A stretch of 64,000 bases of DNA from Candidatus Hydrogenedentota bacterium. GTDB taxonomy: Bacteria; Hydrogenedentota; Hydrogenedentia; Hydrogenedentales; CAITNO01. Below the pieces are notes generated by a model. The model searched no databases and had not been told where the DNA came from. It saw only the letters and a list, made by a program, of their open reading frames with translations. This document shows, piece by piece, positions 1-64,000 of the stretch (the stretch's first letter is position 1; each line of letters opens with the position of its first letter). The DNA lies in NCBI GenBank assembly GCA_019455225.1, contig JACFMU010000003.1, positions 1,697 to 65,696 on the forward strand. The letters are read 5' to 3'. The position numbers and the translations under genes were made by a program.

Positions 1-1798
1 CGCCCGCGACACACATCACCCCGCCATAGGGACGCAGCACCCGCCACGCCTCGTCCGCCGTGAAGGGGACCGTGTCCGGGGCGTCCGGGACGCGGGCGAC
101 GAGGTCCATCATGCCCGTGGTATGGGGAAGCGGGCCGGAGGGCACCACCTGCACCGACACGCGGGCGCCGTAGAGGCCCGCCGCCGCAAGACTGCGGCGC
201 GCTGTTTCGGCCACGGCGGGGTCGGATTCCACGCAGACGACGTTCAGGCCGCTTTGCCGGACGAGTTCGGCGGCGAAGGCGCCGTCCCCCGCGCCCAGGA
301 GCAGGGCGTAGCCCTTGGAGACGCCGGCCTGTTCAAGCAGGTGTTTTGCGGCGCCGCCCGCCGCTTTGAGGGGCTCCGGACTCCATGGGTTTTCCCGGGC
401 AGGGGCGACTGTTTTCGCCTCACCGCCCGCCGCGCCGAAGCAGTGGATGGGGCCGAGGTGGCTGCTGGCGAAGAGGCGCCCGTTCGCGGCGCTCAGCCCG
501 TAAATCTTTCCCGGCGTCTCCCCGCGCCAGACCGCTTCGCCGTCCGAGGCGCGCAGTCCGGTGACACTGTCCTCGCCGCCGAGGAAAAGGGTGTCCCCGG
601 CCATGATCATGGAATAGGGGTTGGCCATGGGTTTCCGCCAGAGATAACAGGCCTCCAGGTCCTTCTGGAGTCCGGCGACGGTCCCCTCCAGCCCGGCGAT
701 GCCCGCCGCGAGCGATTCCTGGCCCGCCGTGTCCGATTTCGGCAGGGCCTTCTGCTGTTTCACCAGTTCCCGGAGTTCGGCGTTCCGCGCGTTCAACTGG
801 CGGGAGACCTCCAGATACCGGCCCCGGTCCAGGGCGGAAACCTCCTCCTTTGACTGGAGGTAGGCAATGTTGCCGTCCACCAGCATGCGGATGCCGGGAA
901 ACGTGGCGACGGCCTCGCCTGTGGCGGGGTCGGCGTAGTCCAATTGGTTGCCAGAACTGCGTCCCGGCCCGCTGACCACGGCGTCGTCCGCCAGCACCGC
1001 ATAGGCGCCGCCCGGTCCCGGCAGGGCGCCTTTCGGCTCCAGCGTGTCCCGGTCAAACATGAACGGCGCGGTGCGGCCCGTGGGGACGAAGACCCGGTTG
1101 GTGGCGGCCAGCAGATAGCCCTGCGGCGAGACCGAGGTCTGTCCCGCGGAGAGGAGCGGCTTCCCCGTGGCGGCGTCCAGGGCGCAGCGCCACACATTGT
1201 CCGGCGCGAAAAGCCCCGCAAAATAGATGACCGTGCCCTTCTCCACCAGCACGCCTGTGCGGGCCGGGGCGTGGGAGATGATCCGCCCGTTGCCCGGCAG
1301 ACGGCGGTCAGGGTTCACGGGGGAATGGCGCCAGACCAGTTTTCCGTCGGCGGCGTTCAGGCAGTAGGCGAAGCCGTCATCGGCGGAAAAATAGAGGCGG
1401 TTTCCGTCCACCACCGGCGCGAGCCGCACGGGCCCCTCGGCGAAGAAGGACCAGCGGACTTCCCCCGTGGCGGCGTCGAGACAGTAAACTTGGTCGTCCG
1501 CCGACGAGGCGAAATAAACCGCGTCCCCCGCGGAGACCGCATGATAGGCGCGGTCATAGACCACCACCGGGCTGAGCTCGCGGATTTCGTGCCAAATGTC
1601 CTGTTTCGCCGGTGCGGGCCAGGCGGGTTCCGGCGCGTGGCGCGGGACATGGGTCCACACCGGGGCCAGGGGCATGGGCAGGGCCTCGCGGGAGATGCCG
1701 CCGCGGGCGTTGTCATGGAGGTATGCGGGCCAGTCCTCCGCCGGGGCCGGACACGCCAAAACAAGCAGCAGTGACACCAGGGCCGGTAAAGTTCTCAC
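1..1798 (-). CDS. Secreted PQQ/BamB-like beta-propeller repeat protein fused to a C-terminal class I SAM-methyltransferase (spermidine-synthase-like) domain. The N-terminus is at 1798 and the 3' end runs off the window start.
   Basis: The minus strand, hand-translated from GTG at 1798, gives VRTLPALVSLLLVLACPAPAEDW (signal peptide). Repeated blades follow (VYCLDAATGEVRW, AYCLNAADGKLVWR, VWRCALDAATGKPL), then a coiled linker (ELRELVKQQKALPKSDTAG), then LLGAGDGAFAAELVRQSGLNVVCVESDPAVAETARRSL (MTase motif I). The frame stays open to coordinate 1. It is absent from the ORF track because there is no stop inside the window. Confidence 0.75.
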   Translation of the reverse strand, partial: MRTLPALVSLLLVLACPAPAEDWPAYLHDNARGGISREALPMPLAPVWTHVPRHAPEPAWPAPAKQDIWHEIRELSPVVVYDRAYHAVSAGDAVYFASSADDQVYCLDAATGEVRWSFFAEGPVRLAPVVDGNRLYFSADDGFAYCLNAADGKLVWRHSPVNPDRRLPGNGRIISHAPARTGVLVEKGTVIYFAGLFAPDNVWRCALDAATGKPLLSAGQTSVSPQGYLLAATNRVFVPTGRTAPFMFDRDTLEPKGALPGPGGAYAVLADDAVVSGPGRSSGNQLDYADPATGEAVATFPGIRMLVDGNIAYLQSKEEVSALDRGRYLEVSRQLNARNAELRELVKQQKALPKSDTAGQESLAAGIAGLEGTVAGLQKDLEACYLWRKPMANPYSMIMAGDTLFLGGEDSVTGLRASDGEAVWRGETPGKIYGLSAANGRLFASSHLGPIHCFGAAGGEAKTVAPARENPWSPEPLKAAGGAAKHLLEQAGVSKGYALLLGAGDGAFAAELVRQSGLNVVCVESDPAVAETARRSLAAAGLYGARVSVQVVPSGPLPHTTGMMDLVARVPDAPDTVPFTADEAWRVLRPYGGVMCVAG

Positions 1799-2009
1799 GT
1801 CCGGAACCTCCTTGCACACTTCGGCCGAAGCCGCCAACATCTTCCTGGTTCCCCTTCCGAAGGGGGTGGCCCTTTAGGGCCGGGGGATGTTCTTTGTCAT
1901 TCGGTCACAGCCGACAGTGTGTTCGAGTGCGGTTACTCTGATGGACCCCATGGACCGTATGGACGGCATGGACCAGGGCGGGGAGCGCTCCGGGGCCGTC
2001 ATGCCGCTG

Positions 2010-2507
2010 TCAAAACAGCAACTGCTGGTCGCTGGCCTCTTCCGGCTCCTTTTCCTTTGCGCGGCGTTTCCGCCCCTTTTCGGGAGCCTCTTCCGGCGTC
2101 TCATCAGAAACAGTTGCGGGCTCCACCCCGTAGGGGACCGGCTCCTCCGCGGCGGCGGAGGGCATGACGTCCTCCGGCGCGGCCGGGGTTGGCGCGGCCT
2201 CCTCCACAGGCTCCGGTGCCGGGACCTCCACCGACGGTGCGGGGGTGCCCGCCGCCGCCTTGGGTTTTGCGGCGCGGCGGGGCCTGCGCGGCGCGGGCCC
2301 GCTTCCCTCCGGCGCGTCGGACAGGGCGGGGGGGCTCTCGCCCCGGCTGATGTGGGCGATGTCCTCCTCCAGCATGGGCAGGGTCGTGCGCCACGCCTTG
2401 CCCATCTTGAACGCGCGCAGGCGTTTCTCACGGTACATCTGCCGCACCGTGATGGGCTTGACCTTCAGGATTTCCGCCACCTCTTCCACCGTCAGCATGG
2501 TGTCCAT
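2010..2507 (-). CDS. Helix-turn-helix (excisionase/MerR-like) DNA-binding protein with a Pro/Ala/Glu-rich low-complexity C-terminal tail
   Basis: MDTMLTVEEVAEILKVKPITVRQMYREKRLRAFKMGKAWRTTLPMLEEDI is an HTH of the excisionase type. GGAGG lies 12 nt upstream of the ATG at 2507. The track ORF 2010..2576 extends upstream of a TACAAT -10 (minus strand, 2556-2561), so it is probably over-extended. Confidence 0.65.
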   Translation of the reverse strand: MDTMLTVEEVAEILKVKPITVRQMYREKRLRAFKMGKAWRTTLPMLEEDIAHISRGESPPALSDAPEGSGPAPRRPRRAAKPKAAAGTPAPSVEVPAPEPVEEAAPTPAAPEDVMPSAAAEEPVPYGVEPATVSDETPEEAPEKGRKRRAKEKEPEEASDQQLLF

Positions 2508-2555
2508 GTCGCCGCTCGGCCTCCATGTGTTCCCCTGTGCGGGGCGCCTTCCGGC

Positions 2556-2561
2556 ATTGTA
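2556..2561 (-). promoter_or_regulatory. Candidate -10 hexamer TACAAT (minus strand) upstream of the HTH gene
   Basis: The minus-strand reading is tttgtgTACAATgcc, about 45 nt upstream of the start at 2507. It shares GTACAATGC with the -10 at 4680-4685. Confidence 0.3.
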
Positions 2562-2592
2562 CACAAAGCGACGCAAACGGACAACATAAAAA

Positions 2593-4536
2593 TCAGCCGG
2601 CAGCGCGGACCATCAGGCCTGCGACGAGCCGGGCGAAGCCCGCCGGGTCGGTTGGCTGGCCGCCCTCGGCGATGAGCGCCTGCCCGTAGAGCAGTTCGGC
2701 GTACTCGCCGATGACGGAAGAGCCTGGGTTGGTCTCGTGGAGGCGCTGGAGCGCCGCCATCACGGGATGGCCGGGGTTCAGTTCCAGAATCCGCTTGACA
2801 TCGGGGACCGCCTGGCCCATGGCCTTGAACATTTTTTCGAGCTGGGGCGACAGGTCGCCCTCGTCGGTGACGAGGCACGCGGCGGACTCGGTGAGGCGGG
2901 AGGAAAGGCGCACCTCCTTCACCCGGTCGCCCAGGGCGCCCTTGAGCATTTCAAGCAGCGAGCCGTGCTCTTTCTCGCGGTCCTTGCGGGCCTCCTCCGC
3001 CGCCTTGCGCTCCTCCTCGGTGCCCACCTCGCCCGCGCCGCGGGCGGCGGACTGGAACGCGAAGTCCTTGTACTTCTCCACCGCATCCGTCCACACCTCG
3101 TCCACGGGGTCGTCCAGCAGCAGCACCTCCCACTCCTTGGCGCGGAAGGCCTCCAGGTGCGGCGACCGGGCGATGCGCGCGCGGCTCTCGCCGGTCAGGT
3201 AGTAGATGTGCGTCTGGCCGGGCTTCATGCGGGCGATGTACTCGTCCAGCGAGACGGGCGCGTCCCCGGCGGTGGACTGGAAGCGCGCGAGGCCGAGCAG
3301 TTCCTGCTGGTTCTCCTGGTCCTGGAAGACGCCCTCCTTGAGGACCCGTCCAAACTCGGCCCAGAACTTGGCGTATTTCTCCGGCTCCTTCTCCGCCGTG
3401 TCGCGCAGCGCCGAGAGCACCTTGCCCGTGACCCCCTTGCTCATGCGCTGGATTTGGCGGTTCTGCTGGAGGATTTCGCGGGAGATGTTCAGGGGCAGGT
3501 CCTCCGAGTCCACCACGCCGCGCACGAAGCGCAGGTATTCCGGGAGCAGCTCGCGGCAGTCGTCCATGATGAAGACCCGCTTGACGTAGAGGTGGACCCC
3601 GTGGCGGACGCCCTCCTGGCGGAGCATCAGGTCAAAGGGGGCCTTGGACGGGATGTAGAGGAGCAGGCGGTACTCCAGCGTGCCCTCGATCTTCGCCTGT
3701 ATCCGCAGCAGCGGCTCGGCCCAGTCATGGGAAACATGCCGGTAAAACTCGTTGTACTCCTCCTCCGTCACCTCGGCCTTGTCCCGCAGCCAGATGGCCT
3801 TCATGGAGTTCAGCGTCTCCGTCGTGACGACCTTGCGCTCCTCCGCGCCGGGCTTGGGTTTCCCCTCCTCGTCCCGCTCGACCTCGGTCCGCTCGATGTC
3901 CATCCGGATGGGATGGGCCACGAAGTCGGAGTACTGCCGGACCACCTGGCGGATGACCCATTCCTGCGTGTAGTCCTTCAGGCCGTCCTCCTCGTCCACG
4001 GGCTTCAGGTGCAGGGTCACCGTCGTGCCCGCCTCATCGCGCGCCGCGTCCTCCAGGGTGTAATAGCCGTCCCCGGCCGACTCCCAGCGCGTGGCCGTCT
4101 CCTCCCCCGCGCGGCGGGTCAGCAGGGTCACCCGGTCCGCCACCATGAAGGTGGAGTAGAAGCCCACGCCGAACTGTCCGATGAGCGCCTCCGACGCGGC
4201 GGCGTCCTTGGACTCGCGCAGCACCTTCAGGAACTCCTGCGTGCCCGACTTGGCGATGGTGCCGATGAGCTCCCGGACCTCGTCGCGGCCCATGCCGATG
4301 CCGTTGTCCGACACGGAGAGGGTGCGCGCCGCCGGGTCCGCGTCTATGCGGATGTGGGGTTCGGTTGCCGCCTGGAGCTCCGGCGATTTCAGCGCCTCGA
4401 AACGCCGCTTGTCCAGCGCGTCCGACGCGTTCGAAATGAGCTCCCGCAGGAAAATGTCCTTGTTCGAGTAAACCGAGTGGATCATCAGGTCCAGCAGTTG
4501 CCGGGCCTCCGTTTTGAACTCAAAGCGCTCGCTCAT
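2593..4536 (-). CDS. htpG: Molecular chaperone HtpG (Hsp90)
   Basis: MSERFEFKTEARQLLDLMIHSVYSNKDIFLRELISNASDALDKRRFEAL is the canonical HtpG N-terminus. The protein is 647 aa. A GGAGGA RBS lies 9 nt upstream. Confidence 0.95.
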   Translation of the reverse strand: MSERFEFKTEARQLLDLMIHSVYSNKDIFLRELISNASDALDKRRFEALKSPELQAATEPHIRIDADPAARTLSVSDNGIGMGRDEVRELIGTIAKSGTQEFLKVLRESKDAAASEALIGQFGVGFYSTFMVADRVTLLTRRAGEETATRWESAGDGYYTLEDAARDEAGTTVTLHLKPVDEEDGLKDYTQEWVIRQVVRQYSDFVAHPIRMDIERTEVERDEEGKPKPGAEERKVVTTETLNSMKAIWLRDKAEVTEEEYNEFYRHVSHDWAEPLLRIQAKIEGTLEYRLLLYIPSKAPFDLMLRQEGVRHGVHLYVKRVFIMDDCRELLPEYLRFVRGVVDSEDLPLNISREILQQNRQIQRMSKGVTGKVLSALRDTAEKEPEKYAKFWAEFGRVLKEGVFQDQENQQELLGLARFQSTAGDAPVSLDEYIARMKPGQTHIYYLTGESRARIARSPHLEAFRAKEWEVLLLDDPVDEVWTDAVEKYKDFAFQSAARGAGEVGTEEERKAAEEARKDREKEHGSLLEMLKGALGDRVKEVRLSSRLTESAACLVTDEGDLSPQLEKMFKAMGQAVPDVKRILELNPGHPVMAALQRLHETNPGSSVIGEYAELLYGQALIAEGGQPTDPAGFARLVAGLMVRAAG

Positions 4537-4676
4537 GGCTTCTTCTCCTCCGTCTTTTTGGTTGTTTTACGGGATACAGGGTCGGCCGGCCCCGCCGCGG
4601 CCCTGCGCGGCGTCCCCAATAACGCCTCGGATAGTATACTTGGCTGACGGGAAGGGCGGCAAAACGGGGTTGCGGG

Positions 4677-4685
4677 TGGTACAAT
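4677..4685 (+). promoter_or_regulatory. Extended -10 promoter element TGgTACAAT
   Basis: gggTGgTACAATgcacc lies 46 nt upstream of the ATG at 4731. The region is the divergent promoter shared with htpG. Confidence 0.35.
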
Positions 4686-4730
4686 GCACCCCGGTGCGCC
4701 GGGGTGCGGCGCGAGGCTGAGAGAGGACAT

Positions 4731-5852
4731 ATGACTTGCCTTTATGACGAGTTTCCCGCGTTGGCGGACACCCTGCCCCGCCTGCCGCTGGTGGCGGCGC
4801 CGACCCCCGTGGAGCCTTTGGACTTCGGGGCGGAGCGCGGCGCGGACGGCGTGTGGGTGAAACGCGACGACCTCAGCTCCCTCCTCTACGGCGGGAACAA
4901 GGTGCGCAAGCTGGCCTGGCTGCTGCCGCCGGCCCTGCGCCGGGGCGCCAAGATGGTGCTCACCTTCGGCGGCGCGGGGTCAAACCACGCCCTGGCCACC
5001 GCGCTCCACGGCGCGGCGCTGGGGCTGAAATGCGCAAGCGTCCTGGGCCCCCAGCACAATGCCCGCGCCGTGCGGCGCAACCTGCTGTGGAATCTGCACG
5101 CCGGGGCGGACCTGCGCCCCTGCCCGTGGCGGTGCGCGCCCATCGAGACGGCGCGCTGTTTCATCGGCGCATGGCGGCGGGACGGCGTCATGCCGCAGGT
5201 CATCGCGCCGGGCGGCTCGTCGCCCCTGGGCACGGTCGGTTTTGTGGAGGCCGCCTTCGAGCTGCGCGGCCAGGTGCGGCGCGGGCTGCTGCCCGAGCCG
5301 GATGTCCTGTATGTGGCCTCGGGCACCATGGGCACCTGCGTGGGGCTGGCGCTGGGCCTGGCGGCGGCGGGGATGAAGACCCGCGTGGAGGCGGTGCGGG
5401 TCACCGTCGCGCCCTACACCGGCATGGCGCGGGCCCGCAAACTGTTCCGCGCCGCGAACGGACTGTTGCGCGGTTCCTGCCCGGACTTTCCGGAGTGCCC
5501 CTTTCCCGAGGACCGGTTCCGCATCCGGGACGAGTTCTTCGGCGGGGAGTACGCCCTGTTCACGCCCGAGTCCGCCACGATGGTCCGCATGGCCCGTGAA
5601 CGCTTTGGCCTGAAACTTGAGGGGACCTACACGGGCAAGGCCTTCGCCGCGCTCCATGACGATCTGGAAGCGGGCCGCCTGCGCGGGGAAACGGCCCTGT
5701 TCTGGAACACCCACAACAGCCGGGAACCGGACCCGGCGGTGGAGGCGGGGGATTACCGGCGACTGCCAAAGCCGCTGCATGGTTATTTCGAGGAGCCGGT
5801 CCAGCCGCTGGACCGGGAGGAACCGTCCGCCGTTTTGGCGCGGGAGCATTGA
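4731..5852 (+). CDS. PLP-dependent ACC deaminase / D-cysteine desulfhydrase family enzyme (possible cysteate sulfo-lyase-like)
   Basis: VWVKRDDLSSLLYGGNKVRKLAWLLPPALRRGAKMVLTFGGAGSNHALATA carries the family signature and PLP-lysine motif. A gagagagga RBS precedes the ATG at 4731. The track start 4704 is a GTG further upstream. Confidence 0.8.
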   Translation: MTCLYDEFPALADTLPRLPLVAAPTPVEPLDFGAERGADGVWVKRDDLSSLLYGGNKVRKLAWLLPPALRRGAKMVLTFGGAGSNHALATALHGAALGLKCASVLGPQHNARAVRRNLLWNLHAGADLRPCPWRCAPIETARCFIGAWRRDGVMPQVIAPGGSSPLGTVGFVEAAFELRGQVRRGLLPEPDVLYVASGTMGTCVGLALGLAAAGMKTRVEAVRVTVAPYTGMARARKLFRAANGLLRGSCPDFPECPFPEDRFRIRDEFFGGEYALFTPESATMVRMARERFGLKLEGTYTGKAFAALHDDLEAGRLRGETALFWNTHNSREPDPAVEAGDYRRLPKPLHGYFEEPVQPLDREEPSAVLAREH

Positions 5853-5853
5853 C

Positions 5854-6156
5854 ATGGAAAAACAGGCGATGCCCTTCCAGAAAATCGTGTTCGTGTGCGT
5901 GCACGAGCGCGAGCCGGGCATGGGGGCGTGCTGTTCCGCCCGCGGCTCGGTGGCGCTGCACGCGGCGCTGAAGGCGCGGATTAAGGAGAGGGGGCTGGGC
6001 GCGAAAATCCGGGTCAGCCGCTCGGGCTGCCAGGACCGCTGCGCCATGGGCCCCAATGTGATGGTGTTTCCGGACAATGTCTGGTACAGCAGGGTCGGCG
6101 AGGCCGACTTGGACGCCATTGTCGCGGACTTGGTGGCGGGACTGGACAAGGCATGA
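5854..6156 (+). CDS. Thioredoxin-like [2Fe-2S] ferredoxin
   Basis: MEKQAMPFQKIVFVCVHEREPGMGACCSARGS...SRSGCQDRCAMGPNVMVFPDNVWYSRVGEADLDAIV shows the CC and CxxxC cluster ligand pattern. The ATG lies 1 nt after the upstream stop. Its own stop overlaps the next start as ATGA. Confidence 0.75.
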   Translation: MEKQAMPFQKIVFVCVHEREPGMGACCSARGSVALHAALKARIKERGLGAKIRVSRSGCQDRCAMGPNVMVFPDNVWYSRVGEADLDAIVADLVAGLDKA

Positions 6157-7604
6157 GCACGGGTTCGGGATGGAGCCGCCGGGACTTTTTACGGACGGCC
6201 GGGGCGGGCGTGCTGGGCGCGGCCTGCGCCTCCGGCGCGGCGGCGGGGAATCCGGACACCCGGCCCAATGTGCTGTTCATCTCCATTGACGACCTGAACG
6301 ACTGGGTGGGCTGCCTGGGCGGGCACCCGCAGGCGAACACCCCGAACCTGGACCGCCTTGCCGGGGAGGGGGTGCTCTTTGAGAACGCCCACTGCCAGGC
6401 GCCCATCTGTACCCCGTCGCGGGGCAGCCTCCTCTCGGGGATGCTCCCCTCGACCACGGGGCTGTACTTCCTTGCGCCGCAGTACCGCGAGGCGGAAACC
6501 CTCCGGGACTCCGTCTCCCTGCCCCAGTATTTCCGGGAGCACGGCTATCTGTCCCTGGGTGTCGGCAAGACCTTCCACACCGGCACGGACCCGCTCTCCT
6601 TTGACGAGTACGGCGGCGAGATGGGCAGTTTCGGGCCGCGCCCCGAAAAGAAACTCAGCCTGCCCAAGGGGCATCCCCTGTGGGACTGGGGCGCGTTTCC
6701 CGAGCGGGACGAGGAGATGCCGGACCACAAAATCGCCCTGTGGGCGAAAGACAAGCTGGCGCAGCCGCATGACCGGCCCTTCTTCCTCTCCGTGGGCTTT
6801 TACCGGCCCCATGTGCCCATGTACGCCCCGCAAAAGTGGTTTGACCTGCATCCGCGCGGGGGTATTATCCTGCCCGAGGCCTCGCCGGACGACCTGGCGG
6901 ACATCCCGCCCTTCGCCCTCGACCTGACTTACGGGGCGGCGGCGCCCCGCCATGAATATGTCGTGTCCCTCAATGAGTGGGACCACGCCGTGCAGTCCTA
7001 CCTCGCCTGCACGTCCTTTGTGGACCACTGCGTCGGCATCGTGCTCGACGCCCTGCGCGACAGCGGGCACGCGGACAACACCCTCGTGGTGCTCTGGGGC
7101 GACCACGGGTTCCACCTTGGCGAGAAGATGCGCTGGGAGAAGCGCTCCCTGTGGGAGGAGGCCACCCGCGCCCCGCTGATGCTCGCCGGACCGGGCGTGC
7201 GCCGGGGCGGGCGCTGCCGCAGGCCCGTCGGCATGATTGACCTGTACCCCACCCTGGCGGAGCTCTGCGGACTGCCGCCGAAGGCCGGACTCGACGGGCA
7301 GAGCCTGCGCCCCCTGGTGGAAGACCCCGATACCCCCTGGGAGCGCCCGGCCCTCACCACCTTCGGCCCGGACAACCACTCCCTGCGCTCCGAGCGTTAC
7401 CGGTACACCCGCTACGCCGACGGGTCCGAGGAGCTCTACGACCACGACAACGACCCCAACGAGGGGACCAATCTCGCGGGGAAAGCGGGCAGCGCGGATA
7501 TCATCGCGGAGATGCGGCCCTGGCTGCCAAAGGTCAACCGCGCGCCCCTCCCCGGCAGCAAAGGCTCCAACTCGCCCCTCTACGAGTCGCCCGAAGTGTG
7601 GTGA
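6153..7604 (+). CDS. Tat-exported arylsulfatase-family sulfatase (formylglycine type)
   Basis: SRRDFLRTAGAGVLGAACA is a Tat signal. NVLFISIDDLNDW and HCQAPICTPSRGSLLSGM give the canonical C-x-P-x-R active site. Confidence 0.9.
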   Translation: MSTGSGWSRRDFLRTAGAGVLGAACASGAAAGNPDTRPNVLFISIDDLNDWVGCLGGHPQANTPNLDRLAGEGVLFENAHCQAPICTPSRGSLLSGMLPSTTGLYFLAPQYREAETLRDSVSLPQYFREHGYLSLGVGKTFHTGTDPLSFDEYGGEMGSFGPRPEKKLSLPKGHPLWDWGAFPERDEEMPDHKIALWAKDKLAQPHDRPFFLSVGFYRPHVPMYAPQKWFDLHPRGGIILPEASPDDLADIPPFALDLTYGAAAPRHEYVVSLNEWDHAVQSYLACTSFVDHCVGIVLDALRDSGHADNTLVVLWGDHGFHLGEKMRWEKRSLWEEATRAPLMLAGPGVRRGGRCRRPVGMIDLYPTLAELCGLPPKAGLDGQSLRPLVEDPDTPWERPALTTFGPDNHSLRSERYRYTRYADGSEELYDHDNDPNEGTNLAGKAGSADIIAEMRPWLPKVNRAPLPGSKGSNSPLYESPEVW

Positions 7605-7883
7605 GGTGCCGACCTGTGCTCCGTGGCACGGGCCGAAAGTGGCACGGGCGTCCCGCCCGTGGAAAATCATGGCCGGGACGGACCTGCCACAACACATTGC
7701 TGCGGGTTGTGCGCATCCCGCCGCCTTTTGTGCGCAAGTGCCGCGCATGAAGGCCGGTCTTTGCGCGGTGAGGCCGAAAAACGGTATCATATCGCCGCAA
7801 ATCACCGTGTCCGCGCGACGCGGCACATTCCATCCGGCGGCGCCAAATCCCGTGTCCGCCCCAACTGAGGAGGTTAAGGAGTC

Positions 7884-9197
7884 ATGGCCAAACTGGCAGT
7901 GCTGGGCGGCAAGCCCCTGGCGGGAAAATCGCGGAAATGGGCGAAATGGCCCATCAGCGACGCGGAGGACGTGAAACTGGTCTCGAAGATCACCGCGTCG
8001 AACCGGTGGTCTTTTGACGGGCCGGTGGAGTGGGAGTTCGCCGAGAAGTTCACGGCGTACCAGACCGCGAAGTACGGCCTGTGCTGCGCGAACGGCACGG
8101 TGGGCATCCAGCTCGCGCTGGAGGCGCTGGGTGTGGGCGCGTATGACGAGGTGATCGTGCCGGGCATGACCTGGCAGGCCACGGCGGCGGCGTGCGTGGA
8201 CGTGAACGCCATCCCCGTTCTGGTGGATGTCGAGCCGGACACGTGGAACCTGGACCTGGACAAGGTCGAGGCGGCCATCACGCCGAAGACGAAGGCCGTC
8301 ATCGTGGTGCACCTCTACGGCTGCATGACCGACCTGGACCGCCTGCAGAAGCTGTGCAAGAAGCACGGGCTCTTCCTCATCGAGGACTGCGCCCACCAGC
8401 ACGGCTCGTTCTGGAAGGGGAAGGGTGTCGGCTCCTTCGGCGACATCAGCTCCTGGAGCTTCCAGGAGTCGAAGGTGCTCTCCAGCGGCGAGGGCGGCTT
8501 CAACATGTGCAAGACGAAGGACCTCTTCTACAAGCTGTACAGCCTGCGCAACTGCGGCCGCCCCTACCCGGCGGACCCGGTGGTCTTCGGCCTGAAGAAG
8601 GCGGCAGGCATGGAGACGGCCCTCCAGTCCGGCAACTACCGCCTCACGGAGTGGCAGGCCGCCATCCTCCTGGGCGGGCTCAAGCGCCTGGACGCGCAGG
8701 TGAAACTGCGCGACGCCAACGCGATTTACCTGAACTCGCTGCTGGCGGGGATTCCCGGCATCCTGCCGATGCGCCGCCGCCCGCAGGTCACCCAGCAGAG
8801 TTATTTCAACTTTGCGTTCCGCCTCGACACGGCGGCGCTGGGCGTCAACAACAAGCAGTTCTGCGTGGCCCTGAACGCCGAGCTGAACATGCCCGACGAG
8901 TTCGAGCCGCCCTACGAGCCGCTGAACGGCTGCGGCCTGTTCAAGCCGACCACGAAGGTGCGGCACAACCTCGGCAAGGACTACTTCAAGGCGATCAACC
9001 CGAAGCGCTTTGACCTGCCCGTCTGCGCGGAGGCCACCGCGAACAGCGGCGTCACCGCCCACCACCAGATTCTCATGAACAAAAAAGAGGACATGGACCT
9101 CTTCGCCGCCGCCGTGAGGAAGATTGCGGAGAACGCGGGCGAGCTGGCCAAGTTCACCCCCGGCGAGTTGAAGAAGTACCAGGGCCTCGCCCGCTAA
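7884..9197 (+). CDS. DegT/DnrJ/EryC1/StrS-family PLP-dependent aminotransferase
   Basis: GLCCANGTVGIQLALEALGVG, LIEDCAHQHGSF, and the SFQESKVLSSGEGG lysine region match the family. A gaggaggttaaggag RBS precedes the ATG. Confidence 0.85.
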   Translation: MAKLAVLGGKPLAGKSRKWAKWPISDAEDVKLVSKITASNRWSFDGPVEWEFAEKFTAYQTAKYGLCCANGTVGIQLALEALGVGAYDEVIVPGMTWQATAAACVDVNAIPVLVDVEPDTWNLDLDKVEAAITPKTKAVIVVHLYGCMTDLDRLQKLCKKHGLFLIEDCAHQHGSFWKGKGVGSFGDISSWSFQESKVLSSGEGGFNMCKTKDLFYKLYSLRNCGRPYPADPVVFGLKKAAGMETALQSGNYRLTEWQAAILLGGLKRLDAQVKLRDANAIYLNSLLAGIPGILPMRRRPQVTQQSYFNFAFRLDTAALGVNNKQFCVALNAELNMPDEFEPPYEPLNGCGLFKPTTKVRHNLGKDYFKAINPKRFDLPVCAEATANSGVTAHHQILMNKKEDMDLFAAAVRKIAENAGELAKFTPGELKKYQGLAR

Positions 9198-9220
9198 ACA
9201 TCATCCTGAAACAAACCGTC

Positions 9221-9252
9221 CGGCCCGCGTTCCCGAAAGGGGGCGCGGGCCG
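9221..9252. terminator. Bidirectional stem-loop terminator between convergent genes
   Basis: cggcccgcg-ttcccgaaaggggg-cgcgggccg is followed by tttcc. It sits between the DegT stop (9197) and the beta-helix gene stop (9260). Confidence 0.55.
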
Positions 9253-9259
9253 TTTCCGT

Positions 9260-10954
9260 CTACCGCGGTTCCAGCGGGTTTCCCTCCGCGTCCAGATTCC
9301 CCTCCGCCGCCACGCCGTGGTTGCCGCGCAGGACCACGGCGGCGCCCGCCTCAAGAAAGCGGTTGCCCGTGATGCGGGCGTTCTCGACCCCCTCCACCGC
9401 CACGCCGCCGTAAATGCGGCTGTTCTCTATGACGATGTCATGGATTGCGCGCGGCGGCGCCGCCTCATTCCCCTTGGGCTGGCCGGAGAATATCAGCGCC
9501 TTGTCCGGGTTGCCCCGGCCCCGCCGCAGGGTGCAGTCCGTGATGCGGACCCCGGAGGGGAAGGGCCCCTCCAGATGCTCGCAGTAAAACCACAGCAGCG
9601 CCGTCACGTCGCAGCCCTCCATCCGGACGGGTGACTGCATGCGGCAGCTCATGCCGATGACGCAGTTTTTCAGCAGCGTGTCGGGGTTGGCCTGCTCCGG
9701 ATCCCAGACCATGACGCCCTCCGCCAGTTCCGGCGCGGGCGCGTCCAGGGTCAGCGCAATCTCTCCCGGCGCGGCGGGCTTGTCCGAGATGACCCGCGGA
9801 GGCCCCTCCTCCACTTTCACGATGCGGCGCGTTGGGAAAAGCCGGCCCGTGTCCCGGTCCGCCGCCGCCAGCATGCCGCTCTCGCGCCAGGGGACATATC
9901 CCAGCGGAAAGGCCTGCGAGACCACAATCCAGTCCGGGGCCTCCACCCTGCGGACCGTGGACGCGTGGGTGGAGATGTTGAAGGCGTCGTCGTTCATGCC
10001 GAAGACCTCGCAGTCCTCCCAGCGCAGGGCGGCGCTGTTCCCCTTGACATGGAATCCGTCCCGCCACAGCGACATCCACCGCCCCGAACCGGGCCGGGGC
10101 CGGAGATGGACCCGCCGGAACGTGAGCGCGCCCCCGTTGCGCAGCAGTTCGAAACCGAACCACGGGGCGGACCACAGCTCCACGTCCTCGAACAGGGCGT
10201 CCGTGTTGTCTCGCACCTGGAAACACGCGCCGGGGCCGAACCGGTGGGCGATGCCCGGCACGGGGACACTGATCCGGGTTACCCCCGGCGTGATCTTTTC
10301 AAACCCGTGAAAACTGTCCCCGCAATGCACGCGGAGCGTCCCATCCCCGGTCTTTTCGATGTTTTCCGTCCAACAATGCTCGCTGACCGTTCCGTAAGGC
10401 CCGTCATGCCACAGCATCGAGAAGAAGGCCTGTTCCCCGTCCTCCCGCGTGGGGCCGCCGGAGGGCGCGTCCCCCTGCCCTGGACGGAGCTTCACCCCTA
10501 GAAAGCGCCCCGCCGCGTCCGCCTCCGTCACGGTGCCCTCCACAAAGGGGAGCGGGTCAAAATCCACCTTCAGGTTCCGCACCGTGGTCCCCCGCGATCC
10601 GGCCAGGCGCATAAACCGGAGATACGGGTTCAGCAGAAACAAGCACCCGCCGCCGTCCAGTTCAAGGCCGGCCACACCGTCCAGGGGGAACACATACCGC
10701 TCCGGCGAGGTCGTGACGCGGACGGTTCCGTTTTCCGGAAAAATCAGGGCAACCGGCCCCTTGACCCCCCGGGCCTCCGCCAGCAGCCGGGCAATGGCGG
10801 GGCCGTCGTCCGCCGCGCCGTCGGCGATGAGCCCGTAGTCCGCCGCCTTGAGCCGGAGCGCCGCCGCCCCGGCGGCGTTCTCCGTGAAAAGCGCCGCCAG
10901 CAGCAGAAACGGCATGGACGCGGACACTGTCCAGCCCGCCCGGTGACAGCCCAT
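9260..10954 (-). CDS. Secreted right-handed parallel beta-helix (pectin-lyase-fold) protein
   Basis: MGCHRAGWTVSASMPFLLLAALFTENAAGAAA is a signal peptide. Beta-helix repeats include NSRIYGGVAVEGVENARITGNRF. GGAGGA lies 9 nt upstream of the ATG at 10954. The track start 11041 is over-extended. Confidence 0.7.
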   Translation of the reverse strand: MGCHRAGWTVSASMPFLLLAALFTENAAGAAALRLKAADYGLIADGAADDGPAIARLLAEARGVKGPVALIFPENGTVRVTTSPERYVFPLDGVAGLELDGGGCLFLLNPYLRFMRLAGSRGTTVRNLKVDFDPLPFVEGTVTEADAAGRFLGVKLRPGQGDAPSGGPTREDGEQAFFSMLWHDGPYGTVSEHCWTENIEKTGDGTLRVHCGDSFHGFEKITPGVTRISVPVPGIAHRFGPGACFQVRDNTDALFEDVELWSAPWFGFELLRNGGALTFRRVHLRPRPGSGRWMSLWRDGFHVKGNSAALRWEDCEVFGMNDDAFNISTHASTVRRVEAPDWIVVSQAFPLGYVPWRESGMLAAADRDTGRLFPTRRIVKVEEGPPRVISDKPAAPGEIALTLDAPAPELAEGVMVWDPEQANPDTLLKNCVIGMSCRMQSPVRMEGCDVTALLWFYCEHLEGPFPSGVRITDCTLRRGRGNPDKALIFSGQPKGNEAAPPRAIHDIVIENSRIYGGVAVEGVENARITGNRFLEAGAAVVLRGNHGVAAEGNLDAEGNPLEPR

Positions 10955-11044
10955 GGGTTTGCTCCTCCATTCATGCGGTGGCCCGCGGCCATTGGGCACG
11001 AAGGGCGTGGCCGAATTCAACCCGGAGACCCGGTGTGACACGCT

Positions 11045-11196
11045 GGCCGGTTGGCGTGGATGTCTTATCTTGCTCCTACATCCTCAACCGAATCTGGCCT
11101 TCCGTACCCGCCACCCCTTCCCGGGCTGCCGGTGTGTGTGACCGGTCATGATTAGAGCAAGAGCAAGATAAAGAGCAAGATAAAAACGGGATGCGC
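11045..11196. repeat. MITE-like element copy A (TTGCTC/GAGCAA-armed family), short version
   Basis: The terminus ggccggttggcgtg and left arm remnant tcttatcttgctcc are present. The module caaccgaatctggccttccg...ctgccggtgtgtgtgaccggtc is about 85% identical to the one in copy D. The right arm reads gagcaagagcaagataaagagcaagataaaaacgggatg. Confidence 0.6.
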
Positions 11197-11330
11197 GTAT
11201 GCCCGGCTCCGCCCGCGCAAAGTGTGACAATACAGCGCCTATGGGGGTAGAATTGGAAAGCAGTCCGCCCCGGCCGGGGCGTCCCGGCGGATACCGGCGC
11301 GGCGGGCGCACACCACAAGGAGGCAGTGCG

Positions 11331-12413
11331 TTGAAACACAGGGCGCGCGCGGGCGGGGTTGCGTTGTTGCTGGTCTGTGCGCTTTTTTCGGGTTGTCCCC
11401 GGAAGAAGGCGCCGGATGCGGATTTTAGCGCGGACAAGACCACCGGCCCGGCTCCGCTGGCGGTCCAGTTCACGGACCTCACCGCGCCGGGCTCCTCGCC
11501 CGTCACCGAATGGCGGTGGCTTTTCGGCGACGGCGCGGAAAGCGCGGAGCAGAACCCCGCCCACACCTACGGCGCCGAGGGTGTTTACACCGTCTCGCTG
11601 GAGGCGACCAGCGCGGCCGGCGCCAACAAGGAGACCAAAACGGGTTACATCACGGTCACGGAGCCTGAGCCGGAACCCGGACAGGTGGAGACCGTGATGC
11701 TGCCGGGGGACGTGCCCCTGTTGATGGTGTGGGTGCCCGCAGGAATCTTTCAGATGGGCGCCGTTTCCGGCGAGCAGGGCGCGCAGTCGGACGAGTCGCC
11801 CCGGCACGAGGTCACGCTGACAAAGGGCTTCTGGATCGGCAAATACGAGATTACCAAGGCGCAGTGGGCCGCGGTCATGGACGGCGCGGCCCCGTGGGAG
11901 GGCCGGGGCAACATCAGCGACGACCCGGACAGTCCGGCGGTGTGGCTCACCTGGGAGGACTGCGCGGCGTTCACGGCGCGCCTGAGCGTCCTGACGGGGA
12001 AGGCGTACCGCCTTCCGGCCGAGGCGGAGTGGGAGCGCGCCGGCCGCGCCGAGACCAATTCCCGGTTTTATTGGGGGGACGACCTGGACAGGCTGTTCAT
12101 CGGCGAAAACGCCTGGTGGATTGAAAACACCTGGTCCGCCGGCGAGCGGTACGCCCACACGGTCGGGCTGAAAATCCCAAACACCTTCGGCCTGCACGAC
12201 ATGGCCGGAAACGTCTGGGAATGGTGCCAGAACTGGTACTACCCCTACACGGTGGACCCGGTGACGGACCCCCGCGGGCCGGCCACGGGGGATTCGCGGG
12301 TGATGCGGGGCGGCGGCTGGTTCAACAACGAGGCCGAGTGCCGCCTGGCGAACCGGACCTACAAAATCCCCCAGTACGCCAACTACGGCACGGGGTTCCG
12401 CGTCGCCCGGTGA
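11331..12413 (+). CDS. Lipoprotein with a PKD domain and a formylglycine-generating-enzyme (FGE/SUMF1)-like domain
   Basis: A TTG start with an aaggagg RBS gives LKHRARAGGVALLLVCALFSGC, a lipobox. A PKD-like segment is ADFSADKTTGPAPLAVQFTDLT...NPAHTYGAEGVYTVSLEATSAAG. FGE motifs are GKAYRLPAEAEWERAGRA, HDMAGNVWEWCQNWY and RVMRGGGWFNN. Confidence 0.75.
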   Translation: MKHRARAGGVALLLVCALFSGCPRKKAPDADFSADKTTGPAPLAVQFTDLTAPGSSPVTEWRWLFGDGAESAEQNPAHTYGAEGVYTVSLEATSAAGANKETKTGYITVTEPEPEPGQVETVMLPGDVPLLMVWVPAGIFQMGAVSGEQGAQSDESPRHEVTLTKGFWIGKYEITKAQWAAVMDGAAPWEGRGNISDDPDSPAVWLTWEDCAAFTARLSVLTGKAYRLPAEAEWERAGRAETNSRFYWGDDLDRLFIGENAWWIENTWSAGERYAHTVGLKIPNTFGLHDMAGNVWEWCQNWYYPYTVDPVTDPRGPATGDSRVMRGGGWFNNEAECRLANRTYKIPQYANYGTGFRVAR

Positions 12414-12459
12414 GGCGGTCCGGAAACCCGCCCCATTCGTTGCGCAATCCGGAAAAAAC

Positions 12460-12488
12460 TTGACACCCGCACCGCCCAACGGGTAACA
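12460..12488 (+). promoter_or_regulatory. Sigma70-type promoter for rpsD (TTGACA-N17-GTAACA)
   Basis: aaaaaacTTGACAcccgcaccgcccaacggGTAACAt lies 150 nt upstream of rpsD. Confidence 0.5.
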
Positions 12489-12634
12489 TACCGCCCCTGT
12501 CACGGACGAAGTGTGCGTGTGTGTCTTCATGGGCGCGTCCGCGCCCTCCCCGGCACAAAACATGCAGGGTCTGTGCGGCTGAAGGCAAACGGCGCGGCGG
12601 TACCGCCCGCCAGAAGAAGGAACGAGAGCACTCT

Positions 12635-13246
12635 ATGGCCAGATATCTGGGACCGAAGCACAAGTTGAGCCGCAGAATTGGCAAATGCGTCTGGGGCAAG
12701 CCGGACAGCCCCGCCTCGAAACGCCCGTATCCGTCGGGCCAGCACGGGGCGAACCTGCGCCGCAAGATGTCGGTGTACGGCACCCAGTTGCTGGAGAAGC
12801 AGAAAATCCGCATGCACTACGGCGCCATCATGGAAAAGCAGATGCGCCGCATCTTCGACAAGGCCCGGCGCATGGGCGGCAACACGGGCACCAACCTGAT
12901 GATGCTGCTCGAGTCCCGCCTGGACTGCGTCGTGTGGCGCCTGGGCTTCGCCCCCACGATTTTCGCGGCGCGCCAGCTTGTCAACCACTGCCATGTGATC
13001 GTGGACGGCGAAAAGGTCAACATCCCCTCCTTCCAGGTGAAGCCGGGCATGGTGGTCGCCATCCGCGAGAAGAGCCGCAAGATTCCCATGGTCGCCGAGG
13101 GCGCCGAGCATCCGCCCGTTCAGATTCCCGAGTATCTTGAGCGCGCCCCGAAGGCGTTCGAGGGCAAAATGACGGCCACGCCGAACGCGGCGACGATTCT
13201 GTTCCAGGCGGACACCAACAGCATTATCGGTTTCTACTCCCGGTAA
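12635..13246 (+). CDS. rpsD: 30S ribosomal protein S4
   Basis: MARYLGPKHKLSRRIGKCVWGKPDSPASKRPYPSGQHG...IVDGEKVNIPSFQVKPG is a full-length S4. Confidence 0.95.
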   Translation: MARYLGPKHKLSRRIGKCVWGKPDSPASKRPYPSGQHGANLRRKMSVYGTQLLEKQKIRMHYGAIMEKQMRRIFDKARRMGGNTGTNLMMLLESRLDCVVWRLGFAPTIFAARQLVNHCHVIVDGEKVNIPSFQVKPGMVVAIREKSRKIPMVAEGAEHPPVQIPEYLERAPKAFEGKMTATPNAATILFQADTNSIIGFYSR

Positions 13247-13269
13247 TGCCCCCGCACAAGTTTGTTCTC

Positions 13270-13309
13270 CTGGCGGACCGTTCTTTCGGCGGTCCGCCAG
13301 TGTTGTGTT
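13270..13309 (+). terminator. Rho-independent terminator after rpsD
   Basis: ctggcggaccg-ttctttc-ggcggtccgccag is a perfect 11-bp stem followed by tgttgtgtt. Confidence 0.65.
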
Positions 13310-13360
13310 ACAGCGCGTTCAGAGACCGCCGCGGCGCGCGGCGGAGGATCGGGGACGAAT

Positions 13361-14641
13361 ATGAGCATTGACATCGTGGTCGGCGCCAATTGGGGCGACG
13401 AGGGCAAGGGCCGCATGGTGGACTACCTGGCCCAGACGGCGGATTTCGTGGTGCGGTACCAGGGCGGGAACAACGCCGGGCACACCGTGGTGAACGAGTT
13501 CGGCGAGTTCAAACTGCACCTGCTTCCCTCGGGCGTCTTCAACCCGAAGGTGATGAACATCCTCGGACCGGGCATGGTCATTGACCTGCAGGGTCTGGCC
13601 GACGAGATTGACGCGCTGAAGGCGCGGGGCATCACGCCGAACCTGCGCGTGTCCGACCGGGCCACCATCTGCTTCCCGTTCCACCGGATGGAGGACGGCT
13701 GGGAGGAGGAGCGCCTGGGCAAGAACGCCTACGGCTCCACCCGGCGCGGCATCGCCCCGGCCTACGGCGACCGCACGCTGAAGAAGGCGCTCCAGATGGG
13801 GGACCTGCTGTTCCCGGCGCGGCTGCGCGCCCGGCTGGAGCAGGTCTGCGAGTGGAAACTCCAGAAGGCGGAGCTTTTCTACGGGCAGAAGGACACCTTC
13901 ACCTACGAGGGCATGCTTGAGTGGGCCGAAACCCACGGAAACCGCCTGCGCGGCCTCATCTGCGACACCACGGTGCTGCTGGACGAGGGCGCGCGCGCCG
14001 GGAAGAACATCCTTTTCGAGGCGCAGTTGGGCACCCTGCGCGACCTGAACTTCGGCATCTACCCCTTCACCACGTCGTCCTGCACGCTGGCGTCCTACGC
14101 GCCCATCGGCGGCGGGCTCTTCGGGCACTCCCTTGACCGGGTGGTGGCCGTGGTGAAGGCGTTCTCGACCTGCGTGGGCGAGGGTCCCTTTGTGACGCTG
14201 ATGGACAAGGCGGAGGCGGACCCGCTCCGCGAGTCGGCCAAGGAATACGGCGCGGCCACGGGCCGGCCCCGGACCATCGGCCACTTTGACGCCCTGGCCA
14301 CCCGCTACGGGGTCCAGGTGCAGGGCGCGACCGAGGTGGCCCTGACCAAGCTGGACAGCCTCAGCGGGCAGAAACGCCTCAAAATCTGCACCCACTACGA
14401 GCACGACGGAAAGCGTTACGACCGGTTTCCCCTCAACGCCGTCCTTGAGGAGGCCACCCCGGCCTACATCGAGATGCCCGGCTGGGGCGAGGACATCACC
14501 GGCGCGCGCCGCTTTGAGGACCTGCCGGAGACGGCGCGGGCCTATGTGCTGAAGATCGAGGAGCTCATCGGCTGCCGGGTCCGGTACGTGTCGGTGGGTC
14601 CCGAGCGCGACGCCCTCATGGACCGGGGCACCGGCTGCTGA
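13361..14641 (+). CDS. purA: Adenylosuccinate synthetase
   Basis: MSIDIVVGANWGDEGKGRMVDYLAQTADFVVRYQGGNNAGHTV is the canonical PurA N-terminus. Confidence 0.95.
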   Translation: MSIDIVVGANWGDEGKGRMVDYLAQTADFVVRYQGGNNAGHTVVNEFGEFKLHLLPSGVFNPKVMNILGPGMVIDLQGLADEIDALKARGITPNLRVSDRATICFPFHRMEDGWEEERLGKNAYGSTRRGIAPAYGDRTLKKALQMGDLLFPARLRARLEQVCEWKLQKAELFYGQKDTFTYEGMLEWAETHGNRLRGLICDTTVLLDEGARAGKNILFEAQLGTLRDLNFGIYPFTTSSCTLASYAPIGGGLFGHSLDRVVAVVKAFSTCVGEGPFVTLMDKAEADPLRESAKEYGAATGRPRTIGHFDALATRYGVQVQGATEVALTKLDSLSGQKRLKICTHYEHDGKRYDRFPLNAVLEEATPAYIEMPGWGEDITGARRFEDLPETARAYVLKIEELIGCRVRYVSVGPERDALMDRGTGC

Positions 14642-14666
14642 GAAGGTCCGCGGCGCCGAAGCGGCC

Positions 14667-17600
14667 ATGGGCATGCAGTTTCCCAAAATCTCCCTGACGG
14701 ACGGAATCCTCGCGGCGTTGCGCGGCGGGGGGCGTCATGCCGCCGTGGCCGGGGCGTGGGGTTCGGCAAAGAGCCTGCTCGCGGTGGAGACGGCCCGCGG
14801 CCTCAAGGCCCCCCTCCTGATCGTGGCCCCGGGCCGGGTTGAGGCCGAGGCCGTCCATGACGACCTGGTCACCTTCTCCGGCGAGGAGCGCTGCGCGCTC
14901 TTCCCCGCCTGGGAGGTGCTTCCCACCGACTCCATGAACCCCGCCGACGACATCGTCGCGGAGCGCATGAACACGCTCAAGCGTATTCTGGCGGCTTTTG
15001 ACGCGGGCGACCCGCTCCAGGTGGTCTGCCCCGTCCGATCAATTCTCCAGTATGTCGTCGAGCCCCGCCGCCTGCGCGAGGACACGGTCACCCTGCGCGT
15101 CCGCACGGAGTGCGACCTGGACGCCCTCCTCGAAAAACTGGTGAAAATGGGCTACACCCGCGAGGTGATGGTGGAGCAGCGCGGCGAGATCAGCCTGCGC
15201 GGCGGCATCCTGGACGTGTTTCCCATCTCCAGCGAGCTGCCCTTCCGCGTCGAGTTCTTCGGCGACGAGATAGACTCCATCCGCCGCTTCGAGCCGGAAA
15301 CCCAGCGCAGCATCGGCCAGGAGGACGAGGTGCAGATTCTGCCCCGCTCCGAAAAGGCCATGCTCGCCGCCAGCGCGCGCGCGAACAGCAAACTCACCCC
15401 GCTCACGGACTACTTCCCCAAAAACACCGTGGTCTTTGTGGACGAGCCGCCGGCCGTCGAGGAGACGGCGCGGACGGTCTGCGAACAGGCCGGGAGCAGC
15501 CCCTACTACATGGACTGGCCCCAGGCGCGCCACCGGCTGGAGGCCTTTGCCCTGGTGGACGCGGCCCAGTCGGCCTTCGACCCGGTGACCGGGGAAAAGC
15601 CCCTGCGGATGACCACCCTGGCCGTGGCCAATTTCGGCGGGCGCAACGACGAGTTCTGGGCCCAGCTCCGCCAGTGGGAGGCGGAGCAGTACACGGTGCA
15701 GCTCCTCTGCGTGAACACCGGCGAGCGGCGGCGCCTGCTGGAACTCCTCGAGGAGCAGGGATACCTTCCGGGCCGCGACGCCTTCGACCTGCGCGTCGGC
15801 ATCGGCCGGCTCCGCGCCGGGTTTGTCTCCCCCGCCGACAAACTTGTCGTCCTCAGCGAGGGGGAGATTTTCGGCAGGCACTATGTCCGGCGCAAGCGCC
15901 GCCGTTTCGAGGCGGGCACGGGGATCACCCAGTTCGGCGACCTGAAAAGCGGCGACTATGTGGTCCACGAAATCCACGGCATAGGCCGGTACCTCGGCCT
16001 GCGCCGCTTCGAGGGCAAGGCCGGGGATTTCATGGCCCTGCAGTATGCGGGCGGGGACACCATCTATGTGCCGGTCACGCACATAGACCAGCTCCAGAAA
16101 TACCTCGGCGGCGACGGCGCCGTGCCGAAGATGGACAAGATTGGCGGCGCGAGCTGGGCGCGCACCCGCGCCAAAGTCAAAAAAGCCGTGCGCGACCTCA
16201 CCGCCGACCTGGTGAAACTCTACGCCGCGCGCGAGACCGCCCGCGGCCACGCCTTCAGCCCGGACACCCCCTGGCAGCGCGAGTTCGAGGACGCCTTCGA
16301 GTACGAGGAGACGCCGGACCAGGCGCGGGCCATCGCCGAGGTGAAGCGCGACATGGAGTCCCCCCGGCCCATGGACCGCCTGCTCTGCGGCGACGTGGGC
16401 TACGGCAAGACCGAGGTGGCCCTGCGGGCCGCGTTCAAGTCCGTCATGGACGGGAAGCAGGTGGTCCTGCTCGCGCCGACCACCGTGCTGGCGCAGCAGC
16501 ATTTCAACACCTTCCGCGAGCGCCTGGCGGACTATCCCGTCCGGCTCGACCTGCTCAACCGCTTCCGCACGCCCCGGCAGCAGAAGGAGACCATCAGCCG
16601 CCTGAAGGCGGGCGAGGTGGACATTGTCATCGGCACGCACCGCCTGCTCTCGAAGGATGTCGGCTTCAAGGACCTCGGCCTGGTCGTCATAGACGAGGAG
16701 CAGCGCTTCGGCGTCGCCCACAAGGAGCGGTTGAAGCAGATGCGCAACCATGTGGACGTGCTGACCATGTCCGCAACGCCCATCCCGCGCACCCTGCACA
16801 TGTCCCTCATCGGCGTGCGCGACATGAGCGTCATCAACACGGCGCCCAACGACCGCCTGCCCATCCATACCTGCATCGAGGCGTGGGACCAGAACCTGCT
16901 CCGCGAGGCCGTCGAGCGCGAGCTGGGCCGCCAGGGCCAGGTCTTCTTCCTGCACAACCGGGTGCAGACCATCGAAAAGGTGGCGACGTTTCTTCAAAAA
17001 ATGGTGCCCCGCGCCCGCATCGGCATCGGCCACGGCCAGATGGAGAAGCACGAGCTCGAGGATGTGATGGCGGCCTTCATCAACCGCGCGCTGGACATCC
17101 TCGTGTGCACCACCATCATCGGCTCGGGGATTGACATCCCGAACGCCAACACCATCATCGTGGACCGGGCCGACCACTTCGGCCTGAGCCAGCTCTACCA
17201 GATTCGCGGGCGCGTGGGCCGCTACAAGCACCGCGCCTTCGCCTATCTCCTCGTGCCGGGGGACCGCGCCCTCTCCGAGGACGCGCAGCAGCGGCTCAAG
17301 GCGCTCGAGGACTTCTCCTCCCTCGGCGCGGGGTTCCGCATCGCCATGCGCGACCTGGAAATCCGGGGCGCGGGCGACCTCCTCGGCGCCGAGCAGAGCG
17401 GCCAGATTGCCTCCGTCGGCTACGAGACCTACCGCGAGCTCATCGCCGAGGCCGTGGCCGAGGCCCAGGGAAAGCCCCTGCGCCGCCGCCAGCTCCCCCC
17501 CTTCGACGCGCCCGTGGACGCCTTCATCCCCGACGAATACATTCCCACGGCGCAGCAGAAGATGACCATGTACCGGCGCATGGCCGCCGTGGGCTCCCCC

Positions 17601-17948
17601 GAGGAGGTCACGGAACTGCGCGCCGAGCTCAAGGACCGCTTCGGCGCGCCGCCCAGGCCCGTGGACCGGCTCCTGCGGGTCATGGAGGTCCGCACGCTGG
17701 CCTTGGAGGCGGACGCGCGCGCCCTCGCCGCCGGGCGCGGAACCTTCACCGTGGTTTATGACCGGATCGGCGCCTTGAGCCCCGCCCTGCAGACCCGCCT
17801 GGAGCGCCTCTTCGGACGAGACATCCGCTTCGACCTGCAAAATCAGCCCGCCGTGGTCTTCTCCTTCCCCGCCGGGGCCGACCTGCTGGAGGAATGCCTC
17901 CGCGCCATAAAAATCCTGGCGCAGGAACGGCAGCGTCTGGACGAGTAG
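14667..17948 (+). CDS. mfd: Transcription-repair coupling factor Mfd
   Basis: The 1093-aa protein has a UvrB-like N-terminus, an RNAP-interacting domain, and DEAD-box helicase motifs (LLCGDVGYGKTEVALRAAF, VIDEEQRFGV, a TRG motif region). Confidence 0.95.
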   Translation: MGMQFPKISLTDGILAALRGGGRHAAVAGAWGSAKSLLAVETARGLKAPLLIVAPGRVEAEAVHDDLVTFSGEERCALFPAWEVLPTDSMNPADDIVAERMNTLKRILAAFDAGDPLQVVCPVRSILQYVVEPRRLREDTVTLRVRTECDLDALLEKLVKMGYTREVMVEQRGEISLRGGILDVFPISSELPFRVEFFGDEIDSIRRFEPETQRSIGQEDEVQILPRSEKAMLAASARANSKLTPLTDYFPKNTVVFVDEPPAVEETARTVCEQAGSSPYYMDWPQARHRLEAFALVDAAQSAFDPVTGEKPLRMTTLAVANFGGRNDEFWAQLRQWEAEQYTVQLLCVNTGERRRLLELLEEQGYLPGRDAFDLRVGIGRLRAGFVSPADKLVVLSEGEIFGRHYVRRKRRRFEAGTGITQFGDLKSGDYVVHEIHGIGRYLGLRRFEGKAGDFMALQYAGGDTIYVPVTHIDQLQKYLGGDGAVPKMDKIGGASWARTRAKVKKAVRDLTADLVKLYAARETARGHAFSPDTPWQREFEDAFEYEETPDQARAIAEVKRDMESPRPMDRLLCGDVGYGKTEVALRAAFKSVMDGKQVVLLAPTTVLAQQHFNTFRERLADYPVRLDLLNRFRTPRQQKETISRLKAGEVDIVIGTHRLLSKDVGFKDLGLVVIDEEQRFGVAHKERLKQMRNHVDVLTMSATPIPRTLHMSLIGVRDMSVINTAPNDRLPIHTCIEAWDQNLLREAVERELGRQGQVFFLHNRVQTIEKVATFLQKMVPRARIGIGHGQMEKHELEDVMAAFINRALDILVCTTIIGSGIDIPNANTIIVDRADHFGLSQLYQIRGRVGRYKHRAFAYLLVPGDRALSEDAQQRLKALEDFSSLGAGFRIAMRDLEIRGAGDLLGAEQSGQIASVGYETYRELIAEAVAEAQGKPLRRRQLPPFDAPVDAFIPDEYIPTAQQKMTMYRRMAAVGSPEEVTELRAELKDRFGAPPRPVDRLLRVMEVRTLALEADARALAAGRGTFTVVYDRIGALSPALQTRLERLFGRDIRFDLQNQPAVVFSFPAGADLLEECLRAIKILAQERQRLDE

Positions 17949-18259
17949 GACACGGAAGGGGGGGCAGTACGCATTGTGTCCGCGGCGACTGTTTCATTTA
18001 AGAGCAGCCGCTTTCTTTTTGGACACCCTGGACTGGCCCGCCAGCATTCACCACCCGTCAACCCGCCAGAGACCATGTCCATAACCTATTGCACCGCAAT
18101 GCAATGCGTGTGCTTTTGAGTTGTGGCGGAAAAATGGCACGGCCCATGCTCATTGAAAAGTGTCCCCAACGGACGACTAGTTCGGAAGACGACAGCAACA
18201 GTTAAAAAAATGAGCACAATGGACCCGTGAGGGCCGCAACGAAGAAGGAGGCACATACC

Positions 18260-18724
18260 ATGGCAACGCTTTATTGGGACCCCGTTCAGGGACTGGAGGC
18301 GGTGCGCCGGGAAATGGAGCGGGTGTTTGACCAGGCCGACCCCGTGCGCCGCATGGTTAACCGGTTCACCGGACAGCCGGGCATCGCGGGCCGCGCCTAT
18401 CCGCTTCTGAACGTGAGCGAGGACAAGGACAACATCCATGTCGAGGCGCTGGCCTCCGGTTTGGACCCGGACTCCATCGAGGTGTCGGTGCTGCGCGACC
18501 AGTTGCGCATCAGCGGCGTGAAGAGCGCCATCACCCCGGACATCAAGCCCGAGGCCTACCACCGCAGCGAACGCGGCGCCGGGCGCTTCATGCGCATGCT
18601 GTCCCTGCCGGTCGAGGTGGACGGCGACAAGGTGACCGCCGAGTACAAGAACGGCCTGCTGCTGCTGACGCTCCCCAAGCACGAGGCGGCCAAGCCCAAG
18701 AAAATCTCCGTGAGCGTACAGTGA
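18260..18724 (+). CDS. Hsp20/alpha-crystallin family small heat-shock protein
   Basis: MATLYWDPVQGLEAVRREMERVFDQ...AEYKNGLLLLTLPKHEAAKPKKISV matches the family. An aaggagg RBS lies 8 nt upstream. Confidence 0.85.
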   Translation: MATLYWDPVQGLEAVRREMERVFDQADPVRRMVNRFTGQPGIAGRAYPLLNVSEDKDNIHVEALASGLDPDSIEVSVLRDQLRISGVKSAITPDIKPEAYHRSERGAGRFMRMLSLPVEVDGDKVTAEYKNGLLLLTLPKHEAAKPKKISVSVQ

Positions 18725-18780
18725 CGGACCGAAAGGCCCGCGGCAAACCCAACAACAACCCCCGAGAGGAGGATGAGACC

Positions 18781-19170
18781 ATGAAAGAGAACACCATTCC
18801 GGCCAACACGGAGCAGAAGGTTCCGGACACCCGTGAGGAGTCGCGCACGATGGTTCCCCCCGTGGACATCTTCGAGACGGAAAACGGCCTGGTAGTGGTC
18901 GCGGACCTGCCCGGCGTGGAGCAGGGCCAGGTCGAGGTGGATGTGGACAAGAATGTCCTGACCCTGAAGGCCAAGCCCGCGCAGAAACTCACCGAGGGGC
19001 TCAGCCTCAACGAGTTCCGCCTGCTCCCCTACTTCCGCCAGTTCCAGCTCAGCGACACGGTGGACCAGGAGAACATCCGCGCCGAGATGAAGTACGGCGT
19101 GCTGACCATCCACCTGCCCAAGGTGGCGGAAAAGCAGCCCCGCAAAATCGCCGTGACGGTCACCGGCTGA
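18781..19170 (+). CDS. Hsp20/alpha-crystallin family small heat-shock protein (second copy)
   Basis: VDIFETENGLVVVADLPGVEQGQVEVDVDKNVLTLKAK...AEMKYGVLTIHLPKVAEKQPRKIAV matches the family. A gaggagga RBS is present. Confidence 0.85.
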   Translation: MKENTIPANTEQKVPDTREESRTMVPPVDIFETENGLVVVADLPGVEQGQVEVDVDKNVLTLKAKPAQKLTEGLSLNEFRLLPYFRQFQLSDTVDQENIRAEMKYGVLTIHLPKVAEKQPRKIAVTVTG

Positions 19171-19220
19171 CCCTCCACAGGGCGTCCAAGCCCTGACAAC
19201 ATACCCATCTCTGCCTCACT

Positions 19221-19260
19221 GGACCCCGGCGGCGGCCACGCCCCGGGGTCCGACTGCTTT
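19221..19260 (+). terminator. Rho-independent terminator after the second hsp20
   Basis: ggaccccgg-cggcggccacgc-ccggggtcc is followed by gactgcttt. Confidence 0.5.
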
Positions 19261-19438
19261 CGCGCGGAGGTGATTTTGGCGGGAAATATATTGTATAATG
19301 TCTAACGTTCATCCCCCGGACGGCAGCCGCAACGGCGCCCCATGGTGAGGATGGACTGGAACGGACCCCATGAACCGGGTGAAGGCCCCATGGACGGAAC
19401 ACGCCGCCGCCCCCCGGAAAACCCATTGAGGCATCAAA

Positions 19439-20041
19439 ATGCAGCGCACCATATTTGACACGCCGTTTGTCACCATCCTCGGCCGCATTTGGGCGCGCCT
19501 GTTCCTGGGCGCCATCGGCTGGAAGAAGGAGGGGGACCTGCCGGACCTGCCGAAGTTTGTGATGATTGCCGCGCCGCACACCACCAACTGGGACCTCCCC
19601 ATCATGCTGGCGCTGGGCTTTCTGATGCGCGCGAAACTCTTCTGGATGACGAAAGACTCCGTGTTCCGCGGGCCTTTTGGCGTCTTTCTGCGCTGGCTCG
19701 GGGGGATTCCGATTGACCGGAGCAGGGCCAACGGCGTGGTCGGCCAGTGCATTGAGACCTTCGCCAACCATGACCAACTGATTTTGGCCGTGCCTCCCGA
19801 GGGCACGCGGAAGAAGGTGCGCGCCTGGAAGACGGGCTTCTACCACATCGCCGTGGGCGCGGGCGTGCCCATCGCCCTGGGCTATCTGGACTACAAACGC
19901 CGCCGGGGCGGCGTGGGCGGGGTCTACTACCCCACGGGCGACTACGAGAAGGACATCGTGGAAATCCAGGCCTTCTACGCGAATGTCACCCCGAAATACC
20001 CCGACCTCACCGCACTGGCCGAGCCTGCGGAAAAGGGGTGA
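19439..20041 (+). CDS. Lysophospholipid (1-acyl-sn-glycerol-3-phosphate) acyltransferase family protein
   Basis: AAPHTTNWDLP is the H-x4-D motif. PEGTRKKV is the acceptor-binding motif. Confidence 0.7.
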   Translation: MQRTIFDTPFVTILGRIWARLFLGAIGWKKEGDLPDLPKFVMIAAPHTTNWDLPIMLALGFLMRAKLFWMTKDSVFRGPFGVFLRWLGGIPIDRSRANGVVGQCIETFANHDQLILAVPPEGTRKKVRAWKTGFYHIAVGAGVPIALGYLDYKRRRGGVGGVYYPTGDYEKDIVEIQAFYANVTPKYPDLTALAEPAEKG

Positions 20042-20044
20042 GGT

Positions 20045-21340
20045 CTACGCGTCCGGGTCGCCCAGCGTGAGGCCGTGCTCCAGCATCGGGTCGCCCCGCC
20101 GCCCGTTCCGGGCGAGTTCCCCGGCAAGCCATGCCTCGAGCCGCGCCTCCATTGCGGCGGCCTCCTCCGGCCGCTCCGCCGCAAGGTTCCGCAATTCGTC
20201 CGGGTCGTTGACCAGGTCGTAGAGTTCCCGTGACGGGGTGCCGTAGGCGTCCTCCCGGCGCGCCAAAATGAACTTGCGCTCCGGGGTGCGCAGGGCCCAC
20301 TTCATCTGCCAGGTGCATTCGCCGCAGACCAGGAATTCCCGGGCCGCGTCCGTCCGCTCCCCGCGCATCCACGGCGCGAGCGGCACGCCGTCCATCCCCT
20401 CCGGCGCGGGCAGTCCGGCCAGTTCCAGCAGGGTGGGTGCCACATCCATGTGGCAGGTCATCACGGGCACCCTGCGCGGGGAGAGTTCCGGATGGCGGAC
20501 GATGAGCGGCACATGCAGGTTGCCGTCGTAGAGTCCGTGGTGATCGAAGAAGATGCCGTGCCGGAACATCATCTCGCCGTGGTCGCCGAGGAGCACGATG
20601 ATGGTGTCGTCCCGGCGGCCCAGACGGTCCACGGTCTTCAGCAGCGCGCCGATGCCCTCGTCGCAGTAGCGGATTTCGGCGTCATACAGTGCCTCGATGT
20701 AGCGCGCGTCGGTGATTTCCCCCTGCGCCAGCCGGTTGAACCACGTTTCGCGCCAGGTCTTTCCGAGCGGGTGCCGCTCCAGCCCCTGCAGGGTGGTGTG
20801 CGCCGGGTCGCAGGGGTCGCCGTCATAAAAGAGGCTGCGATAGGCCCTTGGCGGCATGTAGGGCGTGTGCGGGTCCCAGTAATGGATGAACAGGAAAAAC
20901 TGCTCCCGGTGGTGCTGTTCCAGCCAGGGCAGCACCCGCCGGTTGATCTCCCGGTTGTCCGCGTTGATGGAGAGGCTGCGTCGCTGGGTGGGGTCAATGT
21001 AGAACTCGAAGCCCCGGTGGAAGTCCAGGGTCCACTGGCTGAGGTTGTCCACGGCGCAGGTGGTCATGCCCGACTTGCCCAGCAGTTGCGGCAGCCACGG
21101 CGCGTTCCGGGGGATGGGGTTCCGCCCCCCGTGGGCCACGACCCCGTGGGTGACGGCGTGCTGCCCCGTGAACAGGGTGGTAAAGGCCGGGTGCGTGGGG
21201 ATGCACGGCGAAATGTGCCGCTCGAAAAGCACCGACTCCCCCGCGAGGGCGTCCAGGTGGGGCGAGGTGTTCCGGGCATAGCCGTAACAGCCGAGATGGT
21301 CCGCCCGCAGGGTGTCCACGGCGATGAGGATGATGTTCAT
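20045..21340 (-). CDS. Sulfatase-family (alkaline-phosphatase-superfamily) hydrolase with an atypical active-site motif
   Basis: MNIILIAVDTLRADHLGCYGYARNTSPHLDALAGESVLFERHISPCIPTHPAFTTLFTGQH has a sulfatase N-terminus. In place of C-x-P-x-R it has C-I-P-T-H. The start at 21340 is preferred over the track's 21745, whose N-terminal extension is a low-complexity Arg/Cys artefact. Confidence 0.7.
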   Translation of the reverse strand: MNIILIAVDTLRADHLGCYGYARNTSPHLDALAGESVLFERHISPCIPTHPAFTTLFTGQHAVTHGVVAHGGRNPIPRNAPWLPQLLGKSGMTTCAVDNLSQWTLDFHRGFEFYIDPTQRRSLSINADNREINRRVLPWLEQHHREQFFLFIHYWDPHTPYMPPRAYRSLFYDGDPCDPAHTTLQGLERHPLGKTWRETWFNRLAQGEITDARYIEALYDAEIRYCDEGIGALLKTVDRLGRRDDTIIVLLGDHGEMMFRHGIFFDHHGLYDGNLHVPLIVRHPELSPRRVPVMTCHMDVAPTLLELAGLPAPEGMDGVPLAPWMRGERTDAAREFLVCGECTWQMKWALRTPERKFILARREDAYGTPSRELYDLVNDPDELRNLAAERPEEAAAMEARLEAWLAGELARNGRRGDPMLEHGLTLGDPDA

Positions 21341-21350
21341 GCGCGGGCGC

Positions 21351-21448
21351 TTCCTGGGAACGCCAATCTCCTGATTGGCCTGTTGGGGGATGTTCTTGAA
21401 CCAATGATGCCAATCGGGAGATTGGCGTTCCCGGGAAGCGCATCCCCC
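21351..21448. repeat. REP-like long palindromic hairpin element (GGGAACGCCAATCTCC family), copy 1
   Basis: cttcctgggaacgccaatctcctgattggc...gccaatcgggagattggcgttcccgggaagc has roughly 30-bp arms, a 2-mismatch stem and a 29-nt loop. It lies between two co-directional genes. Confidence 0.7.
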
Positions 21449-21476
21449 CCGAAACAGAACTGCATGCCCCGTCTTT

Positions 21477-23327
21477 TCATTGCACCGTCTCCAGCCGGTA
21501 GAGCCGGGTGACCTCGATGCCCGTTCCCGCGAGGCGGGGTGTCTCCACCTGCTCCAGCATCCTGCACAGGGCGGTGTTGCCGGTCCAGGCGCGGAGCATT
21601 TCCCGCACCGCCTCCGGCAGGGGCGAATTGTCGCCGAGGTAGTCGTCGGGCACCACCAGCAGCCCGACCTGGTTCTCCCGCAGCCACTGCACGCGCTCGC
21701 CGCCCGGCAGCGTCGCCGCATGCGCCAGCGCTTCGGGGTTCGCAAGCGGAGGAATGTCGTACAGGGCCGCGCTCCGGTCCAGCACCAGCGCGCGCCGTCC
21801 GGACATTTCCGGCAGCCGCGCGTTCACGGCCTGGACCGCCGCAAAGCGGGGCACGCGCCGTTCCAGCCACGCCTCGCGGGTCATGCGCCCGGCGAGCACG
21901 GGCCAGTGCGGCTGGAAGCGCAGGGCGTGCAGGCCCAGCCCGAAAAGGCAGCCCGCCACCAGCAGGACGGCGAGGGTGCGCCGGAACGCGGGCATGCGGA
22001 CCGGGGCGGCCGCGGCGGCGCCGAGCGCCAGGGCGCACCAGGGCAGCGCGGCCAGGGTCGAGCGGTGGAAGAAGTACAGCGGGAGGCCGCCCAGCAGCGC
22101 CGCAAGCAGGACCAGCCGCGCGCGGTGTCCGCCGAAGAGGAAGGCGGGCACGCCCAGGGCGAAGAGCATGCCCCCGGCGGAGCGCGCCCAGCCGCCAGAG
22201 GCGGCGGGCCGCATGACCAGGTCCCAGGGGAAGCGCGCCAAGGAGACCCAGTGGAAACCGGAGACCGCATAGGCGGGGTCGGGGGCCAGTGACAGGGACG
22301 GCCATGCGCCCCCATGAAACCGTGCCAGTGCCAGCAGGGCGCCGGGGAAGAGGGCGGCGCAGACCAGCAGCAGCAGCGCCCTGCCAAGGCGTTCTGCGGG
22401 ACCGGGGGCGAAGGTGTCCGGGTTTTCGGTGTCGGGCAGATGGAACAGCGCCGCCAGGGCCAGCAAAACCGGCAGGGGGAGGGCGGTCCAGCCCGCGCCG
22501 ACGGCGGCGCCCGACATCAGCCCCGCAAGGGCGAAGTAGCCCGCGCGCGCGCCCGACACGCCCGCCAGCAGCGCGGTCATGGCCGCAAGGGCAAAGGCCG
22601 TCTGCGCGGGGACCAGGGTGAGCGTGGCCGCCTGGCCGAAGAACACCGGCGCGCAGGCAAAAAGGGCCGCCGCGCCCGCTCCAGCCGCCGGACCCGCGAT
22701 TCGGCGGCCCAGCGCCCACGCGGCCAGCACCGCCATCAGGGACATCGTCCACGAAAGCAGCGCGGCCGGGCGCTCGCCGCTGCCCGCCCAGACCAGCCCG
22801 TAGAGGGGGCGCACCAGTCCGGGCAGTTCGGAATGGGCCTGGAGCGGCGTGGGCCGGAGGCTGCCCTGCGCGGCCCAGGCCTTCGCGAGGGCCAGCGGCC
22901 CCGACGTGGCCTCCGGCGCGGACACGGGCGCCCAGGAGGCGAGAAAGGCCAGGGCCAGCGCGAGAAAAGCCAGGGCCAGACAGGTTGTTTCCAGGGGGCC
23001 GCGCCGCCGCGCGGGCGGCGCGCTTTCATCGGGCGTGGTTGACGTGCCGTGCCGGTTCGATTTTTCCAGGCGCGAACGCCGCCGCGCGGGGCGGTCATAC
23101 ACCCGTGCGGCCGCCTCCGCCAGCGCGCCCAGGGCCACCACGATGAAGAGCGCGCCCTGCGCCGCCTGCATGGAATGGGCGCCCGCCGCCAGTACCAGCA
23201 CACCGCATCCCGCCAGCCCCAGAAGCATGCGGAAGTGCCACCCCTCCGCGCCCTGCTCCAGGGGAAGAAGCCTGCCCAGCATCCGGCCCAGGGCCGCCGC
23301 CGCCATGAGAAGCAACAACAACGACAT
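21477..23327 (-). CDS. Polytopic integral membrane protein, possibly a GT39/GT83-like glycosyltransferase
   Basis: It has more than 12 predicted TM helices (MSLLLLLMAAAALG..., LALAFLALALAFLASW...) and a C-terminal soluble domain. The start at 23327 is preferred. The functional call is weak. Confidence 0.45.
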   Translation of the reverse strand: MSLLLLLMAAAALGRMLGRLLPLEQGAEGWHFRMLLGLAGCGVLVLAAGAHSMQAAQGALFIVVALGALAEAAARVYDRPARRRSRLEKSNRHGTSTTPDESAPPARRRGPLETTCLALAFLALALAFLASWAPVSAPEATSGPLALAKAWAAQGSLRPTPLQAHSELPGLVRPLYGLVWAGSGERPAALLSWTMSLMAVLAAWALGRRIAGPAAGAGAAALFACAPVFFGQAATLTLVPAQTAFALAAMTALLAGVSGARAGYFALAGLMSGAAVGAGWTALPLPVLLALAALFHLPDTENPDTFAPGPAERLGRALLLLVCAALFPGALLALARFHGGAWPSLSLAPDPAYAVSGFHWVSLARFPWDLVMRPAASGGWARSAGGMLFALGVPAFLFGGHRARLVLLAALLGGLPLYFFHRSTLAALPWCALALGAAAAAPVRMPAFRRTLAVLLVAGCLFGLGLHALRFQPHWPVLAGRMTREAWLERRVPRFAAVQAVNARLPEMSGRRALVLDRSAALYDIPPLANPEALAHAATLPGGERVQWLRENQVGLLVVPDDYLGDNSPLPEAVREMLRAWTGNTALCRMLEQVETPRLAGTGIEVTRLYRLETVQ

Positions 23328-23536
23328 GAGGTGAATATCCGCCCATCCCCGGAAGCCCACATCCCCCGGCCCTGAAGGGCCACCCCCTTCAAAGGGGGAC
23401 AGGGGCGGATTGAACGGAAAGGGTGTGCCGCACACCCTTGCCCATTGTGTCACCCGAAGATTGGCCGCAAGTTATGAACCCGTTGCCGCAAACTTTACCA
23501 CAGCCCCCCCGCGCCGGGCATCCCGCCCGCACGTAT

Positions 23537-23681
23537 TTCTTGCTCTTGCTCTTTATCCTGCCCTTGCTCCAAGTCCGAAATGCTTTTCCGCTCATACCCT
23601 GCTGAAACAGGATTGGAGCAAGAGCAGGAGCAAGATAAAGAGCAAGAAAAGACCCCCCGCGCCTGCCGGCATGCGTGTCTC
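23537..23681. repeat. MITE-like element copy B (TTGCTC/GAGCAA-armed inverted repeat)
   Basis: The left arm is tcttgctcttgctctttatcctgcccttgctcc, followed by a 44-bp spacer and the right arm ggagcaagagcaggagcaagataaagagcaaga. A tail gcctgccggcatgcgtgtctc follows. It lies between divergent genes. Confidence 0.6.
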
Positions 23682-23800
23682 TTCACCGCAATTAGTGACG
23701 CGCATCCCACCGCCTTGCCCGCCTTGCCCGGAGCCCCAAAACCCGGTAGGATGGTGGGGAGTCCAACGGCGGGGCGCCGAACGTCCCCGGAAAGGTGAAA

Positions 23801-24904
23801 ATGAACAGTGTCGTTGTCTGCGCGGCCGTGGCATGCGCCCTGCTGGGCGCGCCCTCGGGCCGCATTGCCTTTGTGGCGGGCACGGAGCAGGAGGACCAGT
23901 GCGTCGCGGTCCTCGACGCGGCCACGGGGGAAATCACGCGGGTCGGGCCGGGCAGCCGGGACGGCGCCCCCGTGTGGTCGCCGGACGGCCGGTGGCTGGC
24001 GTTTCAGACCAGCGGCCCCGACGGCCTGGCCGTGTGCGTCGTCCGCGCGGACGGTTCGGAGCGCCGCCTGCTCACCCACGCGCGGGGCTGGAACCACGCG
24101 CCGCGCTGGTCGCCGGACGGGAAACGGCTGGCCTATGCGTCGGACGCGGACATGGGCATCCGCCAGCAAATTCTGGTGTACGACCTGGAGCAGAACACCG
24201 AGACGGCCTGGGGCGGCGAGGGCGCCCTGGCCCTGCGGCCCGTGTGGCTGCCGACGACGGACCTGATGCAGGCCCTCGACCCGGAAAGCCAGTCGGACAT
24301 GGCGGCGGAGCTGCTCCCCCTGAAGGAGGAGGCCGAGCGGGAGGGCGCCCTGCTCGCCGTGGGCCTGGCGGGCGGCGAGTCGAAACTGACCTCTGAAATT
24401 GTCCTGATAACGCCGACACGCTGCGTCCCCATGCTGCCCCTGCTGGTGAAGGACAGTTTCCGTTTCGCCGAGTGGTTTGTGGAGCCGGACCGAAAGGGCC
24501 GCCAGATCGCCTACGAGTCCAACGACGGCGGGGACCGGGAGCTCTTCGTCATCGGGCGCAAGGGCATCACCAATGTGAGCAACCACCGCGCGGCGGACTG
24601 GAACCCCGTCTGGTCGGAGGACGGCCAGTGGCTGGCCTTCGAGTCCTTCCGCGGCGGGCGGCGCGGCGTCCACCGCGTGCTGGTGGGCACGGCCAACGTC
24701 ACCCCCGTGGCGGTCCGGCCCAACGCGGACTGCTGGGCGCCTTCCTGGTCGCCAGACGGCGAGTGGATCGCCCATGTCTCCGATGAGACGGGCGCGCCCC
24801 AGCTTTTCGCCACGCCGCCGCAGGGCGGCGACTCCGTCCAGTTGACCCGCGGGCCGGGCTTCGCCCTGGCACCGGCCTGGCAGCCCAAGGTTAAGAAGGA
24901 CTGA
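23801..24904 (+). CDS. TolB-like WD40 (PD40) beta-propeller periplasmic protein
   Basis: A signal peptide is followed by repeated 'W.PDG..LAF/AY.S...G' blades (PVWSPDGRWLAFQT, PRWSPDGKRLAYAS, PVWSEDGQWLAFES, PSWSPDGEWIAHVS). Confidence 0.75.
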   Translation: MNSVVVCAAVACALLGAPSGRIAFVAGTEQEDQCVAVLDAATGEITRVGPGSRDGAPVWSPDGRWLAFQTSGPDGLAVCVVRADGSERRLLTHARGWNHAPRWSPDGKRLAYASDADMGIRQQILVYDLEQNTETAWGGEGALALRPVWLPTTDLMQALDPESQSDMAAELLPLKEEAEREGALLAVGLAGGESKLTSEIVLITPTRCVPMLPLLVKDSFRFAEWFVEPDRKGRQIAYESNDGGDRELFVIGRKGITNVSNHRAADWNPVWSEDGQWLAFESFRGGRRGVHRVLVGTANVTPVAVRPNADCWAPSWSPDGEWIAHVSDETGAPQLFATPPQGGDSVQLTRGPGFALAPAWQPKVKKD

Positions 24905-24912
24905 ACGCCATC

Positions 24913-25959
24913 ATGAGCAAAAGACACGCCCCCATCCTCCTTGCCCTGGCGCTTCTGGCCGCCGCGCCCCTCATGGCCCGCGAGCCGGACGGCACCCTGG
25001 GCCTCATCCGGACCCCCAACAACGGCATCCCCGCGCTGGTCGTTCCTGGCGGCGCCTTTGAGGCCGTGCTTGCGGCAAAAGCCGAGCTTTTCCTGGCCCG
25101 TGACGGTCAGGAATGGCCCCTGGCGGCGGAGTGGTCGGAACTGCCGGGCGGCGCAATGGGCGCGCGCTGCGCCGTGCCCGCCGGGCTGGCCCCCGGATCC
25201 CATGCGCTCCGCGCGAAAACGGACGGCAAGGCGGACGAGAACCTCCGGTCCGTATGGGTCTTCGACGCCTTCCCGGAGGAATACTATGTCGTGGCCCATG
25301 TCAGCGACACGCACATCGGCAAGGAGCGCTACGAGCGGCCCTCGGACGACATCATCCGCGACGTGATCGCGGCGGTGAACGAAAGCGAGGCCGCCCTGCT
25401 GTTCATCACCGGCGACCTCACCGAAGGCGGCGACCCCGAGCAGTTCCGGCGTTTTCTTGCATTGCTGGACACCAGCACCCTGCCCTCCTTCGTCTGCCCA
25501 GGCAACCATGATCGGCAGGCGCTGCACTACGAGCAGTTTTTCGGCCCCATGGCCTACCGCTTCACTTTTGGCCGCGACGGTTATCTCTCCTTCGACACCA
25601 AGGACTTCATGGTGGCCGATGAACTGGGGCCGCAGGACGGCCTGCTCCACCTGTACCGGCGGGAGATCGGGCCGTCGCGGTGGAGCGTCGGGCTCACCCA
25701 CCGCTACGAGGCCATGATGGGCATGCGCGCGCAATTGACCCTCTTCGTGGACGACCCCCTCGACTTCATCCTCCAGGGGCACACCCACCAGGAAAACGAG
25801 CCCGGCGAGGCCGTGCCCTGGGGCACCACCCCGCTGTACATCGTCCCCGCCGCCATAGATGGGCGCATGCGCCTCCTCGATGTCACCGAGCAGGGGGTCA
25901 TTCCCCGGCCCGTGCAGAAGGTCGCCGAAACCGGACCCAGGCGCGCCGGCGCGCGGTAG
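24913..25959 (+). CDS. Calcineurin-like metallophosphoesterase
   Basis: A signal peptide is present. HVSDTHIG, ITGDLTEGG, CPGNHD and LQGHTHQ are the canonical MPE motifs. Confidence 0.8.
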   Translation: MSKRHAPILLALALLAAAPLMAREPDGTLGLIRTPNNGIPALVVPGGAFEAVLAAKAELFLARDGQEWPLAAEWSELPGGAMGARCAVPAGLAPGSHALRAKTDGKADENLRSVWVFDAFPEEYYVVAHVSDTHIGKERYERPSDDIIRDVIAAVNESEAALLFITGDLTEGGDPEQFRRFLALLDTSTLPSFVCPGNHDRQALHYEQFFGPMAYRFTFGRDGYLSFDTKDFMVADELGPQDGLLHLYRREIGPSRWSVGLTHRYEAMMGMRAQLTLFVDDPLDFILQGHTHQENEPGEAVPWGTTPLYIVPAAIDGRMRLLDVTEQGVIPRPVQKVAETGPRRAGAR

Positions 25960-25980
25960 GGGGCTGTTCCTGACGACTAG

Positions 25981-26110
25981 TGGACGGGGTGGACAGAGTG
26001 GACGGAAGGGACGCAGGGGACTGAGGGGACGGAAGAGACGGAGGAGCGCCGGCTGCCATTTTTTGGCTGCCAAGCAGGCCCACCGCGTCCACGCTGTCCA
26101 CTCCGTCCAC
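25981..26110 (+). terminator. Giant imperfect hairpin built from 9-bp periodic repeats, a putative terminator or REP-like element
   Basis: The left half is seven 9-mers (gtggacggg gtggacaga gtggacgga agggacgca ggggactga ggggacgga agagacgga). The loop gccggctgccattttttggctgcc contains a T-run. Inverted 9-mers follow (cgcgtccac gctgtccac tccgtccac). Confidence 0.45.
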
Positions 26111-26144
26111 CACCTGAATTCTCCCGATACTTCCCTCCACCCCC

Positions 26145-26182
26145 TTGACAGCGCGCCAAAAGTGTGTTAGTATGTTAACACA
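26145..26182 (+). promoter_or_regulatory. Sigma70-type promoter (TTGACA-N17-TAGTAT) with an overlapping palindromic operator TGTGTTA-N6-TAACACA
   Basis: ccccTTGACAgcgcgccaaaagtgtgtTAGTATgttaacaca shows the promoter. The palindrome at 26163..26182 overlaps the -10. This is typical autoregulation for GntR/YtrA. Confidence 0.6.
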
Positions 26183-26205
26183 ATCAAGCAATGGAGGCGC
26201 CGGGA

Positions 26206-26625
26206 ATGCTCTTCGCCATCAACCCCAGTGACGGCACGCCGCTGTACTTCCAGGTGGTCCGCCACGTCAAGCATCTCATCGCCACGGGCCGCCTCGGGCC
26301 GGGGGACGAACTCCCCACGGTGCGGGCCCTGGCCCAGCAACTGGTCATCAACCCGAACACGGTGGTTCGCGCCTACAGGGAACTGGAGGCGGCGGGCCTC
26401 ATTTACACACGCCGGGGTTCGGGCACCTATGTGGCGGAAAAGCCCGTGCCCTATTCCGATGACGAGCGGCGGCGCATCCTGGCGGAGCGGCTGGACGGCG
26501 CACTGGTGGAGTCGCGCAATCTGGGTTTCGGCCTCGATGAGGTTGTGGCCCTTCTTCGTGAGCGGGACCGCGCCCTGCGGATTCAGGGCAAGAAACAGGG
26601 AGAGGACCCCCATGACGGAGCATGA
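26206..26625 (+). CDS. GntR-family (YtrA-subfamily) transcriptional regulator
   Basis: LYFQVVRHVKHLIATGRLGPGDELPTVRALAQQLVINPNTVVRAYRELEAAGLIYTRRGSGTYV is a GntR HTH, followed by a short C-terminal helix domain (YtrA type). GGAGG lies 7 nt before the ATG at 26206. Confidence 0.8.
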   Translation: MLFAINPSDGTPLYFQVVRHVKHLIATGRLGPGDELPTVRALAQQLVINPNTVVRAYRELEAAGLIYTRRGSGTYVAEKPVPYSDDERRRILAERLDGALVESRNLGFGLDEVVALLRERDRALRIQGKKQGEDPHDGA

Positions 26626-27508
26626 CAGTCGGGAGTTTGTGGTAGAGGTGTCGGGGCTGTCGCGGCGTTTCGGCCGCAAGGACGCGCTGAAGGAGGTCTC
26701 CCTGCGGGTGGCGCGGGGGCAGGTCTTCGGGCTGGTGGGGGAGAACGGCGCGGGCAAGACCACGCTCATCCAGCACCTGCTGGGGGCGTACCGCCCGAAG
26801 GCGGGCATGGTCCGGGTCTTCGGCCTGGACCCCTCCACGCACCCCACCGCCGTGCTGGCGCGGATCGGCTACCTGTCGGAGGACCGCGATCTGCCCCGGT
26901 GGATGCGCGTGGGCGAGCTGATGCGCTACACCCGGTCCTTCTACCCGAAATGGGACGCGGCCTTCGCCGAGCAGCTCCGGGAGGAGTTCGGCCTCTCCGC
27001 CGCCAGCCGCATCCGCAGCCTGTCGCGGGGGGAGCTGGCCCGCGCGGGGCTGCTGGTGGCGCTGGCGCACCGCCCGGAACTGCTCCTGCTGGACGAGCCG
27101 TCGTCCGGGCTGGACGCGGTGGCGCGCCAGCACATTCTTGCGGCGGTGGTGCGGACCGTGGCGGAGGAGGGTCGCACGGTGATTTTCTCGTCGCACCTGC
27201 TGGAGGAGGTGGAGCGGGTGGCGGACCATGTGGCGATGATCCACCACGGGCGGGTGGCGCTGGACGCGCCGATGGACGAGGTGAAGGCGCGGCACCACGC
27301 CCATGTGCTGCGGTGGGCGGAGCCGCGCGCGGACACGCCGGAACTGCCCGGGCTGCTCCACGCCGTGCGGGACGGCGGCGAGTGGCGCGTGCTGTGCGAC
27401 GGGGACGCGGCGGCGTTCAGGACGGCGGCGGCGGCGCTGGGCGCCGAGGTGGTCGAGTCGTCCACGCCCACGCTGGAGGAGATATTTGTGGCGCGGGTCG
27501 GCAAGTGA
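26612..27508 (+). CDS. ABC transporter ATP-binding protein
   Basis: Walker A is GENGAGKTT. The signature is LSRGELARAGL. Walker B is LLLLDEPSSGLD. The H-loop is SSHLL. It overlaps the GntR stop by 14 nt. Confidence 0.9.
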   Translation: MTEHDSREFVVEVSGLSRRFGRKDALKEVSLRVARGQVFGLVGENGAGKTTLIQHLLGAYRPKAGMVRVFGLDPSTHPTAVLARIGYLSEDRDLPRWMRVGELMRYTRSFYPKWDAAFAEQLREEFGLSAASRIRSLSRGELARAGLLVALAHRPELLLLDEPSSGLDAVARQHILAAVVRTVAEEGRTVIFSSHLLEEVERVADHVAMIHHGRVALDAPMDEVKARHHAHVLRWAEPRADTPELPGLLHAVRDGGEWRVLCDGDAAAFRTAAAALGAEVVESSTPTLEEIFVARVGK

Positions 27509-27524
27509 CGCGGAGGGAAGAACC

Positions 27525-30500
27525 ATGAACAGCAAACTGCGCGCCCTGCTGTGGGAGGAGTGCCGCGTCGGCGGCTCCATCACGGGGATGATGTTTTTCA
27601 CCGGGATCATGGTGCTTTTCGGGCTGCGCCCCGACGCCCATTGGAACGCCGCCGACTGGCGGCGCGAGGCGGATTTCGTGGTGTTCGTCACCCTGGCGGT
27701 GCCGCTGTTCACGGCGCTGCTGCTCACGCTGAACCCCGGCAATTCGGGCCACCTGAAGGGCGGGTTCTCGCGGCGCATCCTGCGCCTGCCCGTCGAGACG
27801 CCCGTCGCAGTCACGGTGACCCTGCTCACGCGCCTGGCGCTGGTGCTCGCGCAGGGCGTGTTGATGCTGGGGCTCTGCGGGCTGGTCTTCGGCGAAAGCC
27901 TCGGGCTGCGCCCCGTCTTCGCCCTGGGCGCCGCCTACCTGCTGGTCCAGGTGCTGGACTGGATGCGCGCCGTGGCACCCGTCATGGTGGCGTGCATCGT
28001 GGCGCTGGGGGTTGCGGTGGTGTTTTGGTTCGGCCACTGGGAGGGATGGGTCGGGCTGGCCGGGGCGCAGACGCCCGTCACCCTGTCCCTGCTGGCCGGT
28101 TTCGCCGCGCTCACCCTGGCGGCCTGGGCGGCGGGCCTGTGGCTGGTGGCGCGGACCCGTTGCGGCGAGATACTGCCCGGCCCGGCCCTGCCCCGTCCAT
28201 CGGAAATCTGGGGGGAGGGCCGGTACCATGCCAAGGCCGCCCCCTTCACGTCCCCGAACCGGGCGCTGTTCTGGCGGGAGATGCGGCGGACGAACCTGTC
28301 CCTCCCGCTCATGGCCCTGCTGGTGTGGCTGCTGGGGCTGGCGGTGATATTCGGGGAGATGTGGCTGGCGGGGGACTTCAACTTCATGAAGAGCCGGCGC
28401 GCCTTCCTGCTTTTCGAGGTGCTGCCCTACGGGGCGGTGCTGCTGATGGCTTTCCCATGGTACCTGCGGAGCGGCGCCAAAATCCGCTTTGGCGCGCACC
28501 GGCCCACGGGGTATGAGATGCGCCTGCCCGTGCCCAGGGCCGCCCTGGCCGCCGCGCGCCTTCGGGTGGCGGGGATTAACCTGGCCGTGGCCCTTGGTTT
28601 GGCCTGGGCCGTGCAGACGGCGCATTTCCTGTTCGCCGACAACCACGTCGTCCTGTACCTGCTTGCGGACGGGCTGCAAACGGGCGGCGCCGACTGGCGC
28701 GAGGTGGCCACCCTGCTGCTGGGCCCCGCCCTCGCTGTGGGCGTCGCGGCATGGATTATCATGACCAACGCGGCGTGGGTGGGGAGTATGGCGGCCATCG
28801 GCGGCGCGCTGTATTTCTTTTTAAGAAGCCTGCCCTTTTCTCACATTAGGGACTGGGCCTCCTTCCTGCCCACGCTGGAGTATCTGCTTGCCTTTCCAGG
28901 GCGGCTCTACTCGCCTTTTTGGGGGATGGCCGTGACGTCCCTGATCTTCATCACCCTGCTGTGGTTTGTCGCGGGGGTGGCGCTGATGCGGGTGCTGGGC
29001 GTGTCCACGCGCCGGGCTGCGGCGGTGACCCTGCTGCTGTGGCCGGGCATTGCGGCGGCGCTGTTTCCCTGGTCTGACCGGCCCGACCATGGGTTTGAGT
29101 GGACCGGGGTGATGGTCTGCCTGACCCTTGCGGCGCTGGCCTTGCAGGGCCGCACCAATGCGCTGCGCACCGCGTGCGGGCTGGGATGGTTTGACCGGCT
29201 CACCCCCATGGAGAAGGGCGGGGCCGGGAACAGCACGTTCGGCTTGAAGTCCGTGCGGATGTTGTGGGCTTTGACAGTATTGTTGGCGGCGGTGGGGTTG
29301 GTGTGGCTGCGCTGGCCAAGTGAACCGGCGCGCGCCAGAATGCTCCGCGCCGAAGGGCGCCCAGCAACCCTTGAAGAGCTGAACAACTGGTATCTCCCAG
29401 TGTCCCCGGGGGAAAACCTCGCAAAGCGGTACCAGGAGGCTGTTCAAAAAAATCAGGCGTTGTATACTCAATGGCAGCAGGCGTATAAAAAGCCCGTTGA
29501 TGAGAGCCCGCAGGGCAAGGAAGCGGCCGGGGCTTTTCCCGGCCCGCCAATGCCTGAAGACCCGTATGAGAATCTGCTGGTGCAGGGGAATGCAAAAGTG
29601 AAGCGGGAGGAATTGCTCCCGAAAGCGGTGTGGGAGACCAGTCTGGACTATTGGCGCACGGTGGGGGAGCCGGTGGCGGAAATGCTGCACGGAATTGCGG
29701 CGTCTGGCCTGACCAAAAGCCGGTACCCCGTGGACACACGACCGGGCCCCGGCACGATACTGGACCATTTGGCGCCGGTGCGCAACCTTGCGCGCGTCCT
29801 TTCCCTGGGGGCCTGGGTTGCCGCCGTGGAGGGACGCCCCGCCGACGCGGTCACGGCGATACTGGACATGGCCCCCTTGGGCAATTCCTTGGCCGATGAA
29901 CCGATTCTTATCTCCCAACTGGTGCGTGTTGCCGTCCACGGCATTGCCTGCGCTGCAGTGGAGACGGTAATGAACCGGACCACCCTTCCCGAATCGGAAC
30001 TGCTCAGGCTACAGGAAGGGCTTGCCCGGTTTCTCCCTCCCCGTGAGGCGGGGCCGCTGTTTGAGCGGGCCATGCAGGGCGAGGAGGTATTCATTCTGGG
30101 CAGCGGTTATATAATAATGAGTGAAATGTCTCCTTCGCTCGGATTTTATTCTGGAATACCCTGGTTGTTCTCTGCGGAAAAAATCAAGGCAGGAATGGCC
30201 ATCGTGCTCTATGGGTTCACGGGCATGCAGAGCATGAACGGGATTTTGAGCGCCGATTTCCAGCGGGACCTCGAGGCCAAGGCGCGGGCCGCGCTCCTGC
30301 AGGACAAAGCACCGACAGAGGACTACTGGAAATCCGCATCCCTCTCTCATTTGGTCCCGGAACAGCCTTTGGACAATTCACGAGTGGGGCGCATGGTACA
30401 ACTGACTTCCCCCAGGCGGGGTGGCATCCGGGGAGACAATGGCCAGCCCTGGCGGCCCATCATTCCCTGGGACAGCATCGCCAACACGGTCCTTTTTTTT

Positions 30501-30878
30501 CGTGCAACCCACGCATCCATCGCCTTGCCAGCCCTTATTCGCGCTCACGATACCGAGTGGCGCATCCGGACGCAATTCGACCTGTGCCGGACGGGGCTTG
30601 CGGTGGAGCGGTACCGCCTGGCCAATGGCCGTCTGCCGGAGGCGCTTGAGGAACTGGTGCCGCAGTATCTGGACCGCGTTCCGCCGGACCCGTGGAACAA
30701 CGGCAGGCCCCTGAGCTACCGCGTTCGGGAGGACGGCGGGTTTGTCGTGTACAGTTACGCCATGAACCGGCAGGATGACGGCGGGGAGGAGATCGACGGG
30801 TGGTGGCAAAAGGGCGACATAACGTTTACCGTCTGCGCGCCGGAAATCCGGGACCGGGTGCAGGTGGCGGGGGGGTAG
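27525..30878 (+). CDS. Fused double ABC-2-type permease (1117 aa) with a large extracytoplasmic C-terminal domain ending in a GspG/pseudopilin-like module
   Basis: There are two permease-like halves, each beginning with a cytoplasmic 'LLWEECR' or 'LFWREMRR' motif, plus one further TM segment. The C-terminus PPDPWNNGRPLSYRVREDGGFVVYSYAMNRQDDGGEEIDGWWQKGDITF resembles the T2SS GspG globular domain. A ggaggg RBS is present. Confidence 0.7.
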   Translation: MNSKLRALLWEECRVGGSITGMMFFTGIMVLFGLRPDAHWNAADWRREADFVVFVTLAVPLFTALLLTLNPGNSGHLKGGFSRRILRLPVETPVAVTVTLLTRLALVLAQGVLMLGLCGLVFGESLGLRPVFALGAAYLLVQVLDWMRAVAPVMVACIVALGVAVVFWFGHWEGWVGLAGAQTPVTLSLLAGFAALTLAAWAAGLWLVARTRCGEILPGPALPRPSEIWGEGRYHAKAAPFTSPNRALFWREMRRTNLSLPLMALLVWLLGLAVIFGEMWLAGDFNFMKSRRAFLLFEVLPYGAVLLMAFPWYLRSGAKIRFGAHRPTGYEMRLPVPRAALAAARLRVAGINLAVALGLAWAVQTAHFLFADNHVVLYLLADGLQTGGADWREVATLLLGPALAVGVAAWIIMTNAAWVGSMAAIGGALYFFLRSLPFSHIRDWASFLPTLEYLLAFPGRLYSPFWGMAVTSLIFITLLWFVAGVALMRVLGVSTRRAAAVTLLLWPGIAAALFPWSDRPDHGFEWTGVMVCLTLAALALQGRTNALRTACGLGWFDRLTPMEKGGAGNSTFGLKSVRMLWALTVLLAAVGLVWLRWPSEPARARMLRAEGRPATLEELNNWYLPVSPGENLAKRYQEAVQKNQALYTQWQQAYKKPVDESPQGKEAAGAFPGPPMPEDPYENLLVQGNAKVKREELLPKAVWETSLDYWRTVGEPVAEMLHGIAASGLTKSRYPVDTRPGPGTILDHLAPVRNLARVLSLGAWVAAVEGRPADAVTAILDMAPLGNSLADEPILISQLVRVAVHGIACAAVETVMNRTTLPESELLRLQEGLARFLPPREAGPLFERAMQGEEVFILGSGYIIMSEMSPSLGFYSGIPWLFSAEKIKAGMAIVLYGFTGMQSMNGILSADFQRDLEAKARAALLQDKAPTEDYWKSASLSHLVPEQPLDNSRVGRMVQLTSPRRGGIRGDNGQPWRPIIPWDSIANTVLFFRATHASIALPALIRAHDTEWRIRTQFDLCRTGLAVERYRLANGRLPEALEELVPQYLDRVPPDPWNNGRPLSYRVREDGGFVVYSYAMNRQDDGGEEIDGWWQKGDITFTVCAPEIRDRVQVAGG

Positions 30879-30881
30879 GGG

Positions 30882-30915
30882 TTACGAGTTACGAATTACG
30901 AATTACGAATTACGA
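30882..30915. repeat. Tandem heptamer repeat (TTACGAA) x about 5
   Basis: gttacgagttacgaattacgaattacgaattacgaatcaag lies immediately after the permease stop. Confidence 0.8.
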
Positions 30916-30937
30916 ATCAAGAGGGTCGGTGGCCGTG

Positions 30938-31020
30938 TTACCTGGGAACGCCAATCTCCTGATTGGCTGAGGCTGTTTCGACATTTTGTGAAGCCAATCG
31001 GGCGGTTGGCGGGCCCAGGG
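30938..31020. repeat. REP-like palindromic hairpin element (GGGAACGCCAATCTCC family), copy 2 (diverged right arm)
   Basis: ttacctgggaacgccaatctcctgattggc...gccaatcgggcggttggcgggcccaggg is present. Confidence 0.65.
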
Positions 31021-31115
31021 GGTGGCCGGAATCGGGTTTTTGCCCGACGGGACGGGGGGTGTATAATGGGCCGGTAGGCGGTATTTTTTATCCACCGCCA
31101 CGCCGGGGTGATTTT

Positions 31116-32246
31116 TTGAGCGACACTTATGAACTGATAGCCGACCAGGATTCCTGGGAGCGGTGCCATGCGGCGTTGCGCGCCGCGCCGCGCTTTGCGG
31201 TGGACCTGGAGGCGAACAGCCTGCACGCCTACCGCGAGGAAATCTGCCTCATCCAGCTTTCCACGGAGACGCAGGACTACATTTTGGACCCGCTCTCCGG
31301 GGTGGACTGGTCGGCGCTGGGCGGGCTGCTGGCGGACCCGGCGATTGAAAAGGTGTTTCACGCCTCGGACTATGACCTGACGCTCCTGAAGAGCCTGCAC
31401 GGGTGGGACGTGCGGCATCTTTTCGACACGATGTGGGCGGGCCGCGTGCTGGGTTTCGAGAAAATGGGCCTGGCCAGCGTGCTGAAGGAGGTGCTGGGGG
31501 TGGAGCTGACGAAGAAGTACCAGAAGGCGGACTGGGGACGGCGCCCGCTCACGCCCGAGCAACTGGACTACGCCCGGAACGACACGCACTACCTGCTGCC
31601 CCTGCGGGACGCGCTCGAGGAGCGCCTGCGCGAAATGGGCTGCCTGGAGGAAATCCGGGAGATATTCGAGGCCGAGTGCCACTCCGACGCGGTGACGCGC
31701 GCCTATGACCCGGAGTCTTTCTGGCACGCGCGGGGCGTCCGCGACCTGAGTCCGCGCGCGCTGGCCATATTCCGCGCCCTTCACCATTTCCGCGAGGAGG
31801 AGGCGAAGCGGCGCAACGTGCCGCCCTTCAAGGTGGTCAACGACCAGATGCTCATGAAAATCGCCGGACGGGCCGCGGAGTGCGAGGGGATCGTGGCGGA
31901 GGTGCCCGGCGTGTCGGACAAGCTGCTGGACCGGCTGGGCCACAGGCTCCAGCGCGCCGTGGAGCAGGGCCGCCGGGCGCCGGTCCCGAAGCCGCCGAAG
32001 CGCCCCCCCCGGCCGAACAGCAGCCCGGGCTTCCTGCTGCGCTACGAGGCGCTGCTCGAGTGGCGCAAGAAAACGGCGCGGGCGCGCGGGGTCGAGTCGG
32101 ATGTGATCCTCTCTCGCAGCACGGTGGTGGAGCTTGCCGAGAAAAACCCCCGCGGCATGGCGGAGCTGGGCCGGATCGAGTCGCTCGGGCCGTACCGGCG
32201 CGACCGCTACGCGGGCGAGATACTGAAGGTGCTCGAAGAGGCGTAA
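31116..32246 (+). CDS. rnd: Ribonuclease D (DEDD 3'-5' exonuclease plus HRDC domain)
   Basis: FAVDLEANSLHAYREEICLIQLST...KVFHASDYDLTLL...YARNDTHYLLPL are the DEDDy exonuclease motifs. A C-terminal HRDC region is present. The probable start is a TTG at 31116 (SDTYELIADQD). The track start 30963 reads through the REP element. Confidence 0.8.
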   Translation: MSDTYELIADQDSWERCHAALRAAPRFAVDLEANSLHAYREEICLIQLSTETQDYILDPLSGVDWSALGGLLADPAIEKVFHASDYDLTLLKSLHGWDVRHLFDTMWAGRVLGFEKMGLASVLKEVLGVELTKKYQKADWGRRPLTPEQLDYARNDTHYLLPLRDALEERLREMGCLEEIREIFEAECHSDAVTRAYDPESFWHARGVRDLSPRALAIFRALHHFREEEAKRRNVPPFKVVNDQMLMKIAGRAAECEGIVAEVPGVSDKLLDRLGHRLQRAVEQGRRAPVPKPPKRPPRPNSSPGFLLRYEALLEWRKKTARARGVESDVILSRSTVVELAEKNPRGMAELGRIESLGPYRRDRYAGEILKVLEEA

Positions 32247-32274
32247 CCGGGGAGACTCCCCGCCGGACGGGCAA

Positions 32275-33543
32275 ATGCACCCCATTCCAGACACAGCGGA
32301 ACACCCTTCCGGCCCCGGCGCGGGGATGCTGATGCCGCGCATGGCCGTGGTCCTGCGCATCGAGTGGGCCATGCTGCTGCTGCGGTACCTCCTGTACCTC
32401 TTCGTCATCCTGTTCCACGTGTCCGGGGCCGAAGCCCTGTTCCTGCCGAACCTCACGGTGGCGGCGGGTCTGGGGCTGCTGCACAACGCCTGGGCGCACT
32501 GGGTCTTTTACAGCCGCCGCCACGACCTCTTCGTGTCCCCCGTCAACCTGCTGCTCTACCTGGCGCGGGCCGCCCTGATGGTGGCGCTCACGGGGGGCGA
32601 GCAGAGCGAGCTGGCGCCCCTGTTCCTGCTCATCCTCATCGGCTGCCACGTCTACGCGCCGGACTCCCCCAACATCCCCTGGGCCTCGGTCACGGTCTGC
32701 GCCGCCTACGCCTTCACCATCCTCGGCGGGTGGGTGTGGCGGGGGGTCAACCCCATGTCCCTGCCGGTCTACGCCAACCTGGCCGCCCTGGCCCTCTGCG
32801 GCTGGCTGATGGCGCAGTTGGGCAGCCTGCTCCGGCGGATGGAGGCGGACGCCGCGCGGCGCGCGGGCGACCTGCTCTCGTCGGAGGCGACGGTGCGCGC
32901 CATTCTGGACAACACGGCGGAGCCCATCGTGGTCTACGGCGAGAACGAGTTCGTCGCCGAGGCGAACAACCCCGCCTGCGCGTTTCTCGGGCTGCCGCGC
33001 GAGCGGCTGACGGGGCGCCGGTTCCGCGAGTTCCTCTTCGACGACGGCACCCTGACGGAGCGGATAACCGCGCTGCGCGAGCGCGGCTCGCTCCACGACG
33101 AGATGCTGATGGTGCTGCCGGAGGGCGGCGAGCGCAATGTGGACATGCACATCCACTCCTTCGTCCGGGACCAGCGGCAGTTCTTCGTCGCCATGTTCCG
33201 CGACATCACCGGGCAGAAGGAGTTCGAGGAGGCCCAGCGCCAGGCGAAACGCCGCCTGGAACAGGTCAACCTGGAGCTCCAGCGGGTGAACGCGCTGCGC
33301 GCGGAGTTCTACACCACCGTGGCGCGGCGCCTCCGCTCGCCCCTCACGGCGCTGCTGGGTTTTCTGGAGATGCTCCTGGACGAGGAGATGGGCGACGTGA
33401 ACGAGGACCAGCGCGCCGCCCTGCAAAGCAGCCGCCGCGGCGCGCGGCGCGTGCTCGACTTGGTGGACGAGGCCTTCGAGGAGGAGGCGGGAACGGGGAC
33501 GGAGAAGACGGCGCGGGGGGAAGGCGGCGCCGAAAAAAAATAA
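32275..33543 (+). CDS. Membrane-anchored PAS sensor with a degenerate HisKA (DHp) domain, lacking the phospho-acceptor His and the HATPase domain
   Basis: Five to six N-terminal TM helices precede a PAS domain (TVRAILDNTAEPIVVYGENEFVAEANNPACAFLGL...FFVAMFRDITGQKEFE). The DHp-like segment EFYTTVARRLRSPLTALLGFLEMLL has the H-box His replaced by Arg. The ORF ends after a Gly/Glu-rich tail directly before a REP-type repeat. Confidence 0.65.
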   Translation: MHPIPDTAEHPSGPGAGMLMPRMAVVLRIEWAMLLLRYLLYLFVILFHVSGAEALFLPNLTVAAGLGLLHNAWAHWVFYSRRHDLFVSPVNLLLYLARAALMVALTGGEQSELAPLFLLILIGCHVYAPDSPNIPWASVTVCAAYAFTILGGWVWRGVNPMSLPVYANLAALALCGWLMAQLGSLLRRMEADAARRAGDLLSSEATVRAILDNTAEPIVVYGENEFVAEANNPACAFLGLPRERLTGRRFREFLFDDGTLTERITALRERGSLHDEMLMVLPEGGERNVDMHIHSFVRDQRQFFVAMFRDITGQKEFEEAQRQAKRRLEQVNLELQRVNALRAEFYTTVARRLRSPLTALLGFLEMLLDEEMGDVNEDQRAALQSSRRGARRVLDLVDEAFEEEAGTGTEKTARGEGGAEKK

Positions 33544-33691
33544 CGGCCTCGCGGACCGGGCGTCTTTTGTGGCATGGCCGTCCCGGCCATGGTGTTCACG
33601 GGCGAGACTCCCGTGCCACTCCCGCGCGGCATGCTCGTTTCTTGTGGCATTGCCGTCCCCACACCCAACCACTATAAACCCAACCCACCGC

Positions 33692-33779
33692 CGTCATTCC
33701 CGCGAACGCGGGAATCCAGTAATGCCAAGGGTTTAGGCCGATCCTGCCTCTCTGGATTCCCGCTTTCGCGGGAATGACG
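33692..33779. repeat. Double-hairpin repeat element (GTCATTCCCGCGAACGCGGGAATCC family), copy 1
   Basis: ccgtcattcccgcgaacgcgggaatccag...ctggattcccgctttcgcgggaatgacg is present. Each arm is itself a hairpin and the two arms are mutually inverted. Confidence 0.75.
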
Positions 33780-33806
33780 AAGTGGGTGGTTTCTTGGATG
33801 CCCCCT

Positions 33807-34493
33807 TTACTTGAGGGGCTTAATCTTCATGTTGCGGTAGGCCACCGGGTCGCCGTGGTACTGCAGGCCGACAAAGCCCTCGCGGGCCATGTCCTTGTAT
33901 GCGTACTTGAACTTGTTCGGCGTGCCGTCGGGGTTCTTTCCCGCCTCGGTCCACTGGTCCAGGTCCATGCCCGTGACCAGTTCATCGTTCAGGTACACCC
34001 AAATCCACGCCCCCTTGGCGATGATCAAGAAGCGGTTCCACTCGCCGGGGGCCTTCACCGCCAGCTTCGCCGGGGCGAGGCAGTCGAAAATGCCGCCGCA
34101 GTGGTGGCGCACATTGTCATACTGGTCGTTCGGCTGGAGCACCTGCACCTCGATGGCCGTGTTCAACCAGTCGCGAATCGAGTCGGTGCGGATGAACACG
34201 CCGCTGTTCGTCTGGGGCTCCAGCTTGAACTCCAGGTCCAGGGCGAAGTCGCCGAAACGCTCCTTCGTCCAGATGTCGCCCTTGCCCTTGGCCACCAGCG
34301 CCCCGTCCTCCCAGGCCCAGCCGCCTTTGCGCAGCGTCGCATTGGACAGGTCCTCCGAGAACAGCGGCGCGTAGCCGTCCGCGTCCTTTGCCGCCTTCAG
34401 CAGCGCCTCATCCGGCGGGGTCACCTCGGCCCACACCGTCCCGGCCGCCAAAAGAAGCGCCGCAACCGTCATCATGCGAAAGGTCTTCATCAT
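33807..34493 (-). CDS. DUF1080 (3-keto-disaccharide hydrolase / GH16-like jelly-roll) secreted protein
   Basis: A signal peptide MMKTFRMMTVAALLLAAGTVWA is present. TNSGVFIRTD...WNRFLIIAKGAWIWVYLNDELV...GFVGLQYHGDPVAYRNMKIKPL matches the family. Confidence 0.7.
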   Translation of the reverse strand: MMKTFRMMTVAALLLAAGTVWAEVTPPDEALLKAAKDADGYAPLFSEDLSNATLRKGGWAWEDGALVAKGKGDIWTKERFGDFALDLEFKLEPQTNSGVFIRTDSIRDWLNTAIEVQVLQPNDQYDNVRHHCGGIFDCLAPAKLAVKAPGEWNRFLIIAKGAWIWVYLNDELVTGMDLDQWTEAGKNPDGTPNKFKYAYKDMAREGFVGLQYHGDPVAYRNMKIKPLK

Positions 34494-34584
34494 TTGCTCT
34501 CCTCGGCAAAATGCCGTTACGTTGTTGCATTGACTTCAAAATGGCGGGAATCTCATGCAGTCATGATTGTCCCAAAAGATTTTA

Positions 34585-34680
34585 ACGCGGAGGCGCAGAG
34601 GGCACAGAGGAACGCGGAGATCGCTATTCTCTGCGGCGCTCTGCGTTCTCTGCGCCTCTGCGTTCTATGTATTTTCCAGC
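34585..34680. repeat. Palindromic array of 9-bp periodic repeats (CAGAG / CTCTGCG core)
   Basis: gcgcagagg gcacagagg aacgcggaga tcgctatt ctctgcggcg ctctgcgtt ctctgcgc ctctgcgtt lies between the lacZ-like stop and the DUF1080 start. Confidence 0.6.
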
Positions 34681-34703
34681 AAGGCAATTGCGGGCATTTT
34701 CCC

Positions 34704-39880
<5,177 letters not shown>

Positions 39881-40197
39881 GACATCCTCCTTCCAAACGC
39901 CTTGTCCGCCGGCATCACGGCGCGGCACGGCCGCACCCCCGAAAACCGGCGCCGAACATCATACCGCAGAAGGGGGGGCCTTCACATCAACCGAAAAAAA
40001 CCCAGGCGGCGGGGGGTGTGCGCGGCCCCCATGCCGCCGGGGTCCGCCACTTGACCGCGCGGCGCGGCAACCGCATAATACTGACAGTTTGAAATGCGCG
40101 CGGCTCCGTGCTTTGTGGGCGGAAGGCACCGCATGTCCCGAAGGGGCGCGCCGGGCGTGATTATCCGACAGGGCCGGCATAACATAAGGGTTCCATA

Positions 40198-42435
40198 TTG
40201 GGAATCAAGGGCGTGAAGAAAGACCAGGCCGCCGTCAAGCAGGTGTTCAAGGGGCGCCCGGACGCGTTTCGGCACATCATAGAAAAATACCAGCCCGTGG
40301 TGTGCGCCGTGGCCCTGGCGCAGAGCGGTCATGCGGTGGTGGCCGACAAGGCCGTGGTGGCCACGTTCAAGGCGGCCTTCGAGCGGCTCCAGTCCATCAC
40401 CGACGCGAAACGCCTTCCCCACTGGCTTTGCGCCCTCGCCCACAAGGAGGTGGAAATCCTGACGGGCAACCGGGGCCCGGACCTGTTGAAGCCCCGGGAC
40501 CGGGACCCCTCCGCGAAGCTGGCGGACCTCGTATGGCTTCAGAACGAGCTGGTGGAGCCGCTCTTCGAGGAGATGGGGCCGTTTTCCCTTCAGGAGCGCA
40601 AGGGGCTGCTTCTGAACGTGCTCTGCGGGGCGGACGCCGGGGAGATTGCCGCCTACCTGAAGATTGAGACCCGCGAGGCGCAGGAGGACCTGGCGCGCAC
40701 CCGGGAAAATGTCGAGAAAAAACTGCTCAAGGAAATCGCCGGGGCGCTGGCGCCTGAAATAAACAGCAAGGAGCGCATGGTGCACGTCATGCGCGAGGTC
40801 GCCGGGGAGAAGGCCGCGCTGAAGGCCGCCCGTGAAACCCGGCTGGGGCGCCAGCGGCACGCCCTGCTGCCCGCGCTGCTGGTGCTGGCCGCGGCGGCGG
40901 CGGTGGTGGCCATAGGCGGCCATTTCGCGTACCGCGTCTTCCTGCCAAACCCGCCCGCGCCCGGTGTCCGGACCGCCCAGCCCGCCACGGGGGACACCGC
41001 CGCCGGGCCCCCGGTACTGGAGGGGTCCGGGGTGCCCGAGACGCCCGTGGTGCTGCCGACCAATTATGTGCTGCGGGGCCGTGTGGGGGACAGCCGCTTT
41101 GGGGACGGCATTCCGGGTCTGGTCGTCTCGGCGGGTGAACTGCGGGCCGAGACGGACCCCTACGGCGCTTTCGAGATTCAGGGCGTGACCCGGGGCGAGC
41201 ATCAGGTCTCCATCGCCTGCGGGGGGGCGGAGATATCCACCGGGCACCGGCTGCACACGGAGCGGCGCAATCCCCGGATTGACATCCAGGTGGACGACAG
41301 GATATCGCTGCGGTTCAAACTGAACGGGCGTGTGACCGACGCGAACACGGGGCAGGCCATCCGCGACTTCGAGGTGGCCGCCTGCAAGGGCGCCCCCCAG
41401 ATGCTCCAGCCCTACCTGATTCGGGAATTCCGGGGCCAGTCCCACCCGGAGGGGCTGCTGCGCGAGCAGTTCCAGACCCTGGGCGAGTACACCGTGTATG
41501 TCCGGGCGACCGGCTACGCGGCCCTGCCGCTCACGTTCAGCATCACCGAGTCCTGGGACGACAACAGCCTTTTCGAGTTCCGCCTGTTCCGGGCGGCCAC
41601 CATTTCGGGGAAGGTCTACGGCCCGAACGAGCTCACCGTCTCCGGGGTGATGGTCATGCCCCGGCAGGGAACCCCCGAGGGCACCGGCAAGGGCGTCATC
41701 GAGTACATGCGCACGGACACGCGCGGCGAGTTCAACCTCCACGGGCTGCCCATCGGGGTGAACTGGCTGCTGCTGGACCACCGCACACATGGAACGGGCC
41801 GGGCCGTCGTGGTGACCGAGCCGGGCAAGGTGGCCGAGGTGAAAATTCAGCTTCCCCGGAAAGGCTCCCTCGCCGGGGACATCGTGGTGGCCGGGCGTCC
41901 CGCCAAGTTTGCCGACTTCCGCGTCTCCAACCCGTCCGTGCCGGGAAGCCGCACGGTCGAGCCCCTGTACAACGCCCCCGGCCAGTATGAGGTGCTGCGC
42001 CTGCCGCCCGGCGAGGTCACCGTGGTCGCGCGGGTGGCCCCCGAACCGGGAGCCCCCTGGTTTGACCGGGTCTTCGAGCAGAAGGGCGTGATTGATCAGG
42101 GACGGGTCTGCTGGATGGATTTCTACTACGCCCAGGGCCCGTTTTCACTCGCTGGCTCGGTGAGCAGGAGGGGCGCGGCGCCCCGTTCGGCCTTTGTGGA
42201 GGTGGCCCTGTTCCGGGGGGAGAACGCCGTTGACCGCCTGCTGCTGGACATCGGCTCCTCGGGCTCGTACCAGTGCGGCGGCCTTCCGTCCGGCAAGGGC
42301 GAGGTGACGGTGTACACCACCGACAAGGCCGTGTCCAAACAGGACTTCGCCGCCGCCAAGGGCGGCATGGAGCGATTCTCCAAGCCCTTCGAGTTTGTGG
42401 ACGCGCGGCAAATCCAACTGGACCTGGCATTCTGA
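40198..42435 (+). CDS. ECF-type sigma-70 factor (regions 2 and 4) fused to a transmembrane segment and an extracytoplasmic domain with carboxypeptidase-regulatory-like beta-sandwich repeats
   Basis: A TTG start is used. Sigma region 2 is FRHIIEKYQPVVCAVALAQSGHAVVADKAVVATFKAAF...WLCALAHKEV. Region 4 is LQERKGLLLNVLCGADAGEIAAYLKIETREAQEDLARTRENVEKKL. The TM segment is LLPALLVLAAAAAVVAIGGHFAY. Downstream are GRVTDANTGQAIRDFEV and ISGKVYGPNE CarbopepD_reg-like repeats. Confidence 0.65.
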   Translation: MGIKGVKKDQAAVKQVFKGRPDAFRHIIEKYQPVVCAVALAQSGHAVVADKAVVATFKAAFERLQSITDAKRLPHWLCALAHKEVEILTGNRGPDLLKPRDRDPSAKLADLVWLQNELVEPLFEEMGPFSLQERKGLLLNVLCGADAGEIAAYLKIETREAQEDLARTRENVEKKLLKEIAGALAPEINSKERMVHVMREVAGEKAALKAARETRLGRQRHALLPALLVLAAAAAVVAIGGHFAYRVFLPNPPAPGVRTAQPATGDTAAGPPVLEGSGVPETPVVLPTNYVLRGRVGDSRFGDGIPGLVVSAGELRAETDPYGAFEIQGVTRGEHQVSIACGGAEISTGHRLHTERRNPRIDIQVDDRISLRFKLNGRVTDANTGQAIRDFEVAACKGAPQMLQPYLIREFRGQSHPEGLLREQFQTLGEYTVYVRATGYAALPLTFSITESWDDNSLFEFRLFRAATISGKVYGPNELTVSGVMVMPRQGTPEGTGKGVIEYMRTDTRGEFNLHGLPIGVNWLLLDHRTHGTGRAVVVTEPGKVAEVKIQLPRKGSLAGDIVVAGRPAKFADFRVSNPSVPGSRTVEPLYNAPGQYEVLRLPPGEVTVVARVAPEPGAPWFDRVFEQKGVIDQGRVCWMDFYYAQGPFSLAGSVSRRGAAPRSAFVEVALFRGENAVDRLLLDIGSSGSYQCGGLPSGKGEVTVYTTDKAVSKQDFAAAKGGMERFSKPFEFVDARQIQLDLAF

Positions 42436-42523
42436 GCGGGGGGATGTTTTTTTGACGCGCCTCCGGGTCCGGGCGTATAGTCTTCAAGCGAACCCGGCCT
42501 GGCCACCGGCCCGGAGTACGCAG

Positions 42524-43126
42524 ATGATTGACGCACAGGTGCTCGTTCTAAACAGGTCCTGGGAGGCGGTCAACGTGACGCCCCTCAAGCGGGCGCTGTT
42601 GCTTCTCTTCCAGGGCCACGCGCGGGTGGTGCATCCCTCCGATTATGCCCTCTACGACTTCCCCTCCTGGTGCGCCCTGTCCCAGTTTGGCGATTCCCTG
42701 CCGGACAAGCGCTACATCCACACCCCGTCCATGCGCATCCGTCCGCCCGAGGTGATTGTGCTCACAGAGTTCAACGGCTGGGTGAGGCACGAGGTCCGCC
42801 TTTCCCGCCGCAACATTTTCCTGCGGGACCGGAATGTCTGCCAGTATTGCGGGAAGCGTTTCGGCAAGCCGGAGCTGACGATTGACCATGTGGTGCCCCG
42901 CTCGCGCGGCGGGCGCGACACCTGGTCCAACCTTGTGCTCGCGTGCATGCCCTGCAACCTCAAAAAGAGGGACCGCACGCCCGACGAGGCGCGCATGCCC
43001 CTGCTCCGGCGCCCCGCCGTGCCCCGCTGGCTCCCGAGGTTCGGCACGCAGATTCCACGCGAGGAGCTCATGACCTGGCAGCGCTTCGTGGACCTCGCCT
43101 ACTGGAACACGGAAATCGGGGAGTAG
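42524..43126 (+). CDS. HNH endonuclease family protein
   Basis: CQYCGKRFGKPELTIDHVVPRSRGGRDTWSNLVLACMPCNLKK is a canonical HNH/zinc-finger motif. Confidence 0.8.
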   Translation: MIDAQVLVLNRSWEAVNVTPLKRALLLLFQGHARVVHPSDYALYDFPSWCALSQFGDSLPDKRYIHTPSMRIRPPEVIVLTEFNGWVRHEVRLSRRNIFLRDRNVCQYCGKRFGKPELTIDHVVPRSRGGRDTWSNLVLACMPCNLKKRDRTPDEARMPLLRRPAVPRWLPRFGTQIPREELMTWQRFVDLAYWNTEIGE

Positions 43127-43151
43127 GGCCGGCCGCCACTGATGACCGCGT

Positions 43152-44147
43152 TCACGCCGGCGCAACCGCGTCTATGGCCGCGAGTTCCTCCCCCGTGAAT
43201 TCCAAATTCTCCAGCGCGGCCACGCACTCCTCAATCTGCTCGGGCGTCCGCGCGCCGATCAGCGCGCTGGTGACGCGCGGATCGCGCAGGGCCCAGGCGA
43301 CCGCCGTCTGGGCGAGGCTCTGGCCGCGTTTCAGGGCAATCTCATTTAACCGCCGCGCCCTGTCCACCTTTTCGGGCGTCACCTGCGCGGGCTGGAGAAA
43401 ACCGTCCGGGTCGGCGGCGCGGGACTGCGGCGGGATGGGATTCGCCGGGTCGAGATATTTTCCCGAGAGCAGCCCCTGCTCCAGGGGCGAGAAGACAATG
43501 ACCCCGGCGCCGTGCGCGGCCGTGTGCCCCAGCAGGTCCGCCTCTATCCACCGGTCCATCATGCTGTACCGGGGCTGGTGGATGGTGAGGGGCGCCCAGC
43601 CCCGTTCCCGGACCAGTTCGGCGGCCTCCTCGAACCGCGCGCCCCGGTAGTTGCTCACCCCCGCGTAGAGCGCCTTGCCCTGGCGCACCACGTGGTCCAG
43701 CGCGCCGATGGTCTCCTCCAGCGGCGTGTCCGGGTCGGGCCGGTGCGAATAGAAAATGTCCACATAGTCCAGCCCCATCCGGCGCAGGGACTGGTCCAGG
43801 CTCGCCACGAGGTATTTACGGCTGCCCCACTCGCCGTGGGGTCCCGGCCACATGCGGTACCCCGCCTTGGTCGAGATGATCAGCTCGTCCCGGTGCGCCG
43901 CGAAATCCTCGCGCAGTATCCGCCCGAAGCGTTCCTCCGCGCTGCCCGGCTCCGGGCCGTAGTTGTTCGCCAGGTCGAAATGGCACACGCCCAGGTCAAA
44001 GGCCGTGCGGAGCATGTCCCGGCAGTTCACATGGTCCGCGCGCGTGCCAAAATTGTGCCACAGGCCCAGGGACACGGCGGGAAGCATCAGCCCGCTGCGT
44101 CCGCAGCGGCGGTACTGCATCGTGGAATAGCGGTCCGGGTTGAACAT
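43152..44147 (-). CDS. Aldo/keto reductase (YghZ/Tas-like)
   Basis: GVCHFDLANNYGPEPGSAEERFG, DYVDIFYSHRPD and GVSNY are AKR motifs. An aggagacgc RBS is present. The start at 44147 is preferred. Confidence 0.85.
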   Translation of the reverse strand: MFNPDRYSTMQYRRCGRSGLMLPAVSLGLWHNFGTRADHVNCRDMLRTAFDLGVCHFDLANNYGPEPGSAEERFGRILREDFAAHRDELIISTKAGYRMWPGPHGEWGSRKYLVASLDQSLRRMGLDYVDIFYSHRPDPDTPLEETIGALDHVVRQGKALYAGVSNYRGARFEEAAELVRERGWAPLTIHQPRYSMMDRWIEADLLGHTAAHGAGVIVFSPLEQGLLSGKYLDPANPIPPQSRAADPDGFLQPAQVTPEKVDRARRLNEIALKRGQSLAQTAVAWALRDPRVTSALIGARTPEQIEECVAALENLEFTGEELAAIDAVAPA

Positions 44148-44266
44148 GGCGCGTCTCCTGTCAGTGTGAAGCCTGCGGGGGATCATAACGTTTTTTCGGG
44201 GCGGGGACAACGGACGCATGGCCGCCCCCACTGTAAGAGGAGCGGGACATGTGCATAAAAATAATA

Positions 44267-44302
44267 GGACCTATGGGACCCATGGGACGGATGGGACGGA
44301 TT
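44267..44302. repeat. Tandem 9-bp repeats (GGACNNATG) x4
   Basis: ggacctatg ggacccatg ggacggatg ggacggatt lies in the divergent intergenic region. Confidence 0.7.
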
Positions 44303-44367
44303 TTTCCGCGCCACCCCGCCTGTTATACTCTTCGCTGCTGTGAGTGAAACGACATGGAGCCTGAAAA

Positions 44368-45681
44368 ATGAATGGAACAAATCTCTCCGCGGGAATGCGG
44401 GCTGCGCGCGCGCTGGCACTGCTTCTTGCGCTAATCACGGGAGCAAACGCGATGGCGGAACTGTTTGCGGGCGCGGCCCGCGCCAGCATCACCCCTTTGG
44501 AGGCGGGTTTGGCCACCCAACTGGGCGGCTACGGGGAACGCGAGGGCAAGCCCGCCGAGGGGGTCCATGACACCATCTGGGGCAAGGCGCTGGTCTTCGA
44601 GCATGACGGGGTGAAGTCCGCCGTGCTCACCCTGGACGTGTGCCACCAGCCCTGGTGCCTGGTCGAGGAGACGGTGGCGAGGGCCGCCGTGCCCGGATTG
44701 GCCGCCGACCGTGTCCTCATGATTGCCAGCCACACCCATGCGGGCATCGAGGGCATGTCCATGGACCGGCGCAACATCGCCGGGAACCCGAACATCGGCA
44801 TCTTCGACGAGAAAGTCCTGGAATTTGTCACGGAGCGGCTGGCGGGCGCCCTGCGGGAGGCCGACGCGGACCTGAAACCGGTGACGGCGGGCGCGGCGGT
44901 CACCGCCCTGCCGGGAATGAACCGGAACCGGCGCGATGAAACCCTGCCCACCGACCAGGACATGACCATCCTGCGTTTTGACCGGGACGGGAAGCCCTGG
45001 ACCGTGCTGGTGAACTACACGGCCCACGGCACGATCATGACGGAGGAGATCATGCATATTTCCGGGGGCTGGCCCGGGGTGATGCAGCGGACCGTTGAGG
45101 CGCTGATGCCGGGCACAGCCTGCATGTACGCCAACGGCGCCGAGGGCGACGTGGCCCCCACCGGCTACACCGGCGGCAGCCGCTGGGAGATGGCGGAGCA
45201 GTACGGGCGGCGCGTGGGCATTCTCGCGGCGCGCCTGGCCGAAAGCATCGGGACCAGGCCTGTGGAAAAATTCGACCTGCGGACCCAATGGGTGGAGCTC
45301 CCGGCGCGGACCCCCTCGCCGGACTTCCTGAAAATCGCCGGGGACGAGTACAAGGTGACCGAGGAGATGCTGGGGATGCTGCTGGGTGTGCTGTTCCCGG
45401 ACCGCGCGCCCATGGGCCTTCTGCGCGTGGACGACTACGCCCTCATGACCTTTCCCGGAGAACCCATCACGGCCATCGGCCTGGCGGCCAAGGAAAGCAT
45501 GCGCGGGGCGGGCGTCCGCCTGCCCGCCGTGGCGGCGCTCACCAACGACCTCGTCGGCTACATCCTCACGGAGGAGGAGTACGCGAAGAGCGGCTACGAG
45601 GTGACCGCCTCCTTCTATGGTCCCGGACTCGGGAAAGTCTTCACGGACGCCGCCGGAAAACTGGCTGGAAGCATTCCCTGA
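44368..45681 (+). CDS. Neutral/alkaline ceramidase-like hydrolase (secreted)
   Basis: A signal peptide is present. GGYGEREGKPAEGVHDTIWGKALVFE...ASHTHAG and the DYALMTFPGEPITAIGL pattern match the ceramidase N-terminal domain family. Confidence 0.6.
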   Translation: MNGTNLSAGMRAARALALLLALITGANAMAELFAGAARASITPLEAGLATQLGGYGEREGKPAEGVHDTIWGKALVFEHDGVKSAVLTLDVCHQPWCLVEETVARAAVPGLAADRVLMIASHTHAGIEGMSMDRRNIAGNPNIGIFDEKVLEFVTERLAGALREADADLKPVTAGAAVTALPGMNRNRRDETLPTDQDMTILRFDRDGKPWTVLVNYTAHGTIMTEEIMHISGGWPGVMQRTVEALMPGTACMYANGAEGDVAPTGYTGGSRWEMAEQYGRRVGILAARLAESIGTRPVEKFDLRTQWVELPARTPSPDFLKIAGDEYKVTEEMLGMLLGVLFPDRAPMGLLRVDDYALMTFPGEPITAIGLAAKESMRGAGVRLPAVAALTNDLVGYILTEEEYAKSGYEVTASFYGPGLGKVFTDAAGKLAGSIP

Positions 45682-45925
45682 GCGGGGGCTGTAAAGGGTG
45701 TTTTCCAGGTTTCTGGGCATAAGTGGAGGGGACTGCCAACGACGCGGTTCATGGCCGTGGCACGAAGGAAGTGACTGTGTCCGCACCGGTGGCTGTACCC
45801 GGCCGTTGACACCAGATGCCTTTCGTGAGTGGGCACAGGCACCCGGCGCGAATTGGGATTGTTGACATGGCGTTGGGCCGTCGGCGCAACCGTTGCCAGT
45901 CCCCTTTCCCTGAGCGGGTCTTCCC

Positions 45926-47233
45926 TCACGCGCCGAAGCGCAGCAGGTGGTAGTTTTTCTTGCCCGTGCGCACGACGGCGAGCGTCTTGGTCAGCAGCGA
46001 CTGCGGGCCGAGCTTCTCGTCCTCGGCGTCCACGCGCCGGCTGTTGAGGTAGAGCCCGCCGTTTCTGATCATGCGGCGCCCCTCGCCCTTGCTGGGGAAA
46101 ACCCCCGCCTCGGCCAGCACGTCCAGCAGCGGCCGTTCCGCGCCGAGAATGTCCACGGGCAGCGCCGTGCTGGGCACGTCGCTGAAAATCTCCTCCAGCG
46201 TCCGCTCGTCCAGCCCGTTGAGGTCGCCGCCGAACATGGCCTCCGACGCGCGCCGCGCGTTCGCCAGCGCCTCCTCCCCGTGCACCAGCCGGGTGACCTC
46301 CTCGGCGAGGCGGCGCTGGGCCGCGCGCCTGTGGGGCTCCTCCGCAATCAGCCGGTCCAGTTCCATGATCTCGGATTTCGGCAGGAACGTGAAGAAGCGC
46401 AGGTACGCGCCCGTGTCCGCGTCCGCCTGGTTGATCCAGAACTGGTAGAACTTGTACGGCGAGGTGCGCTCCGGGTCAAGCCAGACATTGCCGCTTTCGG
46501 TCTTGCCGAACTTGGTCCCGTCCGCCTTGGTGACCAGTGGAAAGGTCATGCCGAAAGTCTCGGCGTCGCAGAGCCTGCGGCTGAGGTCCATGCCCGCCAC
46601 GATGTTGCCCCACTGGTCGCTGCCGCCGATTTGGAGGCGGCACCCGCGGGTCTTGTACAGGTGCATGAAGTCATAGGCCTGGAGCAGGCTGTACGAGAAC
46701 TCCGTGTAGGAGATGCCGTGGTCCCGGTCCTGGAGCCGGTTCTTCACGCTGTCCCGCGCGAGCATGGCGTTCACCGAAAAATGCTTGCCGATGTCGCGCA
46801 GAAAGTCCACCAGCGGCAGCCCGCAGAGCCAGTCCGCGTTGTTGATCATCACGGCGGCGCTTTCGCCCTCAAAATCGAGGAAATGCTCCAGTTGGGCGCG
46901 GATGCCCAGGGCGTTCGCCTCCACCTGTTCCTTCGTGAGCATGGCCCGCTCCTGGGCCTTGAAACTCGGGTCGCCGATGAGGCCCGTGCCGCCGCCGACC
47001 AGCGCGATGGGCCTGTGGCCCGCCCGCTGGAAATGGGCCATGCCCATGATGGGCAGCAGGCTGCCGATGTGCAGGCTGTCCGCCGTCGGGTCAAAGCCGC
47101 AGTAGAGGGTCATGGACCCCGCCTCCAGGGCCGCCTCCAGTTCGGGATGCGTGGTCTGGTGAACAAACCCCCGCCAGGTCAGTTCCTGAAACAGGGTGGT
47201 TTTCTCTTCGGATGCGCCGATGGTGTCTGACAT
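45926..47233 (-). CDS. tyrS: Tyrosine--tRNA ligase
   Basis: LYCGFDPTADSLHIGSLLPI is the HIGH motif region. KFGKTESG is the KMSKS motif. A C-terminal S4 domain is present. Confidence 0.95.
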   Translation of the reverse strand: MSDTIGASEEKTTLFQELTWRGFVHQTTHPELEAALEAGSMTLYCGFDPTADSLHIGSLLPIMGMAHFQRAGHRPIALVGGGTGLIGDPSFKAQERAMLTKEQVEANALGIRAQLEHFLDFEGESAAVMINNADWLCGLPLVDFLRDIGKHFSVNAMLARDSVKNRLQDRDHGISYTEFSYSLLQAYDFMHLYKTRGCRLQIGGSDQWGNIVAGMDLSRRLCDAETFGMTFPLVTKADGTKFGKTESGNVWLDPERTSPYKFYQFWINQADADTGAYLRFFTFLPKSEIMELDRLIAEEPHRRAAQRRLAEEVTRLVHGEEALANARRASEAMFGGDLNGLDERTLEEIFSDVPSTALPVDILGAERPLLDVLAEAGVFPSKGEGRRMIRNGGLYLNSRRVDAEDEKLGPQSLLTKTLAVVRTGKKNYHLLRFGA

Positions 47234-47533
47234 TGCCAGTGGGTCCTTGCCGGTTTGAATGGCCGCTCTAACCGCCGTCCTCTCCCTTCAGAAATGCGCG
47301 CCAAGGGGGCGTGGGAAAGGGGAAGGCGCGGGCACGGATAAAGGCCGCGGTCCGCGCGTCAGCGGACCGCATACAAACGACGGATGCCGGAAGCATCCGC
47401 GTCAAATCCCTTTATGGCAACTGCGGCGGTCATGGGCGAATGGTAGCAGATTCCCGCCGTGCCCGGCAAAAAAAGGGACTTCCACGCCGGGCACGGCGGG
47501 GTGGGTGCGGATTATTAAACGGGGAAGGGCGGT

Positions 47534-47698
47534 TCAGGCGCGCTTTTTCAGATGGGCCAGAACCATGTTTTTATACTCTTCGTCCAGGGCCTCGATCTGT
47601 TTGATCAATTCCTGGACCCGCTCCCATTCCCGCGCTTTGACAATATAGGGATTCTGGGGGCTGAGGGTTACCGCCGGATTCTTCTTTCCACGTGGCAT
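47534..47698 (-). CDS. Small hypothetical protein (54 aa), not in the ORF track
   Basis: MPRGKKNPAVTLSPQNPYIVKAREWERVQELIKQIEALDEEYKNMVLAHLKKRA is the translation. GGGAGA lies 10 nt upstream. GC3 is lower than in neighbouring genes. This is uncertain. Confidence 0.3.
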   Translation of the reverse strand: MPRGKKNPAVTLSPQNPYIVKAREWERVQELIKQIEALDEEYKNMVLAHLKKRA

Positions 47699-48229
47699 CT
47701 GCTGTTTCTCCCGCGTTTGCGCCCTGTTTGGTTCTAAACCGGCGCGGTTTATTCGTCCCCGCCCGGACTCCCCAGGCGGCTGTTTCTATATTGTGGCAAA
47801 GCCATGAGCCGCAGTATTCGGGAGAATTATACTTCATAAGCGAGGAAAAAAGAAATGTTTTTCGTGGCAGTCAGGCGATTGGCAGGGGTTGAAGTGGGTG
47901 TATTCAAAAAGCGGCCTAAAGTCGCGAAAAGGGGCACATAAAAAGGCCCCAACGCATGCGAAAACACTAGGTGAAATGCCCGATCGTCACCACCTGAAAG
48001 AGGTCTTGAAAAAAATGACCCAGTGAGGAAACGGTTCTTTTCCGCCATAAACCCGCCCCGCCCCCGTCATTATCGTAAAAGCGGCTTTCCAAAAACTCCG
48101 TCTTGCGCAACAGACACGATTTGCCACAACAAGCCCAACCCAGAGCCGTCATTCCCGCGAACGGGGCCTTCTAAAACGCAACGCCGTGCAATTCCCTTTA
48201 CTTTACCATCACACACCCCGCCCCGCCTC

Positions 48230-48328
48230 CGTCATTCCCGCGCACGCGGGAATCCAGTAATACCAAGGGTTTATGCCGATCCCGCATCTCTGGATTCCCG
48301 TTTTCACGGGAATGACGAAGGGACGGCT
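48230..48328. repeat. Double-hairpin repeat element (GTCATTCCCGCG family), copy 2, with a partial third copy at 48146-48172
   Basis: cgtcattcccgcgcacgcgggaatccagtaataccaagggtttatgccgatcccgcatctctggattcccgttttcacgggaatgacg is present. Confidence 0.75.
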
Positions 48329-48530
48329 TCTTGGTCTTCTTTTGAGTTGTGACCTTTTTGGAAAGCCCCTTTCTCGGGAATGAAATGGGTGGCATTTTTT
48401 AGGCGTTGAAGTGCCCATACTATGGGACATCTGACCCAGAACCCGGAGCGCGTTTCTTGAAAAACAACGGACATCACCTGCGGGTTTGAGGACTAAACGG
48501 GTTATAGCCCGACTGGTGCTTACCCATTCG

Positions 48531-48577
48531 GTCCATGTCGTCCATTTGGTCCATAGGGTCCATGTGGTTCATGGACA
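48531..48577. repeat. Tandem 9-bp repeats (GTCCATNNN) x5
   Basis: gtccatgtc gtccatttg gtccatagg gtccatgtg gttcatgga is present. It is the reverse-complement orientation of the ATGGAC arrays at 1941-1976 and 44267-44302. Confidence 0.75.
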
Positions 48578-48705
48578 GGCGCAAGAAACCCTGCCCCAAC
48601 CGCATTATTGCGGCTTTCCGGGAGTGCATATCCTTCGGTTATGCGTGTCTTATGTCCTGCCAAATCCTGTCGCAAACGGGCGGACTTTATATTCTGGGTC
48701 AGGGC

Positions 48706-49944
48706 CTATTTCGCGGTGATGTCATAGCAGCACAAGGCGTCCCCGTGCCGGATATAAAGACGCCCGTTGGCGATGGTCGGGTGCGCCCAGTGCTCGCGGG
48801 TTCCCGCGGTCATGACGAATTGTCCGGTTCGTTCGAAGCCCTCGCGGGAGGGTTTTATCAAACTCACAACGCCGCTTTTATGCCCCTCGTAGGCATACAG
48901 CATGCCGTCCGCCGCGACTATCGCGGCCTGGCGCACCTCCTTGCTGTCCCAGAGCATTTTTCCCGTTTCCCAGTCAAGGCAGACAAGCCGGCTGCCGCTT
49001 TTGTGGTGCGAAGTGCCGTAAATGCACCCGTCAACGAGCACCACGCCGTGGTGCTGGCAGTCGAGTTCGGTGTCCGTCCACAGCACGGTGTATGAGGAGG
49101 CGTCCGGGGACAGCTCCAGCACGCCGCCGCCGGACTTGTATCCGGCCACATAATACACGCGGCCCGCATGGTACACGGGCGTGATCGCATGGATGTCCCA
49201 CTCGGTCGGGTGCTCATGTTTCCAAAGGAGTCCGCCCGTGTCCGCGTCCGCGCAGACAACCCATTTCGAAGTCATGGTCAGCAGGATGCGCCGCCCGTTG
49301 TGGACCGCAAGGCCGACGGAGGCGTAGGAGGTCATGTCTGTCAGGCCCTTCGTGACCCAGACCGTTTCTCCGGTGTTCTTGTCCAGCGCCGCCAGCGCGG
49401 CATCCTCGCCGCCGGGCGTGCAGATGACCCGGTCGCCGTCCACCAGCAGCGACTCCGCAAGGGCCCACTCGTTCATGGGTCCCTTGAACTGTTCAAGAAT
49501 GTTGACCTGCCACAGGGACGCGCCCATGGTGAGGTCAATGCACATCGCCTCGCCAAGGCTGGAGAGCAGGTAGACCCGCCCGTCCTCCACCGTGGGGGTG
49601 GACCGCGCGCCCGGCGCGGTTTCCGCGTCGCTCTCCCTGCCGTAGGGGATGCGGTCCAGCTCCTTGCCGTCCGTGTTCAGGACGAAGAGAAAACTCTCCT
49701 GGCCCTCCAGCGTGCCCGTGAGATACACGCGCCCGTTGGACACGGCGGCCGAGGAGTACCCCACGCCGAAACCGGTGGCCGTCCACAGCAATGGCGGCCC
49801 CCCCTCCGGCCAGGCCTTCATCAGGCCCGTCTCGCCGGGGAACACGCCGTCCCGGTTCGGACCGCGAAACTGGGGCGAATCGCCCGCGTGGGACGCGGCG
49901 CACAGGGCGGCAAGAAACAGCGCCGTCAGACAGGTCTTTTTCAT
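48706..49944 (-). CDS. Secreted PQQ/BamB-like beta-propeller repeat protein
   Basis: MKKTCLTALFLAALCAASHA is a signal peptide. Repeated blades are RVYLTGTLEG.ESFLFVLNTDGKEL, RVYLLSSLGEAMCIDLTMGASLWQ, and CLDWETGKMLW. Confidence 0.75.
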   Translation of the reverse strand: MKKTCLTALFLAALCAASHAGDSPQFRGPNRDGVFPGETGLMKAWPEGGPPLLWTATGFGVGYSSAAVSNGRVYLTGTLEGQESFLFVLNTDGKELDRIPYGRESDAETAPGARSTPTVEDGRVYLLSSLGEAMCIDLTMGASLWQVNILEQFKGPMNEWALAESLLVDGDRVICTPGGEDAALAALDKNTGETVWVTKGLTDMTSYASVGLAVHNGRRILLTMTSKWVVCADADTGGLLWKHEHPTEWDIHAITPVYHAGRVYYVAGYKSGGGVLELSPDASSYTVLWTDTELDCQHHGVVLVDGCIYGTSHHKSGSRLVCLDWETGKMLWDSKEVRQAAIVAADGMLYAYEGHKSGVVSLIKPSREGFERTGQFVMTAGTREHWAHPTIANGRLYIRHGDALCCYDITAK

Positions 49945-49971
49945 GGGGAGTCCTTTTGTTGCGGGGGTGTG

Positions 49972-50436
49972 TTACCTGGTGTTGTCCGTGGAGTCCGGCG
50001 CCATTTTCTCCGCCGGGAGGCCGCCCACGGAAAGGGCCGCGCCGTCCCACCGCGCGGTGATGGGCTGCCCCATGACCGACGCCTCCACGGCGCCGTCCGT
50101 GTAGCGGTATTTCACGGTGATGCCGCCGGGCGCGTGCGGGGCCACATCCCCGCCCTTCACCAGCAGGCGCCCCGCGTCGAGAAAATGGACCGTCATCTCC
50201 CCCAGCCGCCATTCAGTGCCCACGAGGAGCCGGTGTTTGGGGTCCTCCGGAAGGGGCGCGGGCGCGGAGACCGGGGGCGCCGCGGCGGGCGCCGGCGCGG
50301 CCGCGGGCTGCGGGGGCGGTGTCGGCGCCGGGGCGGGGCCGCCGCAGGCGGCTGTCAACAGCAGGGCGCAGCAGCAAAGGGCCGGAGACAACCGGGCCAG
50401 AATATGTTCACGCGTCAACCGCTCGGCCAAAGACAT
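49972..50436 (-). CDS. Hypothetical lipoprotein with a Pro/Ala-rich linker
   Basis: MSLAERLTREHILARLSPALCCCALLLTAACGG has a lipobox, followed by PAPAPTPPPQPAAAPAPAAAPP. A ggaga RBS is present. The start at 50436 is preferred over the track's 50607. Confidence 0.5.
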   Translation of the reverse strand: MSLAERLTREHILARLSPALCCCALLLTAACGGPAPAPTPPPQPAAAPAPAAAPPVSAPAPLPEDPKHRLLVGTEWRLGEMTVHFLDAGRLLVKGGDVAPHAPGGITVKYRYTDGAVEASVMGQPITARWDGAALSVGGLPAEKMAPDSTDNTR

Positions 50437-50537
50437 TTCTCTTTCTCCATGCCGCCGTCCCTGCGGGGGGTTTCGGGATTGTATCATGCGGGGCCGCCCG
50501 CCGGGGTCGGACGATGCGGCCGGGTCCGTCCGCCCCG

Positions 50538-51146
50538 CTATCCAATTTTGCAGGCCGTCCGCTCCACCTGCCAGGGGCTGCGGCCCGTGTCCACCACGGT
50601 AACCCACGCGCTGCCGTCACCGTCCGCCAGACGGCCCGGCCCGATGAACAGCGCGCCGTCCACAAAACGCGCGTAAGGCTCCGCGCCCCCGCCGCAGACG
50701 GCCAGGTCAAAGGCCTCCGCCTCGCGCTGGCGGCGCAGGCGCGGTTCGGGCGCGCCCGCCTCCAGCACCTCGTTGCGGGTGGTAACAGAACCATGGCACA
50801 GCACGATGCCCAGCCCGCCCGCGTCGCAGCGGCGCTTCCAGCGCAGCGCGTTGAGCCACTCCACCTGCGCCGTGTTCAGCGTGGCATGGACCGCCGCCGC
50901 CCGCGCCGCCATGTCGCCCCCTTTCGCGGTGAAGCGGCGTCCCGCGACAAGCCGCTCCACCGGCCCCTGGACGCACAGCATCCCCGAAGTCCGCAGGCGG
51001 TCCGCCAGGGCTGACGCGGTTTCAGGCGCGCCGAACAGGCCCCCCGCCTGCAGTAACAGGGCGGGTCCGAGCCCGGAAGTTGCGCGCACCGCAGCGTCCA
51101 TTGCGTCCATGTTGCCTTCCAGCGCGCCGAAAACAACGATTTTCAT
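50538..51146 (-). CDS. Metallophosphoesterase-like protein with degenerate metal-binding motifs
   Basis: MKIVVFGALEGNMDAMDAAV stands in place of SDIHGN. VLCHGS and AVCGGG patterns are present. The fold call is tentative. Confidence 0.4.
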   Translation of the reverse strand: MKIVVFGALEGNMDAMDAAVRATSGLGPALLLQAGGLFGAPETASALADRLRTSGMLCVQGPVERLVAGRRFTAKGGDMAARAAAVHATLNTAQVEWLNALRWKRRCDAGGLGIVLCHGSVTTRNEVLEAGAPEPRLRRQREAEAFDLAVCGGGAEPYARFVDGALFIGPGRLADGDGSAWVTVVDTGRSPWQVERTACKIG

Positions 51147-51531
51147 GGGGTGCTCCAAAGTCCTGTTTCCGCCGCCCAAGTGCGCGTTTTGGCCCATGGC
51201 GACGGGGTGATTGTTGACAAAAACGCCGCAAACCCCTGCAAATAAAGGGGCTTTGCAGTCCGCGTTTTTCTGGTTTCCATTTTCCCCTTATTTTACAGGG
51301 GTTTCACGCGGCATGCCAAAAAAATTCCGGTCAAAAAAAGGCTTGACAAACGCCCCGTCAATGAGTACTAAATTAACTGTTCCGGAAAGTCCGGCGCGTC
51401 GGTCGGCGTGTCCTGTCCGGGCCGCGCCCGGCGCGGCGGATTCTCCGGAAAAGCGCGCGGCGTCCGTAACGTCCGCGCCGGTGAAACGACATTTGGGGCA
51501 TTGCACCAAGACAAAAGGAGGAACGAAACAC

Positions 51532-51849
51532 ATGGCCATCAAGAAAGCGAAAAGCACCGACAAGCCGATGACGAAGACCGCGATTATCGCGGCCCTGGCC
51601 GAAGAGACCGGGCTGGGCAAGAAAGACGTGGTGAAGGCGCTGGACGCCATCACGGCCCTTGCCTATGCGCAGGCGGCGGCGGGCTTCACCCTTCCGGGCC
51701 TTGGCAAACTGAAGGTAGTCGAGCGGAAGGCGCGCATGGGCCGCAACCCCGCCACCGGCCAGAGCATCAAGATTCCGGCCAAGAAGGTCCTGAAGTTCAC
51801 GGTCGCCAAGGCCGCCAAGGATGCCATCGTCCCCGCCAAGAAGAAGTAA
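51532..51849 (+). CDS. HU/IHF-family nucleoid-associated DNA-binding protein with a short Lys-rich N-terminal extension
   Basis: MTKTAIIAALAEETGLGKKDVVKALDAITALAYAQAAAGFTLPGLGKLKVVERKARMGRNPATGQSIKIPAKKVLKFTVAKAAKDA matches the family. An aaaaggagg RBS is present. Confidence 0.8.
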   Translation: MAIKKAKSTDKPMTKTAIIAALAEETGLGKKDVVKALDAITALAYAQAAAGFTLPGLGKLKVVERKARMGRNPATGQSIKIPAKKVLKFTVAKAAKDAIVPAKKK

Positions 51850-51961
51850 TTCCCCGCTTTCACAAAAGCCCGGAGCCGCAAGGCTCCGGGCTTTTTGGTT
51901 TGTTTGCAGCCAGGCCCGCCGCGGTTTGCGCGGCGGGCGGTGCGTCATTGTTGGAGGACCG

Positions 51962-52564
51962 TCACAGGACCGTGAAGTTCGCCCGGCCCGAGATGGCCGA
52001 CCGCGCCGTGCGCACGGTGGTGACCAGGGTGTAGTTGCCGGGCTGGGTGTTGCCGGGCAGGCGGAAGGGCTGCGCGCTGACCCAGGTGCCGTCCTCGCGC
52101 GTGAAGTTCTGCGTGGAGATGTCCGCCACAACGCGGTCGCCCAGCATCAGCGTGCGCTGCTCGCCGACCTGCACGCCGGGCCCGGCGCCCAGCAGGGCGT
52201 ACTGGATGGTGCCCTCGATCTGCTCGCCGGGACGAACGGACATGGGCAGCACCTCGGCACGCTCCAGCGTGAGCATCTCGCCCTGCGCGGGCTGATAATT
52301 GTAGGCGGCCTCGGTCTCCGCCTTGCTCCGCGCCCGTTTCACCTTGATATCCTGCACGATCAGGCCCGTGAGCGCGCCGACCGCCGCGCCGATGAGCGCG
52401 CCCTCGACGGCGTGGCCGGACTGGTGCCCGATGATCGCGCCCGCGCCCGCGCCCAGCGCGCCGCCGAGCCCGGCGGCCTCGCCGTAGGTCTGGCAGCCGG
52501 CAATGCCCGCCGCGCCGAGACTGGCCGCGACCAGGCAGCACATCACTTTGCCGAAGTTACCCAT
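51962..52564 (-). CDS. Lipoprotein with a glycine-zipper N-terminal region
   Basis: MCCLVAASLGAAGIAGCQ is a lipobox. GLGGALGAGAGAIIGHQSGHAVEGALIGAAVGALTGLIV is a Gly-zipper. Confidence 0.6.
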   Translation of the reverse strand: MGNFGKVMCCLVAASLGAAGIAGCQTYGEAAGLGGALGAGAGAIIGHQSGHAVEGALIGAAVGALTGLIVQDIKVKRARSKAETEAAYNYQPAQGEMLTLERAEVLPMSVRPGEQIEGTIQYALLGAGPGVQVGEQRTLMLGDRVVADISTQNFTREDGTWVSAQPFRLPGNTQPGNYTLVTTVRTARSAISGRANFTVL

Positions 52565-52687
52565 CTGTTGCTCCTTTCCAGTTCTTTGAGCCTGCCCTAC
52601 CTAACGAATTTGCGGGGCGCTCTATTCATTTTCAAAGGAAACCGGGGGCGGCTCCAAGAAGCCGCCCCCGTGTCCGCGCGTTGCCTG

Positions 52688-53929
52688 TCAGGCCTTTTTC
52701 TTCCCGGGGACCGGGATGGGGCCAAGCGGATACTCCTTGTCGAAGTCCAGCACGGCCGGGACGATGTTCTCGTCGCTGTTGAGCGCGTCGTCCCACTTGA
52801 CCTCCTGGCCGGTGTAGGCGGCCATGCGGCCCATGATGGCCGTCAGGCAGCTCTCGGCCACCTGGACGCCCTCGTTCAGGTAGGGGCCGCCGCCGAGGAT
52901 GCTCGCGTACAGGTCCGTGTGCTCCTGCACATACGGGTCCGTGGTGTCGCGCATGGTGCGGCAGGGGCTCTTCCCCTTGGTCCCCGTCACCTGCTCGAAC
53001 ACGCCGTTGGCCGAGTTGTTCCAGTGCCGCGACATGCTCAGGACATGGACGCCGTTCGGGTATTCATAGTCGCAGGTGAAATTGTCCCAGATGTCGCCGT
53101 AGCGCTCCTCGCCGAGCGGTTTCCAGGCGCGCCCGCCCGACGCCACCACCTTCACCGGGTGCGCGTTCAGCGCCCAGTTAATCACGTCCAGGTTGTGGAC
53201 ATGCTGCTCGAGGATGTTGTCGCCGCAGGTCCAGCACTGGTTGTACCAGTTGCGCAGGCGGTATTCGAGATCGCTCCAGCCCGGCTTGCGCGCGTGGCTG
53301 AAGGGGAGGTCGCCGTTCCAGTAGGCGCGGCCGGCGACAATCTCGCCGATGTCCCCGTCGTGGATGCGCTTGATGCCCTCGATGTAGGGCGCCTGGTGGC
53401 GGCGCTGCGTGCCCGCGACCACGGACAGTTTCATCTCGCCGGCCTTGCGCGCCGCCTCCATGAACCGGCGGATGCCCGTGGCGTCCACGGCCACCGGCTT
53501 TTCCGTGAAGATGTGCTTGCCCGCGTTCACCGCCGCCTCGAAGTGAAGCGGGCGGCAGTAGGGCGGCGTGGCCAGCATGATCACGTCCACGTCCGTCTTC
53601 AGCAGTTGGGCGTAGGCGTCGAGCCCCACAAAGCACTGCTCGTCCGTCAGGGCGACCATGGCCGCCTTCTCGTGGCTCTCCAGTTTCTTCCGGCAGTCCT
53701 TCAGCTTGTCCTCGAACACGTCCGCAAGGGCGGTGATCTTGACGTTTGCGCCGCTGTCGAGACAGTTGAACGCCGCGCCCGTGCCGCGCCCGCCGCATCC
53801 GATGAGGCCGACCTTCAACGCGTCGGCCTGGGCGCGCGCGCCCCGCGCCGACAACACGGCAAAGCCCGCCAGCGCCGACATCTTCGCAAAATCCCTGCGG
53901 CTGATTCCGCCGCCCTGCTCAGTTCCCAT
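52688..53929 (-). CDS. Tat-exported Gfo/Idh/MocA-family NAD(P)-dependent oxidoreductase
   Basis: SRRDFAKMSALAGFAVLSARGARAQA is a Tat signal. LKVGLIGCGGRG is a Rossmann motif. The EKP motif is FTEKPVA. GGAGG lies 9 nt upstream of the ATG at 53929. Confidence 0.8.
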   Translation of the reverse strand: MGTEQGGGISRRDFAKMSALAGFAVLSARGARAQADALKVGLIGCGGRGTGAAFNCLDSGANVKITALADVFEDKLKDCRKKLESHEKAAMVALTDEQCFVGLDAYAQLLKTDVDVIMLATPPYCRPLHFEAAVNAGKHIFTEKPVAVDATGIRRFMEAARKAGEMKLSVVAGTQRRHQAPYIEGIKRIHDGDIGEIVAGRAYWNGDLPFSHARKPGWSDLEYRLRNWYNQCWTCGDNILEQHVHNLDVINWALNAHPVKVVASGGRAWKPLGEERYGDIWDNFTCDYEYPNGVHVLSMSRHWNNSANGVFEQVTGTKGKSPCRTMRDTTDPYVQEHTDLYASILGGGPYLNEGVQVAESCLTAIMGRMAAYTGQEVKWDDALNSDENIVPAVLDFDKEYPLGPIPVPGKKKA

Positions 53930-54095
53930 GCTGCAAATCCTCCTGACCCTCGGGTCGCATCGTGGTTTTATAACGGTCCGGCACCATTCCGGGCCATGCA
54001 CCGAAACAGCATAGCAGAAAAGCCCGCGCATTTCAGCAAGTTTGGCGGTCATGGCGGCGGCGAACGCGTCAACACTGCGGCGGCATGACACTCGG

Positions 54096-54372
54096 ACAGG
54101 TTGGCGCGGGCGTTTGTTCTTGCTCTTGCTCTTGCTCTTTATCTTGCTCCCGATCCAAATCCCCAACCGATTCCGGCTTCCGGACCCCGCCATCACTTCC
54201 CTGCCTGCCGGTGTGTGCCCGGTCTTTTGGACGGCATTTTCACTTCAGAAAAACTCATGTCCTTTTGATGCACGGTGGGTTTTCATGGCCAAAGGGCATG
54301 TTGCCGCCTTCGCGGAAACAGAAGTGGAGCAAGAGCAGGATAAAGAGCAAGAGGAGGAAAAAAACCGGGATG
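54096..54372. repeat. MITE-like element copy D (most complete member of the TTGCTC/GAGCAA-armed family)
   Basis: The left arm is ttcttgctcttgctcttgctctttatcttgctcc. The conserved module is ccaaccgattccggcttccggacc...cctgcctgccggtgtgtgcccggtc. The right arm is ggagcaagagcaggataaagagcaagaggaggaaaaaaaccgggatg. It lies between divergent genes. Confidence 0.65.
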
Positions 54373-54502
54373 ACGGGGAGAGGGGTATTTGTGAATGTGT
54401 GGAAATTTGGAATACAAAGGTATTCGAGACGCCTGCCCTTGCGGTCATGGCGGCGGCGGCGGCCCGTCTTGTAAGATAAGGGGCGCAACCGCACCCCAAA
54501 GG

Positions 54503-57379
54503 ATGTCCGAAATGACCCGAAGAATCCCCAAACGCCGCCCCGTCCTGTTTCTTTTCCTCCTGCTGCCGCTGGTGGCGGACTGGGCCGCCACGGCGGCGGT
54601 CATTGACGACGAGGTGGACATCTCCGGCCATTACATGCAGGTGCGGCTGTCGCCGGACGACGGCGGCACCATCCATTCGATGCGCCTGCTGACGGGCGCG
54701 GAGAACCTGGTCGGACCGGCGGGCATCCTCCTCGAGGGCTTCGGGGTGCCCAGCCGCTATGTGCCCAACCGCCGGGTGAACGAGCAACTGGAGGCCCTCG
54801 AGGAGCATCCGGACCGGCCCGTGCTGCGGTTCAGCTACGACTGCGAGGGGCCGAACATCCAGGGGCTGCATGTGACCCGCATCATGGAGCCCCTGCCGGA
54901 CGAGGCGTCCATGCGGGTGACCTGGATGGTGGAGAACCGGGGGAAGGAGGACCAGTGGATTGCCCCGTGGATCGGAAACGACCTGCTGCCCGGCGGCGAT
55001 GTCAGTCCGGAGGACCGCATTGACCTGCCCACGGACCGGGGAATCATCCGGGCCGAACGCACGGCGTGGCACTCCGCCGCGCGCAACTGGATCGCCGCCA
55101 CCGCGCCCGCCGCGCAGGAGAGCCTTTTCGCGGTCTTCGACGCGGACCAGATATACGCGTTCCTCACGCTGTGGGACGAGGACAGCGTTGGCCGGGGGGT
55201 GCAGGCCGCCTTCACCCCCATGTTTTTGAAGCCCGGCGCGTCGTGGAAGACGGTCTATCGCATCGGCGTGACCCGCGGCCTGCGCCGGGTGGACTTCGCC
55301 ACGGACGACCTGGCCGTCGAGCTCCAGTATTCGCCCGGCACGCTCATCGCGCTCATCGCCGCCGTGAAGCCCCTCAGCGGGGTCCAAATCGAGGCGCGGG
55401 TGGTGGCGGAGAACGGGCGGGTCTGGAAAATGCCCGCGAAGAAGTTCGACATCGAGCCGGGCAAGGTCATCCGCTGCACCTACCCCTGGGACGCGCCCGC
55501 CGACGGTCACTACGAGTTCATGGCGCGGCTCATCAAGGACGGCGTCACCCTGCCCCTCGGCGCGGAGACGAACTCGCCGCACGGCGGCATAGACACGCGC
55601 TTCACCGTGGGGAAACCCGCGCCCCGGACGTTGGAGGCATGGACCGACGCCCCCCACGCCATGGACCGCGGCCCGCGCACCCTGGAGCGGACCCCCGCCT
55701 TTGCCGGGGACCCCCTGGTCTGGGTGGCGCCCGCGCTCGAGAAGGTTTTCCGCGAGGACAAGGTCAAGCCCGCGGGAACGCCGTCCCCCCTGGCCCGCCT
55801 GGGCCTGGCACGGGGCGAGCGAGAGGCTTTCCAGATTTGTTTCCGCCCGGAAAAGGAGCCCCTGCTCAGCCTGGGCGTGGAGCCGGGCGACCTGGTCCAC
55901 GAGTCGGGCAATGCGCGCATTCCCGCCGCCGACATCACCGTGGCCGACGTGCGCTGGATGCCCGTGCGCATCCCCTCCCACTTCGAGGGGCCCACGGGCC
56001 TCTGGCCCGATGCGCTGCCGCCGCACAAGCCTTTTGTCGCGGAGCGGGGAGTCACCTCCGCGGTGTGGGTCACGGTGCGCGCGCGGCAGGGCCTGCCCGC
56101 CGGGCTGTACCGGGGAAAAATCACCCTGCGCGCGCTGGACGCCGAACCCCGCGAGTTAAACGTCGAGGTCCGGGTATATGACTTTGACCTGCCGGAAACG
56201 CCCCGGCTGAAGACGGACTTCGGTTTCTGGGATGAGGCCGCCGTGCGCGGCGCCAAAGCCCTCGGCGGGCGCGGCGACGCCGCATCGCTCACGCAGGCCT
56301 ATCTGGACAACGCCCTGGAGCACCGGGTGACCCTGCGCGAGGCCGTGGCCCTGCCCGAACCCGGCGCGGGGGACTACGGCGCCGCGCTGGCGGGGCGCCT
56401 GCCCGCCCTGAGGCAGGCCCTGGCAAAGGGCGCGACCACCATCGCCGCGCCGCCCGCGCTGCTGGCCGCGCCGGAAAAACTCGCCGCCCTGGACGCCTTT
56501 GTCCGGCGCGAGGGGCTGCAGGGCCGGGTCTTCACCCCGATGGCCTACGAGCCGCCCGAGCCCGCATGGCCGAAACTGATGGACTCCCTCGCCAAGTGGC
56601 GGGCGGGCGCGCCGAACGTGCCCGCCTCGGTGAGCACCATCGGCCTGCACCCCTTCCTGCCCGACGACGTGGGCCTGTGGTGCGTCCACGCCCAGTTGAT
56701 GGACACCCAGGCCGGGCTGGACCTGCTCCGGCGCATCAGCGAGGGCCGCGAGGTCTGGTGGTACGTCAGCCACACCCCACCCCGGCCCTACGGCAACCTC
56801 TTTGTGGATTTCGCCGCCGTCGAGCACCGCATCCTCTTCTGGCAGGCCTGGGCGCTGGGCATGCGCGGCATGCAGTACTGGAGTGTGAACTACTTCCACG
56901 AGTGGCAGGACCCCCACACGGACCTGCTCGACAGCACGCCGGTCAACGGCGACGGCTGCCTCGTCTATCCCGGCCCGGACGGGCCGGTGAACTCCATCCG
57001 CTGGGAGACGGTCCGCGACGGCGTCGAGGACTATGACTATCTCTCGCTGTTCATGGACCGGCGCGGCGACCTGCTGGCGCGCGGCGGACACCAGGAACTA
57101 CTCCAGCGCGCGGCGGCCGCCTACAACCTGCAGACGGTCGTGCCCAGCCTGGTCACTTTTACCCGCGACCCCGCCGTGCTGATGAAAAAACGCGCCGAAA
57201 TCGCCACCATGATCGAGGAGATGGACCGCGCCCTGAAGGCGGCCCCGCCGAAGACGGCGGCGCCCGTGACTCCGCCGCCCGCCGCGGCGCCCGTGACTCC
57301 GCCGCCGCCGCCCGCCCCGGCGGCGCCCGCCCCCGCCGAGACGGCGCCGAGGAAAAATTTCGGCGGCCGGGGCGAGTAG
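54503..57379 (+). CDS. DUF4091-domain putative glycoside hydrolase (secreted) with a Pro/Ala-rich C-terminal tail
   Basis: A signal peptide MSEMTRRIPKRRPVLFLFLLLPLVADWAA is present. The C-terminal region WWYVSHTPPRPYGNLFVDFAAVEHRILFWQAWALGMRGMQYWSVNYF...GDGCLVYPGPDGPVNSIRWETVRDGVEDYDYLSL matches the DUF4091 signature. The start at 54503 is preferred. Confidence 0.6.
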   Translation: MSEMTRRIPKRRPVLFLFLLLPLVADWAATAAVIDDEVDISGHYMQVRLSPDDGGTIHSMRLLTGAENLVGPAGILLEGFGVPSRYVPNRRVNEQLEALEEHPDRPVLRFSYDCEGPNIQGLHVTRIMEPLPDEASMRVTWMVENRGKEDQWIAPWIGNDLLPGGDVSPEDRIDLPTDRGIIRAERTAWHSAARNWIAATAPAAQESLFAVFDADQIYAFLTLWDEDSVGRGVQAAFTPMFLKPGASWKTVYRIGVTRGLRRVDFATDDLAVELQYSPGTLIALIAAVKPLSGVQIEARVVAENGRVWKMPAKKFDIEPGKVIRCTYPWDAPADGHYEFMARLIKDGVTLPLGAETNSPHGGIDTRFTVGKPAPRTLEAWTDAPHAMDRGPRTLERTPAFAGDPLVWVAPALEKVFREDKVKPAGTPSPLARLGLARGEREAFQICFRPEKEPLLSLGVEPGDLVHESGNARIPAADITVADVRWMPVRIPSHFEGPTGLWPDALPPHKPFVAERGVTSAVWVTVRARQGLPAGLYRGKITLRALDAEPRELNVEVRVYDFDLPETPRLKTDFGFWDEAAVRGAKALGGRGDAASLTQAYLDNALEHRVTLREAVALPEPGAGDYGAALAGRLPALRQALAKGATTIAAPPALLAAPEKLAALDAFVRREGLQGRVFTPMAYEPPEPAWPKLMDSLAKWRAGAPNVPASVSTIGLHPFLPDDVGLWCVHAQLMDTQAGLDLLRRISEGREVWWYVSHTPPRPYGNLFVDFAAVEHRILFWQAWALGMRGMQYWSVNYFHEWQDPHTDLLDSTPVNGDGCLVYPGPDGPVNSIRWETVRDGVEDYDYLSLFMDRRGDLLARGGHQELLQRAAAAYNLQTVVPSLVTFTRDPAVLMKKRAEIATMIEEMDRALKAAPPKTAAPVTPPPAAAPVTPPPPPAPAAPAPAETAPRKNFGGRGE

Positions 57380-57463
57380 GAGCGGCGTTATCCCGCAATC
57401 CCCCGCCGGGAGTATACTTTCCGCGCACCCAGGTGACATGGGCGCTCCGGAGACATTCAGGCC

Positions 57464-58471
57464 ATGCCGAAAAGTTCAGCCAAACCCGCAGGCGTCGCGC
57501 GGTGGACCTGCCTCGCATGGGACGGAACGGGAAGCGCCGTGCGCGCGGTGGAGGTGTCCGACATCGCCCAAGAATCCGGCCCGGACCGTTTCCTGTGGGT
57601 GGACGTGGAGCATCCGGGCGTTGACGACACCCGGCGCCTGGGGGAGCTTTTCGGCTTTCATCCCCTCGCGCTGGAGGATGTCCTGAGCAACCGCGTGCGC
57701 CCGAAGCAGGAGACCTATGACGGGACCCTGTTCACGGTCATGTCAGCCCTGGAGCCGGACCGCGCCGGGGGCCGCCGCGTCTCAACCGTAACGGTCAGCC
57801 TCTTCCTCCGTGACCGCCTGCTGGTCACCTGCCACGAATGCCCCCTGCCCTGCGTGCGCGCCGCGCTGAAGTTCCTCAAGGAGACGGCCTCCCCGGGCAG
57901 CCACCCGCCGGACTACGCCTATTACCTGATTCTGGACGGCATACTGGACGAGTACCTCACGGAAATCGAGGCCATCGAGGACGAGATGGACCGCATCGAG
58001 GAGGAGGTCTTCCATCCGCGCCGCAACTCGGACCCGCGCCGGACGATCTTTGAGACCCGCGGCTGGCTGTCCAGAATCAACCGCTCGCTTCTCCCGAAGG
58101 AGGAGACCCTCCGCGCCCTGGTGCACCGCGACTTTCCGCAAATCAGCCCCCAGACCCGCACCCTCCTGCGGGACGTGCTCGACCATGTGCTGCGGGCGCG
58201 GGACCACATCACGGCCCTGCGCGAGCTCATCACGGCGCTGATGGAGGCGCACCTGTCAAGGCTGTCCATGCGCCTGGAGGAGAGCATGAAACTCCTGAGC
58301 ATCATCGCCACGCTGATGCTGCCCCTGAGTTTCCTCACGGGCATTTTCGGCATGAACTTCGAGTACCTGCCGGGCCTCCACTGGCGCTATGGTTTCGCCG
58401 CGCTGGTGGTGTTCATGGTGATGCTGGTGGGGCTGATGCTGTGGCTGTTCCGGCGCATGCGCCTGCTCTGA
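57464..58471 (+). CDS. corA: Magnesium/cobalt transporter CorA
   Basis: GIFGMNFEYLPG is the GMN motif, followed by two C-terminal TM helices. Confidence 0.9.
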   Translation: MPKSSAKPAGVARWTCLAWDGTGSAVRAVEVSDIAQESGPDRFLWVDVEHPGVDDTRRLGELFGFHPLALEDVLSNRVRPKQETYDGTLFTVMSALEPDRAGGRRVSTVTVSLFLRDRLLVTCHECPLPCVRAALKFLKETASPGSHPPDYAYYLILDGILDEYLTEIEAIEDEMDRIEEEVFHPRRNSDPRRTIFETRGWLSRINRSLLPKEETLRALVHRDFPQISPQTRTLLRDVLDHVLRARDHITALRELITALMEAHLSRLSMRLEESMKLLSIIATLMLPLSFLTGIFGMNFEYLPGLHWRYGFAALVVFMVMLVGLMLWLFRRMRLL

Positions 58472-58480
58472 GCGCCCGCG

Positions 58481-60046
58481 TCAGGTGTTCCGGTCCGGGG
58501 GGCCGCCGGGATAGTTCGGCGAGTAAAGCACGCCCTTCGGGCGCGTGACGAGCCGCCCGTTCTTCACAAACGCCTCCCCCCGCTCCTCCAGATGCGCAAT
58601 CATCCGTCCCCGCCATGCGCCCAGCTCATTGGCGTGCGCGGGGTCCGCCGCCAAATCGTTCAGCTCCGCCGGGTCGTTGTCCAGGTCAAACAACTGCTCC
58701 TGCCCGTCCAGGAATTGATAGATGTATTTCCTGCGCCCGTCCGTCAGGGCCGTCCAGTTGTGGCTCTCGGCGTAGCACTGGCAGTGCTCCAGGTCTATCC
58801 AGGGCCGCCACGCCGCCTCCGGGTTCCGCGCCAGTTCCAGCAGGCTCTTTCCGTCGAGGGGAATGGGCGCCTCCGTGCCCGCCGCGTCGAGGAAGGTGGG
58901 GAGCACGTCGCGCAGTTCCACGGGGCGGTCAATCCTGGTCCCGGCAGGCGCGGTTTCCCAGCCCTTCGGGCAGCGCAGAATCATGGGGATGCGCGCCGAC
59001 GCCTCATAGGCGTAGGTCTTCCGCCACAGGTGGTGGTCCCCCGTCATGTCGCCGTGGTCGGCGGTGAAGAGTATCAGCGTGTTCTCCAGTTCCCCGCGCA
59101 TTTCCAGCGCCGCCAGCACCCGCCCTATCTGCTCGTCCAGGAAAGAAATGGACCCGTAATACCCCTGCCGCGCGTGGCGAGCCTTCTCCGGGCCGAGGTC
59201 CCCATGCCACAGCGAGTCTGTGTCGTCGCTGCGCGGCGCATACTTCGCGGCCCAGCCGCCCACGGCCGCCGGGGGCAGGGGCGCGTCCGCGTAGGCGTCC
59301 ATCCAGCGCTTCGGCGGGTCGTAGGGGCTGTGGGGCCGCGCGAAGGACACCTTCATGAAGAAGGGCTCCGCCCCGGCGTACCCCTCCAGGAAATTCACGG
59401 CCACATCCGCCGTCCAACGGGTCGGGTGCAGCTCCTCCGGCAGGGCGTAGGCGGCGGCGCGGTGGTCGTTCCAGCCTATCCCCGTGGCGTCCGGGTCGAG
59501 ATGGGGCGCCTGCGACATGAACCAGCAGCGGTAGTCGCTGCGGAACTCCGGTGTCTGCTCCCGGCCCGACTCGTCCAGCACCACCCTGTGGTAGCCGTGG
59601 CCGTTGCGCTGGGGGTGCCAGTGCATCTTGCCCACGGCGAAGGTGTGGTAGCCCGCGTCGCGCAGGGCGCGGGGTTTCTCAAAGGGATACTGTTCCGCCA
59701 CCCGGCCATAGCCCAACTGGCCGTGATGCCAAGGGGAGAGCCCCGTCAGCAGGGCGGCCCGCGCCGGGGTGCACGAGGGCGTCGAGGAATAGGCCCGGTG
59801 GAACAGAAAGCCCTCGCTGGCGAGCCGGTCCAGGTGCGGCGTCTGGATCACCGGATTCCCGTCCGCCCCCACGCAGTCCCCCCGGAACTGGTCCGCCATC
59901 AGAAACAGGATGTTGGGCCTGCGCCCTGCCTGAGCCTGTGCCGCCGCGCGCGTATCGGGCGTGGACACCGTGGCCGCCAGGCCCGCCGCCGCGCCGCTCC
60001 GCGCCAGAAAATCCCGCCGGGTCAGTGTGCCGTCATGCCGGGTCAT
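58481..60046 (-). CDS. Tat-exported arylsulfatase-family sulfatase
   Basis: LTRRDFLARSGAAAGLAA is a Tat signal. NILFLMADQFRGD and SSTPSCTPARAALLTG give the C-x-P-x-R site. GGAGG lies 9 nt upstream of the ATG at 60046. Confidence 0.9.
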   Translation of the reverse strand: MTRHDGTLTRRDFLARSGAAAGLAATVSTPDTRAAAQAQAGRRPNILFLMADQFRGDCVGADGNPVIQTPHLDRLASEGFLFHRAYSSTPSCTPARAALLTGLSPWHHGQLGYGRVAEQYPFEKPRALRDAGYHTFAVGKMHWHPQRNGHGYHRVVLDESGREQTPEFRSDYRCWFMSQAPHLDPDATGIGWNDHRAAAYALPEELHPTRWTADVAVNFLEGYAGAEPFFMKVSFARPHSPYDPPKRWMDAYADAPLPPAAVGGWAAKYAPRSDDTDSLWHGDLGPEKARHARQGYYGSISFLDEQIGRVLAALEMRGELENTLILFTADHGDMTGDHHLWRKTYAYEASARIPMILRCPKGWETAPAGTRIDRPVELRDVLPTFLDAAGTEAPIPLDGKSLLELARNPEAAWRPWIDLEHCQCYAESHNWTALTDGRRKYIYQFLDGQEQLFDLDNDPAELNDLAADPAHANELGAWRGRMIAHLEERGEAFVKNGRLVTRPKGVLYSPNYPGGPPDRNT

Positions 60047-60147
60047 GGCCGTGTCCTCCTGTGCTGAAAACGATGATAGCAGATGCGCCCTTAGAACGGG
60101 AACCGGCGTTGTCGGGTGTAATCCCGAAATAAATCCCCCCCCTGCCC

Positions 60148-60319
60148 CCCCGCAAGCAGGGGGGAGAAGAACCAGCGAAGACTCGGGGTGTTTAGAATGC
60201 CCCACGTCCACACGCCCCTTCTTTCGCCCCGCCCACGTCACCCTTCTTTCGCCCCGCTTGCGGCTCCCTTCTTTTCCCCCGCTTGCGGGACTTCTCTTCT
60301 CCCCCCTGCTTGCGGGGGG
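60148..60319. repeat. C/G-rich 21-bp inverted repeat flanking about four tandem ~25-bp direct repeats in a divergent promoter region
   Basis: cccccccgcaagcaggggggag at 60148-60169 pairs with ctcccccctgcttgcggggggg at 60297-60319. Between them are cccttctttcgccccgc(ccac/ttgcgg) repeated about four times. Confidence 0.7.
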
Positions 60320-60459
60320 GTAGGGGGGGAATGGATTTCGCCATGGCCACAACAAACGGCGATGGCCACAAGGTGGCTTGGAAATTCAACCCGCCCCGCA
60401 GATTGTTTTCCCCGCCGCACTTTGCCACAATGGAGCAAACAACCCAAGGAGCAACACCG

Positions 60460-61335
60460 ATGAGCCAAGAGAATTCAGGCATGAGCCGCCGCACGGCGAT
60501 GGGCGCCCTTGCGGGCGCGGTGGGGTCGGCGGGCCTGCTGGCCTGCGGCGCGAAGGCGCAGGACACCGCGCCGTCGGGCGGGGGCCGCTTCAAACAGTCC
60601 GCCTCGCGCTGGTGCTACGGCAAGGTTCCCATGGCGAAGTTCTGCGCCGAGGCGAAGGCCATCGGCCTGCGGGGGGTGGACCTCTTGAGCGAGGACCAGT
60701 GGGACGAGGTCATCGGCCACGGGCTCGAGGTGGCCCTGTCCAACGGCCCCGGCAAGATCGAGGACGGATGGAACGACCCGTCCAACCACGAGCGGCTCAT
60801 CCAGGGCGCGGAGGAGATGCTCCCCAAGCTGTCGCAGCGCGGCATCAAGAACATGGTGATCTTCTCGGGCAACCGCAAGGGCATGCCGGACGAGGAGGGG
60901 CTGAAAAACTGCACTGCGGGGATCAAGCAGATTCTGCCCGCGGCGGAAAAGGCCAACGTGGTCCTGGTGATGGAACTGCTCAACAGCAAGCGCAACCACA
61001 AGGACTACATGTGCGACCACACGGTCTGGGGCGTGAAACTCGCCGAGGCGCTGGGCTCGGACCGCTTCAAGCTGCTCTACGACATCTACCACATGCAGAT
61101 CATGGAGGGCGATGTCATTGACACCATCCGCGAGTTCCACCCCTTCATCGCCCACTACCACACCGGCGGAGTTCCCGGACGGAATGAGATTGACGGCTCC
61201 CAGGAGCTGAACTACCGCCGCATATGCGAGGTCATCGCCGAGACCGGCTTCACGGACTACCTCGCCCACGAGTTCGTTCCGAAGAACGACCCCATGACCT
61301 CCCTCCGCGAGGCGTACAACCTCTGCAATGTCTGA
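60460..61335 (+). CDS. Tat-exported sugar-phosphate isomerase/epimerase (xylose-isomerase-like TIM barrel, Hyi-like)
   Basis: MSRRTAMGALAGAVGSAGLLACGAKAQ is a Tat-type signal. NVVLVMELLNSK...LYDIYHMQIMEGD...AHYHTGGVPGRNEID matches the family. An aaggag RBS lies 8 nt upstream. Confidence 0.75.
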   Translation: MSQENSGMSRRTAMGALAGAVGSAGLLACGAKAQDTAPSGGGRFKQSASRWCYGKVPMAKFCAEAKAIGLRGVDLLSEDQWDEVIGHGLEVALSNGPGKIEDGWNDPSNHERLIQGAEEMLPKLSQRGIKNMVIFSGNRKGMPDEEGLKNCTAGIKQILPAAEKANVVLVMELLNSKRNHKDYMCDHTVWGVKLAEALGSDRFKLLYDIYHMQIMEGDVIDTIREFHPFIAHYHTGGVPGRNEIDGSQELNYRRICEVIAETGFTDYLAHEFVPKNDPMTSLREAYNLCNV

Positions 61336-61617
61336 CCACTATCCCTTCGATATGCGGCCCGTTCTGGGGCTTCGGCCTTGAACGGGCCGTTGCCATGCTT
61401 ATCCATAACCACCGGGATGGTTAAGAACGCCGCTCACTGACGGCCCGCCTTTGGCCCGGCACTCCCAGAGCCTGTTGTAACACCGCATACGGGCGTTATT
61501 TTCAGCCAGCAACATTTTTTTCAGCGGGAGGCTTTTTCCTATTGCCTTTTGACTACATTTTGTATATACTCAATCTGATATATCCGGAAAGGCTGTGGTA
61601 TCTGGGATTGATTAAAT

Positions 61618-61629
61618 CTGAATATTCAG
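61618..61629. promoter_or_regulatory. Perfect 12-bp palindrome CTGAATATTCAG in an AT-rich leader, a candidate operator
   Basis: It lies 25 nt upstream of the ATG of the ArsR-like gene. The surrounding 300 bp are AT-rich, unlike the roughly 67% GC of the window. Confidence 0.35.
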
Positions 61630-61653
61630 TAATTTTTTTCCTTAAATAACCCA

Positions 61654-62256
61654 ATGACAACTAATTTTTGTAGTCAAACTCAACCAGTAATTGCGCTGTC
61701 GGCGATTATTTCGTCGTCGGCACGTGTCGCAGTGTTGCAGGCACTCCTGCTCGACCCGGTGCCCTCCTATTATCAGCGGCAACTGGAGTCGGCCACAGGG
61801 CTGCCCCTGCGCGCGGTGCAGCGGGAACTGGACCGCCTCGCCAAGGCGGGGCTGCTTTTCCGCCGCGCCGAGGGGAACCGGGTCTATTACCAGGTCAACA
61901 TGGAGTCGCCCATGTTTCCCGAGCTGCGCGGGCTGGTGCTGAAGAGCGTGCCGCCCGCCATGCGCCTGCGGGGCGAGGCCGCGCTGGACCCGGCGGTGAG
62001 GCTGTGCCTGCTGTCCCCCGCGCGGGACCGCGCGCTGGTGGTGCACCAGGGGCGGCGCCCGTCGCTGAAGGCGGAGGGCATCACGGTGGAGTGCCTTACA
62101 ATGGAACTGTTTTTGGCCGCGCTGGCCGGGGGGGAAGTGGGGCTGGCGCGGTGGCTGAACGAGGGCACGGATTTGCTGGGGCGCCGCGAGGACGTGCTGT
62201 GGCGCCACATCGAGACGGCGGGACACACGGTGAGAAAGGAGCACGGGGTGCCATGA
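61654..62256 (+). CDS. ArsR/SmtB-like winged-helix transcriptional regulator with an uncharacterised about 100-aa C-terminal domain
   Basis: ARVAVLQALLLDPVPSYYQRQLESATGLPLRAVQRELDRLAKAGLLFRRAEGNRVYYQVN fits the ArsR-type wHTH pattern. The first about 20 codons are AT-rich. The stop overlaps the next start as ATGA. Confidence 0.6.
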   Translation: MTTNFCSQTQPVIALSAIISSSARVAVLQALLLDPVPSYYQRQLESATGLPLRAVQRELDRLAKAGLLFRRAEGNRVYYQVNMESPMFPELRGLVLKSVPPAMRLRGEAALDPAVRLCLLSPARDRALVVHQGRRPSLKAEGITVECLTMELFLAALAGGEVGLARWLNEGTDLLGRREDVLWRHIETAGHTVRKEHGVP

Positions 62257-63695
62257 GAGAACCCTCGGCGGACATCGCCAAACTCTGCGAGTCCTGGTGG
62301 GAAAAGCTGGCGGACGCGACCCGGATGGAGCAGCAGTCCTATGTGCGGCGGCTGCTGGAGCTGCTCGGCTGGGAGGACCACCTCCCCTTCACGCCGAAGC
62401 CCGCCGCGGCGGCGCTGTCGGCGCTGCCCTGCCTGCTCCGCGGCGACGGTCAGTGCATGGTGGCGGCGTACTTCCTGCCGCCGGGCGCGCTGGACTCCCC
62501 GGCCTCGGTGGTGGAGCGCGGGCTCGACCACTGCCCCGCCACGAAGGCGCTGCTCGACGAGACACGCGCGCCGGGCATCCATTACCTGCTGGCCACGGAC
62601 CTGCACCGGTCCTACCTCTACGACGCGCGCACGGAGGAGCTCCTGCTTCACGCGGACGACCCGCGCGTGTTCAACGCGGACCTGGCCCCGGCCCTGCGCC
62701 GCCAGAACGTGGAGCGGGGCTCGCTGGAGGACCTGCGGCGGCAGCCGCGCAGCGTGGTGGCCCGCCGTCTGCGCGAGTGGAACCAGCGCTGGGCGGAGCA
62801 CCTGCGGCGCGAGGGCCGCATCTCCGAAGAGGCCGCGTCGCTTCCCGGAGACCGGCTCTGCGTGGCCCGCTTCCTCTTCGGCCATGACATCCTACGCCGC
62901 ACCCGGGACCGGCTCGCGCGGCGCTTCGGGGAGCTGGTGGCGCGGGCCTCGGGCGTCTCCCCCCGCGGCTGCGGCGCGGACCTGGTGCGCCTGTTCCATG
63001 ACATGTGGCTCGACTGGCGCGTGGAGCTCTTCGCGCCGTGCCCGGAACTCGACACGCTCCTGGCGAGGGACGACATCGCCGCGCCGTGGCTGCGGGAGGC
63101 GGGCCTGCTCGGCCGCAACAAGTTCACCCTGGCGGCGGTCTTGGAGAGTTTCAACCACGGCGACCCGGCGGAGAAGATGCGCGTGCGCATGGTTCCCGAG
63201 GAGAACGAGGAGCGGGACCTGTACCTCGCAAGGCTGACCCTCGACACGGTGGACGCGGCGCGCGTCGCCGTGGACGTGACCGAGGAGGGGTACCGTGCGG
63301 TCACCCACTGGTTCGACCGGCTTGTGGCGGCCTATGACCGGCTGGACACCGAGTTTGACCGGCACTCGCGCGCGGCGGCGCCGCCGGTGGACGACCTGGA
63401 CCTCTTCGCGTGGTCCGAGATGGACGCGCGGCGGCCCGCGGCCTGCGCGGACAAGCTGGGCCACGCCTGCGCGCGCGGCCTCACCGTCTACTGCGCGGGC
63501 GCGCGGCAGCGGCGCGTGTCCCTGCTCCTGCTGACGCTGCACCTCATCAGCCGCCTCGAAAGCCGGCATGAGGCGGCGGACCGGCTGCCCGACGCCGCGC
63601 GCGCGCTGGCGGAGCGGCCCCGCGTGCTGCCGGCCGCCGGAAAAGTGATGGGCATCAACGCGCCGCCGGACGAGACCGGCGGGCTGGACGACTGA
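62253..63695 (+). CDS. Hypothetical 480-aa protein of unknown function, translationally coupled to the wHTH gene
   Basis: MREPSADIAKLCESWWEKLADATRMEQQSYVRRLLELLGWEDHLPF...GIHYLLATDLHRSYLYDARTEELL is the N-terminal region. I recognise no catalytic motif (no NTase, MTase, P-loop or HNH). The track's 62004 start reads through the upstream gene. Confidence 0.55.
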   Translation: MREPSADIAKLCESWWEKLADATRMEQQSYVRRLLELLGWEDHLPFTPKPAAAALSALPCLLRGDGQCMVAAYFLPPGALDSPASVVERGLDHCPATKALLDETRAPGIHYLLATDLHRSYLYDARTEELLLHADDPRVFNADLAPALRRQNVERGSLEDLRRQPRSVVARRLREWNQRWAEHLRREGRISEEAASLPGDRLCVARFLFGHDILRRTRDRLARRFGELVARASGVSPRGCGADLVRLFHDMWLDWRVELFAPCPELDTLLARDDIAAPWLREAGLLGRNKFTLAAVLESFNHGDPAEKMRVRMVPEENEERDLYLARLTLDTVDAARVAVDVTEEGYRAVTHWFDRLVAAYDRLDTEFDRHSRAAAPPVDDLDLFAWSEMDARRPAACADKLGHACARGLTVYCAGARQRRVSLLLLTLHLISRLESRHEAADRLPDAARALAERPRVLPAAGKVMGINAPPDETGGLDD

Positions 63696-63736
63696 CGCGC
63701 GGCCGGCCGCGCGGAAACAACACCTGGAGAAGGCAA

Positions 63737-64000
63737 TGTTTGGAGCACTCGCATTGATGATCGCACTTCAGTTGGGCGCGGCGGCGGCGGAGACCGGCCC
63801 GCCGCCGGTCACGGGCGCCCCCATGGTCCGCAGCGTCATGGACTACGGCGCGAACACGGACGGCGCGCTGGACAACACGGCGGTGTTCCAGCGCGCGCTG
63901 GACGGGGCGGCCGCCGCGGGCGGCGGCATTGTCGAGGCGCGCGCCGGGCGGTACCGGTTTGACGGCGCCCTGGTGGTCCCGTCAAACGTGACCCTGCGCG
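63737..64000 (+). CDS. Secreted pectate-lyase-superfamily / GH28-like beta-helix protein (N-terminal part; runs off the window end)
   Basis: MFGALALMIALQLGAAAAETGPPPVTGAPMVRSVMDYGANTDGALDNTAVFQRALDGAAAAGGGIVEARAGRYRFDGALVVPSNVTLR shows the DYGA.GDG..D.T.A.Q.A.D....GGG.V..P.G.Y signature. Confidence 0.6.

Follow-up and report, generated by a model that had tools for sequence, protein, structure and literature searches.

A co-directional PLP enzyme, ferredoxin and sulfatase gene trio looks like a local arrangement in a sulfatase-rich Hydrogenedentota genome

Introduction

Does a tight run of three co-directional genes, coding for a fold-type II PLP enzyme, a small ferredoxin and a sulfatase, define a new sulfur pathway, or is it an ordinary feature of the genome that carries it? 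The question is raised by a stretch of Hydrogenedentota DNA of 64,000 nucleotides (hereafter the window, meaning the whole of the DNA analysed), for which a preliminary description had proposed a pathway acting on sulfated or sulfonated substrates, with the PLP enzyme as a possible cysteate sulfo-lyase (CuyA) and the ferredoxin perhaps serving a redox step, for example anaerobic sulfatase maturation. Sulfatase genes have been reported in Hydrogenedentota MAGs (PMC9723792, PMC10866078), and the 64-kb window itself holds three of them, along with GH2, GH123 and 3-keto-disaccharide hydrolase genes, interspersed with housekeeping genes. The comparisons presented below suggest a commonplace local grouping of genes in a genome rich in sulfatases, and not a new sulfur pathway.

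Organization of the locus

Table 1. Features of the trio and its surroundings, in window coordinates
Feature	Position	Strand	Evidence or remarks
htpG	2593-4536	minus	divergent from PLP gene
htpG-PLP intergenic region, 194 nt	4537..4730	+	presumed cluster promoter region; ORF map and sequence
Shine-Dalgarno-like motif AGAGGA	~4722-4727	+	5' of PLP ATG
Fold-type II PLP enzyme, predicted cytoplasmic, 373 aa	4731..5852	+	PF00291, 97.5 bits; ATG at 4731, TGA 5850-5852
Predicted thioredoxin-like [2Fe-2S] ferredoxin, 100 aa	5854..6156	+	PDB 1F37 match, four Cys; ATG 5854-5856, TGA 6154-6156
S1 sulfatase, Cys-type (formylglycine), predicted Tat signal, 483 aa	6153..7604	+	PF00884, 157.7 bits; ATG 6153-6155, stop 7602-7604
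GC-rich double hairpin	7606..7695	+	directly 3' of sulfatase stop codon; RNA fold
DegT aminotransferase	7884-9197		PF01041, 275 bits; 279-nt gap after sulfatase
FGE-like protein	11199-12413		PF03781, 153.3 bits

The PLP and ferredoxin genes are separated by a 1-nt spacer (a lone C at 5853), and the ferredoxin and sulfatase genes share a 4-nt ATGA overlap. The ORF map and sequence bear out these junctions and the coordinates as earlier described, and profile and PDB matches do the same for the family-level identities of all three genes and for the DegT-type aminotransferase 3' of the sulfatase. Given the GC3 of 0.88-0.89 in the PLP and sulfatase ORFs and the many homologues found for each of the three, these are real genes rather than chance ORFs; the PLP start is further backed by M1, which hardly varies among the aligned family members, and a GGGAG motif lies 7 nt 5' of the ferredoxin ATG. 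Such tight junctions make the co-transcription and translational coupling envisaged earlier plausible.

The junctions (1 nt and a 4-nt overlap) are unusually tight and both are kept in the related locus L183, an observation that weighs against the reading favoured here. A sulfatase orthologue in another locus (L094, 76% identical) forms a 4-nt overlap with an unrelated rmlB-like dehydratase instead, so that a tight junction is weak evidence for common function. In this compact, high-GC, sulfatase-rich genome, ATGA overlaps and close spacing are not to be taken as evidence for a pathway.

The promoter of the cluster would lie in the htpG-PLP intergenic region, where a consensus scan returned no confident plus-strand sigma-70 promoter; no Rfam riboswitch was found in positions 1-14000. 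At the other end, two copies of the direct repeat GTGGCACGGGC lie within the double hairpin, which is without a T-run. The predicted fold of 7600-7700 has an energy of -50.4 kcal/mol (z=-3.0), with none of 200 shuffles as stable, and the start of the hairpin region is conserved in L183. The consensus scan detected no canonical terminator. The transcription unit probably ends at the double hairpin, in which case the DegT gene would be a separate unit.

Affinities of the three proteins

The PLP enzyme scores above the Pfam gathering score of 35 for its superfamily, has 3079 homologues at E<=1e-10, and finds its best PDB matches in 1J0A (E=5e-37) and 4D8T (E=4e-32). Its best NCBIfam match is the D-cysteine desulfhydrase family (TIGR01275), where it reaches 163.2 bits and so stays below the cut-off of 289.4. 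The positive controls on their own models reached 635.8 (Burkholderia ACC deaminase), 741.9 (E. coli DcyD) and 527.3 bits (Ruegeria CuyA), and identity of the window enzyme to the validated references is 28-32%. ACC deaminase, whose specificity residues are Glu295 and Leu322 in Pseudomonas numbering, can be rejected on account of T301 and T327 in those places and of a score of 83.4 bits where TIGR01274 demands 392. DcyD proper is rejected by three models (NF003029, NF003030 and NF003032: 112.9-130.6 bits, cut-offs 429-610), by 32% identity to the validated E. coli enzyme and by the separate clade that the window enzyme forms on a neighbour-joining tree with validated references; XcbE of coenzyme M biosynthesis (NF052537) is likewise rejected at 150.8 against 450 bits. 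The suggestion of CuyA fails similarly: NF052482 gives 150.7 bits where 450 are required, identity to validated CuyA is 29%, and the adjacent racemase gene is absent.

The superfamily named in the preliminary description stands, and the active-site residues are of DcyD type, but the enzyme belongs to none of the ACC deaminase, DcyD and CuyA clades. The residue table identifies these DcyD-type positions as K57, S84-N85-H86, Y300-T301 and T327, all of them invariant in a 21-member family alignment, to which a conserved C-terminal extension of ~40 aa is specific. By profile scores and tree position, the protein is best classified as a superfamily member outside the curated subfamilies, in a separate uncharacterised clade. 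This clade is large and well conserved, spans Hydrogenedentota, Chloroflexota, Nitrospirota, Desulfobacterota and other phyla, and is covered by no curated model; its breadth can be seen as a secondary point of modest value.

The ferredoxin aligns with Aquifex aeolicus Fd4 (PDB 1F37; phmmer E=2.8e-14), ligand cysteines included. Homologues numbered 55, and the predicted ligands C15, C27, C59 and C63 are invariant in 60/60 ferredoxin homologues. Scores stay under the curated cut-offs (PF01257, 17.2 vs 24.8; NF041613, 52.7 vs 195; NF041612, 47.9 vs 150), and it is the match to Fd4, with its cysteine pattern, that assigns the predicted protein to the thioredoxin-like [2Fe-2S] type.

In the sulfatase, an SGSH_C match (49.6 bits) accompanies the main domain, and the formylglycine motif C86-T-P-S-R90 aligns with C-A-P-S-R of 6HHM. 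A twin-arginine signal is predicted by TIGR01409 (20.1 bits, cut-off 16.7), with the motif S8-R-R-D-F-L-R14 conserved in L183. The best PDB match is 6HHM, the ulvan sulfatase P18_S1_7 (E=8e-60), and 5FQL matches at E=1.4e-38; going by PDB matches, the nearest enzyme of solved structure is a carbohydrate sulfatase of subfamily S1_7. Since neither the PLP enzyme nor the ferredoxin carries a signal peptide, the Tat signal would place the sulfatase in a different compartment from both.

Distribution of the gene arrangement

The arrangement was surveyed from the PLP side in the best 80 of 385 loci, with orthologues 45-67% identical from many phyla; 70 of these have at least 400 nt downstream and are assessable, the other 10 ending too near the gene. 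From the sulfatase side, 80 loci, all on JGI metagenome contigs, were surveyed with relatives 48-76% identical, 75 of them with at least 350 nt upstream. The full trio is confined to the same-species contigs L001-L003 and to L183 (87% DNA identity); two further same-species fragments of ~690 nt (L004 and L005) contain the ferredoxin gene and parts of the neighbouring ORFs. Among the 70 assessable PLP loci from the best 80 of 385, a sulfatase lies directly 3' of the PLP gene in none and a ferredoxin in three, all close Hydrogenedentota relatives; no neighbour gene is conserved across these best 80. Neither a ferredoxin nor a window-type PLP gene occurs near the sulfatase in any of the 75 assessable sulfatase loci, and many of the related sulfatases lie in sulfatase clusters.

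The PLP-ferredoxin pair has a somewhat different distribution, occurring without the sulfatase in the group L011, L013 and L173 (PLP 67% identical) and in L037 (55%), with flanks that differ and are unrelated (DUF1559 and LptF/G in one case, an E1 dehydrogenase and an APH kinase in another). On the PLP tree, the window enzyme forms one clade with L011 and L013, and the sister clade L006-L010 is without the ferredoxin. The PLP-linked ferredoxins occupy one region of the ferredoxin tree, near which also lies a homologue (P0124) that does not adjoin a PLP gene. Four ferredoxin homologues (57-62% identity) sit in unrelated contexts: one beside an NAD-kinase-like gene and a GH2, one beside TspO and a photolyase, one beside a second ferredoxin and one beside a HAD hydrolase.

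The trio is not a conserved operon or cassette across phylogenetically distant genomes. Synteny in relatives, whose absence had been set beforehand as a point on which the proposal would fall, is missing beyond approximately genus level from whichever of the three genes one searches. It follows from this and from the two null counts that a pathway which handles sulfated or sulfonated substrates and includes a redox step finds no backing in the surveyed loci. The trio is probably best seen as a co-directional and presumably co-transcribed set limited to about one Hydrogenedentota genus, rather than as a conserved pathway.

Alternative explanations

Among the rival readings, the one that survives best sees a true functional partnership between PLP enzyme and ferredoxin in this Hydrogenedentota subclade, with the sulfatase an incidental passenger; the ferredoxin could, for example, serve the enzyme as redox partner or regulator, or take up the sulfide that a desulfhydrase sets free. 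The pair is kept in the window, in L183 and in the four sulfatase-free loci despite three unrelated sets of flanks and PLP divergence down to 55% identity, and the clustering of its ferredoxins on their tree points the same way. This persistence hints at some selection for linkage, such that "no functional link at all" may be too strong a statement for these two genes. Against it stand the sister clade and the 67 of 70 assessable loci, from many phyla, in which the PLP gene has no ferredoxin, the case of P0124, the fact that PLP beta-elimination needs no electron carrier, and the fit of the pattern to a single ancestral juxtaposition followed by vertical inheritance as well. On balance a true functional pair seems doubtful.

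A more elaborate version starts from the widespread uncharacterised PLP clade, marked by the conserved C-terminal extension and by WNTxNS at the place of the HTGG loop, whose physiological reaction might be unlike that of DcyD, CuyA, XcbE or ACC deaminase. In the one subclade its enzyme would cooperate with a dedicated thioredoxin-like [2Fe-2S] ferredoxin, and in the genus the sulfatase would have been recruited into the unit to couple sulfate-ester scavenging to that chemistry. This version appears highly improbable.

Highly improbable, too, is a single catabolic module in which the sulfatase frees a substrate that is then converted by a sulfo-lyase of CuyA type or a desulfhydrase, the ferredoxin supplying a redox step. 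The coupling of the three ORFs and its retention in L183 would suit such a module, as would the fit of the DcyD-type residues to beta-elimination of sulfur leaving groups and a CuyA score about equal to those of the other subfamilies. However, the synteny does not extend past the genus from any of the three genes, the PLP enzyme falls under the CuyA cut-off at 29% identity and lacks the racemase neighbour seen in Ruegeria, and the predicted Tat-exported sulfatase would be parted from two proteins without signal peptides. The nearest solved sulfatase relatives, moreover, act on sulfated sugars and not on amino acids, and neither PLP beta-elimination nor the hydrolysis of sulfate esters involves a net redox change.

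The remaining possibility, that the ferredoxin donates electrons to a radical-SAM anSME converting Cys86 of the sulfatase to formylglycine before Tat export, can be put aside as extremely improbable: the ATGA overlap would match co-expression, Tat export fits maturation in the cytoplasm, anSMEs need a low-potential reductant and an aerobic FGE is not locally evident, the FGE-like protein being without the first catalytic Cys; but no radical-SAM/SPASM gene is present among the ~45 window ORFs scanned, the ferredoxin is upstream in 0/75 related-sulfatase loci, the other two window sulfatases have no ferredoxin neighbour, and the ferredoxin orthologue in relatives accompanies the PLP gene or stands alone, never with a sulfatase. 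The earlier proposal of a role in anaerobic maturation is thereby undercut. The FGE-like protein itself was rejected as a true FGE by comparison with 6S07, the first catalytic Cys being replaced by Asn and three residues being deleted after the second; the catalytic Cys pair of true FGE binds copper.

Favoured explanation

The local-arrangement reading can be cast as the following scenario. An older PLP-ferredoxin two-gene unit, common to a small Hydrogenedentota subclade, would have gained a sulfatase gene directly 3' of it in one genus, this being the order of assembly that the distribution suggests. Transcription would presumably start in the htpG-PLP region and end at the hairpins 7606-7695, with the UGAcAUG and AUGA junctions permitting termination-reinitiation coupling. 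In the cytoplasm, the PLP enzyme, with Lys57 as the predicted Schiff-base lysine and with Thr301 and Thr327 of the DcyD type, would most likely act on a small amino acid that bears a leaving group at the beta position, by an alpha,beta-elimination without net redox change, and the ferredoxin would be a cytoplasmic one-electron carrier. The sulfatase would be folded in the cytoplasm, where its formylglycine would presumably be made, and then exported by the Tat route to remove glycan sulfate esters outside the cytoplasm, as one of many sulfatases in a glycan-degrading organism. As a system the trio carries little weight: its genes are unremarkable representatives of known superfamilies, and their arrangement is local to one genus. 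The main useful outcome is the negative one.

Comparison with known systems

The window sulfatase has the CxPxR motif, the alkaline-phosphatase-like domain and the C-terminal subdomain in common with P18_S1_7 and with human iduronate-2-sulfatase (5FQL). It differs from S1_7 sulfatases in its predicted Tat signal, and its placement after a ferredoxin gene recurs in none of the 80 related loci.

The ferredoxin matches Fd4 in size and fold family, and C9, C22, C55 and C59 of the Aquifex protein correspond to its four predicted ligands, in order. The 2Fe ferredoxins of Azotobacter vinelandii (NF041613) and Clostridium pasteurianum (NF041612) are of the same size and fold family as well. Unlike these named thioredoxin-like ferredoxins, that of the window has no nif or hydrogenase context.

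For the PLP enzyme, three comparisons can be drawn. ACC deaminase (AcdS; 1TYZ/1F2D) shares its fold with the window protein, which also keeps the Lys, Ser and Tyr that bind PLP, and the E295 and L322 of the Burkholderia reference fall in the columns of T301 and T327. CuyA (NF052482), represented by the Ruegeria plasmid locus L181, belongs to the same superfamily and releases a sulfur oxyanion by beta-elimination; the window enzyme scores about as well on its model as on that of any other subfamily. The L181 protein, however, passes the CuyA cut-off at 527 bits, is 29% identical to the window enzyme, has Y-S-A-K where the latter has Y-T-G-K, and is followed by an amino-acid racemase rather than by a ferredoxin and a sulfatase. 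From DcyD of E. coli and Salmonella (4D8T) the window enzyme differs in having WNT(H/Y)NS in place of the HTGG loop, in the added C-terminal extension and in the neighbouring genes, which in E. coli are those of the cystine transporter. It nevertheless shares with DcyD the fold-type II superfamily and the catalytic positions, K51, S78-N79-H80, Y287-T288 and T315 of DcyD corresponding to K57, S84-N85-H86, Y300-T301 and T327, and with these residues matching, it probably uses the same alpha,beta-elimination mechanism.

Gene Layout and Genomic Setting

The preliminary description of a PLP enzyme gene, a ferredoxin gene and a sulfatase gene packed together on one strand, with a DegT aminotransferase gene downstream, is borne out by the sequence: a single C lies between the TGA of the PLP gene and the ATG of the ferredoxin gene, and the ferredoxin stop and the sulfatase ATG share an ATGA overlap. 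The PLP gene start agrees with a nearly invariant M1 in the family alignment. All three frames are real genes: GC3 is 0.88-0.89 in the ORFs of the PLP enzyme and the sulfatase, matches to families reach significance and the homologues of each are numerous. The identities proposed for them at the family level are likewise right, judging from profile matches and key residues.

Features of the trio and its surroundings in the window
Feature	Position	Strand	Details
htpG	2593-4536		divergent, upstream of PLP gene
PLP enzyme gene	4731-5852	+	373 aa; ATG 4731, stop TGA 5850-5852
Ferredoxin gene	5854-6156	+	100 aa; stop codon 6154-6156
Sulfatase gene	6153-7604	+	483 aa; ATG 6153-6155
Double hairpin	7606-7695		GC-rich; directly 3' of sulfatase stop
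DegT aminotransferase gene	7884-9197		279-nt gap after sulfatase gene
FGE-domain protein gene	11199-12413	+	PKD domain, then FGE-sulfatase domain (PF03781, 153 bits)
Tandem Hsp20 genes	18227-19170	+	GTGA 18721-18724
Second sulfatase gene	20045-21745	-	
Long ORF	24511-26073	-	
Long ORF	26167-26847	-	
Long ORF	27303-30878	+	1191 aa
Long ORF	30903-32486	-	
3-keto-disaccharide hydrolase gene	33807-34493	-	
GH2 beta-galactosidase gene	34704-38672	-	1322 aa
GH123-domain protein gene	54395-57379	+	
Third sulfatase gene	58481-60355	-	

Transcription would probably start in the htpG-PLP intergenic region, read across all three genes and end, again probably, at the double hairpin (-50.4 kcal/mol, z=-3.0). 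This element carries two copies of GTGGCACGGGC with 16 nt between them and no T-run; its first part is kept in the close relative L183, and its role may be that of a factor-independent terminator or of an element that stabilises RNA. A dispersed repeat was rejected, with matches to GTGGCACGGGC at up to one mismatch near chance (6 versus 5.2 expected), leaving a local direct repeat only. A riboswitch or RNA leader 5' of the PLP gene was likewise rejected, as Rfam (E<=1 over 1-14000) gave none there and only one sub-threshold nadA match elsewhere in the region. The consensus scan picked up one promoter-like site within the sulfatase gene (6841-6868) and was uninformative on internal signals dividing the trio, with terminator-like sites at chance level (4 versus 3.7 expected). 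Reinitiation at the UGAcAUG and AUGA junctions could couple the translation of ferredoxin and sulfatase.

The window, at 67% GC, has a dispersed layout of glycan-degradation genes: its three sulfatase genes in 64 kb, an SSF transporter gene and the glycoside-active enzymes of the table are scattered among the housekeeping genes htpG, rpsD, purA, mfd, tyrS and hsp20, with no dedicated locus. Since roughly one gene in twenty is a sulfatase, a sulfatase neighbour is unsurprising; studies of Hydrogenedentota MAGs have reported sulfatases and a potential for breaking down sulfated polysaccharides (PMC9723792, PMC10866078). The tandem Hsp20 genes, in which the first stop overlaps a possible GTG start, are a further case of tight same-strand packing. 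Between 24511 and 32486 lie four long ORFs with coding-like GC3 (0.72-0.81) for which Pfam gave nothing at E<=0.001; for some, the wrong frame may have been called in this high-GC DNA, and the largest, if genuine, would encode a large protein without known family.

The Ferredoxin and the Maturation of the Sulfatase

The ferredoxin scores under the Pfam and NCBIfam cut-offs; it matches Aquifex aeolicus Fd4 (1F37, E=2.8e-14) in an alignment that pairs all four cluster cysteines, and C15, C27, C59 and C63 are invariant in 60/60 homologues. PLP-dependent beta-elimination and sulfate-ester hydrolysis are both redox-neutral, and a scan of roughly 45 window ORFs turned up no gene for a radical-SAM or anaerobic sulfatase-maturating enzyme; the earlier suggestion of a redox step, or of a ferredoxin serving sulfatase maturation, finds no support, and nothing connects that maturation with the ferredoxin. 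A gene 3.6 kb from this Cys-type sulfatase gene does encode a formylglycine-generating enzyme (FGE) domain. Relative to the T. curvata enzyme (6S07), its first copper-binding catalytic Cys is replaced by Asn and three residues are deleted past the second; the protein is unlikely to function as an FGE.

The sulfatase itself matches PF00884 (157.7 bits), has the C86-T-P-S-R90 motif and carries a twin-arginine signal that passes TIGR01409. Its best solved relative (6HHM, E=8e-60) is P18_S1_7, an endo-2-sulfo-D-xylose ulvan sulfatase (PMC9096561). It would leave by the Tat pathway to act on sulfated glycans, with the PLP enzyme and ferredoxin expected to remain cytoplasmic.

Conservation Seen from Each Gene

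The genome scan with the PLP enzyme, of which the best 80 of 385 loci were kept (L006-L085, 45-67% identical), reached Hydrogenedentota, Chloroflexota, Nitrospirota, Desulfobacterota, Actinomycetota, Planctomycetota and further phyla, with Dehalococcoidia, Nitrospirales, Spirochaetes and WOR-3 also named among the groups represented. Among the 70 of these 80 with at least 400 nt downstream, a ferredoxin gene stands immediately 3' in three (L011, L013 and L037), all Hydrogenedentota, and a sulfatase gene in none. When ORFs within 6 kb were clustered across the best 80 of 385 loci, no real family occurred in more than six, and conserved neighbours were set aside as a clue to function, there being no shared partner. 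In the PLP tree, the window enzyme forms one clade with L011 and L013, and the sister clade (L006-L010) is without the ferredoxin. At a further PLP-gene locus, L173 (67% identical), the same 35-nt spacer leads to a 102-aa ORF that shares 57% identity with the window ferredoxin; a convergent HicA gene comes next.

Homologues of the ferredoxin at 57-62% identity adjoin an NAD-kinase-like gene and GH2, TspO and photolyase, a second ferredoxin, or a HAD hydrolase; neither a PLP gene nor a sulfatase lies beside them, and tblastn found no PLP gene upstream of the free-standing homologues (L086-L092). One of these loci, on a 145-kb metagenome contig, holds a tandem pair of thioredoxin-like [2Fe-2S] ferredoxin genes (L089, 4710-5300; 9 nt between, about 30% mutual identity) that adjoins sulfotransferase and polysaccharide-synthesis genes.

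The sulfatase survey covered 80 metagenome loci with relatives 48-76% identical, numerous ones lying among other sulfatases; in the 75 whose upstream sequence reaches 350 nt or more, no ferredoxin or PLP enzyme of this type occurs anywhere (0/75). One of the closest (L094, 76% identical) has a 4-nt overlap with an unrelated rmlB-like dehydratase gene, a direct control from which it follows that tight overlap is no proof of shared function. That rmlB-like dTDP-glucose 4,6-dehydratase gene (285-1282) lies upstream, its stop codon overlapping the start of the sulfatase gene; it is broken into two reading frames that meet at an ambiguous base (X), probably by an assembly or sequencing error.

The full trio recurs in the near-identical same-species contigs L001-L003 (L004 and L005 being short fragments) and in L183 (DNA 87%, ferredoxin 89-91% and sulfatase 87% identical), in which both the 1-nt gap and the ATGA junction are preserved. 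The sequencing runs with the trio are SRR12344472, SRR27370451 and SRR29243433. Taken from each gene in turn, these distributions make the trio about genus-deep, the PLP-ferredoxin pair somewhat older and the PLP enzyme widespread on its own. By the synteny check that the preliminary description itself proposed, the reading of the trio as a pathway for sulfated or sulfonated substrates with a redox step is unsupported. The three genes are unremarkable representatives of known families, arranged in a lineage-specific way. Their history was most likely one in which the older pair gained a downstream sulfatase gene in one genus.

Cooperation between the PLP enzyme and the ferredoxin is unlikely; the sole hint of it is that the pair persists despite wholly different flanks among lineages. 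These are htpG and sulfatase in the window, a DUF1559 pseudopilin with LptF/G in both L011 and L013, and E1 dehydrogenase with APH kinase in L037.

The PLP Enzyme and Its Known Relatives

The PLP enzyme matches PF00291 (97.5 bits) and reaches none of the curated NCBIfam cut-offs: it scores 163.2 bits against TIGR01275 (cut-off 289.4), 150.7 against CuyA, the cysteate sulfo-lyase (450), 150.8 against XcbE (450), 113-131 against the D-cysteine desulfhydrase (DcyD) models (429-610) and 83.4 against ACC deaminase TIGR01274 (392). Among solved structures, the best matches are to PH0054 (1J0A, E=5e-37) and to Salmonella DcyD (4D8T, E=4e-32). References were annotated proteins from plasmid records, checked by NCBIfam scores: E. 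coli DcyD (741.9 bits), Burkholderia ACC deaminase (635.8 bits) and Ruegeria CuyA (527.3 bits). The Burkholderia enzyme was substituted for a Rhizobium leguminosarum plasmid protein annotated as 1-aminocyclopropane-1-carboxylate deaminase (bv. trifolii CB782, CP007069.1 396352-397368), which has no TIGR01274 match at E<=1e-60 and S286/T311 instead of E295/L322; its annotation is probably wrong, and DcyD-family protein is the better description.

The validated references are 39-45% identical among themselves and 28-32% identical to the window enzyme, and form a clade apart from it in the NJ tree. With the CuyA score so far below its cut-off and a clade separate from Ruegeria CuyA, a reading of this enzyme as a cysteate sulfo-lyase is not upheld; the Ruegeria gene is followed by a racemase gene. 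Several MAGs hold two paralogues of the PLP enzyme (e.g., L012/L023, L015/L035, L020/L021 and L055/L060). A modest residual point is that it represents a large conserved DcyD-like clade without an NCBIfam equivalog or other curated model.

The scores, identities and tree, together with the residues, place the enzyme in this unassigned DcyD-like clade; it is not CuyA, and not a true ACC deaminase either. It lacks the ACC deaminase pair E295/L322 and matches the DcyD pattern at K57, S84-N85-H86, Y300-T301 and T327. Its family also has WNT(H/Y)NS in place of the HTGG loop, about 40 additional conserved residues at the C-terminus, and the conserved C-terminal tail DYxxLPxxFHxYFEExVQPLD.

Follow-up and report, generated by a model that had tools for sequence, protein, structure and literature searches.

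Short non-coding repeats built from opposed hexamer arrays in a Candidatus Hydrogenedens genome, with an arm module that recurs in distant bacteria

Background

In the foldback (FB) transposons of Drosophila, the inverted arms consist of tandem short subrepeats, are of unequal and variable length, and enclose a variable centre. The subterminal hexamers (AAACGG) of Ac/Ds are units to which the transposase binds. Among prokaryotic repeats, those of the REP/BIME/REPIN type are abundant intergenic palindromes without target duplications, which often lie in operons near stop codons; REPs are unique palindromes of 20-40 bp whose 5' tetranucleotide is conserved and to which a RAYT gene is linked. Hexamer arrays can also act as operators, the Fur box being an example.

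Bacterial MITEs like Chunjie (Geobacter uraniireducens) and Correia/NEMIS (Neisseria) reside in operons or intergenic regions (PMC10969869). The BrickBuilt MITE of Porphyromonas gingivalis has promoter activity (PMC4596501). TAACTGA heptamer repeats occur in Beggiatoaceae, cyanobacteria, and Bacteroidetes; these scattered lineages suggest horizontal spread, for which there is no known mechanism (PMC4679880). The elements presented here consist of two opposed arrays of a 6-bp unit, and in the literature searched we found no prokaryotic description of such an element: full-text searches with arm strings and with repeat, MITE, and foldback terms returned only primers or unrelated papers. The 2024 review of prokaryotic MITEs contains nothing of this type; the words tandem, hexa-, subterminal, and foldback are absent from it, and 'minisatellite' appears once, in the title of a reference only (PMC10969869).

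Results

Four sites of common design

The window, i.e. the whole stretch of 64,000 nucleotides that was analysed, belongs to a Candidatus Hydrogenedens sp. MAG and has a GC content of 67%. About 100 kb of DNA from this species were examined; contig JAAYYZ010000042.1 (GCA_012515115.1) agrees with window positions 18758-30920 at an identity of 99.99%. The window contains exactly four elements, named A, B, C, and D, which follow the same plan: a left (YTNNTC)n array, a variable core of 45-175 bp, and a right (GANNAR)n array. At these four sites, the hexamers TTGCTC, TTTATC, and CTGCTC constitute the left arms and GAGCAA, GATAAA, and GAGCAG the right ones. With at most one mismatch allowed, GAGCAAGAGCAR matched the window 17 times compared to an expectation of 0.56; none of 100 shuffles reached this number, and all 17 matches fall within sites A-D. 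A looser scan of the whole window did not detect a fifth site with three or more units. Because the GC content of the window is 67%, the GATAAA units are far off its composition; such AT-rich units nevertheless persist in this genome.

A preliminary description of this DNA had located four elements at these places, and a re-reading of all sites, together with the array enrichment, is in full agreement with it. Inverted TTGCTC-rich and GAGCAA-rich arms, which it had ascribed to each element, are present on both sides of B and D, whereas the left arm of A consists of two units and that of C is degenerate. The limits that it had proposed turned out to be too narrow, as C comprises positions 37945-38208 and as B and D are bracketed further out by direct repeats. 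The gene setting was correctly described: A, B, and D are located between divergent genes, C between a symporter and a GH2 gene. The size of the elements is 137-396 bp, which lies below the bound of about 600 bp for MITEs. They have no coding capacity, and the ORFs that run through them are artefactual extensions of neighbouring genes.

Copy C and its empty site

Copy C (37945-38208) is the most complete one and has the fullest ends. Its perfect terminal inverted repeats of 15 bp (TTTAGCCGATTGGCG at 37945-37959 and CGCCAATCGGCTAAA at 38194-38208) enclose a degenerate left arm (TTCTTTCCTGCTCTTGCGCGCCTGCTCCC, about 37965-37993) and a right arm of seven clean GAGCAA units (38126-38167). The motif GCCGRTTGGCG has three exact matches in 64 kb, namely two at the ends of C and one at the left end of A. 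Two nucleotides outside each terminal repeat of C, the sequence GTTAC is found (37938-42 and 38211-15); a repeat of this length (5 bp) is not significant. The predicted fold of C has a z-score of -6.8. In viral contigs, 35 matches to the 15-mer terminal repeat were observed; according to a rough estimate, this is presumably near the chance expectation for a collection of that size, and these matches were not used.

Both neighbours of C, an SSF symporter and a GH2 gene, are encoded on the minus strand, and C occupies the spacer of their operon. With C, this spacer has a length of 311 nt in the window, compared to 18 nt in relatives: contigs L213 and L216 (88-89% protein identity) as well as L125 (72%) read TAG gcgcgaagggacagaacc ATG at this position. 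The symporter-GH2 pair is syntenic, with a short spacer and without the element, in at least 14 relatives, and no hexamer arrays were found in 643 kb of syntenic DNA from metagenome relatives. Relatives of 97% identity possess C; their contigs end inside the arm. As the spacer measures 18 nt at 88-89% and 72% identity and the element is present at 97%, C is a lineage-specific insertion. The comparison with empty sites, which the preliminary description had suggested, thus has a clear outcome: the site is filled in this species (at least 97% identity) and empty in the relatives of 88-89% and 72% identity, which shows that C inserted into an 18-nt operon spacer within the lineage of this species.

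Copies A, B, and D

Copy B (23516-23652) consists of a left pyrimidine (Y) arm (23536-23570), a core of 44 nt, and a right purine (R) arm (23615-23651). An 11-bp direct repeat, CCCCCCGCGCC, flanks it at 23505-23515 and 23653-23663 (p about 0.012). Neither end of B shows an end motif of the GCCGRTTGGCG type; the sequence GAAACAGnAnTGGAGCAAGAGCAGGA, which lies beside the right arm, is common to B and D. For B, a hairpin of -55 kcal/mol (z = -7.4) is predicted. The neighbours are divergent and encode a PMT_2-like protein (minus strand) and a PD40 propeller (plus strand).

Copy A (11045-11196) begins with the end motif GCCGGTTGGCG (11046-11056), which is followed by a Y-arm of two units (TCTTATCTTGCTCC, 11062-11076), a core that contains a module shared with D (11077-11152), an R-arm composed of GAGCAA, GAGCAA, GATAAA, GAGCAA, and GATAAA (11153-11186), and a CGGGATG motif (11187-11193), which taken alone is not significant. 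For the module shared with D, a length of about 65 bp and an identity of 85% had been given. The module is real; over 82 alignment columns its identity is 73%, and judged by eye it is somewhat above 80% in the central 65 nt or so. No significant direct repeat flanks A; an 8-bp candidate, GTGTGACA, was not significant, is not kept in strain L252, and was dropped. The fold of A is no better than that of shuffled sequences (z = -0.1). The left arm of A, which has two units in the window, has six in strain L252 (95-97% nucleotide identity), the difference being a clean 24-bp indel of four units. Polymorphism between related genomes, which the preliminary description had named as a touchstone, is therefore evident for A, in the form of a whole-unit indel.

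A is placed between a divergent pair, a gene of unknown type (minus strand) and a PKD+FGE-sulfatase gene (plus strand). About 40 bp outside A, at window positions 11224-11253, there is a good match to a sigma-70-like promoter (GTGACA-18-TAGAAT) for the FGE-sulfatase gene. The start of this gene is probably the TTG at about 11333, which follows AAGGAGG, and not the ATG at 11199. In strains of the same species, an insertion of about 2 kb separates the FGE-sulfatase gene from rpsD (L252, 7785-9789; also L253 and L256); the corresponding position in the window is 12413-12424. This islet contains an ORF of 385 aa and two small ORFs, has no Pfam match, and carries no hexamer arrays.

Copy D (54096-54372) is the element flagged at the outset and has the fullest core. 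Its end motif GGTTGGCG (54100-54107) occupies the same place as the GCCGRTTGGCG-type motif of A and C. A Y-arm (54114-54150) and an R-arm (54326-54362) enclose a core of 175 nt, which contains an A-like module at about 54160-54224 and a B-like module at 54315-54325; CCGGGATG follows the R-arm at 54365-54372. A perfect 18-bp direct repeat, GCGGTCATGGCGGCGGCG, whose two copies (54045-54062 and 54441-54458, both on the plus strand; p about 0.004) are the only exact ones in the window, brackets D plus about 100 bp of extra sequence. This repeat is too long for an ordinary target duplication; strain L205 retains 16 bp of it. Place and unit number of D are unchanged in a strain whose nucleotide identity is about 97%; the core differs by 12.5%, the left arm at 0 of 37 positions, the right arm at 3 of 37, and the flanks by 1.8-5.6%. 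The z-score of the D fold is -1.9.

The divergent neighbours of D encode a GFO/IDH/MocA oxidoreductase with a TAT signal (minus strand) and a GH123-like protein (plus strand). The ORF at 52688-54196 on the minus strand begins with 'VMAGSGSRNRLGIWIGSKIKSKSKSKNKRPRQ'; the true start is MGTEQGGGISRRDF at 53929, which is in line with the earlier statement that an arm read in frame artificially extends neighbouring genes. The oxidoreductase starting at 53929 on the minus strand possesses a twin-arginine-type signal, SRRDFAKMSALAGFAVLSARGARA, and is for this reason probably periplasmic. Its close homologues are very common in Hydrogenedentota.

Relations among the copies

Terminal inverted repeats at both ends are found in C only; in A and D a single end bears the motif, and in B neither does. 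If the arms themselves are taken as the inverted repeats, all four copies would have them. Apart from the A-D and B-D modules, cores are not conserved between copies. These common end motifs and core modules identify A, B, and D as mosaic or deleted relatives, and the data support the view that all four sites belong to a single family of short repeats, which do not code for protein and whose origin is mobile or insertional. A check of termini and target duplications, as proposed in the preliminary description, gave a divided result: the ends of C are a perfect 15 bp, but the flanking repeats measure 5, 11, and 18 bp, and A has no significant one. The lengths of the flanking repeats in the window do not fit one transposase, and among the copies of the window only C displays the classical hallmarks of a MITE clearly, as does a subset of those in other genomes.

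No transposase was found among the Pfam-scanned ORFs of the window, and no RAYT/Y1 transposase in the window genes or in the neighbour clusters of the other loci. Rfam 15 gave no match at the gathering score for the whole window and none at E <= 1 around D. Searching a plasmid collection with D and with the MITE of strain HSG2 (see below) yielded nothing relevant. Cores and flanks of the window copies, compared with all loci, gave only short matches at chance level.

Occurrence of the arm module in distant lineages

When one genome per species was scanned with the 20-mer GAGCARGATAAAGAGCAAGA, at least 120 matches were obtained. Note that host range and unit frequencies deduced from this one-pattern scan are biased lower bounds, and that gene calls in the other loci are simple ORF heuristics. 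Among the matches listed, foldbacks occur in Desulfobacterales bacterium HSG2 (dozens of loci) and Desulfococcaceae HSG8, both Thermodesulfobacteriota, in two further Hydrogenedentota MAGs, in a MAG labelled Nitrospiraceae (by its record only), and in two unclassified bacteria. The family is thus wider than the window, a point on which the preliminary description had made its reading depend. On inspection, the 20-mer matches in Methyloceanibacter, Anaerolineales, Acidobacteriaceae, Thiotrichaceae, a gammaproteobacterium, an alphaproteobacterium, Bacteroidales, and Thiohalocapsa proved to be coding sequence or other repeats and not foldbacks; two matches in viral contigs are coding low-complexity sequence.

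Among the matches listed, the pyrimidine array precedes the purine array in 106 of 107 pairs and one pair is reversed; arms are 18-288 bp long and unequal, with gaps of 2-270 nt. The number of hexamers per arm ranges from 2 to at least 48. In the listed matches from Hydrogenedentota, Thermodesulfobacteriota, and the Nitrospiraceae-labelled MAG, the unit repertoire follows the order GAGCAA > GATAAA > GATTAA; GATTAA units were found although they are absent from the search pattern.

For HSG2, a MITE with CATAAGTGTAAACTT terminal repeats at both ends surrounds 13 of the copies listed, and perfect target duplications of 10 bp accompany 9 of these 13; mini-copies contain only two units. Members of this MITE family (L009 2035-2205, L024, L076, L091, L108, and others) have CATAAGTGTAAACTTAAGG terminal inverted repeats; their central loop, CCGTGTCCGTTTG, is conserved, and the stem is the hexamer array. 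Its ends and the length of the duplication presumably recall elements of the IS4/IS231 type. This example shows that in HSG2 the arm module constitutes the core of true MITEs of the DDE type, whose target duplications are 10 bp long. In HSG8, the module lies within a different element that has other ends. About 85% of the listed foldbacks with usable flanks are naked, i.e. an outer inverted repeat of at least 10 bp is missing, and the number of target duplications around listed foldbacks without outer repeats equals the null. As about 85% thus show neither an outer repeat nor a duplication signal, a single DDE mechanism cannot explain all copies.

In two Hydrogenedentota MAGs, a foldback is located at an orthologous place about 36 nt upstream of lepA (elongation factor 4; L059 441-526 and L101 4399-4494). 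The MAGs represent two species whose LepA proteins are 95% identical; the arms of their foldbacks differ almost only at unit positions 3-4, and the spacer is not conserved.

Placement relative to genes

Among the matches listed, foldbacks outside the window are intergenic; of the 82 flanking gene pairs in other genomes, 60 are co-directional, 10 convergent, and 12 divergent, and in co-directional spacers 38 foldbacks are nearer to the upstream stop compared to 14 nearer to the downstream start, with median distances of 14.5 nt and 44.5 nt, respectively. Elsewhere, the neighbours have diverse functions, among them response regulators, ABC ATPases, chemoreceptors, and lepA; a test for neighbour-gene enrichment around 102 of the listed foldbacks returned only large generic families and no transposase. 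In the window, promoter and terminator scans did not detect a sigma-70-like promoter inside any of the four elements.

These findings bear on two proposals of the preliminary description, namely that the elements target promoters and that they donate regulatory sequence to CAZyme genes. Because placement elsewhere is co-directional and near stops and because the neighbours are functionally mixed, neither promoter targeting nor a CAZyme regulon is supported. The lack of a promoter inside the window copies, the persistence of the symporter-GH2 pair without C in at least 14 relatives, and the unconserved cores also speak against both proposals. That the CAZyme and sulfatase genes of the window are co-regulated by the elements is not shown.

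Constraint on the arms

Among the matches listed, positions 1, 5, and 6 of the GA··AA unit are 96-98% invariant and position 2 is so in 93%. Positions 3-4 are polymorphic, with G/T and C/A/T, respectively. Unit usage is symmetric between the two arms. In the listed matches, mirrored units agree between arms at a rate of 0.52 compared to 0.54 after shuffling, and variants with G at position 6 are found 51 times in R-arms and 52 times in Y-arms, i.e. without a G·U bias. Compensatory or mirrored changes and a tolerance of G·U pairs, as expected of a selected RNA hairpin, were not seen. Taken together, the invariant positions, the unmirrored order, the absent G·U bias, and the lepA pair indicate that constraint acts on the double-stranded 6-bp unit and its orientation and not on RNA pairing or on the core.

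In some copies, the outer edges of the arms are abutted by blocks of GAGCGA, GATCGA, or GAGTGA, and arrays with T at position 2 (GTTCAA, GTTTAA, GTGCAA) also occur. Loci with such aberrant hexamers are L098 (about 1035-1075), L092 (about 1844-1880), L056 (about 820-862), L002 (about 6858-6900), and L017 (about 1216-1240). The existence of these blocks and arrays indicates that the unit rule is strong but not absolute.

Discussion

We consider it fairly probable that these repeats constitute a selfish, non-autonomous foldback/MITE-like family, whose arms are made of 6-bp recognition units and vary by slippage, and whose copies are moved by enzymes encoded elsewhere. For such repeats, we propose the name hexamer foldback elements; the core would be free to vary and outer terminal sequences would be optional. 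A transposase encoded outside the window may move the copies in trans, and the different outer ends suggest different transposase partners in different lineages. Growth and shrinkage of the arms would be due to replication slippage; the arm of A does change in whole units between strains. The arms may persist because each GA··AA / TT··TC unit is a putative recognition unit for a DNA-binding protein, whereas mRNA hairpins and any effect on expression would be side effects of the landing sites. A non-autonomous element family had also been among the readings of the preliminary description; the insertion of C and the arm polymorphism speak for it, and classical ends and duplications are recognisable in part of the copies. 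Against our reading stand the fixation of D, whose unit number is unchanged in strains about 3% apart, and the copy at lepA, which is kept across two species; either observation would agree with a retained role as well.

That foldbacks persist at lepA in two species and at site D in two strains has to be weighed in particular with respect to a role at the RNA level, with a mobile origin being secondary: the foldback could form an mRNA hairpin, stabilising or cleaved like those of REP/BIME, Correia, or ERIC, or, as a speculation, a bidirectional Rho-loading site, since transcription from either side would first meet a pyrimidine arm that is rich in C and poor in G. The strong predicted hairpins of B (z = -7.4) and C (z = -6.8), the fixed polarity (106:1 among the matches listed), and the location of foldbacks just past stop codons in co-directional spacers would agree with such a role. 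We nevertheless regard it as unlikely, since the unmirrored order of the units implies that half of them would mispair at two bases, the arms show no asymmetry of the G·U type, A and D fold no better than shuffles (z = -0.1 and -1.9), Rfam gave no match even at E <= 1, and no T-run follows the arms. The same proximity to stop codons, often in operons, is familiar from REP/REPIN-like elements, which are moved by a Y1 transposase (RAYT/IS200-type) acting on single-stranded hairpins. This mechanism would explain copies without target duplications, and most foldbacks indeed lack outer inverted repeats and target duplications; their intergenic location and the high copy number in one genome fit as well. 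However, a RAYT/Y1 transposase was detected neither in the window nor in the neighbours, a conserved GTAG-type head was not recognised by eye in the copies inspected, the arms are long arrays and not palindromes of 20-40 bp, and a defined subset has the 10-bp target duplications that are typical of DDE enzymes, which makes this mechanism distinctly unlikely.

In the window, all four copies are located in 5' or intercistronic regions beside CAZyme- or sulfatase-related genes, as would be expected of a shared cis-regulatory cassette, i.e. of operator arrays or promoter donors that co-regulate secreted glycan and sulfatase genes; the operator function of other hexamer arrays and the promoter activity of BrickBuilt add to this. 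As the window is rich in such genes, the coincidence is weak evidence, however. Elsewhere, neighbours are functionally unrelated and the context is mostly co-directional or near stop codons; close relatives have the same operon without C, the elements contain no promoter-like sites, and their cores are not conserved. We therefore hold a cassette to be very unlikely, and the occurrence of the arm module in very distant bacteria makes a selfish repeat likelier than a promoter cassette of glycan genes. Finally, one might suspect that there is no family at all and that unrelated microsatellite expansions, an assembly artefact, or chance matches of low complexity were compiled, because arms are simple repeats that break short-read assemblies and several single 20-mer matches elsewhere are coding low-complexity sequence. 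Against this stand the enrichment (17 matches versus 0.56 expected), the strict pairing of the arms with fixed polarity, the end motifs and core modules common to copies, and the presence of the same elements in independent assemblies from different samples; we assign next to no probability to it.

More tentatively, the GA··AA / TT··TC array could possibly be a self-standing, horizontally spreading cis-module, which is read by a widely distributed DNA-binding or transposition protein and seeds unrelated MITE centres as well as bare intergenic sites in several phyla; it would then represent a new class of prokaryotic interspersed repeat, the definition of which would be a periodic 6-bp code instead of a unique sequence. 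If the arrays of Hydrogenedentota, Thermodesulfobacteriota, and others are one entity, this repeat would be recognised by its periodic 6-bp unit in the context of different transposon ends. The putative protein would then have a simple binding code, namely AAGA at intervals of six bases.

Short-read contigs from several public samples start or stop in or beside the arms (window positions 23618, 11151, and about 38170). A Logan contig starts at 23618, inside the arm of B, and several contigs start at 11151, beside the R-arm of A; L122, L253, L255, L257, L214, and L215 are broken at arms. These contig ends indicate that the repeats fragment MAG assemblies at gene boundaries. Of practical relevance are also false 'SKSKSK' N-terminal extensions in gene calls and the use of the arrays as strain-level length markers.

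Comparison with known repeat families

The four elements and their counterparts resemble bacterial MITEs in being small, non-coding, multi-copy, and hairpin-capable, in their variable internal deletions, and, for C and the HSG2 subset, in terminal inverted repeats and target duplications, respectively. Like Chunjie, C sits between operon genes without breaking the operon. Each known MITE family, however, is recognised by its unique sequence and does not extend beyond a species or genus, whereas here an array of a 6-bp unit is combined with different outer ends in different phyla, and most hexamer foldbacks are without terminal inverted repeats and target duplications. BrickBuilt is similar in that the body of this MITE is a tandem array of variable copy number and always intergenic (PMC4596501). 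It consists of one direct array of 23-nt units and is species-specific; the elements presented here have two opposed arrays of 6-nt units with fixed polarity and occur across phyla. The features that define REPs, i.e. a unique palindrome, the 5' tetranucleotide, and RAYT, were not found for hexamer foldbacks in the DNA examined. With the TAACTGA repeats, they have in common a short, tandem, intergenic unit and a phylogenetically scattered occurrence (PMC4679880); those repeats are direct, have 2-6 copies in most species, and lie just upstream of starts, whereas the hexamers are paired, inverted, and mostly nearer to stops. FB and Ac/Ds are eukaryotic and have known transposases, and we claim no homology to them. 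The likeness is one of architecture: in hexamer foldbacks, too, tandem subrepeats make up inverted arms whose lengths vary and are unequal, and the centre between them is variable.
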